A stretch of 64,000 bases of DNA. Source: Thalia democratica. Lineage: Eukaryota. The notes under the pieces are model-generated. The model worked only from the letters and a program-made list of their open reading frames with translations, was not told the origin of the DNA and did not search any database. Positions 1 through 64,000 of the stretch are shown in pieces. The DNA lies in contig OZ241829.1 in the NCBI GenBank assembly GCA_965202585.1, forward strand, positions 64,728,001-64,792,000, read 5' to 3'. Position 1 is the first letter of the stretch; every line of letters begins with the position of its first letter. A program made the position numbers and the translations under genes.

Positions 1-102
1 TCTTAATAAAATTTGAACAGTTTTTCAAATATTTGTAATCTTTTCTGCACCCCCGCTAAACACCACGCTACTGACTGCCAACTAGCGGTTTTAAACTTAC
101 AG

Positions 103-3100
103 ATAGTGGAAGACCTGCAGTCCTACTCTCCCACCCAACCCGAGGACGGGCTGCAAGGTTTCTGGCGGTGGTTTTTCGTCGGGGACACCACAGTGGTGTC
201 CGAGCTGTTCGATCAGGCCGGGTTAATAGTGCTCACCGACGCCAATTACCCCAGAAGACCGGACGATTTTCGTTAGTTTTGAATTTTGCATGCTTTTGAT
301 TTGTACTTGTAACTGTTTGTTAAGTTGAGCTTTTGTATTTGGTGACCTTTGCCTTCTGCCTCCGATGCAACTTTTGTGCGAAACTCAGTTGCAAAATATA
401 AGCGAGTGTATTGGCAAAGTTTGAATAATACAGTGAGTTTTAAAGTCACTAAACATTTATTACGTGTTAAGCTGTCGAATACGGTGACGATTTCGTAATG
501 ATTCTGGCCGAAGCGTCAACAGATGAGAAAGCGGTGACGGAGTTCACGGGAAGCGTCCGGAACGTCCATCTAGACGTGTGGATCCACTTCCAAGCCAACC
601 TCGGGTAAATTTCACACACGGGCATACCAAGTCGTTCCTCTGTTTGAATGATTCGGTTTTTGTGTTCTTTTTGGGAATTGTGAATGTTATCCTTTATTAA
701 CTTGAAGCGATCTTATTAAAATGTAAATTTTTTACCTGAAATAAAACAGACAAAAAAAAGAATAATATTCAACAAAGCTCGACTTTTTATGCCTGAATTT
801 TATTTCGTTTTCATTGTTTTATTTAAATGCAACAAGTTTATTTTGAATTCTTTTAATAAAAAAGTATTAAAATCTTATGGTCTAATGCAATAAGATTTCA
901 AAAGTAAACTAAAAAACAACTTAATCTATATATAAGCCGTACTTTGTGTTGAAGTCCGACCGAACGCCATTCATTACTTCAGATAGCTTTTTTTAACAAA
1001 AAAAATGTTTCTCTGGGGCTGCCGGATACCAATATGTTTGTTTGCTAACAGAACTATTTATTTTTCACGAGCCAAAAAGTTGCATCTTCAGGCAGAACGC
1101 AACCAAAAACGTTCTGTTGAGAACTGATGTTTTTTATAAAAGCTGTAGAATTTTCAAAAAAAACTCTGCAAATGGACGCCTTTTTTTTCTTGAAACATTA
1201 AACGCTAATTATGACGTCATAACAAAATTCAACACTTTGCAGCAATGCTTAGAGGTCAGCCCCTTCCTGCAGCTGATGACGGAGGAATAACCGAAACGGA
1301 AGTTAGTAAAAATTTTCCCGAAGTTTGGCTTTGGTTGGACTTAAACGCAGGGTACGCAAAACATTTTCTCAAATAGTTTTCAACTGTTTTTTTTTCAACT
1401 TTGATGCTTACGTGCTTGTCAAAGTTTAATTACTAAAAGTTCTGAAGCAGTTTTTAGTTACTCGTTTTTTTTGATTGAAATAAAGCTTGCTATAAGTTTA
1501 ATGAATTAGGTTCCAGTTTTTGAAAAAAAATTGAAAACTTAAATATCTTTAAAATAAAGTTTCTAAGTATAATGAAGTTTTGAAATAAACAGAAAAATTT
1601 AAGTTAAAAAACGAGTGACCTAATTTGATCAAAACAAATAATTTTTATTTTAAATGATTCTTCTACCGATAGGTTTGTTCTTTAGTTCCATAAAGACCTA
1701 AATAGTTTTTTTTATGTTAACCCACGGCGGGTAACTTCTTTTGTCCGTTGGTAATATGTGCAAAAATTTTTTTGCGAGATTATTAAACAAAAACTTATTG
1801 TTGGCTGTGTATAATTGTACTTAAAACGATGCTTTTCAACCACTAAGTTTAAACAAAGTAGTCATAAAATTTGCATCAAAGTCAGTTAATTTTTTACAGG
1901 TTTTTTTAACTAAAAAATCAGTCTTAGGCCGGATAAGTTTAGCTAGTTGGTAGGTTGCCCACCCTTGATGTAGACTAATTACTTTAGTATTTCTCAAAAA
2001 CCAAACAAGATAACGGTAAGCATGCAAACCAACAGAAAAAGCGACACGTACACCTTCAACTACAAAAACGCGCCCGCGTCTGTCACAACTTACAACATCA
2101 ACTGTTTCGCCTTGGACACTGTCAATGGGCTCGGAATTGCTGATGAGACCAGGGTTCGTTTTGATTTTTTTTTTTGCGGGAAGATTGTTGTTAAATAGTG
2201 ATAAATTTTTTTATATTAAAGTTTTTTTTCAAAAAAAAAATGTTACATTAAAAAATCACTTCATTTGTTTTGGTATAAAAATAACTTGGTTATAGTATAT
2301 ATATATATATATTGCTTGATTTAAAGTCTAGTGTTAAACAAAGAAGTAAATTACATGTTTTGTTGCTATGAATTTTGGATCAGCATTATTGTTTTTTAAT
2401 GTATTGGTATAAGTTTAAGGTAATGTAGTAAAGTAGTTGAAATAAATGTATTAATCTTTTAATTATTTTATAATTTGTAATACAGACACGACGTATTTTT
2501 TTTAAAACAAGCATATTAGTAATACATTTAAATAGTAGTATTTAATAAAAGTCATTAAAATACTTAACTAATTAATTATTTTCAGATCACATTGTTCAGA
2601 GATTTTTTTGTAACGCTGAATCTTCCATTAAACGTGAAAAGAAATGAAGTTATAATTGTTCAAGCTATCGTGTTCAACTACCTGTCTTCAAATCAATTTG
2701 TATATATGCACTTATATTATTAGCTAAGTTTATTTATCCATCTTATTTTATTTTTTTTGCTTGTCAAATGTTCATTTCATGCTCTTTTAACTATACCAAT
2801 GTTTATTGAGTATGTCAAAAGTACTTGTCACTTACAAAAATTTTTTATTGACCGAATTACTTTGAGTACTGTTCGCTGTGAGATCTGTGGTTTTCACTTT
2901 TTCATTTTACAACCCTCACTTCAGATTTTATGAGTTTTTAGCAATGTTGCCAAAAAAAAACTTAAACAAAAACGTTAAATTTCAAGCAAAAATGCAGCAG
3001 CGCGTTTCAAAAAGTCTTCGCTGAAAGGTAATTTCCCCTCGCAGGTGAGAGTGACGCTGGCGGAGTCGGAGGACTACGAGGTGGTGGAAGAGGTTGAGGG

Positions 3101-6100
3101 GGAGGGAAGCAGCAACATCAGGGAGGTGAACGTGAAAAGCCAGGAGTCGCAGGCGGCCTCCATACCCGTCAGGCTGCTCAGACACGGCGATATTGATATC
3201 GAGGTTGTGGCTGAAGGAACTTCGAAGGCGGACGCCGTCAGAAACACTCTCGTCGTGAAGGTTAGGGCTTTCGCGCTTTTAGAAATACTGTTTCAGCTAG
3301 TGTTCTACCGGATCTAATTATCCGGGTTCATAATTGGCCAGATATTGACTTATTAGATCCGGATCCGGCCGGATATCATTTTGAAAAAAAAAAAGATCCG
3401 GATCCGGTAGATCACTAGTTTCAACCTTGAAATTTTGTAGTAAATTAAAGCTTGCTTTTGTAAAGAACGGTTTGAATCCAATGAGCCATCAAGCTTTGTA
3501 TTTTTTTAATCAAAATTAGTTTCCTGCAATTTTAAGATACTTTTTGTTATCATATTAAAAAATTGTTACAATATTAAGTATGTATTTTCAGCCGGGAGGT
3601 ATCAGAGTGTGCAATACGGAATCAGTTATTTTAGACGCTGAAGATGTATCAAATCACACTTTTCAGGTTGAATTTCCCGAAACAGGGTTTGTTCCTGAAT
3701 CGAAATCGCTCCAGTTATTGATCTATGGTGAGATTTTTAATATTATTTTATTTAAATTTTTTCAATGTGTATTTAATATTTATATATTAAGATAACTTGA
3801 AAAACATAAATTGTTTTAAAAAATACACCTTTAGCTATTTTAAGTTGAAAGCACTTTATATTTTAATTCTAACTGTAACTTTAGAATTAACTAACTAACT
3901 GTAATGTAGGTGAAAACGTCATATTCAAATAGAAAGAATTGAATTGTTTTAATAAAACTTGCTCTTTGAAAAATTTATTAATTTACTGTCTGAAGAAATA
4001 GCTCACGTTTTTCTTGGACACTTATAAAAAACGCTATAACCATTTTAAACATTATTAAACAATCACAAATACGTAACACCATTATAAAAATTATTAAACA
4101 ATCAAAAATACGTAACACCGTTATGACGTCACAACAGGCGACATACTGGCAAGCACGCTGGACAACCTGGGCAACCTGATCAGGGAGCCGCGGGGGTGCG
4201 GGGAGCAGAACATGATAAACTTCGCTCCGGACGTCTTCGTGGCCTTGTACCTCCAGCACACCGATCAGCTGGACGGCGAGACTTCCGCCAAGGTGTACCA
4301 GCACATCGTCACCGGATTCCAGAACCAGCTCAAGTTTGTTGTTGTGTTTGTGAGGTTATGTGTTCGAAGCACAGTGTGGTTTTTCAAGTTTCGTGTAGAC
4401 TATTTTTGAAAACATATTTTGTTTTAGCAAAAACTTTATATAACGTAAAAAGTTAGCAGAAAGTATTTTTACTTCTGGCCCGATTAACCTAGGCTCTCTC
4501 TAGTTTATCACATTATAAATAATTTTGATCTTCCTAGTTACTAACAGTTTTGTGATCTTGCTAATAAATTTTCGCTGTATCGCTTGCTCATTACGACTAG
4601 TATCATTTACATTATTAAGTCATCCGCTCAAATGTTTTATGCCGTCATATTGCAGTTACAAACGAGACGACGGTTCTTACAGCGCGTTCGGGTCACGTGA
4701 CGAGTCAGGCTCGCTATGGTTGACCGCGTTCGTGGCCAAATGCTTCGTTTACACGTCGCAGGTCAGGAGCGAGCTGGTGCTGCAGCTGAAAGGTCACGTG
4801 ACGGACGCGTTCCGCTTCGTTGCGGCCAATCAAAACGAAGATGGCAGTTTCAATGACCCCGGCAGAGTCATTCACAAATCCATGCAGGTTGTTAGCTTCG
4901 TTTATTGGTTCGGTTTTAAACCGATTTAAATTCTTAAAATGCAACTATAAAAGTATTTTCTATGTTACAACTTTGTTTTGAAGTATATTCTGTGATATTC
5001 TTTTTTAGATTTTACTTTGTTTATGTATTATAAGTTTAAGCTATTTCAAATTTTCTCATCATAGCATTATACTGTAGAAATTTGTTAATGAACATTATCT
5101 TTGATTTTTAAGTATTTTCTTAAAATAATTTTGCTTAGATTTAACTCTGTAACTTTTTTTAAATGCTGTAGTGTTAGTTAATTGCCAATGAATAGATAAG
5201 TAAAACCCCAAAATACAGTAAGCAATTTTAAACAGGGCGGAGTCAACAGCAAATTAACACTGACAGCTTATATATTGATATCGATGACTGAAAATGAGTT
5301 TGATCGCAACATAGATGTTAGTTCATTGAGTTTTGTTAAATATGTTTACTTTTGCATTTATTTATAGTGAAAAAGAGTGTGCGTATTTAAGTAAGCTTGA
5401 GCGTTAAAGATTAGTTGTGAGTAGTCATAAAATTTGAGTTTTCTGTTCAAAAATGTGACAGTTTCTAAATTATAGTCCGCATTGTGCAAAGTTATTTTAT
5501 CACTTTTATTGTAGAAACAACTAGTTTAATTTTTAGTTAAAATATTAATACAGGAAACAGTTATAGAAAAAGCCAGGAGTTATGTGGAATCCAATTTAGA
5601 CAGTATTAGTACAGACATATATGTGTTACCATTAGTTACTTATGCGTTACATACTAGTAACAGTGATATGAAAGACCAAGCGTTTGATTTGATGAAAGAT
5701 TTTAAAATTGATGGTTAATAAAATGTTGTATTGAAAAACAATTTACGCTTTAAGTAGTTTTAATTCCTATGCTAAATTTTATTAAAAATACAATAGTTAC
5801 TTTTTGTTGGTCAAATTCGGTTTAAAATATTTTTTAAATTGTAAAAAAGCTGGTTTTATACTATTTAGGTAAAAATAAAGTATGTAATAAAATAACAGAT
5901 TGGATAAAAATACTTCTAAAAAGAAATAACGGGTGTTTTTTAAAATATTTCTGTAGTTTTTTTTCAGATAGTAGTTTTTAACTTTAAGTGTACATATTTT
6001 ATAATAAGAACTTTTGTTCTTCTATATATGCAGTACAATTTAGCATTAACTGTTTATACAGTTATTTAAAACAATAATAAAACTAAAAAACTTACTTTCA

Positions 6101-9100
6101 ATTTTAGCGCCCTTTTTATAATTCAAGATTACATAAGTTCTAAAATGTATGAATTAAGAGCTTAAACTATTAAAATGTTTTCTGTTTAACGATTGTCACT
6201 TTAGCTGACACTGTTTCTCCTAAAAGGATCTTCAGAGCTTTTTGGACAATAATAAAATAACACGAAGCACACAAATATATATAATAAAATCAAGTAATGA
6301 GAAAGTAAAACTGTTTGTGTGCTTCCTGTTATTTTATTGTTACTTAGAAAGCTCTGAAGATCCTTTTAGCAGAAACAGTGTCAGCTAAAGTGACAATCGT
6401 TGAATAGAAAATTATTTTATTAGTTTACGATTATAGAAACAAGTTCCTGAAGCTGTTTTTAAGCAAAAGATAACTAAAAAAAAATCAATATACACCAAGA
6501 CATAAAACTTTGGTGTTTTTATTTTCTTTTTAGTTTTATTTTTTCCAATAGATTCACTAGCATGTACTGGATTTTAATAATAACGATTTTAGGTTTGTTA
6601 CCATCAGCATTTGTTACGGAGTCGATTTCTTACAGGCTGCTAACACACGTGTTTAGAAATGATTTGTCAGGGGCTTTCCCTGTTTTGAGAACATTGGCAG
6701 GGATGAGAAACAGCATTGGTGGCTACTACAGCACCCAAGTTCGAAACATTTTGTTTGTTGAAATATATGCAGGTTTTTTAGCTCTTAAAATAACTACGCC
6801 TTGAAAAGTTTCAAATCTTGATGTTTAGTAAACCTGATCTGTGATGTAATTTTTGTAAAACTCTATTTTAGCAACTTTAATTTTACTAAATTTAAAATCC
6901 AAAAGATGAGATGGCTTGCATTTTATTGTGATCAGAAATTACTTATTTGTTTTTGTCTAGCTATTGTTTATGTTCGGTTTAAACTGAATACTTTTCAAAG
7001 GGATCATTAAAAACCAGGGTTTCCCGAACTCATTTTCATAATCGCACACTTGATAGACATTTAAAACTAGTTGCCTCCTATTAGATAATGACCCTTTACT
7101 TATTGATTCCTTTTTTTTCGCCCATTTCCAGTTATTGCCTCCTGATAGCAGAAATCTTCCCCGAATAGACGGTCGTTGTTGCCCACTTTGGGATACCCTG
7201 GATTGTAGATGTCAATTATTTTTTTTTTGTTTTCTGTGTATGCTTTTTACTTTAAATGCTTAAGAATAAAAATAACAGTTTTATGAAGCAAAATTTAAAT
7301 ATATATAACATGTTTTCATCTTAGCTTATAATTATTTATCATGTTAATTTTAAATTTTATTTTAAAAGTTTATATATCACAACAACTGTTGTAATGAACT
7401 ATTTTGATGGAAAACGAACTGTCAAAAGTTAATTAAGTCGAACTAACTTGGTACTTGTGTCCCAAACTTTTTGTAAAATTTTTGCATATAGAGATTTTTA
7501 TATTATGTTACTTACCAAATGGTAAATTAAAAAAAAATTATACAAACCGTACTATAAAACTTTTTTTATAGAGCGTTTAGTTTAAGCTTTTTATAACATG
7601 GAGATACCTAAGAAAATTATACTAAATTTCCACGTTTTTTTTGTTTATTAACACTTTATACTAAATCATCATTTTGACTTTATAATAACAACAACTAGCA
7701 TACATTATTTTAATCAACTAGTTGATGACTTCTAGCTTTTATCTTAAAAAATTATTATTTATGTACCAACACCAAACTAGGATACCGTTGTGGCAATACA
7801 GGCCATGTCAGCGGTTGCCGAACTAGTTTACGAAAGTGAAAAGAACTTGAACGTTTTTGCTGCACTAGATGGAACAGATGAACAAACAGCAAAAATTGAC
7901 AACACAAATTCAGTTGTTATTCGTCATCTTAAAGTTTGTCGACAATAAACGTTTTTTATGTAAACTAAATAAATTGTTGTTTTTTAGTTGTTTTTATGGT
8001 ATTGTACAGTTAAATTGGATTGCTTTTTAAAAAATGTACTTTGAATTATATTCTAATATAATCAAACAACTCAAAGTTATTTTATTTTAAATAAAAAATC
8101 ATCACAAAAGTATGAAATAAAATTTATTATGAGGAGGTTGTTAAAAATTGCAAAAACAAGTTTTTAGCTTTTGTTTAGATCAACAATAAATTAAACATAT
8201 AATCATAGAGTATTTTTAAAACATTTTTTTAACTTTACAGAAATTTTTAAATATTATTAATACGATCTTCATCTTTTTTTTGATAGTCTGAGATACAACA
8301 AATCTTTTTATTGAAAACGTTATTTCACGTGGGACACTTGTTGTTATTATCTCTATCAAAATCCATATAAAACCAATAGACCTTTAAAAATAAATTCATT
8401 ATGCAAAACTAATAAAACTATATTATTTTTTCTTAGTTTATAATTATTCATCACGTCGTTTTTTAATTGCGCAACAAAGTACACTTTAATATTTTCAAAG
8501 TTTCCCGCGCAAAACGGCGAGCTGGCAGTGAGAGTGGAAGGGACCGGCCTGATGGTGGCGCAAGTGATCCAATGTCACCACGCCGAAGACGTCGCCGCTG
8601 AGAGGCGCAAGAGATCGGTTGGAGGGGATTCCCCGTTTGCGTGCACGAACGTCGTCAAGTCGGAGCAGCGAGGCAACAGTCTCATGACGTTTTGCTGCAA
8701 GTTGGTTCTTTTTATTTTCAGGGGTTTCACAATTGAGTTTCTTGTGGTTTGCATGGGTAAAGTATTAGATAAGCAAAATTGAGAAAACTTTTTCGAAAAA
8801 CGTACATAAGACTTGTGTAATGAATGTCATTATTTTTGTTTTTGTTTGTTTTTGAACTTTATCATTTAAAAGCACAGTTTGTATGAAGCATTAATATAGT
8901 AGTTTTTACACAAAATCGTTTTAAAACTTTAACTTTTTTTAAACCACACTGTTAAGTAACTTTATAAGGAAATAGCATTTAAGATCAAAATTGTCTACTT
9001 TTGTTCACATATGCTACTTGAATAACACTGTTCCTGGAAAATAAATGCAACTGAGCAAATTTGACGTTGAAGGTTGAAATCCGGCGAGGAAGCAACTGGA

Positions 9101-10350
9101 ATGTTCATCTACGAAGTTGAACTTCCCAACGGATTCACCGTGCAAATTGATAATGAAATTGAAAATAACAAGGTGGCTAAAAAAGTCGAGCTTCACGAAA
9201 ACTCCATTGTATTTTACCACGACGAAGTAAGAATTTGTGCATGTATGTATTAGTACACAGACATGTGTGTTACACATTTTTAGTACTTGTTATTTTCAAC
9301 AGTAGTTTATACAGTGTGTACTTGTCACGTCAGTATGAACTAAAATTTTCCATTATACATAGAAATTAAATTGAATAATAGTTTGTTTAAGTATCTTTGT
9401 TTCCTAATTTGAATTCGTTTGATATTCTTCATTAAATTTTAGCGCAGTTTCTACTACATATGATAAATAAACAATCTATATTTAAATGTGTGTACAGGTG
9501 TTTTTATGGTGTTCACACATTTCAAAGTAGAACAATACTCTTTTAAGTATAAATCAAATTCTTAAAACTTTTAGACCAATCTGTTAAAAATGTATACGAA
9601 AAATATGCGCTAAAATTTAATCAAGTTTCATAAAAGCTTATTGACTTCCAAGCTTATAGTAAGTGATTATCATTCCACAGTTAACAAAAAAGGAGTTATG
9701 CTCTAATATGGAAATAATAAGAGATGAAAAAGTTACTGACATTCAACCATCAGTGATAAGGGCTTATGAATATTACAGACCTGGTTAGAAAATTTAACTA
9801 CACATAATTTACTGCAAAAACAAGTAACATGTTTTAAATCTAAGATGCTTTCCTTTCTGTTTTGCTTAGGTTATTTTATATACTTTTTAGAAAGTATACG
9901 AGGTAATAAAAAAATTACAGTCAATCTTAGTTTTGTTTAACTCTACTTTTTAATTTTTAACAGATTTGGTTCAATTTATTTAAAATTTATACACATTTAA
10001 GTTATTTTAAAAGTAGTTAATACGTATAAGGAGATTGTAAGTAATCAAAATAGTATAAAAAGTAAACACAGTTTTTGTAATTATTTACTTTCCCAATTCA
10101 ACCAGAAAGAATACATTTGAGCAATTACGAGTTGTCAGAGGAAGTTTCGAAAATGTCGGTTTGCCAGATATGCGGTCAGGACTGTGAGAAATGCGCCAAA
10201 TTGGTCGATACCGAGGAAGACAAGGGCCCGGTTGTCATTGACAACGAGATAAAAGACGAAAAGAGTTCCGCCAGTGGCGTCACAATGCAGAGACTCGTCG
10301 TCATAATCATCATAATACTGATTGTTTTGATGATGTTGATTGCACATTGA
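103..10350 (+). CDS. CD109: CD109-like thioester-containing protein, copy 1 (3' part; gene begins upstream of the window)
   Basis: Exons 103-271, alternative 472-604 or 1243-1351, 2036-2153, 2586-2699, 3045-3260, 3592-3727, 4138-4333 (GCGEQ at 4194-4208), 4656-4887 (His codon 4873-4875), 5236-5316, 5554-5713, 6593-6738, 7781-7933, 8501-8700 (RRKR 8603-8614), 9073-9226, 9681-9783, 10106-10350. Phases are consistent and no premature stop was seen in these exons. Confidence 0.9.
472..604 (+). CDS. TEP bait-region alternative exon A (copy 2: 47385-47517)
   Basis: AG/GT-bounded, enters in phase 1 and exits in phase 2; encodes (P)VEYGDDFVMILAEASTDEKAVTEFTGSVRNVHLDVWIHFQANL(G); elevated GC; identical in both copies as read. 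Confidence 0.7.
1243..1351 (+). CDS. TEP bait-region alternative exon B (copy 2: 48149-48257)
   Basis: Acceptor actttgcag, donor gtacgc; phase 1 in, phase 2 out; encodes (P)MLRGQPLPAADDGGITETEV[S/R]KNFPEVWLWLDLNA(G), carrying the TEP family VRKxFPETWLW motif. Confidence 0.8.
3298..3417. mobile_element. Small hAT-type MITE (copy 2: 50202-50321)
   Basis: TIRs tagtgttctaccggatc / gatccggtagatcacta; 8-bp TSD gtttcagc / gtttcaac (7/8 match); internal ggatcc repeats. Confidence 0.75.
6178..6411. mobile_element. Fold-back MITE with ~100-bp inverted arms (copy 2: ~53460-53695)
   Basis: aacgattgtcactttagctgacactgtttctcctaaaaggatcttcagagctt is matched by its near-perfect reverse complement at ~6350-6401. 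Confidence 0.7.
7015..7200. mobile_element. Short hAT-like MITE with imperfect TIRs (copy 2: 54296-54481)
   Basis: cagggtttcccg ... ttgggataccctg; no TSD recognisable. Confidence 0.45.
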
Positions 10351-11386
10351 AAATTTTTATTTTTTATTTTTAATATTTTTACAGTTTTTTTTTTACTTTT
10401 CTTATTTCTTTTATTTAATTTATTTAATTTTCTTATAATTAATAATTTCTGAATTATCTAATTTATTTTTATGCTAATAGATTACTATTTCAATACATAT
10501 ATTTGTTATACATGAAATTAAATTAAATACCTTTATTCATCGGTATTATTTTATTTAGATTATTGTTGTTCTCTTCTTGATAAACTATTATCTAAAAATT
10601 AAATTCTTTATTCTGAAACCTTGAATGTTTGATTTTATTCATTAACTTGAAATTATTATTAAATAACGACAAAATTTATTTGCCACTTAAAAATATAAAT
10701 TTTAACATAGATTTTCTTATCTAAATAAAAAATGTTAAATTTATTAGTTACTACTTTGCTTACTAGTGTAATAGCAACAGATATAAAAATGATACTTATT
10801 GTAGGTGGTACTTCCTAAAATTTGTTCATAATTTAAGAGTTATTTAAGAATTATATTTTGCAGCAGGGTTTGCAATTTCCTTAACTTAATAGATAAGTAC
10901 TTTCAGCTTAGTATATTAAACGTTGCTATTTATTGTTTAGTTTGTTCAATACACATTTTAATAGCAGCACTATGCTGTAAAATCCACAAATTTCATTACA
11001 AGTTGCTGTCCAAAACAATTTTAAAGGTTTATAATTTTTAGACCATTTGAACATTACTAACCCTAGCTTTTAAATCTATCAAATAATTTAATTATTAAAA
11101 CTTCAAATATATTTTGAAAATATTTTACCGAAATAAATAAAGTACTGAATACGTAATTAATAAAATACAAAAAACGAGCAGTTTTACTTAAACTTATTAA
11201 AAACGAGCATGTTTAAATGATAAGTAATGAATAGTTGAAAAACTAATAAATAAATAAATCAAAGGCTCTTCAATACTAATTATATTTATCATCAATCAAA
11301 AATGTGATGCACTTGTGAAATAACAATTACGTTTTAGAAAGGAACAGAACACACAATTGTAAAAGTAACAACTACATGCACTTTTT

Positions 11387-11696
11387 TTATGCAACATTGC
11401 AGTAGCACCCCTTGGGCACGAGAACAGTGGTGTGTTGCGACATTCCGCTGAAGTACTCCGAAGTGAATATAGGAGTCGACTTCACTTGCACGGAATCCGG
11501 CTTGCTTATGCTGAAGTTTTCCAAGTTGCACTTTGGGTTTCGGCACTTGGCTGCCTGGAAGTTTTCGTCCAAACCGTCGCATCTGACCGTGTACATGTCC
11601 CACGCTGCGAGCGCTTTTGGCTTGGAGTGGCCGGGTGTTACCACGGGTTGTCCCCTTCTTATTTGAACCTTGCACTTGTAGTTATCCAAAAAATCT
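11387..11696 (-). CDS. IL-17-like cystine-knot cytokine, terminal coding exon, copy 1
   Basis: After acceptor ttttcag: DFLDNYKCKVQIRRGQPVVTPGHSKPKALAAWDMYTVRCDGLDENFQAAKCRNPKC...STPIF...VLVPKGCYCNVA*. It shows IL-17 hallmarks: RSLSPW-like KALAAW, AxCxxxxC, SxPI and VxxGCxC. The upstream signal-peptide exon is not confidently located. Confidence 0.65.
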
Positions 11697-14172
11697 CTGA
11701 AAATTTAGAATGTTGTTTAGTTTTGATACCTAAAGCTAACAGTCCTTAAATTTATCATTTTAAACTTTAATCATAAATTCTCGTTGTTAAGAATAATTTT
11801 CAATTTTTTATTAATCTTATTTATATTTTATTAATTAATTAGCTCTATTTTTTATTAATCTAAATCAACACATATAGCATCATTAAAGTTTAAACTGTTA
11901 TTACGTTAAGGTGACATCACAGCAATATTAAGATAGTGATAGTGTAAAAAAAATATATGTTTTTTTTTATCATAACAAACAAAGGTTTTATAAAATATAA
12001 GTTTTAACAAGTCTCAAAAAGGCAAAAAACTTAAACTTTTAAAAATTTCTTTTGTTATTGAAAACAAATTTCAAAAGTTGTTACGTTTATATGTACAAAA
12101 AATTAGACTAAACACCTAACAACAATATCTTTGAAAAATGTATTAGTAACTACCTGCAAACTACTTTATATAAGTTTACAAAACATTATGAGTTTTTTCA
12201 ACATATCACGATTCAAAATATTTACATTTCAACTTAATTGTTAAAATCCCACATAATCTATTGTTATTTAATTATTAGAAAGGAAAGTTAACTTTATAAA
12301 AGGCAAACACCTTTTGTTTTAAAAAAAAAACATATCTTTATTAGTTCTATTTTATACAAAGTGAAATATCAGAAAATACTAACTATTTCAACTAAATAGT
12401 AAAAGATTTAGACACAATAACTTTTGCGTCAATAATAATAAACTGTTTGAAAGTTCAAATAGTAATGTATTAATTTTTTTCTTAGTAATAGTAATTCATT
12501 AAACTTAAAAAAAAATAACTGTGTGATGTCTGTAATTTCCGAAACAAATAATTTATATTTAATGAATACTGCTCGAATTTCGATGACTTACTATTGTTGC
12601 AGTAAGTAGTACTTTTAATCAGCTGCCATTTTTGTCAAACCAGTAGTAAAATATAAAAATAAGTTAAACAATAAAAGGATAACATATACTGTAAAGTCAA
12701 AAATATAAAAGGTTATGCTCGGAATCGAACCCGGGTCGCTCGTATATAATTCATTAGCTTTATATTTATAAATTTTTAATGAAGTGAAAATACTCAAACA
12801 ACTATTTACTAGTTAAAATTAGCTACATAATCGTAAATATAAGCAACGGTTAATTGTAGTGATTTCAATGTTTTTACTAAGAGCAAAAAAAAATGGTTAC
12901 CACTTTTAATGGAATAATGATTGTCATTTTAAAAAGTTTAAAAGCGTTGTTAAAGCTGCTACTTAAAACAAAGCTGTTAAGGGTTTACATAAAGTTATTA
13001 TCTGTTTACATAAAGTTTAAGATGTTTACATAAAGTTATTATCTGTTTAATTTCTAAAAAAAATAAAATCGTGTATTTTAATTAAATAAAGTATATCATA
13101 TAAGCTAAAATAGTTTTTTTTTTATGAATTTTACTTTTTTGTAAAAACTTTTGTTAATTTTAAAAATGTATAACTTTATACTTCACAATACTGCTAAAGT
13201 ATATATTTTGTTTTAGAAATATAACTGTTTCAACTATTAAAAGTTTACTCTAATTAAATTCAATAAAACACTTTATACAGAATCGAATACTTTTTCTACT
13301 TTTAGTTAGATTTATTTCATAACATACTTAAGTAGTTATAAGAAGTGTAACAAAAAGTACGTTTGTTCTTTTCTACAAAACTTGTGGTTTTATAGAAAAA
13401 ATACAACTTAGCTACTTATGTTATATTTTATTCAAGTTCATAACTACTCTGATAGAGAAATATCGTAAAAACGTAATCAAATTTTTTAGTTTAATGATAT
13501 TTTTAAAATTTGATATTGAAGTATTTTTATTTAGACCTTGACATATTTCTAAGTTCACACAATTTTAATACGTTTTTTTGAGAACATAGTTATAACAAAA
13601 ATTTAAATGTGTTTAAAAATAAGTTATTAAAAAACAATAAAACTAAAGTAAAACTGTTAATTTTTATGAAAATGTTTTAAGGCTGAAAGTTTTGTTTCTC
13701 AACTCAGTTTAGTAACGAAAACATTAAGCAATTACTATTGCATTTGTAATATTAATTTAAATTAAGTCTTTGAAATAAACGTGTAAAAAATACTGATGTT
13801 TTTTATTAAATAAACTATTATCTGTATTTAATGTTTTATTTAAAAATAAAAAGAGTTCTTTTGTGTCGTTGAAGTACCTGGTTTGTATAACTGCTATGAG
13901 ATTATTTGGGATTCCCCGGGTGTTTGGTAAAATGTTCAGGTAAACTAACTTGAATTAAAAACAAGTTTAAGATGTGGAAAAGGTGAGTTTTTCTACTACA
14001 TTTGAAAGTAATGTGATTGTTATCTTAAAATTTAATACAGTTATAGTATTATAATATATAATATAATTATATATATCATTTTTAAATGTTTTAATGTGAT
14101 GCATAGAATCTAAAATTTGTTTTATGTGTTTCTTAACAAAAAATTGAAATTTTTATAGATTAAGCATAATTA

Positions 14173-14475
14173 CAAAAGGGCCACTAAACCTATAATCCTG
14201 GAAAAATGTGGCAATAAAAAAAAATTGGAACAACCTGGAATTTTAAACATTTTTTACATGTTAAGTAGTGATTTGACACAAAAATTTCAAATGAACCAAA
14301 ACTTTTTGTCATAATTAAAAAAAAAACTTCATTAAAAACATATTCAAAGTAGCTTTACATTGTCTTTTCAATACTGTTATACTATTTAACACAGTTTTTA
14401 CTTTAAGCTTACTTATAAACTAAAAATAGACCTAATAACCTGGAAGAAATTTCTGAAAAACCAGTGGCCACCCTG
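14173..14475. mobile_element. Related MITE with degenerate left TIR (copy 2: 62448-62750)
   Basis: Right end gtggccaccctg; 6-bp TSD taatta on both sides; internal cctggaaa motifs similar to 42545-42928. Confidence 0.65.
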
Positions 14476-16749
14476 TAATTATTTCAAGTATTTAATCAAA
14501 AAGCCTTTTAGTGGGGAGTAAATGGTTAAAAAGGTTTTCACTATTATTTTGCAAACATAAACATAAAATTTTTTTGTAATTACCTAGGAAGATGTTGCAC
14601 CAATATCAAACCAAAATTATATTGCATTTGATGTCTTAGTTATTCAACCATAATTTTAGGCTAAAAATCAATTTTAGCATGAGCAGTAAAGGAGCCACAG
14701 GGGGGCCATGAGGCCATAATTTGAAACTTGCACTAAATATTCTTGATTTGCAGATGAAGAGAAAAAAAGGTCTTATGTGTATTTTATGGTAGTTTATGAG
14801 TAATCTTGTTGATGCGGGCCATGGCTTTTTCAATTTCTTTAAAGGGGGCCATTTGCAAAAAAGTTTGGGAAGCCCTGATCTAAACAGATACTTTTTTTAA
14901 ACAACATATATAAATTCATAGTAAGAAATAAAATTATTTATTGTAAACTAAATTAATCTTTTTTTTTTTTCAATATTGTAATCAATATAAAATATTGTAT
15001 TGATATAGCTGATTTATATTGTAAAATAAAAGCGATTAAGTGTTTAATTTTTATTAGTTTATGATAAATAAGTTTAATTCTATTTAGTTGTTATAAAATA
15101 TAATTATTAGCATAACTTGTGGTTAAAAAAGACATCAAATATAATATAATTTCAGCTTGATATTGGTGCGACATCATCTTAGGTAATTACAAACAATTTT
15201 TCTGGCTCACAAAGAGTAAATTATTCTCCAAATATTCAAAAAGTTGTATAAATTTTCTGCAAATTGTCAAAATTTAAAAAACTTTCTGCAAAATGGTTTA
15301 ATTAAAAAAAGGATGAAATAACAAAATACTGGGATTTATTTATTGAATAGTGATGGGCCAATCTTTAAATGTAAACCCAATTATTTTTGATAAAATGTAT
15401 TCATTTAAGTTTATTTAACAACAAAACTAATCAATTTTTCAGTTTAAAAAAAATATTAAGGAACATAGTAGTAAGATTAAAACAAAAGGTTAATATTATT
15501 CTAAGTTTCACTTATATAATGGCTTTAAAAAAAACAAAAACATTTGAATAAAACACTAAAAAAATATATGAACATAAAGTGCTTTTGTTTTTCAATTTTT
15601 TTACTTTAAGTTTCTTTTGTCATATTTATCAGCTATAATTTTATAAAATTAAAAAAAAATAAAAAAGTTTATGTATTTTAGATGTAGATAATGTTAACAT
15701 TTTTCTCTAAAATTAGTTGCTAGCTTATAAAAGTTACTGTATAATGTTTTTAAGTTAAAGGTAAAAGCTAAAAGAATGGTTTAAGTTAATTTTAGTTTCT
15801 TTTAGTCATGAATAACTCAAATCAAATTCATTAACAAATTTAATTTTACTAGTTTTGATTATTGTTAATATGTTTATACTGTATTAGTAATAGCCATTAT
15901 TGTAAATTTTTTATTTTATTTCCTAACTAGTTTAATCTTAGTTTTATATAAAAAAATTTTATTCACCAAATCAGTCAGTCATTAATCAAATAATTTAGTT
16001 TTGTTTAAATAACTACTACTTAGCATGATGTCACACAAATATCAAACTGAAATTATATTTTGTTCTTGGTCTATTTCTATTATAACCATAAGTTTAGTCT
16101 AAATTATACTTTGTTTTAAACAAGCTATTTAAACACATAGTAAGAATTAAATTCAATTGTTACAAACTAAAATACTTAATTGATTTTATTTTACAGTATA
16201 GTAATGTATATAAGTTATTGTATCATTTGCTTTATTTTAAAAATAAAAGCAATTAAAAATATAAGTTTTATTGGTTTATGATAAATAAGTTCTATATATG
16301 TATTTAGAAAATATAACTTTTTAGAATATAACTATGGTAAAAGAGATTATTTAAAAAAATGACAAGATTGAATATAATATAATTTTAGCTTGATATTTGT
16401 GCGACATCATGCTAGGAAATTACCCTTATTTTATCATTTATGTATAAAAATGTCATTTTTAGTTTAAAATAATGGACCAAGAATAAAATATAATTTCAGT
16501 TTGATATTGGTACAATCATACTAGTTAATTACCAATGGTTTTTGTAAATTAATTACGAATTTTAGCACTAATAAAAAAAGTTGTTTTTTTTTCAAATAAA
16601 AGTATTTTGTGTTATTTACAACTTCTAGTAAATTATAAAATATAACAGTTTACAATATAAAATATGATATTTAAATGATGTCGTTTAAACGTTTTCTAAG
16701 TGTTTTGAATTTGAAATGATATCTACATAATGTTTTATCATCTTCTTTG

Positions 16750-17122
16750 AGGGAACGGGTCAAAATTGATCGAGGTTACTAAATTGCACAAGAACAAAAA
16801 ATGCACGAGGAAGCAAAATTGCACGATGAAAGTTTTGCACAAGAGTAAAAAAATAAACAGAAAAACAAAAAAAAAATAAACAGAAAAACAAAAAAAATAT
16901 ATATATAAGTTAATAAAAAAAAAAAACTTACCGAGGGTAAAGGTTAGGGGTAATAGTGATAGTAAAAATAAAAAAATAATCAAAATAAATTATTAAAATA
17001 AAATTTATTAAAAAAACTTTTCACTTAAGGTTTAGGGGTAAAAATACAAGTAAAAAAAACTTCATTCATGCAAATGTCTCTGTGCAAAATTTTCTGCTCG
17101 TGCAAATATGACAGCTACCCCC
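16750..17122. mobile_element. Putative non-autonomous DNA-transposon relic
   Basis: Clustered ttgcac motifs at the left and gtgcaa motifs at the right in inverted orientation, with internal aggttagggg-type motifs; the left-end motif ggaacgggtcaaa recurs at ~40960. Confidence 0.35.
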
Positions 17123-18518
17123 TGTATGACTAGCTTACTTATTATACCCCCTATTTAACAAATTTAAAAAAAAAATTATAGTATTCTTTTATTTTTATTT
17201 TAAACACTACTCTAAACTAACGTTTAAATAAATAGAATAAATATAAATTATATTCTGAAAAGAAGCATATCTCCACTATAAGTTATATAATTCAAATTTT
17301 AATAGATCCAATGCAAATTTAAAACTTAATATATTTATTGACAATCTATAAATATATTTTTTCATTGTAAACTAATTGTTTCCTTTAACAGCTTGCAAAT
17401 GTGATTCTACAAGTCGCGAAATTTTATTTTGCTGTAGCTGGAAGTTACAACTGTAACCTTTTCATTACAAGTTAGTTTAAATAAAAACTATATCAAGTTT
17501 AAATCACCTCTAATAAAAAAGTTATGTATATTCCTATACATAAAGTTAAGATAAGTATATCACTTGTATTTCGTTAAAGTAGTTTTAAAATGCTATTAGC
17601 CACAAATTTTTGAATATATTTTCTTAAAATAAAGTTTATCAAAGTTATCTCTCAGATGTATTAGTAAAACAATAAGTATTAATAACTGATATCGTAATTA
17701 ATCAGAATAGTGAAATTTTAAGTGTTGCATTAGTATGTCACATATAACTTTCTACTGCTTTAGAAAATTAACAGTACTGTTTAAGTTATAATCGATGAAA
17801 ATTAAAGAGTTCAACACGTACTTAATAACATATTAAAACAAAAATGTCAAAAGTAGATTGCTTAACTTGAAATCTATCTTCTTCAGTTTTCTAACAAAAT
17901 TTAATTTTGTTCTACTTTTTTACATTACAATTTAATAATATTTTAAACAACTTGCTTGAAACTTATTCTTTAATTATAAACAGTACTTTTTTATGTAAAA
18001 GATAAACACTAAGAAATGTATTTAACATTGGTCTTTTAATTAAACCTTATTTACAAGTCGTTCCTAATATTTAAAAAAATATTTCCTGAAAATTTGAAGT
18101 AAATTACTCAAAAAACGAAGAAGGATGTATATTTTTAGTAATTGGTGATGCTACAAATGGCCTGGGTTATGAAACAATAGCCTTATTTTACTCGAGACAT
18201 TAAGTAAGCTGTTTTGATATTTATAGCCTAAAGTTGTTGTTTTTCAATAAAACAAAACTGTGAGATAGCAAAACATGATGAAAACGTTTCGTGTTTTTCT
18301 TCTTTTGTCAATAAATTTTATTCTCGGTTACGCTACCTTTTCAGAAAAACATATTCAAACGAAAACCGTAAATAATTTGTTGCACGAAAAAAATAAGGCC
18401 AGCTCGAAGTGTTTCGTCGCGCTACAATTTGCATTGTTGAAATTCAAAAACACGCTCGTGATGAGAAAAATCCACCGCAAATTTATTATTAAAAACTTTC
18501 GTCGTTTTGCAGGGAATC

Positions 18519-20535
18519 ATGTCGTCGGAGCTTTTGTACTTGTCCGACGTCTGCGCCGGAACATATAAGCGAATACAATGCTTTCATATTTGTTTAAAAA
18601 TTAATATTTGTTTAAAAGCTAATTAATATTTATTTAAACTATTATATTTAAAAAACTAAAACAACTTCTATCCAATAACTGTGATAACATTTTATTTTAT
18701 CAACAGTTACTCTAAAAATAAGTTTACTTTAGCGCGTTTCAAGGTTTTTGTAACCTAAAACTGGTAATTAAATGACGTTCGTTAATAAATGTAATCTTAA
18801 ACTATATCGTTAAAAAAATATATGTTACATTAAAAGCACGATATTTCGCATATGTTATATTTCAAGCAACCACACTATTACCCAGATACTTAGTATGTTC
18901 GAGGATGACGAGCAGCGCCTGATGAGCGAGTACTTGCTGCACATGAACAACAAGATGAAGCAGACTGATGAGGACCGACGTGTTTCCAATGGAATCCATG
19001 CTCGAATTCTTCAACTATGTGAACGACACCAAGTTTGTTTTGCCATTTTGTTTTTCTGTTTGCTTTGTATTGAATTTGTTTGATTCATTATGTAATGATC
19101 ATACTTTTTAAAACTTTGATAACACATACAATATTTAATTGATTAGATCATTTAAACTTTCATTAAAAACTATAGAAAAATATCTTTTTATACGCCTTTT
19201 CAGTTTGTATTTATTTATAAATGTTTTATGTATTTACATTTATGTAATTCAATGTTTTTGGTGTAATATAAAGAGTAAATATATTTAAATTTGAAAGGCT
19301 TAAGTAAATACCACATTTTTCTACAGAATTGCTGAAGAACAATGCAAAGCTTTGTCAAAAATCCATCCATATTGTAAAGACAAGTTAGAAATTGATTGGT
19401 TTTATTAATCTTTTTATTGCACTTTTTTTAGATTTTGAAGTTTATAATTTATCATTTAATAAAACGTCAGATGATACTTGATAAAGAAGCTGTATTTAAA
19501 TTTTGAATTATAGGTTTATTTTAGAAAATATTTTTAAAGTTTGAGGTCAATTATCTTTAACTTTTGGTGTTTTAGTTGTGCAAAGTAAAAATCCAATTAT
19601 AAAATTAAATAAAACAAACTTTCTTATTGTGTCGCACAGAAGCTTGAAGGAGACGCGGCAGTTGGACGTGAGATAAAAATGTTTTCAGAAATGGGAAATC
19701 CCCGATGAGATCCACAGGGAGCCGGCAAAGATGCAGGTGCGGGAACTTTTCGGCGAGCAGTGCGGTGAGAAGTTGGAAAGTTTTCAGCCAGTAGAAGTGT
19801 TTCAGCGCAAGAGGCTGGAAAACACCGGTCAGATCATCCACAACCACTATTGTTACGTCACACGCATCCAGACACCTCACTTGCTTACTAGCAGAGGCGT
19901 GAGTAAATAAAAATTTTTATGAAAGAATAATATTTATTTTGTCTAATAAGCTCGAACTTTCTCTTCAGTTTCGTTTTAATTATTACTTTACATCGTGGTT
20001 TTGATAAAAAAAGAATTAAGAGTGTTTAATGGTTTCAAAATATTCTTTCGTCCATGAATTAAGTGTTGAAAATTATTCTTACGATTCTTTGAACTTACTG
20101 TATCTTTTAATTTACTTTGATATGTTACTACTTTGTAGAGTTTTGAGTTTTAAATTGTAACTAAAATTTTTTTATAGTTTTTACTTAAGAATTGAATCTT
20201 GTAAAATTGGTCGTAGTTTTCAAACTGCTTCTTAAAACTAAAGGTAAACTAATTTGTCAAGACGTTGTAGAAATTAGAATAGCGTTTTTAGCTTATTTAC
20301 TTATAAATATGTACACTAGTAGATTGGTTCAAATTATGTATTAAACAAATGAATATATTTGTACAGAGAAGTGTTCTTGTACACTATGCAGCAGTACCGT
20401 GACATGGAAGGCAGATGGATGAACCAGGTTGAAATGGAACTCAAGTTGGAGCTTACCAGGAACACAATCCTGCTCGTTGAAATTTTTAAGGAACTCAATG
20501 GTCAAACTTGTAGTCAACATTGTACTGTTTGTTAG
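18519..20535 (+). pseudogene. Uncharacterised multi-exon gene, apparently disrupted
   Basis: GC-rich exon-like blocks at 18519-18568 (MSSELLYLSDVCAGTY; donor reads GC), 18894-19032, 19327-19383, 19640-19898 and 20367-20535 (EVFLYTMQQYRDMEGRW...CTVC*). Joining them needs a frame change near 18960, an in-frame TAA at 19674-19676 and another frame change late in 19640-19898. No family recognised. Confidence 0.5.
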
Positions 20536-20733
20536 TTGAAGTTTTGTTTGCATTATTGAAGTGTTTGAGTATGTATCAGTAGTTAAAAAAACACTTCATT
20601 AGGATTTTACTTGAAATATCGTAGTTGTTGTCAGTATATAACTAAGTTTCACAATTTAACTTTCAAAAGTAGCTTAATGTAGTGCTACAGAGTTCGTGCG
20701 CCTCAGGCCAAATCAGGCTTGGGTTTGGCGGTC

Positions 20734-21560
20734 TTAAGGCTCATTTTGCTTCGAATTCGCGTATTCTATGCCTATTTTTGCAAATTTCCCTAGCAAAATT
20801 ATTTTGTTGTTTTTCAAACTCCTCTCTTGAGAGGTTTTCTGTTTGCGCTTGTGGTACTGGTCGCCTGAGTTTTTCACGAATTTTCGTATGTGTGTTACGT
20901 AAAAATAAGTATAAGTTAATGAATTTTCTTCGTTCAACTCAAGCTGAACTAAAACAACTTGACATATCTTTTAAAGGTAATATAGTAGAAAATAAGACGA
21001 ATTTGTTACTTTCTTTATGGGTAAGTTTGTCAATATAGTTAAACCTACAGAGTTTTCGAACCTGTTAAACACGGTTTCAATTGGATTGTTTGGATAAGAC
21101 CCAATGAAGGGAGAAATTTCAAGGCTCGTTGTGTAGTTTTTAGATCTGTAAAAGTTTTTCTTTTAATACGTTTTGGTACTGCCCTTGATAATCAAACCAT
21201 ACTCTTTTCTCGTACTGTGTTTTCTCGAATACATCGCGTCTACTTTGTATTTTGCTAATCTCTGCTCTTAACAATTCAATTTTAAGGTTGAAATCTATAA
21301 CTTCGTTACAGGCTGTTATAATCTTGATTTTATTTTTGTGGTCTCACTCAATTACTTCGAGGCTCCACCTCATTGATTGATGCTCTGCACAATCTGCTAA
21401 GTAAATCAGGTCACGTCCCCTTTTGTATCATATTTATCTAGCATGCTATACGCTCTTCCCATAATTTAAGTTGGTAGAGGTTGATATCTAGGCTTGACAT
21501 TAACCATTTCAATGAGGTTCTATCCAATAAGTTGAATTGTTTGTACTTACAATTTAGGTT
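20734..21560 (-). mobile_element. Possible highly decayed Gypsy-type pol fragment (RNase H and integrase zinc finger)
   Basis: Minus-strand translation gives LLDRTSLKWLMSS...KLWEER...KG..DLLSRL (like TDHxxLxWL...RW...ADxLSR) and further on YFYVTHIRKFVKNSGDQYHKRK (like YWxxMxxDIxxFVxxCxxCQxxK). Many stops. Confidence 0.35.
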
Positions 21561-24500
21561 TCGGTATGCTACAGGATCGGGGCTACTAAACAAGGCAAAA
21601 CTAGAAACTAATGTCTTATGTTTGTCTTTTTTAAACTTATTTCAGTCCCTAGAAAGTTGACTGCTTTCAAAAATACAAAAAGTTATAATTTTAAATATTT
21701 CTAATCTTGTAAATTTATTATAAATTCAGTTGACAAAACATATATTTTTTTATTTTTAATGCTAACTTAAATCTTTATTTGTTTATACAAAGTAAACTTT
21801 TAATAAAATTAATTGCATTTAAAAATTGGGCCTTATTTAAGGAACCTATTGAATTCTATAGCTTTCTTACTATTTTAGGTGTCTTAGTCCCCATTGTTAC
21901 CTTTAAATCAAACACGGTACACTGCACAATTTCTCAGAATATTTATGGCATAAAGTCGCATTTTAACACATTAATTATCTTATTTTTTGCTAAATTCTAA
22001 TGATTAATTGAACTGAATTTTTTTTTTAAGTACTATGTAAGAGTAAGACAAGTTTAAACTTAGGTGGCCGAAGAACAAAGTAAAACAAAAAAAACTTTTT
22101 ATACGTATAAACAATTTCTATTAAAAAACTTTTTGCATATATGTACAACTCTAACAAAAACAATTTTTGTAAACAAAAAAAGGGAAAGTCCTTTAAATGT
22201 ATTTACTCAAATTCATTATAGGAAAACAGCCAATTTATTAGGTATTTTCGCTATCTATCGTTTAGTTACGCACTTTCGCTGTGGACACAACGTGCGTAGA
22301 TTCGCGAGAGGTGACTGTACTTGCTATTATAACAAATAAAATTTTAAATTAACACTAATAAATGATAAAATAAACTTAGTAACTGAATTAAATATTATGA
22401 TATTGATAAGTTGAATTGTTTTATTATAAATAGATATACCGTACCGGTGTGAACTTTTTGTGCCCCGTAAAAATAACTTTTAACACATAACACTGCGTTT
22501 AGGTGCTCATTAAAAAAGGTACTAGATAATTGAAACTAGATATTTTAAAAATGACTAAAGTCGAAAAATATTTCTTGTAAATTAAAGTTTGTTAAATAGA
22601 CATTTTCTTGAGATGGTGTTTGAGTCGTAAACCACTTTTGTGTTTAAGATGCCAAATCTCTTGATTCCGTTATTTTATAATGTGTCAGTTATACTTAAAA
22701 GCTTAAATACACCTGGGTTAGTATAAAAGTTTTGTTTTATTGATGCTTTTAACAGAATATTTTAAAGGTCAAAAAGAAGCTTGAACATGTTTAACTAAAA
22801 GTTATTCAAAACTATGTACATTTGAAAGCACTTAACCAAATACATTGAAAAACTTAAATTCTTGATACTTTCGCAAGATTTAGTTAAAATTTTTCAAATT
22901 TTTGTTGTACTGCGAAAACGAAAAATGTTTTATAAGTTTTAAAGATACGCAAATGTGCTAATAATAATACAACAAATAAATAAAGACTTTCAAGCTATAA
23001 AAAATAACACTCTCTGAATTTTTTGTAAACATATATGTTATAAATCAAACTATTTTATTACCAAGAGTTACGTTCTTTTGAATGCTTATAAAACAGTACT
23101 TACTTACGTTTTCGCGCATTAAAAAATGGTGACAGTTAAGTATGTAAATGTATTCGGACTAAAAGATGTGACTGTTCCGTCTGAAATTTTTACTTATTAG
23201 TTATTTTTCATTTGCACTGTCTGTTATCAATTTTAGCTTTAGTCTAGCTTTGATACTTATTAAATAAACCTTGTTGACTTGCTTTATTTTGTGGGTAAAT
23301 ATAACTCATCAGCATTTAGAAATAAGACAATCGTTTATCACAGGATATTCTCATAGATACCCATACAAATCCCTATCTACGTACCCGTAAGCAGCCTCTT
23401 TATTTCGACATTAATCTTATTGTTATTCATTACATCACAAAACTAGATTATGGTTATATTGTGCATGTCTTATAATGATGATAAAACAAAACTATTAATG
23501 AATAATAGCGTTTGTAAGAAGGTAGTTTATTTTACAGATTTTTAACATAGTTAAATATACATAAAGTTTGAATATATTATTACTATAATTTTATTAGTTG
23601 TACAAATTACTAATGTTAAAAAATAAGTAGTTATAAAGTTTATCGTACTTTTAACAAACCATAAAAAGTATACTAGAATATATTAAGTGATGTCAATAAT
23701 TTTTAAAAATTTTATAGCAGCACACTTTTACAACAGCAAGTTTAAGTATTGCAGTATATAATTCAAATTTTTATATATAAAACATAAAATTATAATAACT
23801 TCTTGGATTTGATGATTACTTGAGGTTTTGGGAATTGATTCATAATGTTTAAAAAACGTTTTATGATGAGATTTAGTTTAATAAATAAAATTTCATTTTA
23901 AAAACTATCATCATCTAACTCCTTAATGAATTTGTAATTACTTAATATCAGAAATATTTATTATATTATTATTATGAATAATGTATATCATATTTACAAA
24001 GTTTTAAATTCGTATTAATCTCTTAGCTTTTTTCTTTAACGATAACTTTTTCTTCTAAAATTTAATTAAAAATTTAAAAAAGAAGTTTTGTGTTGTGAGT
24101 TTACTTATTGAAGATTTAAAAAAGTACAATAGTCAAACTTACTATACAAATTTTATTTATTTAATAAAAGAAAAGTGTATATGTTTTCAAAGTTTGAAAT
24201 TTTACACAGCTATTAGTAAAATTTAAACTACTTGTTATTCTTAAAAGTAAAATATTTAGGTCAAAAAAAATATTGTAGCATTTTTTGAAATGAACTTATT
24301 TACTGAGCTGTTTATTATTAACGCAAAAACAAACTGTTAAAAATCTTTAAAATATTTAAAATTATTCCAATTTTCATTACTTAATTTAAAAGGTATTAGT
24401 TTTCTAACCAAAAACATACTTATGTTAAACTCCTTTTCAAAAGTAAAAAATTATTTAAGTTATACCACATGCATTTACAACATTAATAAAGAGCGTAAAA

Positions 24501-27320
24501 CGATGGGTTACTATTGTTAGCGCTTTTTAAACTAAATCACCTTACTAAAACACAAGACAAGTTTTATACGTGTTTTTATAAATAAATTACATCATATTTT
24601 GTTAAACATTAAATTTAAATTCTTGCCTTTTAGATTCTTTTATTTTTTTTTAGTTTTTAAATAAACTAGTGTATTATAATCAAATTAAACATTTTGTTCT
24701 AAAAACTGTGCAAAAAATTATAAAACCGTAAAAAATTAACAAACTTTTGAATTTTCTTGGAAACATTTCAAATATTTTACGTTCAGAGAACATTATACAG
24801 GATAAAGGTATCTTAAAACATTTATTACTAGAAATAAGTCAACCAAAAAAAAAATAATATAAACATATCTTAAATAATAAGAAACATGATAAAAAAACTA
24901 AAAATTATTAAAATGATTATTTTAAATTTCAATAATATTGACCTTGTTATTATCATTTATTTTTTATATTGTTATTATACTATTTATATGTTATTTTATG
25001 TAATATGTAAAAATAAGTATAAAAATTTAAAAATACTACTTTTATGAACCTTTTTCGTTAAAATCTTTATCATTTAAAACTATTATAAGTCTTATCATTT
25101 AAAACCTTAACAAAAAAAATGGGTAAAAGTAAAAGAATTTTTCCCATCGACAAAAGCCTTTAAAAAATTAAAGTGATACTTTCTGGCCACCGTAAAAAAT
25201 ATTAGTTAAAAAAAGTGTTGGAACGAGAATAAAAATAACGAAAAAGAAAGAAAAATAACGAAATAGAGAACAAAGATAAATAGTTTAAGTTCGTTTTTGA
25301 TGTTATTGAAACCATTCAGGCATAGCTTATCTGCTTTAAAACATGGAGCCTGATGACCCAACGTATTGCTTAATATTTAAACAATCGCTTTTTATACGAC
25401 GTTTGATAATATGCATTCGAACATACATTTTTCTTTGTAGTTGCGTATTTTTTCATGTGTTCTGATTCTTCCTCCCAACATTTTACGATTGTCGGACCTT
25501 ATTTACATATTTTTGTTTGGCATGCGAGAGTAGCAGAATATTTTCTACAGATTTATGTTGAATATTTAGTTGTACGAGTGTTTAGTCCAAAGAGTTTATT
25601 AAACAATACCATAAACATGGTTTCCTTTAAGCTTGTAAAAAACCTAGAATTTGAAAATTTAGACCAAAAGAAGTCAGGAAAAACCTGTAATTTATAACAT
25701 AAATAATATAAATAAAACCGGAAATTTTGAACGAAAATAATTGAAATATCTGGAATCTAAAAGTTTTACACGTACAATAATAAAATTTCTATTGAAAAAA
25801 AAAAGTTGTTATAAAATAAAAATGATTTGTCATAAAATCAACCCAAAAACTTGTACTTTGGAAAGCCTAAAAGAAATTCAGAAAACTCGAAAAAATTTCT
25901 TAAAAACCTCACGTTACCCTGTTTAGAACTTTAACTTATTTTCGTCTTAACCCTTACACAAAACGGTGGTCAAAGAATTTTATATTATTTATAGGTTTTT
26001 TTTTGTAGCGTTTTACCCCAGTTGTGCCTGTGACCTCCTTTGTCTAACGCTTTCGTGTTCTTTTTCTTTAAGAGGTGTGCATACAATTAACATAGAAACA
26101 GTTTTATAAAAATAAGAATAATTTTATTTATATTAAAAACGTGTTGTTTCATAGGTTACTATGAAGAAGGACCAAGTAGACGCAAAAAGACTCAAGAACC
26201 AGAAGCGAAGTAACTAAAAATACTGCAAATTTGTTCCTACGTCATAGTGTTTCTTACTTTAATAGGTGAACATTGTTTGTTTTAGTTTATAAATTATAGT
26301 GAGTTGATGAAATAAGTTGAATTTGATATTTCAGAATACATTTCAATACAATTCAGTATAATACAAGTCAAAAGGTACACATTTTAAATTAAAGTTTTTT
26401 ACCATTATTACGTCATTAAATTATTTGGAATGAAGCAGGACCGGACCACCATGGTAGCCTAAACCAGAAGTCGCAGTGCACTTAAAAAAAAAAAACGTTG
26501 TCGTGGTCCGCACTTAAACGAAACATTATTAAAACAAAAATGTAATAAAATATACTATGATAAAGCACTCGTAAATAGTTTTATTATTAACATTTAAATT
26601 ATTTTATTTTAAAGTAGGGCTTAATGTTATCCGCTCTTGGAACTGTCGCTCTACAAACGAAATTTGATAAAATAATTATTTTTACATTAAAATTAAATGA
26701 GCTATCAATTCCACGGCAAAACTATGAGTTAACAGTAGCTTTAAAAGGTCCTTACAGTTCAAAAAAAACTTGTTGAGTATTTATTACATGTCGTTTTGTT
26801 GTAATAATTTTTTTTATAGTTTAAATTACTGTAAACATACATATACACAACTGAATATTTATCTTTTTAATTTCGAATTCTACCTTTTTAGTTGTACAAC
26901 TCAGTACTGTTGACCAAAACGATTTTTCAAACTTTTTATTTCATAGGTGTTTTATAATTTTATAAACTAAAAATACTCAGCTTGAATACATTTAATTATG
27001 TCATCAATTGTTTAAAAACACAGTAACATTAATATTAAAACTAGCTTTACAGTGTTAAGCTTATTTACTGTAACACAGGTTTCAAGTAATTAATTTTTTA
27101 AAACACAAAGCTTATGGTAATTTTTAGTTTTGATGATGTTGTTAAAATTAGTTTTTTGTTGTGAGTTTATTTTACTATTAACTTTTAACTTAGAGATTAA
27201 AACAAGTAAAATAATCAAACTTACTATCGAATTTGTAACATCTCAGTGAGTAAAAAATATATTATATTTATAAAGATTTTAAAATAGTATAGTTATTAGT
27301 GAAACTTGCTATTCTTTAAA

Positions 27321-27553
27321 AAATGTTAAAGTCGAAAACAAAAATAGTGTTAAAGTAAACTTAAAAACTGCAGTAATTGTTATAAACGAAAATAGAAAAT
27401 GTTAAAGTCAAAAACAAAAATAGTGTTGAAGTAAACTTAAAAACTGCAGTAATTGTTATAAATGAAAAAAGAAAATGTTAAAGTCAAAAACAAAAATATT
27501 GTTAAAGTAAACTTAAAAACTGCGGTAATTGTTATAAACGAATAAAGAAAATT
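27321..27553 (+). repeat. 76-bp minisatellite, about 3 copies
   Basis: aaatgttaaagtc(g/a)aaaacaaaaata...ttataaa(c/t)gaa units at 27321, 27397 and 27473. Confidence 0.85.
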
Positions 27554-28070
27554 TTAAAATATTTTCTTATTAAATTCATAATAATAACATTTAAGTTGAT
27601 CTTTTTAAAATAATAGCTTATCTTAATTTTGAATTAAAAGTTGCGCAATATTTATAATCTAAACAACATTAATTAAACAATTTAAAAGTTTGAGTTTTTA
27701 TTCTACACAGTGTTTCATGCGTAACGCAATGATCACGAATTTAAAACTCTATAAAGTAAGACTGACAAAGCTATATATAGTATTATTAAGTGCTAACAAT
27801 TTATACTAATAAGATTCTAGTTAAAACTGATTAAATTAAATAAGTTTGTTAAATTAACCAAAATTCCTAAGCGCTTAATAACGAATTGAATAACTATTAT
27901 AGAGCTATCATTCAAGTTATTATGAGGGTTAAATTAAATTTTAATACAAAAAACTTATTGGATTTAGCATACAATGAAATAAGTTTATGAAGTACAAATA
28001 CGATATAAATACAAGCACAAATGCAACAAACTTAAAAATGGTAAAATATGCAATTACGGACATGAAAATG

Positions 28071-29480
28071 TTATGATTTCAAATAAAATTTAGACAAGTG
28101 TCTATATTTACCAATTAACTTAGTTATGGAGTTGAGAGAGGATTTTTCGTCAGCAAATGCTATTTCCAATCTATTAATAATACACAGAGAGCATATTCTG
28201 CTCGGTTTGCGTTGATTAGTTTTATGCATTATCTTCCATTTAACATTGTTCTTAATCATATCTTCTTTGAAGTTAGCGGCGTGAAAAAACGAGCTGAATT
28301 TTGTGGATTCTTTCAGATTTTAATTTCTGCAGCTATGCATATTTTCGTTGTATCTTGTTTTAAAGTTTATTGCAGTTTCCAAAAAAATGCTGTTCTTTGT
28401 TATCATATGAGACAGTAGCTTTGTATATGAAACGTCTGGAAAGGCATTTACCTTCCACTGGGCATGAGGTTATAAATCTACAATTGCAAGTTGTTTAATT
28501 TTTCTTCTGGTTTTTACTTTCCTCTATGATTTTGAGATTTGATTTGGTGATTTCAGATTCTATGTTGGGCATACATGAATAACTTATTTTGATTGTCTTT
28601 CTGTTGAGAGTTTTATTTATCCGTATTTAGGGAAACGCTTATATACTAATTTAAGAAGATTTACCTATTTTTGTCTTTAATGTTGCGTTAAAAGGGGGGT
28701 TGTAGTATAACGTTTGCTTTTTTCTTTTTTTTTCTACCGACCGTACCATAATTTTGATATGAGTATTCTACGACTTTACTAAAGCCACTGTTTTTTAACG
28801 CCTTCTCGTATGATTCCTTGTAAGTATATGACATAGTCTTGTTTTTTGATAAAGCAGATAATATATTTTGTATCATATTATGTAGTTCTCTTTTGACGCT
28901 TGGTGGATGGTTAGAGTTTTTGTTTATGTTTTTTTCATTAGCGTTGTGTTTTCTATGGGGATAATATATCATTCTATAGATCAAGTAATACATCCAGGAT
29001 TCTATCTTACTGCTGTCCAATTCGATCTTATTTTTTAAATTTTGTTCAGAGAAACCCGCTCTTAAATTTTTTTTTGTCTTTTCTTTGATTCTTTTTGATC
29101 GCTTTTTATTTATCAAAAGTCCATCATGGCGGTACAACTCGAAGTTATCTTTAGAAAAAAATTGGTTTGAGTTTTTAAATAGGAACAAAACGATTAACTT
29201 GCAAACTTCAGCGCCATGGTAGCTTCCCATCGGAACGTCAAATAGGTCGTCTTTTGCGTTCTTTTTGATCCAAACTTCGTTGACATGTCTGAGAACTGCC
29301 TTGCATGAGCGTAGTATAGTATTTATGTCTGAGTTTGTTATTTTCATATATTTCTTTGCAAATTCGATAGATTTTTTTAGTAACATATTTTTCGAGTTAC
29401 TTGGGTAGGACTATTCTATATTAAATTTTATAAACGTGTAACTACTCTTGTTGTTGATTTTATTAAACCATTTTATAACA
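28071..29480 (-). mobile_element. Degenerate Penelope-like retroelement of a second lineage (RT, Cys motif, GIY-YIG)
   Basis: FDVPMGSYHGAEVCKL...YRHDG (RT; canonical MGSxDGAE...YRDD), PPF...KIGK, SYSCMPN, CNCRFITSCPVEGKC, YKATV, then WKIM...ICSLC...LNS...RHLSKFYL (ORF 28071-28259). Multiple frameshifts. Confidence 0.75.
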
Positions 29481-30285
29481 TTATCAGTTTTTTCCATTGC
29501 TGTAACTTAGTTTTTTCTTTAACTATATTCTAAATTCTTAACAATAATTTTATATTCTAAACAACCAAATACTATGTTAAACGCTTCTGCTACAGCAAAC
29601 AGTCAATGTATATGTTATAATACACAACATGAATGAAGTTTTACTTTTAGTAACATAATAAAGTAAATACAATTACTGGTCACTCTTCTTAACATTATTA
29701 AAACTATTGAGAAATTTAACGACCTTATGTAAACACAAGTAATATTTTGTTCAAGTTAAATATTTGTACAAAGTGTTTACCTCCTTCGTTTTATTAAAAA
29801 ATTTAATGCTTGCCTATGCTAACCAATTTTCTGCTATAAAATTCTATTTTAATAAAAATTTTTGTGTTGTAGTAACAACTGTGTCAGAAGTTTTTAAACA
29901 ATGGACATTAATTAAAATTAAGGATGTTTCTTAAAATCATGTCCATCATACTAACTTTAAACCTCGTAACAGTTTAACTCTATTTATTAAAAATAAGTAA
30001 AGTATTTCAACTAAAACATTAAAAGACTTTAAAATAAAACAAAAATAATAAAATACAAGCGTTTAAATTTGTGTTATTTTTATCACACATGTTTTAATGA
30101 ATTCAACTTGTGTATATCATAGTTTTAATTATAACTGTATAAAACTATTCGTTTAACTTTAGAAAATAATTATTATATTTTATAACTTTTACTAACAACT
30201 TAAAAAGGACTTGGTCATTTTAAACCCTAGGTAATTTGAAAACTTCTACAATTCTTTTAACTTAGAAAAATAATTATTATATATT

Positions 30286-32445
30286 CAGGGTTGCCACACA
30301 CTCAGGGAACTCAGGGAACTCAGGGAATCTCAGGGAATTTTCAAACTGTAGAAAATCTCAGGGAAACTCAGGGAATCTCAGGGAAACTCAGGGAATTTTG
30401 GCATTTTTCTTTTAACTCAGGGAAACTCAGGGAAGTTTTGATTTCTTCTCTTAATTTCAGGGAAGTTTTTGAAAATCTCAGGGAAATTTTTTTCTAGAAC
30501 TAGAATGAGATTTAGTTAATCCAGTTTCAATATTTTGTTCAAAAGTAGTAATTTTTATTATTTAAGTTGTTATTTAGAATTTTTTTAGCCTTGCGGCTAG
30601 TTCTTCAATATTCTTAGTATTCCAAGCCAAGCTTAGTATTCAAAACAGCCCAAGCATTCCTTTCATGTATGATGATATACAGAAGTTAGTATACAAGTTA
30701 AGGAATATTGTTTTTACTACTTCTTTCATGGAAGCCCATTCAAATGGAAAAAAAAGCTGCTTGAACTAAATAATAAGCACTTTCAAAATAAAAGTTTTCA
30801 CAAAAAAGATGTAGAGTTAGGATGTGCTGCTTCTACTTTAATTCAAGATTTGCTAAATCAAGGTAAAGTTTCTAACATTTTGTTCAAGTCATTTCACAAT
30901 GAATGTAAACTTTTTATATTTGCTATAATAAAAAAAATTAAAACAAGAATGACTGTTGGTTTTGACTGTTTAAGAAGGGCTGCTGTTTTAAATCCGGCAT
31001 GTCTAATTGGAATGGGTAAAGACCGTTGTGTCAGAAACTTTACAAGGTTGGTCCAACAACTTGTCAGCATGAAGAAACTAAAAGCAAAAGAGGGTGATGA
31101 CAGCATTAATCAATACATTGACTTGTTAAGTTCTTCTAACACTCAAATACTTTTTGAAAATTTTCTTGAAAAAAGTCACAGTTTAGACACCTTTTATTTT
31201 GACACACTCGATATCCCAAGCAAGTATAAAGATTTAATAAGAGTCCTTGAGGCTGTTTTTGTGCTTCACAATGGCCAGGCAAGTGTTGAATGGGGCTTTA
31301 GCTTAAATAAGGAAGTAATATCAACTAATATGGGAGAGATGACAATAAGGTCCTGAAGAATGATCAAAGATCATCTATATGCAAACAGTCTAGAACCAAG
31401 CACAATTGAACTAAGTTCTGAATTGTTAAAATTTGTAAAATCTTCTAGGGCCCAATATTTGGCATATCTTGAGCGACAGTGCTTTGCTAAAAATGTTCCA
31501 AATAAAGGTGACGCTTTGAGCAAGTTAGGAGAACAAAAAAGTAAACTTACAAAGCAACTCAAATGTTTGAATGAAGACTATGACAAATATACTGCAGATG
31601 CCAACAAACAGTCTGATTTAGAAGCAATGAAAGAATTATTAGCAAGAGGGATAGCTGCTAAGGACAACGCAAATAAACTTGAAAATAAAACTAAAACTAT
31701 TGATTTAGAAATCGCATACTTAAAAAAACAGTATTAAGATTTTTTTATTAGGTAAGGTGAAATTGTTTTAAAATCAAAATTATGTTTTCAGTTATTTAAA
31801 ATAGATTGTGTATGAACATCTAAAAGACATTAAAAAATTTTTAATTTTTGATTATTTTGTATCAGTTGTTAGGTATTAAGTTGTACTTTGATATGAGATA
31901 TTTCTTTAGCTATTTCTTTAAACTTTCTTTTTGCAGGTTTTTTTACAATAATGTTAAGCTTTTAAGTTTTATTTACTGCATTCAGAACAGTTGCTAGGAA
32001 AGACATACAAGTCATATTGAAGTTATTATGTATGCATTTAAATGAGTTCTTCATGAAAAATTATTATTATAGTATAATTAAATTTTGTCAATTAAAATGT
32101 CAAACAAATTAAACTTTATTCTTTTATGTAGAAAGTTAACTAACAAGTTTACACAAAGTTGTGCAAAAATTTACTTTTTAATTTTTAATTGGTTTAAACC
32201 TTTTAAGATTGAGTTTTTGAAAACAGTTTTTTTCATAAATTTAAAGCAGAAGCATACACATACAACCTTCCTTTTATTATTAAAGAAGAAAAATGAGAAT
32301 GAGGTATTAATAATTTGTGTTAGAAGGGAATTTTTTTTTTTAAGATTTGAAAAATACTCAGGGAAACTCAGGGAAATTTAAGGTTACTCAGGGAAATTTT
32401 TGGTCACTCAGGGAAGATTTTTTGGCTCAAAGAGTGGCAACCCTG
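30286..32445 (+). mobile_element. hAT-like DNA transposon, internally deleted, with C-terminal transposase remnant
   Basis: 12-bp TIRs cagggttgccac / gtggcaaccctg; 6-bp flanking duplication tatatt; many subterminal ctcagggaa motifs. ORFs 30850-31356 and 31360-31737 are in one frame separated by a single TGA and contain VLHNGQASVEWGFS, resembling the hAT dimerisation-domain motif. Confidence 0.8.
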
Positions 32446-33280
32446 TATATTATAACTTTTACTAGCAACTTAAAAAGGACTTGGTCATTTGAAACCCTAG
32501 GTAGATTAAAAACTTCTACAATTCTTTTTGTGCAAAAAAAAAAACGAGTGGCATCTTTTAAAATTTAAGACGAACTTTCTATGAGAAATAAATAGTCATT
32601 CACATGGAGAAAATTAGAAAATTTTGACTCTCTTGAGGTAGCCTTTAAAGTAATTTTTGATAAAAAAAAAGACCTTTCGTCTTTCGACGAAAAGTCTTTA
32701 GAAAAAAAATAGGGAAAAAATGAAAAAAAAAATGGCGCAAAAAAGCCCCCGACGAGCCGCCGCGGAAGCATACACATACAACCTTCCTTTTATTATTAAA
32801 GAAGAAAAATGAGAATGAGGTATTAATAATTTGTGTTAGAAGAGAATTTTTTTTTTTAAGATTTGAAAAATACTCAGGGAAACTCAGGGAAATTTAAGGT
32901 TACTCAGGGAAATTTTTGGTCACTCAGGGAAGATTTTTTGGCTCAAAGAGTGGCAACCCTGTATATTATAACTTTTACTAGCAACTTAAAAAGGACTTGG
33001 TCATTTGAAACCCTAGGTAGATTAAAAACTTCTACAATTGTTTTTGTGCAAAAAAAAAAACGAGTGGCATCTTTTAAAATTTAAGACGAACTTTCTATAA
33101 GAAATAAATAGTCATTCACATGGAGAAAATTAGAAAATTTTGACTCTCTTGAGGTAGCCTTTAAAGTAATTTTTGATAAAAAAAAAGACCTTTCGTCTTT
33201 CGACGAAAAGTCTTTAGAAAAAAAATAGGGAAAAAATGAAAAAAAAAATGGCGCAAAAAAGCCCCCGACGAGCCGCCGCG
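32249..33280 (+). repeat. 516-bp tandem duplication containing the hAT right end and half of the palindrome
   Basis: 32249-32764 is repeated at 32765-33280; a second right TIR ends at 32961. Confidence 0.9.
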
Positions 33281-33334
33281 GCGGCTCGTCGGGGGCTTTT
33301 TTGCGCCATTTTTTTTTTCATTTTTTCCCTATTT
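33223..33334. repeat. Perfect 112-bp palindrome with no spacer
   Basis: Base-by-base complementarity around an axis at 33278/33279; GC-rich core gcccccgacgagccgccgcggcggctcgtcgggggc. Confidence 0.95.
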
Positions 33335-35062
33335 CTCTACCAACCGTTCCTTCAACTTCACAATTTTTTTCTCAATCCACAAAATTTCGAAAAGGCAGCC
33401 CTCCCGTTGACTTTTATTTGTTTTTTCGAAGCTCTTGCTTCCCTTTCAAAACATTTCGCTTCTACTCACCTCTGACTTTTAAAGCGACTATGAGACTGAG
33501 CCGCTTATTACATGTTACAATTTGAGTGCTTCGCCTTCGCATTTTCTGTCGTACCCGGCCGAAGCTTCACCTCTAGAAATGCTTTAGTTAATATCACTCA
33601 AACGTACTTTTAACTGGGCTGAATCATGTCAGAGCTCGTTCATATTCTGCTATGCCTTCTGAGAGAGCGGCTTCTTTGCTCAACGGCTTGCTTAGGACGG
33701 CACGTGCCTTGCTCTCGCTTTACCTTCCCTTGGTGCTTATTTAATCAGGTCTGCTATACGACCTTTAATCGCCTAGCTGCGGTCTTTCGACTCCAGCTCG
33801 AGTCGACGGCCACGTCGACTCAAGCTATATGCCTGCAAAAACACTAACACACAACCCGCCTTCACCACGCCTACCCGCTTAGACGTCTAGGGATTTATTC
33901 ATTATAGCTTTACATTGTAAAATCCCTAAGCTGACTAGGTCGTCAGCTCGCTTTCTGGCACACTACAAGTGCTTCTCTTAATAGTGTAACATTAAGCATA
34001 CGCGTATGATGCCGAAATGTTCGTGTTGAAAAATTTGGCTACCCCAAGAGAGTCAAACTTTTTCTTTCTTTCATAAAATTACTTGTTTACAGTATCACTT
34101 TACTTGTATGTGATGCTCTTTATATGATCATGTTTACTAACTACACTATACACATCGATAACGACACTAAGAGGTACGCATTTGCGTAAAGTACGCACTT
34201 ACATTTATAATGAGTTAGTCTTTAAAGTATAGATGCGAAAGTTTTTGCTTTTTTCAAAATAATGTACAACTATATATTATCTATACTTTATAGCCAAATA
34301 CAATTTTATTTTAACTTAAACAGCTATGACGTTTAAGTTGTAACAAGTATGGTTCATTTGCATTGCTAAAGGTTAAATAACATATAATGTAACACACTTG
34401 TTTTAACCAAAAAACCGTTCACTGTTGCAAGGAGTGGAGTATTAAATTCATGGTTTTTACTAAATAAATTTCCTTTACATAAACACCATTTATTGTTCTA
34501 TCTATACAGTTGTTGTGCATCTATTTCTAATTCAACTGAAACTTTTTTTTATTAATTTTTACAGAAATAAACAGCCTATTAGTTTCTACTAAATGTAAGT
34601 AACAAAAGTTAAGTAAAATCACAATATGACAGATCATGTTTAATAGATAAATATATTTAGTAGTTGTCCTTTTTACATAAATATTTTAGTATTTTTTATA
34701 TAATGAACGTAAAATTTCTTTGTTAAGTTCAAGGTTGACAAGAGTTATTTAAATAATTTAGTAGTTGTATTTTTAAGGCAGTGAAACAAAAAACAAACAC
34801 TGTTACCTATATGATGTGTAATATAGTAAGATTGTACATTTCACTTTTTAAATTTAATACCAACTTAGATACACATAGCTACGAATAATTAAATGTTGTT
34901 AAAACTGTACTTTACAAACTAAATAAAAGTCTTGTTTAATTTATACCACCTTAAGCTTTTACTTAATACTGTTATATTTCAAGTATCTCAGTTCCTGTAA
35001 AATTGCTTGTTCTGTATTTTATATTTGCGAAAAAATATTTAAATACACTAATTAACTTACAG

Positions 35063-38000
35063 AGTTAAAGACCAGTTTCCAGCGTCTTGTTGCAGTTCAT
35101 TACTGCTTGAGGTGAGTTTAATTTTTTCAAAATTTAATTATTTTAACATGTTTATGGTAATTGTTTTTTTTTAAATAAATTAAGACTATACACATAAACA
35201 TATAACACATGAAAAGTAAATTTTTATTTTCGAATGAAAATTACTTTTGAGAAAGTAGAAAGAAGTCTTTTCATCTCATTCAAAAATCTCTTAAATTCAA
35301 AAATATTTGATTAAACTTCTATAAAATCTCAAACTTTGTCAAACTTTATTTTAATTAACCTTTTCAGATAGCTTTAGACTTTACTGATGCAGGTCAAACT
35401 TTTAACTTCACTGTTGAAGGAACACTGCTTGGTACAGATAATGTTGTCTTCAGTAACACAACTAGTGATCTGAGTTTGCAAGTTAAAAAAGAAAGCATTT
35501 TAATTTCAACTTCAAAAAAAATATACCTGCCAGGACAATTAGGTCACTGTTAATAAGAAATATTAATTTTAAGTTAAATTTTTATGTGCTGTATTGTTTG
35601 TTTTATAACCTTTGGTAAATATTTTAAAAATTTTATTAATGTTGTAAATTACCTATTAATGTGTCTTTTCTTAATATGTGTTTTTTATTATTAAACTTTT
35701 TTACAGTATCTTTTTTGTTACTTTATCCTAAGGGCATAAGGGTCACTTTTTCACAACTTGGTCTTATTTTATAGAGTTTTAACTAAGCTACAAATTGCTT
35801 TTTAATTACTTTTATAATTCAGTTAACTTTTGAAATATAGCTGGTAAAAGTCCGTTAGTGCAATAGGTTCCTTATGGAAGGAGAAACTAAAACTGCAAAT
35901 AAGTAGAAATCACTAGAAATCTATGTCCTTCTATGTATTTAGAGATGAATACCGCAAATTTTCAGGAAATATTCTTTGCAGTATTTAGAAAATCTGTTGT
36001 AATTAATGAAAAAATAATTAAAATACAAAATTTTTATGAACAAAAAACAAAAAAAAGTCAATTTTTTGTTAGTTTTTGAACAAAAAAGTTCAAGTTAAAA
36101 ATTTAACAATTCCTTACACTAAATTTTTAAAAACATTGCAAGGAACATTTCCTGAAAATATAAGGTATCTATCTCTAAAAGCATAGGAGGAGATAAATTT
36201 TTAGTGATTTTTACTTATTTGCAATTTTAATTTATCTCTTCCATAAAAAGCCTACTGTACTCTCCAATTTTAATCTGCTATATCTCAAAAATTATTTAAA
36301 GATTTATTAAGAGCAACTTGAAGATTTAAAACTCTGCAGAATAAAACCAAGTTGTGAGAAAACTGAATTCTCCCAATGCCGTTAAATACAGTTTCTAACT
36401 GTGAACTTAAATTTTCTCTTAAAAACTGCAAGTAAACTTGCACTTTTACAAAATTGAAGAAGTTCCTAAAAAACCACCATGGCAATCAAAGTTACCATTC
36501 TAAATAAATTGTTAATGAAAGAAAACCACTAAAAAGGCAAAAAAACTTATCTCATAGAAAATCTTTCTGCAGTTTTTAAGCAGTCTTTTTTCAAACTTCT
36601 CCTGTTCAATCTTTATGAAATTTTAAAGATGTATTTGTTTTGTTCAAATCTTTTTAGAATCAAATATTTTTGAACATTTTTAAAATGATTTTTTTTTACT
36701 AATTAATAAGATTATATTTAGAGTTTTAATTTAAAAAAAAAAGTTTTGGTTAAAAAAAATAAAATTGCCTTCTTAAAGTTGTTATAAATATTTTAAGGAA
36801 GGTTTATTCAAAACGTGAGATAATCTTAATAAGCAATATATACTTTTATTACAGTTAGTTCTTTTCAAACTTTTACACAACTTGAAAATTCTTTAGATTC
36901 TTTTTGTTTTGATCAGTAACTAAATTTATAATATACAGTAAGTTTAGACCGTTATAAAAATATTATCTTACAGCAAAAATAATATATTTTTTGATTACTT
37001 TTATATTTATTTGTTAATAATTTACCTCTTTGAAAATGAATAGTATTTTTTATAACTAAAATAAAATTGGGTATAATTTTATATCTTTAAATAAATTTTT
37101 TATTTTTGCATTCTTTATTAAAAGTTGTATAACAACGTTAATTGGTTTAACACCTATTAACGAGAAGTAATTTACTTTTAGTTTTTCAACTATTAGTTAA
37201 TCAGGTCCATAGAGCATAACAATAATCAATAAACAAAAATATATTTGGAGTGTAATTTAAAGTTGTGATAATATCACTTATATCATCAGATCACAAGCCC
37301 CGGACTGAGACTCTGGTTTTGTTTTTGTAGAAACTTATTAATTTGTTGCGACCGCAGAAACTTGCAGTTGTTAATCTACAAATACTGATTTTTCTTTCAT
37401 TTCGTTTAACTGATTGTTTTATTACAAAATATTTAAATGATAAAAATTAAGGCTAATAGCTCGTAAGAAGTTTTATAAGCATGTGGTGTACGACTTGATA
37501 AGCAAAAGGTTCTTTTGTACACCAGGTCCTTGAACCAAACTTTTTGAGCTCCTTTTTATTGTTCAATAAACAATATATTTATTTGAATACAATTTATTTA
37601 GAATCCAAAATTGCTGACGATTTGTCTTCACAGGTTGTCTACATAAGATACGTTGACGATTGTTTGGTTATATCCAAAACAGAAATAAAATTATGCAATT
37701 TTTCAAAAATTAAACTCTTTACATGAAAAGATTTCTTTTACTAGAGAAGTCGAAGAGAACAACCAGCTGCCATTTTTAGATATATTGATTATAAAAGATA
37801 AAACAAGCTTCTTAACGAATGTCTATAGAAAAACAACTTTCACTGGGCAATACTTACACTACCAATCGTTTTGTAGTAAGAAACAAAAAGTAAACCTAAT
37901 CAAAACACTATACCATAGAGCATACAGAATCTGTTCGAAAGAATTACTTCATTCAGAGGTTGAGTGAATAAAAAATGGTTACCCACCAGATTTGATTAAG

Positions 38001-41000
38001 AGGGTGATAAAATCACACCACAATAACATAAATCAACCAAGGCTATTTGGACCGGAGAAGTTCCAAGCAATTTTAAAACTACCTTATATTGGAGAAAAAT
38101 CACGAGTATTTGAGAGCAAAGTAAAAGACTTAACAAAAACATCTTACAATCAAGTGCTTCCAAGAGTTATGTTTCTTTCAAAATCTTTATTAAAAGTTCA
38201 GTTGAAGGACCCGATACCTGACCAAGACAAAAGTTGTATAGTGTACAAGTTTAATTGCTCTTGCGAAAAGAGCTATATCGGTCAGACCTCTAGGCACTTA
38301 AAAACCAGGATAAAAGAACATCTACCTGCTTGTGTATTGAAATTCATTGAACAAGAACCTGAAATTAAGACAATAGCAACAAAAAACGCAGCAAAAAGAT
38401 CTTCAGCTGCAGAACATCTAATAAATAATAGAGATTGTGCTAGGAAATATGACATATCCAGATTTAGAATAATCCATCATTGCAATAGTGTGTTTGATCT
38501 CGTGAAGTTGGAGGCTATCTCTATATTTTTGGAGAAACCAGAACTGTATTAACAGAAGGAATTTGATTACAAAGTGTCTTTATTTAGTTAAATTAACTAT
38601 TTTTTATCCGTTAGTAGTAATTGAGTTTAATTATTTATTACTTTACACTGATTATTTATTGTGGTTATTACTTTGTTAGTTTTAACTTTTTGTGTTTTTC
38701 TTTAAAAACTTTTCATAATTTTAAATTTGTTCTACTATTAAGTTCTGACAAAAAGTAGTGTAATACGTATAAACTATCACAGAGGAAAAAAAAACTTGAG
38801 AGTGTTTTATTTATTTGTTTTGCATTAAATATGAATTAGCTAATAATGTTTCAAGTATTAAACAATATATTATACAAATAGTTTCTCTAGTTGCAACTGA
38901 TTAAGGCCATAGGGGAGGGGTCCACTTTGTTTTTTACAACTTGATCTTATTTTGTAGAATTTAATCTGAGCTATCAGACACTTTTAACCGCTTAAAAAAA
39001 CTCAAAGTAACTTTTGAGATATAAGCGATCAAAGAAAGGGCATTCAATAGGTTCCTTATGGAAGGCAAAAACTAAAAATGCGAAAAAAGACTATTTCACT
39101 AAAAATCTATCTCCTCCTTCATTTTTTGAGTAATCTTTCTGAAATTTTTACAGAATATGTATCATTAAACTTTAAAGAGATCTATTGTAGGAATTTTTTT
39201 AATTTTGAGTAAAAAAAAAATATTGTCAAAAAACTACCCTTTTTTTTATTTTTTTGTGGATAAAAGTTTTATTTTTCAAAATTCAAAAATTCCAACATTA
39301 GGATTCTTCAAAATATTAAAAGGAACATTTCCTGAAAATTTGAAGAAGATTGCTTGAAAAATGAAGGAGAAGATAGATTTTTAGTGAATTTTTAAATTTC
39401 CGAGAAAATTGACCCCAAAAAACCTGCGGTCCATACGTTTGCATCGGAAACTGTTTACAAAAAATAAAATATCTCAAAAGTTAAATGATATTTTTGAATT
39501 CTATAAAAACAGGCTTGTAGTTTGTATTTTAAGCTTTCATATAAAAGCCAAAGTTAATTTTTGTAAAAAAAAATGTCGGACCCCCCCTATGGCCTTAACA
39601 AGTTTCTAAAAAAAAAATAAAACAAAACCAGAGTCTCAGTTTAATAAAGGCTTGTGGTCTGATGAACCAAGTGATATGATCAAAAATTTATGCCAATTTA
39701 TGTTTGCTTCATGGCACATGAAAGTCCAGGAATTTGCTCTGTTAGACTTTTGCCAACAATTTCTTAGAATCTAATGAGGCATAAATAGTTTAAAAAAATT
39801 TAGTTTTATGGATCAGGTCAGGTAACATTTTGAAAAAGTTTCCAGTATATCACCAATTTAAACTGAAACAACTAAACAATTATTTTTGTCATGTATGTGT
39901 TTCCACAGTTCAGTTTAGAGCAGTAGTTCTTGATGAGGACCTGCTGCCTTCAACCACCACAGTGAAAGTGGAAGTCCGAAATTCAGACAACTTCGTGGTA
40001 ATGTTGGAAGCTGGTCAGAGTTTGAACACCGGAGTTTACAGTGGAATACTGCAAACTTCGCACACTGCTCTCCATGGAGAATGGACCATTTCTGTTCAAG
40101 ATGAAGTATCAGTAAGATTTTTTTTTGTGAAAATTAAATATTTAAAACAAAAATATAACTTTGTTTTTGTTTAGTTAAGGTTCAGTTTGTTCATATGCTT
40201 TAAATAAGTTAAATTTAGAAAAGTATGCTTAAACCTTTAAATTTTTGTAGAAACTTTTACTCTTAATACATTAGGTAAACTGAGTTACTTTTATTGGTTT
40301 GACAGCCCAAACATAGGAAAAACTTGTTAAATTGTTTATTGTAAGTCAAAGTAAATTTATATGAATAAAAAAGTCTTTGATATGTAACGACTAAAAAGTT
40401 TAGTTTTTACTGTTCATCTACCTAAAAGTAGTATTTTAAGAAAAAAGCTGTGAATATACCAACAGGGTTACAAAAAAGAAGCTACATTTGAACTGCAAAA
40501 TTACAATCTCCCCAAGTTCAGTGTCAACATTCAAGCACCCTCGTACTTGCACAAAGGATCCGATTACATTTTGATAAAGTTTAATGCTAGGTTAGTTCTT
40601 CAACTAATATATATTTCTCAAAGCTTTTTTTTTTAAGTTATTAGCTTACATAAAGTGTAATTAGCTTCAATTTTTTCAATAGTAAGTTTTAGCTCAATAG
40701 CAATCAAAGTAGAAAGATGTTTGATTTCAGTGTTGATTATATTTTTAATTAAATACTTTTCAAAAGTCACTTTTTTAAGAGTTAATTAAGTAAATATATT
40801 GCATTAAAAGACCATGGTGGTATAAGTCCAATTTTTTTTACAAGTTGGTATAATTTAGTAGAGTTTTTTTTTGCTGTAAGACAATTTTCACCGCTTTACA
40901 TAGTTTACAGTAATATAAGTAAATAAAGGACACCGTTTAGCTAGTTTAATGGTTTTCCTAGGAACGGGTCAAACTAAAAAAGCAAGTAAATATTTTTTGA

Positions 41001-44000
41001 CTAAAAAGTATTTTCTTGTGCAGTTTTAGTATTAATATTCTTAATTTTCAAGCTAGTCCATTTCTGATACTTTAGTCGTTTACCTATAAAAAATTTATTA
41101 ATTTCGAAATGAATATTAAGTTGATCTTTCTTGAGTCACGTTATTTTTAAAGAGCTTTAAATTTGGATATAAAAATTAACTTGATAAATTTAGTTATATG
41201 AGTAAACAATTTAGTTTTATTTATATATTATTTTTATACACACATACAACTATTTAAATCTATTTGTAAAAGTTATTTTAACTATATACAACAGATATAC
41301 TTATGGAAAGCCAGTAAAGGGTAAAGCAGTTTTGAAATTGCGTTTTGGTTATACATATGTTTCTTATGATAGAATGGATGGAACAGAAAGTCAATATATT
41401 AGCCAAGAATTTAATGTTAGTCTCATTGTATTTAGTTAAAGTTTTAGCTTAAGTAGTTTATTCTCAGCACTCGTTTTTAAAGGTTTTAAGATATGATATG
41501 CTTAGTGTTTAAATACAAAACAATTGAAAAACTATTCTAGATGTAAGATTTTAGAGTAAATTCATAAACAAGATCAGTTTTTTAAAACATTAGTAAACTA
41601 AGAAATGTTTTATTTTGTAAGAAACTTTTGTTTTGAATTGTTTTGTAATCAAGGAATAAAAATAATCAACTTGAACAGAATCAAATAATGAAATTGTATT
41701 GACTTTTAAACTTAAGCTCATGTACAAGTTTTCAAAAACTTTCAAAACACTCCTCAATGTTAATTTGAAAAAACTTTTACTTTTTTTTCACGCCCATCTC
41801 CCATACAGCATGTTGTTTTTCTGCAGACCTTCGCCGGCGCGCAGTCGCTCACCTTCAGAAGATCGCAGCTGGAGTCGCTGGGCTGGGAGCCCGACTCCTA
41901 CTACCTGTCGCTCATCGTAGAGGTGACTGTCACCGAGAGGTTCACCGGCTTGCAGGCCACCGAAACTTCCTACGTCAGGGTTTTCCCCTCCAAAGTGAAA
42001 ATGGAGCAGCTGCACGTGCCCAAGACCGCCAAGCCTGGACTGCTGTACACCGTTCATGTTTGTTTTGTTGTGCTCTTAATTTTGTATGGAATGTTTTCCG
42101 CGGTCTCTTTTTAGCAGTGATATTCAAACTTTTTTTCACAAATTACCCTTTTATGGAAGGTGATTAACAAGTTTACCTTCAAAAACTGATAATCGAGCTT
42201 CTTTTAGAAACTCAGAAATTTTCAGGCATTTGAGTTGACAAATATTGAAGTTTGTTACTATTGCCATAAATTTACCGAAATTTTACTCAAATTAAGGCTA
42301 CATAAACCAAATTTAAATAGAATCCTTATTCTGTAACACTTATTTAAGTATTTATTAGGAGAACATTTATCCCATAAAATAAGGGAAATGACCCCAGGTG
42401 AAGAATCGCTGCTTTTTATTGATAGTTCAGCTAGTTTGCCGTGTACGTTGTTTTTGTGTGCGTTTATACTCTTGAAGAAAAACTCAGTCTTTTTAGTAAT
42501 TTTTGATTCAAAGCAGTTTTCGGTTAAATTCACTTTGTATAAAGCAGGGTTGCCAAAAACCTACTGTCCTGAAAAAAACTAGAACTTGACAATTTTTGTT
42601 AAAAAACCTGGAAAAATCTGGAAATTGAGAAATTAAAAAAAAACCTGGAATTTTAAACAACTTTTACATGTTAAGTAAGAAAATTTTGATATAACACAAA
42701 AAATCTATAGTATAGATAAAATATTTTGTAATAATCAAAAAAATTTTTATTTAAAAACTTGTTTAAAGAAGCTGTAAGATATATTTTCAATGTTGTTATA
42801 CTATTTTACACAGTTTTTTACCTTAAACTTATTTTAAACTAAAAATATACCCTAAAATGTGTAAACTTTTAAACCTAAGAAATTTTGAAAACCTGGAGAA
42901 AATTTGCAAAAAACATTAGGCAACCCTGATAAAGTCATTAGCTATACATTGCTTTCTAAGAAAAAAAGTCGATTTGAGTTCAAATTAACTGTTTTCGCAA
43001 GTAGCTTGAATATCGTATTAGCACCGTTTCGGCCATAATTTTTACAAATATTATTTTCACAGTTGAAAATGACAGAGCAGGACGGGAAATTACTCGATGA
43101 AACTGATAGAACGAGAAATCGCGTCACTCTTGAATACTATTTTGCGTTGGTTTTACATTTAATTGTTGATCTTTTTGATAGTAGTTTATTTTTTGATAAA
43201 TATATGTAAAACTTGTTTTAATTTTCATGCTAGTCTTATTTTTATACCTGTATTAAGTTTAAATCTCGTTTCTTATTAAAAGACTTTCAAAACCATATTA
43301 GCAAATAAAGTTGAACAACTATAGTTTATGAATAAAAAGCAAATTAAAATTTCAAAACTGACTGATTAATTTTTTAATCTACTTTTTCGTTTAAGAAAGC
43401 ATTTTCGTAATTTCAATTTATTCTAAACAATTTTTTTAAAAGCACACAGGACTTTTAACTGATAGTATCATAAAAAAGGTTTTTAAAAATCAGTAATTAA
43501 GCTAAAAATTTTCTATTAAGAAATTAACTAGGGTTTAGCAAATTGTGCACATTAAGATTATCTAACTGATGTTAAAACACAGTGAAAACCAGTATTCAAA
43601 TGTGAATGATGGTGATAAGCAAATAGCAAGATATCCGGTAGATGAACAAGGAATCGTGACAATTGAGTTGCCGCTTCAAAGAGAAGATGAAAATCTAAAA
43701 TGGGCTATTTTCAGGGTGAGGTCCATTTAAAAAGAATTGTTTTTAGCTGGAGGACTAGTTTGTTTTACTGGTTTTAAACTACTAGTCGAATTTTTAACTA
43801 CATTGTTTTTTTACAAAGTTTAGTAAAATGATGATGATTATTTTGAACATGAAGTTCAGTAAGCTGTCTTAAATTTTTGTGCCGTGAAAATTAAAAATTT
43901 TCAAAAAATATCGGATGGTATATTTCATATGTGTTTTTATATTGGTAGATACATAAAAAGAATATTTTTTAAACTTCAATGTTGTTTTAAGTTCATCTAA

Positions 44001-47000
44001 AATGGGCTATTTTCAGGGTGAGGTCCATTTAAAAAGAATTGTTTTTAGCTGGAGGACTAGTTTGTTTTACTGGTTTTAAACTACTAGTCGAATTTTTAAC
44101 TACATTGTTTTTTTACAAAGTTTAGTAAAATGATGATGATTATTTTGAACATGAAGTTCAGTAAGCTGTCTTAAATTTTTGTGCCGTGAAAATTAAAAAT
44201 TTTCAAAAAATATCGGATGGTATATTTCATATGTGTTTTTATATTGGTAGATACATAAAAAGAATATTTTTTAAACTTCAATGTTGTTTTAAGTTCATCT
44301 AAAATGGGCTATTTTCAGGGTGAGGTCCATTTAAAAAGAATTGTTTTTAGCTGGAGGACTTGTTTGTTTTACTGGTTTTAAACTACTAGTCGAATTTTTA
44401 ACTACATTGTTTTTTTACAAAGTTTAGTAAAATGATGATGATTATTTTGAACATGAAGTTCAGTAAGCTGTCTTAAATTTTTGTGCCGTGAAAATTAAAA
44501 ATTTTCAAAAAATATCGGATGGTATATTTCATATGTGTTTTTATATTGGTAGATACATAAAAAGAATATTTTTTAAACTTCAATGTTGTTTTAAGTTCAA
44601 AAATAGCTTAAAAATTCTAATGTTAAGCAATTAATTTCGACTGAAAATTTCTGTTGACTTTAGCTCTACAGCACATACATTAAATTAAAAATGACATAAA
44701 AATTAACTTTTTCATTAGCCCATTCATACCAATTTAAATTTTCTACGGTTATTTTGACCTGTGATCAACACTCGAAGTTACGCGACAAGCAACTATATCC
44801 ACTGCTATTGCTTGTAACACACCTAACATTTTGCTTTTTGGCAGAACTCTTTTAACCAATTGGAACAAAGCTTAATAAAAATCCATTTAAAATATTTTTT
44901 CTAGCCGTAAATGAGTAGCTCATTCGCATATTATGCCTTTTGAATACTTTTGATAACGGGTTGTTTTTGTTGAATTTCTAACTAAATTTATGAAATCTCT
45001 GCAGATGTTTGTTTTAATTGAACTGCTAAACGGGGGATTATAGCAAATTATATTAATTTTATTCATAGTAAATTGTGAAATTTATCTCAGGCGTACAGCG
45101 CGGACGTGTCGGGGGCCGGGGAGCAGAACTGGGCGTCAGAGTTTCTGGAATCCCCATCGGGCAGCTACGTGCAGCTGACCGGGCCGAAAGATCAGACCGT
45201 TTCACCGGGCAACCTGTACAGCTTTCAAATCGCATTCACCAAGCCGCTGCCTTATTTCGACTGGATTGTACGTTTTGTTGCTTAAATTGTTACTTTTTGT
45301 TTAAGATAATAGACAACTTTGTAAGTACAAAAACCCTTGTTTAAATTGCTCTCAAAGTGTTTTTACTGAAATAAAAAAAAAAGTTATTAGAAAATAGTTT
45401 TACTCTGATTACGTTTTTTTTTAATAAACTAAAATGTAGCAATATATAAAAGTGCAAAATTTCAATACATGTTTGCTCATAGTGAAAAAATCAAGTACAC
45501 AAAGAATTAAAAAAAAAACGGCTCGTTTTAAGACCACTTAACTCGGGTTATTTTTATCTATCTGCCAAAAACCTGTTGAAATATTTTTATTTTTATGAGC
45601 AAATTTATCTAATGCATACCCTCGAGCTGTTGTTTCAGCTTTCACAGTCTAAGCTTTTTTTTTTCCGTCAACAAAACTACCACACCGCGAAATCATCTTG
45701 TGTTAACGATTTTTGTTGCAGCTTTTTAACAACCGCGTCACACGTTGTTTATAACAAAAAATAAAGCGCCCAAAACACTTGGTCCTAGTGTCTGGTACAC
45801 GAACGAAACCTTCCGGTTGTCGATTTGTAAAGCTTTATACTTCCCGCATACAGACCATGTCGCGAGGAAGAGTCATTGAAACGCATCGATTAAACATCGG
45901 TGATTTTAAAACCTCGAAGGAAGGCAACGTGACCACGGCGACCATCAACTTCGAGGTGTTCAACTCTTACGTTCCGATGGTGACCATAGTTGTGTCGTAT
46001 GTCAGTGATGACGGGGAAGTTGTTGCCGACTCCAAGAGTTTAAACGTTGAATTTGTCCTAAAAAATGAGGTTTAATGTTTATAGTTTTCTTGTTTGAAAG
46101 TTTAGTTTAGTTGAAGTTTGACCACAACGTAAATGCTTTGAGAATAATGAAAGTGATATTTGCTTTTAGCTGTGCCTACAATTTAGAGTTTAAAACAAGA
46201 ATTTTTTAAAACATTTCTTTCAATTCCAGTTATGTCATATTTGTTGTTACATTTAAATATTGTTGTGCTGCTACATTTTCAAGTTTGCACATAAGGAGTG
46301 TTTTTTTTTACACAAGTCTTTGCCAAGTAGAGTTTAAAAAAATTATTAAACGCTCACATTGCTGTTTCAACAAGCTTCTTGAAGGAAGCTTTCAAACATA
46401 AAAGTCACAAATTATTAAAACAGATTTCAGTTGAAGTGTCGCAGCCCGATGAGGAACGCAGTGGGGAAATTATATTTACGAAAAGCAACGGTTTGAACAC
46501 TTTGGTAGCGTGCAACGGAGTCGATCAGAGGGCCCTTCTGTTGCGGGAGAACGACAACGAAATTACCGTTGATGCGGTAAATTAACAGCTGTTTTATTAT
46601 TTTTTTATTAAAACTTTTTTTTTGTACTGAACGTGATTAGGCGCGCCCCTTTTCGAGTCCACTTGTTTTGTTCTTCCCACTTTTTATTTAAAACTTAAGA
46701 AGGCTCCCAGCTCAAATTCGGACGACTTACTGTTGTTAAACTTTAAATAGCTAAGTTATAAAAGTGGTTGTTGTGCCAACCGGGGCGTCGCGTGGGGTGG
46801 ATCATTTGAGCAGATACATAACCTAAAAAAATATATGTATTACTATATCATGTCAATGTTATTATTAACAAAAAAAATTCTACAAAAGAGTCGTTGTGAC
46901 TGTGGTACTTTAATCTTAATAAAATTTGAACAGTTTTTCAAATATTTGTAATCTTTTCTGCACCCCCGCTAAACACCACGCTACTGACTGCCAACTAGCG

Positions 47001-50000
47001 GTTATAAACTTACAGATAGTGGAAGACCTGCAGTCCTACTCTCCCACCCAACCCGAGGACGGGCTGCAAGGTTTCTGGCGGTGGTTTTTCGTCGGGGACA
47101 CCACAGTGGTGTCCGAGCTGTTCGATCAGGCCGGGTTAATAGTGCTCACCGACGCCAATTACCCCAGAAGACCGGACGATTTTCGTTAGTTTTGAATTTT
47201 GCATGCTTTTGATTTGTACTTGTAACTGTTTGTTAAGTTGAGCTTTTGTATTTGGTGACCTTTGCCTTCTGCCTCCGATGCAACTTTTGTGCGAAACTCA
47301 GTTGCAAAATATAAGCGAGTGTATTGGCAAAGTTTGAATAATACAGTGAGTTTTAAAGTCACTAAACATTTATTACGTGTTAAGCTGTCGAATACGGTGA
47401 CGATTTCGTAATGATTCTGGCCGAAGCGTCAACAGATGAGAAAGCGGTGACGGAGTTCACGGGAAGCGTCCGGAACGTCCATCTAGACGTGTGGATCCAC
47501 TTCCAAGCCAACCTCGGGTAAATTTCACACACGGGCATACCAAGTCGTTCCTCTGTTTGAATGATTTGGTTTTTGTGTTCTTTTTGGGACATGTTATCCT
47601 TTATTAACTTGAAGCGATCTTATTAAAATGTAATTTTTTTACCTGAAATAAAACAGACAAAAAAAGAATAATATTCAACAAAGCTCGACTTTTTATGCCT
47701 GAATTTTATTTCGTTTTCATTGTTTTATTTAAATGCAACAAGTTTATTTTGAATTCTTTTAATAAAAAAGTATTAAAATCTTATGGTCTAATGCAATAAG
47801 ATTTCAAAAGTAAACTAAAAAACAACTTAATCTATATATATGCTGTACTTTGTGTTGAAGTCCGACCGAACGCCATTCATTACTTCAGATAGCTTTTTTT
47901 AACAAAAAAAATGTTTCTCTGGGGCTGCCGGATACCAATATGTTTGTTTGCTAACAGAACTATTTATTTTTCACGAGCCAAAAAGTTGCATCTTCAGGCA
48001 GAACGCAACCAAAAACGTTCTGTTGAGAACTGATGTTTTTTATAAAAGCTGTAGAATTTTCAAAAAAAACTCTGCAAATGGACGCCTTTTTTTTCTTGAA
48101 ACATTAAACGCTAATTATGACGTCATAACAAAATTCAACACTTTGCAGCAATGCTTAGAGGTCAGCCCCTTCCTGCAGCTGATGACGGAGGAATAACCGA
48201 AACGGAAGTTCGTAAAAATTTTCCCGAAGTTTGGCTTTGGTTGGACTTAAACGCAGGGTACGCAAAACATTTTCTCAAATAGTTTTCAACTGTTTTTTTT
48301 TCAACTTTGATGCTTACGTGCTTGTCAAAGTTTAATTACTAAAAGTTCTGAAGCAGTTTTTAGTTACTCGTTTTTTTTGATTGAAATAAAGCTTGCTATA
48401 AGTTTAATGTATTAGGTTCCAGTTTTTGAAAAAAAATTGAAAACTTAAATATCTTTAAAATAAAGTTTCTAAGTATAATGAAGTTTTGAAATAAACAGAA
48501 ACATTTAAGTTAAAAAACGAGTGACCTAATTTGATCAAAACAAATAATTTTTATTTTAAATGATTCTTCTACCGATAGGTTTGTTCTTTAGTTCCATAAA
48601 GACCTAAATAGTTTTTTTTATGTTAACCCACGGCGGGTAACTTCTTTTGTCCGTTGGTAATATGTGCAAAAATTTTTTTGCGAGATTATTAAACAAAAAC
48701 TTATTGTTGGCTGTGTATAATTGTACTTAAAACGATGCTTTTCAACCACTAACTTTAAACAAAGTAGTCATAAAATTTGCATCAAAGTCAGTTAATTTTT
48801 TACAGGTTTTTTTAACTAAAAAATCAGTCTTAGGCCGGATAAGTTTAGCTAGTTGGTAGGTTGCCCACCCTTGATGTAGACTAATTACTTTAGTATTTCT
48901 CAAAAACCAAACAAGATAACGGTAAGCATGCAAACCAACAGAAAAAGCGACACGTACACGTTCAACTACAAAAACGCGCCCGCGTCTGTCACAACTTACA
49001 ACATCAACTGTTTCGCCTTGGACACTGTCAATGGGCTCGGAATTGCTGATGAGACCAGGGTTCGTTTTGATTTTTTTTTTTGCGGGAAGATTGTTGTTAA
49101 ATAGTGATAAGTTTTTTTATATTAAAGTTTTTTTTCAAAAAAAAATGTTACATTAAAAATCACTTCATTTGTTTTGGTATAAAAATAACTTGGGTATAAT
49201 ATATATATATATATATATTGCTTGATTTAAAGTCTAGTGTTAAACAAAGAAGTAAATTACATGTTTTGTTGCTATGAATTTTGGATCAGCATTATTGTTT
49301 TTTAATGTATTGGTATAAGTTTAAGGTAATGTAGTAAAGTAGTTGAAATAAATGTATTAATCTTTTAATTATTTTATAATTTGTAATACAGACACGACGT
49401 ATTTTTTTTTAAACAAGCATATTAGTAATACATTTAAATAGTAGTATTTAATAAAAGTCATTAAAATACTTAACTAATTAATTATTTTCAGATCACATTG
49501 TTCAGAGATTTTTTTGTAACGCTGAATCTTCCATTAAACGTGAAAAGAAATGAAGTTATAATTGTTCAAGCTATCGTGTTCAACTACCTGTCTTCAAATC
49601 AATTTGTAATTATGCACTTATAAGCAGCTAAGTTTATTTATCCATCTTATTTAATTTTTTTTGCTTGTCAAATGTTCATTTCATGCTCTTTTAACTATAC
49701 CAATGTTTATTGAGTATGTCAAAAGTACTTGTCACTTACAAAAATTTTTTATTGACCGAATTACTTTGAGTTCTGTTCGCTGTGAGATCTGTGGTTTTCA
49801 CTTTTTCATTTTACAACCCTCACTTCAGATTTTATGAGTTTTTAGCAGTGTTGCCAAAAAAAAACTTAAACAAAAACGTTAAATTTCAAGCAAAAATGCA
49901 GCAGCGCGTTTCAAAAAGTCTTCGCTGAAAGGTAATTTCCCCTCGCAGGTGAGAGTGACGCTGGCGGAGTCGGAGGACTACGAGGTGGTGGAAGAGGTTG

Positions 50001-53000
50001 AGGGGGAGGGAAGCAGCAACATCAGGGAGGTGAACGTGAAAAGCCAGGAGTCGCAGGCGGCCTCCATACCCGTCAGGCTGCTCAGACACGGCGATATTGA
50101 TATCGAGGTTGTGGCTGAAGGAACTTCGAAGGCGGACGCCGTCAGAAACACTCTCGTCGTGAAGGTTAGGGCTTTCGCGCTTTTAGAAATACTGTTTCAG
50201 CTAGTGTTCTACCGGATCTAATTATCCGGGTTCATAATTGGCCAGATATTGACTTATTAGATCCGGATCCGGCCGGATATCATTTTGAAAAAAAAAAAGA
50301 TCCGGATCCGGTAGATCACTAGTTTCAACCTTGAAATTTTGTAGTAAATTAAAGCTTGCTTTTGTAAAGAACGGTTTGAATCCAATGAGCCATCAAGCTT
50401 TGTATTTTTTTAATCAAAATTAGTTTCCTGCAATTTTAAGATACTTTTTGTTATCATACTAAAAAATTGTTACAATATTAAGTATGTATTTTCAGCCGGG
50501 AGGTATCAGAGTGTGCAATACGGAATCAGTTATTTTAGACGCTGAAGATGTATCAAATCACACTTTTCAGGTTGAATTTCCCGAAACAGGGTTTGTTCCT
50601 GAATCGAAATCGCTCCAGTTATTGATCTATGGTGAGATTTTTAATATTATTTTATTTAAATTTTTTCAATGTGTATTTAATATTTATATATTAAGATAAC
50701 TTGAAAAACAAATTGTTTTAAAAAATACACCTTTAGCTATTTTAAGTTAAAAGCACTTTATATTTTAATTCTAACTGTAACTTTATTTTAAATGTTTTCT
50801 ACTAAAACACTTTACATTCTGAGACCTTGGCATATAAAGCTTTCTAATTTTGATCTTTTTATTTTTGTCACCGAATATGGTTGTAACGTCAGCAATGAAA
50901 GCTTGCATATATTGAGGTTGAGTTTTCATACTATTTAAGTTAAGTTTCAGTGTTTGCAACAAAGTGATAACAAAAATAAAACTTAAACTTCCGTTTTGAC
51001 ACAACGAGACACGCCAATCTCTCCTTTAGAATTAAGCTGTTGTCCCTAGACAACACAAAGTTCACACATTGCACGTAACACCATTATAAACACATTATTA
51101 TAAAACAAATTAATTTCACTGTCTTTTGTATTATGAAAAAACCACGTTTTTTTTTTCATAGGTACTTCCGTTTAATTTACAACAAATTTTTAGGTGAAAA
51201 CGTCATATTCAAATAGAAAGAATTGAGTTGTTTTAATAAAACTTGCTCTTTAAAAAATTTATTAATTTACTGTCTGAAGAAATAGCTCACGTTTTTCTTG
51301 GACACTTACAAAAAACGGTATAACCATTTTAAACATTATTAAACAATCACAAATACGTAACACCATTATAAAAATTATTAAACAATCAAAAATACCTAAC
51401 ATTGTTATGACGTCACAACAGGCGACATACTGGCGAGCACGCTGGACAACCTGGGCAACCTGATCAGGGAGCCGCGGGGGTGCGGGGAGCAGAACATGAT
51501 AAACTTCGCTCCGGACGTCTTCGTGGCCTTGTACCTCCAGCACACCGATCAGCTGGACGGCGAGACTTCCGCCAAGGTGTACCAGCACATCGTCACCGGA
51601 TTCCAGAACCAGCTCAAGTTTGTTGTTGTGTTTATGAGGTTATGTGTTCGAAGCACAGTGTGGTTTTTCAAGTTTCGTGTAGACTATTTTTGAAAACATA
51701 TTTTGTTTTAGCAAAAACTTTATATAACGTAAAAAGTTAGCAGAAAGTATTTTTACTTCTGGCCCGATTAACCTAGGCTCTGTCTAGTTTATCACATTAT
51801 AAATAATTTTGATCTTCCTAGTTACTAACAGTTTTGTGATCTTGCTAATAAATTTTCGCTGTATCGCTTGCTCATTACGACTAGTATCATTTACATTATT
51901 AAGTCATCCGCTCAAATGTTTTATGCCGTCATATTGCAGTTACAAACGAGACGACGGTTCTTACAGCGCGTTCGGGTCACGTGACGAGTCAGGCTCGCTA
52001 TGGTTGACCGCGTTCGTGGCCAAATGCTTCGTTTACACGTCGCAGGTCAGGAGCGAGCTGGTGCTGCAGCTGAAAGGTCACGTGACGGACGCGTTCCGCT
52101 TCGTTGCGGCCAATCAAAACGAAGATGGCAGTTTCAATGACCCCGGCAGAGTCATTCACAAATCCATGCAGGTTGTTAGCTTCGTTTATTGGTTCGGTTT
52201 TAAACCGATTTAAATTCTTAAAATGCAACTATAAAAGTATTTTCTATGTTACAACTTTGTTTTGAAGTATATTCTGTGATATTCTTTTTTAGATTTTACT
52301 TTGTTTATGTATTATAAGTTTAAGCTATTTCAAATTTTCTTATCATAGCATTATACTGTAGAAATTTGTTAATGAACATTATCTTTGATTTTTAAGTATT
52401 TTCTTAAAACAACTTTGCTTAGATTTAACTCTGTAACTTTTTTTAAATGCTGTAGTGTTAGTTAGTTGCCAATGAATAGATAAGTAAAACCCCAAAATAC
52501 AGTAAGCAATTTTAAACAGGGCGGAGTCAATAGCAAATTAACATTGACAGCTTATGTATTAATATCGATGACTGAAAATGAGTTTGATCGCAACATAGAT
52601 GTTAGTTCATTGAGTTTTGTTAAATATGTTTACTTTTGCATTTATTTATAGTGAAAAAGAGTGTGCGTATTTAAGTAAGCTTGAGCGTTAAAGATTAGTT
52701 GTGAGTAGTCATAAAATTTGAGTTTTCTGTTCAAAAATGTGACAGTTTCTAAATTATAGTCCGCATTGTGCAAAGTTATTTTATCACTTTTATTGTAGAA
52801 ACAACTAGTTTAATTTTTAGTTAAAATATTAATACAGGACACAGTTATAGAAAAAGCCAGGAGTTATGTGGAATCCAATTTAGACAGTATTAGTACAGAC
52901 ATATATGTATTACCATTAGTTACTTATGCGTTACATACTAGTAACAGTGATATGAAAGACCAAGCGTTTGATTTGATGAAAGATTTTAAAATTGATGGTT

Positions 53001-56000
53001 AATAAAATGTTGTATTGAAAAATAATTAACGCTTTAAGTAGTTTTAATTCCTATGCTAAATTTTATTAAAAATACAATAGTCACTTTTTGTTGGTCAAAT
53101 TCGGTTTAAAATATTTTTTAAATTGTAAAAAAGCTGGTTTTATACTATTTAGGTAAAAATAAAGTATGTAATAAAATAACAGATTGGATAAAAATACTTC
53201 TAAAAAGAAATAACGGGTGTTTTTTAAAATATTTCTGTAGTTTTTTTTCAGATAGTAGTTTTTAACTTTAAGTGTACATATTCTATAATAAGAACACTTG
53301 TTCTTCTATATATGCAGTACAATTTAGCATTAACTGTTTATACAGTTATTTAAAACAGTAATAAAACTAAAAAACTTAACTTCAATTTTAGCGTCCTTTT
53401 TATAATTCAAGATTACATAAGTTCTAAAATGTATGAATTAAGAGCTTAAATATTAAAATATTTTCTATTTAACGATTGTCACTTTAGCTGACACTGTTAC
53501 TCCTAAAAGGATCTTCAGAGCTTTCTAAATAATAATAAAATAACACGAAGCACACAAATATATATAATAAAGTCAAGTAATGAGAAAGTAAAACTGTTTG
53601 TGTGCTTCCTGTTATTATATTTTTGCTTAGAAAGCTCTGAAGATCCTTTTAGCAGAAACAGTGTCAGCTAAAGTGACAATCGTTGAATAGAAAGTATTTT
53701 ATTAATTTAAGATTATAGAAACAAGTTCTTGAAGCTGTTTTTAAGCAATAGATAAGTAAAAAAAATCAATATACACCAAGATATAAAACTTTGGTGTTTT
53801 TATTTTCTTTTTAGTTTTATTTTTTTCAATAGATTCACTAGCATGTACTGGATTTTAATAATAACGATTTTAGGTTTGTTACCATCAGCATTTGTTACGG
53901 AGTCGATTTCTTACAGGCTGCTAACACACGTGTTTAGAAATTATTTGTCAGGGGCTTTCCCTGTTTTGAGAACATTGGCAGGGATGAGAAACAGCATTGG
54001 TGGCTACTACAGCACCCAAGTTCGAAATATTTTGTTTGTTGAAATATATGCAGGTTTTTTAGCTCTTAAAATAACTACGCCTTGAAAAGTTTCAAATCTT
54101 GATGTTTAGTAAACCTGACCTGTGATGTAATTTTTGTAAAACTATATTTTAGCAACTTTAATTTTACTCAATTTAAAATCCAAGAGATGAGATGGCTTGC
54201 ATTTTATTGCGATCAGAAATTACTCATTTGTTTTTGTCTAGCTATTGTTTATGTTCGGTTTAAACTGAATACTTTTCAAAGGGATCATTAAAAACCAGGG
54301 TTTCCCGAACTCATTTTCATAATCGCACACTTGATAGACATTTAAAACTAATTGCCCCCTATTAGATAATGACCGTTTACTTATTGATTCCTTTTTTTTC
54401 GCCCATTTCCAGTTATTGCCTCCTGATAGCAGAAATCTTCCCCAAATAGACGGTCGTTGTTGCCCACTTTGGGATACCCTGGATTGTAGATGTCAATTCT
54501 TTTTTTTTTGTTTTCTGTTTATGGTTTTTACTTTAAAATGCTTAAGAATAAAAATAACAGTTTTATAAAGCAAAAATAAAAAATATATAACATGTTTTCA
54601 TCTTAGCTTATAATTATTTATCATGTTAGTTTTAAATTTTACTTTAAAAGTTTATATATCACAACAACTGTTGTAATGAACTATTTTAATGGAAAACGAA
54701 CTGTCAAAAGTTAATTAAGTCGAACTAACACGGTACTTGTGTCCCAAACTTTTTGTAAAATTTTTGCATATAGAGATTTTTATATTATGTTACTTACCAA
54801 ATGATAAATTAAAAAAAAAGTTATACAAACCGTACTATAAAACGTTTTTTTTTAGAGAGCGTTTAGTTTAAGCTTTTTATAACATGGAGATACCTAAGAA
54901 AATTATACTAAATTTCCACGTTTTTTTTGTTTATTAACACTTTATACTAAATCATCATTTTGACTTTATAATAACAACAACTAGCAAACATTTTTTTAAT
55001 CAAATAGTTTATGACTTCTAGCTTTTATCTTAAAAAATTATTATTTATGTACCAACACAAAACTAGGATACAGTTGTGGCAATACAGGCCATGTCAGCGG
55101 TTGCCGAACTAGTTTACGAAAGTGAAAAGGACTTGGACGTTTTTGCTGCACTAGATGGAACAGATGAACAAACAGCAAAAATTGACAACACAAATTCAGT
55201 TGTTATTCGTCATCTTAAAGTTTGTCGACAATAAACGTTTTTTATGTAAACTAAATAAATTGTTGTTTTTTAGTTGTTTTTATGGTATTGTACAGTTAAA
55301 TTGGATTGCTTTTTAAAAAATGTACTTTGACTTATATTCTAATATAATCAAACAACTCAAAGTTATTTTATTTTAAATAAAAAATCATCACAAAAGTATG
55401 AAATAAAATTTATTATGAGGAGGTTGTTAAAAATTGCAAAAACAAGTTTTTAGCTTTTGTTTAGATCAACAATAAATTAAACATATAATCATAGAGTATT
55501 TTTAAAACATTTTTTTAACTTTACAGAAATTTTTAAATATTATTAATACGATCTTCATCTTTTTTTTGATAGTCTAAGATACAACAAATCTTTTTATTGG
55601 AAACGTTATTTCACGTGGGACACTTGTTGTTATTATCTCTATCAAAATCCATATAAAACCAATAGACCTTTAAAAATAAATTTATTATGCAAAACTAATA
55701 AAACTATATTATTTTTTCTTAATTTATAATTACTCATCACGTAGTTTTTTAATTGCGCAACAAAGTACACTTTAATATTTTCAAAGTTTCCCGCGCAAAA
55801 CGGCGAGCTGGCAGTGAGAGTGGAAGGGACCGGCCTGATGGTGGCGCAAGTGATCCAGTGTCACCACGCCGAAGACGTCGCCGCTGAGAGGCGCAAGAGA
55901 TCGGTTGGAGGGGATTCCCCGTTTGCGTGCACGAACGTCGTCAAGTCGGAGCAGCGAGGCAACAGTCTCATGACGTTTTGCTGCAAGTTGGTTCTTTTTA

Positions 56001-57642
56001 TTTTCAGGGGTTTCACAATTGAGTTTCTTGTGGTTTGCATGGGTAAAGTATTAGATTCAGCAAAATTGAGAAAACTTTTTCGAAAAACGTACATAAGACT
56101 TGTGTAATGAATGTCATTATTTTTGTTTTTGTTTGTTTTTAAACTTTATCATTTAAAAGCACAGTTTGTATGAAGCATTAATATAGTAGTTTTTACACAA
56201 AATCGTTTTAAAGCTTTAACTTTTTTTAAACCACACTGTTAAGTAACTTTATAAGGAAATAGCATTTTAGATCAAAATTGTCTACTTTTGTTCACACATG
56301 CTACTTGAACAACACTGTTCCTGGAAAATAAATAAAACTGAGCAAATTTAACGTTAAAGGTTGAAATCCGGCGAGGAAGCAACTGGAATGTTCATCTACG
56401 AAGTTGAACTTCCCAACGGATTCACCGTGCAAATTGATAATGAAATTGAAAATAACAAGGTGGCTAAAAAAGTCGAGCTTCACGAAAACTCCATTGTGTT
56501 TTACTACGACGAAGTAAGAATTTGTGCATGTATGTATTAGTACACAGACATGTGTGTTACACATTTTTAGTACTTGTTATTTTCAACAGTAGTTTATACA
56601 GTGTGTACTTGTCACGTCAGTATGAACTAAAATTTTCCATTATACATAGAAATTAAATTGAATAATAGTTTGTTTAAGTATCTTTGTTTCCTAATTTGAA
56701 TTCGTTTGATATTCTTCATTAAATTTTAGCGCAGTTTCTACTACATATGATAAATAAACAATCTATATTTAAATGTGTGTACAGGTGTTTTTATGGTGTT
56801 CACACATTTCAAAGTAGAACAATACTCTTTTAAGTATAAATCAAATTGTTAAAACTTTTAGACCAAGCTGTTAAAAATGTATACGAAAAAGCTGCGCTAA
56901 AATTTAATAAAATTTCATAAAAACTTATTGACTTCCAAGCTTATAGTAAGTGATTATCATATTATTTCACAGTTAACAAAAAAGGAGTTATGCTCTAATA
57001 TGGAATTAATAAGAGATGAAAAAGTTACTGACATTCAACCATCAGTGATAAGGGCTTATGAATATTACAGACCTGGTTAGAAAATTTAACTATACATAAT
57101 TTACTGCAAGTACAAGTAACATGTTTTGAATCTAAGATTTTTTCCTTTCTGTTTTTCTTAGGTTATTTTATATACTTTTTAGAAAGTATACGAGGTAATA
57201 AAAAAATTACAGTCAATCTTAGTTTTGTTTAACTCTACTTTTTAATTTTTAACAGATTTGGTTCAATTTATTTAAAATTTATACACATTTAAGTTATTTT
57301 AAAAGTAGTTAATACGTATAAGGACATTGTAAGTAATCAAAATAGTATAGAAAATAAACACAACTTTTGTAATTATTTACTTCCCCAATTCAACCAGAAA
57401 GAATACATTTGAGCAATTACGAGTTGTCAGAGGAAGTTTCGAAAATGTCGGTTTGCCAGATATGCGGTCAGGACTGTGAGAAATGCGCCAAATTGGTCGA
57501 TACCGAGGAAGACAAGGGCCCGGTTGTCATTGACAACGAGATAAAAGACGAAAAGAGTTCCGCCAGTGGCGTCACAATGCAGAGACTCGTCGTCATAATC
57601 ATCATAATACTGATTGTTTTGATGATGTTGATTGCACATTGA
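35063..57642 (+). CDS. CD109: CD109-like thioester-containing protein (alpha-2-macroglobulin/TEP family), near-complete multi-exon gene, copy 2; 5' end unresolved
   Basis: Manually spliced GT-AG exons with consistent phases: 35063-35111 (tentative), 35368-35542 (KKIYLPGQ), 39909-40105, 40466-40590 (LPKFSV), 41295-41415 (YTYGKPVKG), 41827-42057, 43063-43145, 43583-43715, 45091-45267, 45854-46069, 46424-46576, 47016-47184, alternative 47385-47517 or 48149-48257 (VRKNFPEVWLW), 48942-49059, 49492-49605, 49949-50164, 50496-50631, 51422-51617 (PRGCGEQNM), 51940-52171 (DGSYSAFG...WLTAFV...VIHKSMQ), 52520-52600, 52838-52997, 53874-54019 (GGYYSTQ; acceptor less certain), 55067-55219 (DTVVAIQA), 55787-55986 (RRKRS), 56360-56513, 56973-57075 (YEYYRP), 57398-57642 (hydrophobic tail, stop). 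Thioester, late furin-like site and GPI-like tail favour CD109-like over A2M or C3. The symbol indicates family resemblance, not proven orthology. Confidence 0.9.
37460..38592 (+). mobile_element. 5'-truncated, degenerate Penelope-like retroelement (RT plus C-terminal GIY-YIG endonuclease) in a TEP intron
   Basis: YIRYVDDCLVI (RT active-site motif), PFLDI..TNVYRKTTFTGQYLHY thumb region, NGYPP, LKLPYIG, and IVYKFNCSCEKSYIGQTSRHLKTRIKEH (GIY-YIG). Frameshifts and stops separate ORFs 37544, 37785 and 37992. Confidence 0.85.
38905..39594. mobile_element. TTAA-flanked MITE (Kolobok-like GG...CC termini) inserted in the 3' repeat of the Penelope-like element
   Basis: TIRs ggccataggggaggggtcc / ggaccccccctatggcc; TTAA at 38901-38904 and 39595-39598. 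Related internal sequence at ~35864-36250 and ~18030-18130. Confidence 0.75.
42545..42928. mobile_element. Non-autonomous MITE of the cagggttgcc family in a TEP intron
   Basis: TIRs cagggttgcc / ggcaaccctg; exact 6-bp TSD ataaag on both sides. Confidence 0.85.
43693..44598 (+). repeat. 302-bp tandem repeat, 3 copies, spanning a TEP exon end and splice donor
   Basis: Units start at 43693, 43995 and 44297 (atctaaaatgggctattttcagggtgagg...) and are nearly identical. Confidence 0.95.
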
Positions 57643-58675
57643 AAATTTATTATTAACTTTCTTAAGATTTCTTAAGTTTGTTTTTTACTTTTTTTATTGC
57701 TTTTATTTAATTTACTGTGTTTCTTTAGTTTTAGTTCACTGTGCATCATATTAGTTGTTCTTTTTATACTAATAGATTTCTATTTCAATGCATATATTTG
57801 TTATAAACGAAATCAAATTAAATACCTTTAACCATCGGTTTATTTTATTTAGATTATTGTTGTTCTCTTCTTGATAAACTATTATCTAAAAATTAAATTG
57901 TTTATTTTGAAACCTTGAATATTTGATTTCATTCATTAACTTGAAATTATTATTAAATAACGACAAAATTTATTTGCAACTTAAAAATATAAATTTTAAC
58001 ATATATTTTCTTATCTAAATAAAAAAAGTTAAATTTATTAGTTACTACTTTGCTTACTAGTGTAGTAGCAATAGATATAAAAATGATACTTATTGTAGGT
58101 GGTACTTCCTAAAATTTGTTCATAATTTAAGAGTTATTTAAGAATTATATTTTGCAGCAGGGTTTGCAATTTCCTTAACTTAATAGATAAAAAGTACTTT
58201 CAGCTTAGTATATTAAACGTTGCTATTTATTGTTCAGTTTTTCCAAAACACATTTTAATAGCAACACTATGCTATAAAATTCACAATTTTCATTACAAGA
58301 TGCTGTACGAAATAGTTTTAAAGGTTTATAATTTTTAAACCATTATTACTAACCCTAGCTTTAAAATCTATTAAATAATTTAATTATTAAAACCTCAAAA
58401 ATATTTTAAAGATATTTCTACCGAAATAAATAAAATATTAAATGCGTAATTAATAAAATACAAAAAAACGAGCAATATTGCTTATATTTATTAAAAACGT
58501 GCATATTTAAAGGAAATCTAAAGGATTATTGAATAACTAATATATAAATAAATCAAGGATCTTCAATACTAATTATATTTGTTATCAATCAAAAATTAGA
58601 TACATTTCTTAAAACAAAGTTTTAGAAAGGAATAGAACACAATATTGTAAAATTAAAAACTACATGCACTTTTTT

Positions 58676-58985
58676 TTATGCAACATTGCAGTAGCACCCC
58701 TTGGGCACGAGAACAGTGGTGTGTTGCGACATTCCGCTGAAGTACTCCGAAGTGAATATAGGAGTCGATCTCACTTGCACGGAATCCGGCTTGCTTATGC
58801 TGAAGTTTTCCAAGTTGCACTTTGGGTTTCGGCACTTGGCGGCCTGGAAGTTTTCGTCCAAACCGTCGCATCTGACCGTGTACATGTCCCACGCTGCGAG
58901 CGCTTTTGGCTTGGAGTGGCCAGGTGTTATCACGGGTTGTCCCCTTCTTATTTGAACTTTGCACTTGTGGTTATCCAAAAAATCT
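58676..58985 (-). CDS. IL-17-like cystine-knot cytokine, terminal coding exon, copy 2
   Basis: Same exon as 11387-11696 with three substitutions (Y>H, V>I, K>R); all cysteines retained. Confidence 0.65.
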
Positions 58986-60002
58986 CTGAAAATTTAGAAT
59001 ATTGTTTAGTTTTGATACCTAAACTTTACAGTCCTTAAATTTATCATTTTAAACTTTAATCATAAATTCTCGTTGTTAAGAATCATTTTCAATTTTTTAT
59101 AAATCTTATTTATATTTTATTAATTAATTAGCTCTATTTTTTATTAATCTAAATCAACACATATAGCATCATTAAATTTTAAACAGTTATTACGTTAAGG
59201 TGACATCACAGCCATATTAAGATAGTGATAGTGTAAAAAAAAATATTTGTTTTTTTTTATCATAACAAACAAAGGTTTTATAAAATATAAGTTTTAACAA
59301 GTCTCAAAAAGGCAAAAAACTTAAACTTTTAAAAATTTCTTTTGTTATTGAAAACAAATTTCAAAAGTTGTTACGTTTATATGCACAAAAAATTAGACTA
59401 AACACCTAACAACAATATCTTTGCAAAATGTATTAGTAACTACCAGCAAACTACTTTATATAAGTTTACAAAACATTATGAGTTTTTTCAACATATCACG
59501 ATTCAAAATATTTACATTTTAACTTCATTGTTAAAATCCCACATAATCTATTGTTATTTAATTATTAGAAAGGAAACTTAACTTTACAAAAGGCAAACAC
59601 CTTTTGCTTAAAAAAAAAAATCATATCTTTATTAGTTCTATTTTATACAAAGTGAAATATCAGAAAATACTAACTATTTCAACTAAATAGTAAAAGATTT
59701 AGACACGATAACTTTTGCGTCAATAATAATAAACTGTTTGAAAGTTCAAATAGTAACGTATTAATTTTTTTTTTAGTAATAGTAATTCTTTAAACTTAAA
59801 AAAAAAATAACTGTGTGATGTCTGTAATTTCCGAAACAAATAATTTATATTTAATGAATACTGCTCGAATTTCGATGACTGACTATTGTTGCAGTAAGTA
59901 GTATTTTTAATCAGCTGCCATTTTTGTCAAACCAGTAGTAAAATATAAAAATAAGTTAAACAATAAAAGGATAACATATACTGTAAAGTCAAAAATATAA
60001 AA

Positions 60003-60072
60003 GGTTGTGCTCGGAATCGAACCCGGGTCGCTCGCATACAATTCATAAGCTTTATCACTTGTCCATTGAAAC
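60003..60072 (-). other. tRNA-like sequence (tRNA-derived SINE head or tRNA pseudogene); truncated copy at 12711-12760
   Basis: Minus strand reads gtttcaatggacaagtg...ccgggttcgattccgagcacaacc, with A-box-like and B-box (GGTTCGATTCC) motifs. Acceptor and anticodon stems do not pair well. Confidence 0.55.
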
Positions 60073-63000
60073 TCTTACAATGATTACTTATATAATGTAT
60101 ATAAAGCATAATTTTATAAAAATCCTGTAGAATAAACATATAACATAGTAAATAACAAATTTAATATTTTGCAAGTTTTCAAGTTAATATGTTTAATAAG
60201 TTGACAAAAAACATTGTACCTTACTTTTATTTATATCAAATTTATTCTAGTTAATTATTTGAAAGTCGTAATTGTTTTCAATTCCTCAAAAAAATATGCA
60301 GTTGTAAAAGTCTTTCAAAACAAAATATACTTAATAGCAATAACTTGTTTTCAGATACAATTGAATATAATTTATTAATGATTACCTAAGTAAGTTACTG
60401 CTTAAAAACTTAATGTAGAAATAAATTTTCAATTCTTTAAAAATAGATGTTTTAACAGTGATTATAAAATAAAATTTGTAACTTAATTATAACATATAAA
60501 TACAAGTAATTTAATTTTTTTTCTTTAAGTCACGATTTATTTATCTGTTAGTAAATACTTTACTGATTTTATCTGCCATAAAAATACATTTTTACTAAAC
60601 AATATCTTTTATTAAATACAATACTAATAGTAAGTATTGCAAACACTTTTTATAACTTTTTTTTACTTTTTCTTAATAATATTATTGAATTTAAACTTAT
60701 TTGTACTATTATTTTCTTATTAATTAAATAAGGAAATGTTAAATAATGAAATATGTATTTTTAAATGCTAAAAGTTTAATCTAACTTAAATGAGTAGAAG
60801 CCATACATTTTTAGCAAAACTTTAAAAGTATTTTAAATAATAAAACTTAAATACTCTAAGTTTACAGTGAATTTGACTAATAATTAAAATACAACAGCTT
60901 TATATCCAAAATGTTTATAAACTGATCACTCTTAAAGAATGCAGCTAAATAAAGAAATATTCATAATTTAAATACAATATATTTTACAAACTAAACTTTT
61001 CTGTGTAAATAGACAATTATTAATTGTTTGAGACTTGAGACCTTCGATCCAAAGCACCGAAAAAAAATACTATTGAAATTTTTAATGAAGTGAAAATACT
61101 CAAACAACTATTTACTAGTTAAAATTAGCTACATAATCGTAAATATAAGCAACGGTTAATTGTAGTGTTTTCAATGTTTTTACTAAGAGCTAAAAAGCAA
61201 AAAAAAATTGGTTACCACTTTTAATGGAATAATGATTGTCATTTTAAAAAGTATAAAAGCGTTGTTAAAGCTGCTACTTAAAACAAAGCTGTTAAGGGTT
61301 TACATAAAGTTATTATCTGTTTAATTTCTAAAAAAAAATAAAATCGTGTATTTTAATTAAATATAGTATATCATATAAGCTAAAATAATTTTTTTTTTAT
61401 GAATTTTACTTTTTTGTAAAAACTTTTGTTAATTTTAAAAATGTATAACTTTATACTTCACAATACTGCTAAAGTATATATTTTGTTTTAGAAATATAAC
61501 TGTTTCAACTATTAAAAGTTTACTATAATTAAATTCAATAAAACACTTTATACAGAATCGAATACTTTTTCTACTTTTAGTTAGATTTATTTCATAACAT
61601 ACTTAAGTAGTTATAAGAAGTGTAACAAAAAGTACGTTTGTTCTTTTCTACAAAACTTGTGGTTTTATAGAAAAAATACAACTTAGCTACTTATGTTATA
61701 TTTTATTCAAGTTCATAACTACTCTGATAGAGAAATATCGTAAGAACGTAATCAAATTTTTTAGTTTAATGATATTTTTAAAATTTGATATTGAAGTATT
61801 TTTATTTAGACCTTGACATATTTCTAAATTCACACAATTTTAATACGTTTTTTTGAGAACATAGTTATAACAAAACTTTAAATGTGTTTAAAAATAAGTT
61901 ATTAAAAAACAATAAAACTAAAGTAAAACTGTTAATTTTTATTAAATTGTTTTAAGGCTGAAAGTTTTGTTTCTCAACTCAGTTTAGTAACGAAAACATT
62001 AAGCAATTACTATTGCATTTATAATAATTATTTAAATTAAGTCTTTGAAATAAACGTGTAAAAAATACTGATGTTTTTTATTAAATAAACTATTATCTGT
62101 ATTTAATGTTTTATTTAAAAATAAAAAGAGTTCTTTTGTGTCGTTGAAGTACCTGGTTTGTATAACTGCTATGAGATTATTTGGGATTCCCCGGGTGTTT
62201 GGTAAAATGTTCAGGTAAACTAACTTGAATTAAAAACAAGTTTAAGATGTGGAAAAGGTGAGTTTTTCTACTACATTTGAAAGTAATGTGATTGTTATCC
62301 TAAAATTTAATACAGTTATAGTATTATAAAATATAATATAATTATATATATCTTTTTTAAATGTTTTTATGTGATGCATAGAATCTAAAATTTGTTTTAT
62401 GTGTTTCTTAACAAAAAATTGAAATTTTTATAGATTAAGCATAATTACAAAAGGGCCACTAAACCTATAGTCCTGGAAAAATGTGGCAATAAAAAAAAAA
62501 TTGGAACAACCTGGAATTTTAAACATTTTTTACATGTTAAGTAGTGATTTGACACAAAAATTTCAAATGAACCAAAACTTTTTGTCATAATAAAAAAAAA
62601 ACTTCATTAAAAACACATTCAAAGTAGCTTTACATTGTCTTTTCAATATTGTTATACTATTTAACACAGTTTTTACTTTAAGCTTACTTATAAACTAAAA
62701 ATAGACCTAATAACCTGGAAGAAATTTCTGAAAAACCAGTGGCCACCCTGTAATTATTTCAAGTATTTAATCAAAAAGCCTTTTAGTGGGGAGTAAATGG
62801 TTAAAAAGGTTTTCATTATTATTTTGCAAACATAAACATAATTTTTTTTTAATTACCTAGGAAGATGTTGCACCAATATCAAACCAAAATTATATTGCAT
62901 TTGATGTCTTAGTTATTCAACCATAATTTTAGGCTAAAAATCAATTTTAGCATGAGCAGTAAAGGAGCCACAGGGGGGCCATGAGGTCATAATTTGAAAC

Positions 63001-64000
63001 TTGCACTAAATATTCTTGAGTTGCAGATGAAGAGAAAAAAAGGTCTTATGTGTATTTTATGGTAGTTTATGAGTAATCTTGTTGATGCGGGCCATGGCTT
63101 TTTCAATTTCTTTAAAGGGGGCCATTTGCAAAAAAGTTTGGGAAGCCCTGATCTAAACAGATACTTTTTTTAAACAACATATATAAATTCATAGTAAGAA
63201 ATAAAATTATTTATTTTAAACTAAATTAATCATTTTTTTTCAATATTGTAATCAATATAAAATATTGTATTGATATAGTTGATTTATATTGTAAAATAAA
63301 AGCGATTAAGTGTTTAATTTTTATTAGTTTATGATAAATAAGTTTAATTCTATTTTTGTTGTTATAAAATATAATTATTAGCCTAACTTGTGGTTAAAAA
63401 AGACATCAAATATAATATAATTTCAGCTTGATATTGGTGCGACATCATCTTAGGTAATTACAAACAATTTTTCTGGCTCACAAAGAGTAAATTATTCTCC
63501 AAATATTCAAAAAATTGTATAAATTTTCTGCAAATTGTCAAAATTTAAAAAACTTTCTGCAAAATGGTTTAATTAAAAAAAAGGATGAAATAACAAAATA
63601 CTGGGATTTATTTATTGAATAGTGATGGGCCAATCTTTATATGTAAACCCAATTATTTTTAATAAAATGTATTCATTTAAGTTTATTTAACAACAAAACT
63701 AATCAATTTTTCAGATTAAAAAAATATTAAGGAACATAGTAGTAAGATTAAAACAAAAGGTTAATATTATTCTAAGTTTCACTTATTTAAATGGCTTTAA
63801 AAAAAATAAAAACATTTGAATAAAACACTAAAAAAATATATGAACATAAAGTGCTTTTGTTTTTCAATTTTTTTACTTTAAGTTTCTTTTGTCATATTTA
63901 TCAGCTATAATTTTATAAAATTTAAAAAAAAATAAAAAAGTTTATGTATTTTAGATGTAGATAATGTTAACATTTTTCTCTAAAATTAGTTGCTAGCTTA

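Follow-up and report, generated by a model that had tools for sequence, protein, structure and literature searches.

An expressed, motif-divergent exon and a candidate alternative bait exon in a CD109-like thioester protein gene of the tunicate Thalia democratica

Introduction

Alternative exons encoding the bait of thioester proteins (TEPs) and alpha-2-macroglobulins (A2M) give invertebrates one of their few routes to a broader specificity of an innate immune effector. Does a TEP gene of the tunicate Thalia democratica use this route? In this gene, two short exons, hereafter A and B, occupy one position between two constitutive exons. An earlier note, made from the sequence alone, had proposed that they are homologous, that mRNAs contain either one or the other, and that the two resulting isoforms differ in their bait. 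We analysed a window of 64,000 nucleotides (contig OZ241829.1, positions 64,728,001 to 64,792,000 of the forward strand), which is AT-rich eukaryotic DNA containing 0 N; positions given below are those of the window unless stated otherwise.

Mutually exclusive bait exons are described (PMC7016707) for Chlamys CfTEP (6 exons), Biomphalaria BgTEP2 (12 exons) and Drosophila Tep2, so that the diversification of the Drosophila Tep2 bait by alternative exons, which the earlier note had mentioned, is published. The bait regions of BgCD109 and BgA2M are also alternatively spliced (PMC7016707), and bait splice variants are known for shrimp A2M-2 and tick A2M (PMC7016707, PMC2685406).

Results

The locus belongs to a CD109-like thioester protein gene

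Translated exons of the window contain the thioester motif GCGEQNM, located in a stop-free stretch at 4116..4331 on the plus strand that matches PF07678 (TED) with E=3e-15; the same domain scored E=3e-15 and 1e-17 on two exons. Pfam searches of the exon translations also returned PF07703, PF00207 and PF07677 above their cut-offs, while PF01835 (MG2) reached 29.4 bits on one exon alone, under its cut-off of 32.8. Along the two gene copies held by the window (copy 2, then copy 1; see below), the domains follow the expected order of MG2, A2M_BRD, A2M, TED_complement and A2M_recep. The best PDB matches of the TED exons and of the thioester exon were CD109, A2ML1 and A2M, and the closest named proteins were two "CD109 antigen-like" proteins of the ascidian Styela clava, with identities to the closest named tunicate proteins of about 25-55% per aligned exon. 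Read off the sequence, the last coding exon (10105..10350, plus strand) ends in ...SSASGVTMQR followed by a hydrophobic tail of 19-20 residues and a stop, a C-terminus that looks like a GPI signal. The earlier reading of the locus as the bait region of an A2M/TEP protein, with GCGEQ and a hydrophobic, GPI-like tail, is supported.

A mitochondrial HSP70 encoded by the same genome shows 81-87% identity to those of Phallusia, Clavelina, Ciona, Styela and Botryllus, all ranking ahead of non-tunicates, in keeping with a tunicate host. Among TARA ocean metagenome contigs, we found exons 79-80% identical to the locus, and a related pelagic species is represented in TARA sample SAMEA2657061. A search with the E1 protein (E1 being the exon upstream of A) returned same-species contigs and one TARA contig of 79% identity, which stops 29 nt past E1, short of A and B. 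A scan of metagenomes with E1 gave a single match, a spurious contig of 67% GC, and a search with the exon A protein gave 0 candidates. The minus strand carries a 67-aa open frame over exon A (window 461-670), which extends to 98 aa in L022, an environmental contig of the same species, and which is called a "gene" in an ENA metagenome annotation. This antisense frame is spurious, a product of the high GC content of the exon, and it masks the true exon in protein databases built on open reading frames.

Exons A and B each bridge E1 to E3 in frame

All the exons described here lie on the plus strand. E1 (103..271, 169 nt; acceptor CAG, donor GTTAGT) is constitutive, encodes the end of the first MG6 half (...AGLIVLTDANYPRRPDDF) and leaves in phase 1. 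Exon A (472..604, 133 nt; acceptor AAG, donor GTAAAT) encodes VRNVHLDVWIHFQANLG, that is, in translation, an acidic/hydrophobic bait followed by a diverged form of the segment discussed below. Exon B (1243..1351, 109 nt; acceptor CAG, donor GTACGC) encodes its canonical form, V[S/R]KNFPEVWLWLDLNAG. E3 (2036..2153, 118 nt; acceptor CAG, donor GTTCGT) is constitutive and encodes the rest of MG6, and the next constitutive exon, E4 (2586..2693, 3' end approximate), encodes the start of MG7 (ITLFRDFFVTLNLPLNVKRNE...; PF00207, E=6e-9). E3 and the exon following it align to positions 21-47 and 51-85 of the Pfam A2M profile, so that A and B encode the last part of the bait together with the initial strand of the second MG6 half, a segment known as BR-C (Nt-alpha' in C3). 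Taken together with the domain content, these translations identify the locus as the predicted bait and BR-C segment of a CD109-like, A2M-family thioester protein.

The lengths of E1, A, B and E3 are all 1 mod 3, and A and B both enter in phase 1 and exit in phase 2. Consequently, inclusion of both A and B through the acceptor at 1243, or skipping of both, loses the frame, as translation confirmed: E1-A-E3 and E1-B-E3 are open and free of stops, E1-A-B-E3 reads ...NLGNA* and terminates three codons into B, and E1-E3 loses the frame. Re-reading of the sequence agreed with the coordinates, splice dinucleotides, phases and lengths first assigned to A and B, and likewise with the claims that either exon alone bridges E1 to E3 and that joining both via 1243 is frame-incompatible. 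The minor acceptor noted before is also present: TAG|A at 1250-1253 (ending at 1252) would permit A to be joined in frame to a 99-nt B' (1253-1351).

All splice sites are GT-AG, and U12-type sites are absent. A has a weaker acceptor (AAG) than B (CAG). Steric hindrance is excluded as a mechanism of exclusivity, since an intron of 638 nt separates A from B. A candidate docking/selector RNA pairing of 275-288 with 1223-1236, suggested by a repeat search, is unsupported, since it does not exceed background and other windows pair more strongly by duplex energy.

Exon A is spliced into mRNA at the predicted junctions

Four public runs hold the locus, of which three are genomic and one, X4, is transcript-derived. 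X4 is small (47 Mb of Logan contigs) and bears the same organism label as the genomic runs X2 and X3. One spliced X4 contig (2264 nt, depth 12.7) crosses the junctions 271>472, 603/604>2035/2036 and 2152/3>2585/6, all with GT..AG introns, and its upstream overhang matches the exon before E1, which is spliced to E1 and whose 3' end lies at 46576 on the copy-2 numbering. A second X4 contig joins 3260>3592. The contig containing A carries the allele 554A, found in the fourth genomic copy and in L022. The junctions 271>472 and 604>2036, two of those that the earlier note had listed for checking in RNA, show that exon A is real and used in that sample. An mRNA containing A only therefore exists, which removes the reservation that A might never enter transcripts.

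In this run, the depth of the Logan contigs over 1171-1404, which includes exon B, was zero; as such contigs drop minor variants, this does not prove that B transcripts are absent. The proposal of two isoforms by exon choice thus stands for its A half, spliced as predicted, while no RNA containing B was seen in X4. The use of B and true mutual exclusivity are not shown by a single observed isoform, that of A. X4 further contains low-depth unspliced pieces at 2695-3056 and 1637-1982, which point to retained introns, to pre-mRNA or to slight DNA carry-over into the library.

The same contig bears on whether A might be joined to B' through the acceptor ending at 1252 to give a tandemly doubled BR-C segment. 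TAG|A at 1250-1253 permits this with the frame kept, but the contig runs from A straight to E3, the CAG acceptor ten bases upstream at 1243 is stronger, and a doubled MG6 strand is without precedent among 41 aligned homologues. We consider such a product highly improbable.

Near-identical gene copies, and a possible exon replacement

A repeat of window 1-15727 lies at 46914-64000, with 97-99% identity that extends to the introns. In this repeat, on the plus strand, E1 lies at 47016..47184, exon A, identical to that of copy 1, at 47385..47517, exon B, with Arg in place of the Ser of copy 1, at 48149..48257, and E3 at 48942..49059. The whole assembly (801 Mb) contains four gene copies within 225 kb of contig C5, at 64.656, 64.728, 64.775 and 64.880 Mb, spaced 47-104 kb apart. 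This arrangement and the near-identity of the repeats suggest that the TEP gene lies within a very recent tandem amplification. Exons A and B are intact with their splice sites in all four assembled copies and in L022. That the pair persists in copy 2, as the earlier note observed, is correct; however, introns are as similar as exons (97-99%), so this persistence carries no evolutionary weight, and copy 2 was discarded as evidence of conservation.

Several features were recorded in and around the copies. Near-perfect tandem repeats lie between or inside them at 32246-33281 and 43693-44599, with units of ~517 bp (two copies) and ~302 bp (repeated three times). L022 diverges upstream of position 80, and a second environmental contig, L023 (933 nt), has at its positions 1-217, ~175 nt upstream of the E1 flank, sequence that matches window 35014-35230. 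The divergence of L022 and L023 is probably a structural variant or a mobile-element insertion in the preceding intron. At window 1305, exon B of copy 1 has AGT (Ser) at the conserved BR-C arginine of the family; this codon is CGT (Arg) in the other three copies, in L022 and in runs X2 and X3.

We then measured constraint across five sequences (the four copies and L022), taking the introns as reference (61/1431 variable sites, 4.3%). E1 had no variable site in 169 (P=0.0006 against the intron rate). Exon A had 3/133, two of them non-synonymous (P=0.18), and exon B 2/109, one of them non-synonymous (P=0.15), both on few differences.

These data are relevant to a reading in which A has replaced B, so that A is now constitutive and B is retired but undecayed, leaving one isoform and no regulated choice. 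X4 contains A only, at a depth of 12.7 that is similar to the 15.5 of a constitutive contig further downstream, with zero on B; constraint on B is not significant; and the conserved Arg is Ser in B of copy 1. B also has a GC3 of 0.34, compared to 0.67-0.71 in E1, A and E3, but equally low values occur in other constitutive exons (E4, 0.36). Low GC3 was dropped as a sign of decay of B, since constitutive exons span 0.20-0.88 and the measure is uninformative. Against replacement, B in 5/5 sequences still has its open frame, the consensus acceptor CAG, the donor GT and the family motif in near-perfect form, the Logan contigs lose minor variants, and the bypass of the stronger B acceptor in favor of the weak AAG of A looks regulated. 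Exon replacement is therefore possible, though we regard it as unlikely.

Exon B keeps the BR-C motif and exon A has lost it

In cryo-EM structures of A2ML1, the BR-C segment is threaded through a channel, and once the bait is cut it withdraws and docks between MG6 and MG7 using the conserved Arg730 and Phe733 of an R-x-x-F-P-E-T-W element (PMC9156758). Exon B conforms to this element and exon A does not: B encodes [R/S]-K-N-FPEVWLW and thus keeps the near-invariant R-x-x-FPE(T/V)W-L-W segment, while A encodes R-N-V-HLDVW-I-H, which retains the Arg and has His for the Phe. We built a family profile from 41 distinct homologue segments picked by the pattern F[PS][ED]xW; the presence of this pattern in 41/41 follows from that selection. 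The B isoform scored 17.8 bits against the 41-sequence profile, and the A isoform was not reported and received no score, in agreement with the earlier description of the A motif as strongly diverged (HLDVW for FPETW). Exon B also matches S. clava CD109-like protein (p=0.0002). A likeness between DDFVMILAEAS of exon A and DDMMIMEAAMD of the S. clava bait was set aside as not significant (p=0.21).

Bait exons of related genes

A candidate cluster of the same kind was found in L014 (ENA ERZ25067590 ctg29289), a TEP gene most like S. clava CD109-like XP_039256178. Four candidate bait exons stand there in tandem at 901-1072, 3493-3685, 3935-4103 and 4993-5161 (172, 193, 169 and 169 nt), all with pyrimidine-rich AG acceptors, GTA donors, passage from phase 1 to phase 2 and lengths of 1 mod 3. 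They differ in the N-terminal half, and their ends read (R/W)(S/C)YFPET(W/C)(L/F)W. Like A and B of Thalia, they lie upstream of an E3-like exon and share the same phases and length class. Unlike A, three of the four copies have YFPETWLW, and the remaining one, x2, has FPETCFW. L014:901-5161 is likely a mutually exclusive exon cluster that has escaped annotation. The same contig carries another TEP gene, L015, which has one bait exon, with FPETLLW. In S. clava, two CD109-like genes (L009 and L019) have a single FPETW exon each, their annotated isoforms differ at the termini only, and a motif scan found no hidden second bait exon in either.

Ciona intestinalis has a GPI-anchored alpha-2-macroglobulin (Hammond et al. 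2005, as cited in PMC12939704). This protein, like human CD109 (PDB 8s3o, 9fx2), resembles the Thalia one as a chordate TEP of the A2M branch, and its GPI-type C-terminus compares with the GPI-like one of Thalia. Our literature search found no bait-exon cluster described for Ciona A2M or human CD109, and no tunicate bait-exon case.

Among protostomes, a close parallel in layout is BgTEP2 of the mollusc Biomphalaria glabrata, in which tandem alternative exons also encode a highly variable bait-like region, with products that have a variable N-terminus and a conserved C-terminus. BgTEP2 has up to 12 exons with isoforms known from transcriptomes, whereas Thalia has two exons, one of them seen in RNA, and exon A lacks the conserved C-terminal motif. 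BgCD109 has a predicted GPI anchor (PMC7016707), to be compared with the GPI-like C-terminus in Thalia. Drosophila Tep2 (five isoforms) and Chlamys farreri CfTEP (six exons) also diversify one exon position (as cited in PMC7016707); these are secreted protostome iTEPs for which pathogen- and sex-specific expression of isoforms was shown by experiment, whereas the Thalia locus is known from sequence and one run. In the mosquito Malaya genurostris, at least 10 of the TEP1-like RefSeq isoforms X1-X11 (cluster P0091) differ at the position equivalent to A/B. They diverge directly after ...MTNANEPP and continue through V-R-K-x-FPESW-x-W; the boundary is homologous to that of E1 with A/B. All of these insect variants, at least 10 in number, have F[PS]E[SV]W, and none has diverged as far as exon A of Thalia.

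A common origin of A and B is partly supported

The C-terminal 17-residue blocks of A and B share 5/17 identities, following the pattern x-R-x-x-x-x-[DE]-V-W-[IL]-x-[FL]-x-x-N-x-G. In fixed register this similarity exceeds 99.98% of shuffles (p=0.0002), and a free local protein alignment gave p=0.02. At the DNA level, we detected no similarity between A and B, either in the exons or in their 60-nt flanks. The homology assumed in the earlier note is hence partly supported, by one 17-residue block at p=0.0002 and by nothing in the DNA. If A and B are duplicates, their duplication would be old.

Alternatively, A could derive from intronic or foreign sequence that was exonised and came to occupy this position, its likeness to B being convergence on an MG6 strand. 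The lack of DNA similarity in exons and flanks, the modest p=0.02 of the free alignment, the missing family-profile match and the non-significant likeness to the S. clava bait (p=0.21) are all consistent with such an origin. However, A and B agree in phases, length class, Pro start and Gly end, their aligned pattern reaches p=0.0002 over 17 residues, and the same exon is tandemly duplicated in a relative (L014). Exonisation consequently seems to us highly improbable.

Discussion

We lean, with some reserve, towards A and B being two alternative cassettes for one segment of a putatively GPI-type, CD109-like tunicate TEP, with A chosen in the sample of X4 and B elsewhere. In favour are the frame arithmetic, the spliced X4 contig, the intact exons and splice sites in four copies and L022, the similarity of the C-terminal blocks (p=0.0002), the family-profile match of B but not A, the four tandem exons of L014, the Malaya isoforms and the published bait-exon cases. 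By frame arithmetic, full protein comes only from mRNAs that include a single cassette, and the frameshifted forms with both or neither would be cleared by nonsense-mediated decay. A is the chosen cassette in X4, the sole transcript data, and B, as the ancestral canonical version, would most likely be used in other tissues, stages or challenges. The two products would offer different baits to proteases and may therefore differ in protease susceptibility; they would also differ in the Arg-x-x-Phe element for docking between MG6 and MG7 after cleavage, where A has the Arg but His for Phe. A change in protease or pathogen specificity between the isoforms, as the earlier note supposed, may follow from these differences. 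Several observations speak against two cassettes: no B transcript was seen in X4, the one small transcript-derived run, whose depth over B is zero, constraint on A and B is not significant (P=0.18 and 0.15), A and B lack DNA similarity, two S. clava genes have a single bait exon, and B of copy 1 has Ser for Arg.

A bolder and rather doubtful extension is that the choice between a canonical and a deeply diverged cassette works as a functional switch, in which the main isoform, without FPETW and with the ratchet Phe changed to His, would be activated differently or without proteolysis. If true, the choice of A or B would go beyond bait diversification.

Bait-exon diversification itself is already known in fly, mosquito and mollusc, and the noteworthy points here are the tunicate host and the lost motif: the cassette seen expressed, A, lacks the signature motif of the family. 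Together, the Thalia locus and the candidate cluster of L014 would take bait-exon diversification beyond arthropods and molluscs to the tunicates, the vertebrates' sister group. The locus is moreover a natural experiment, in which one gene probably makes versions both with and without the conserved motif considered to drive the activation movement across the A2M family.
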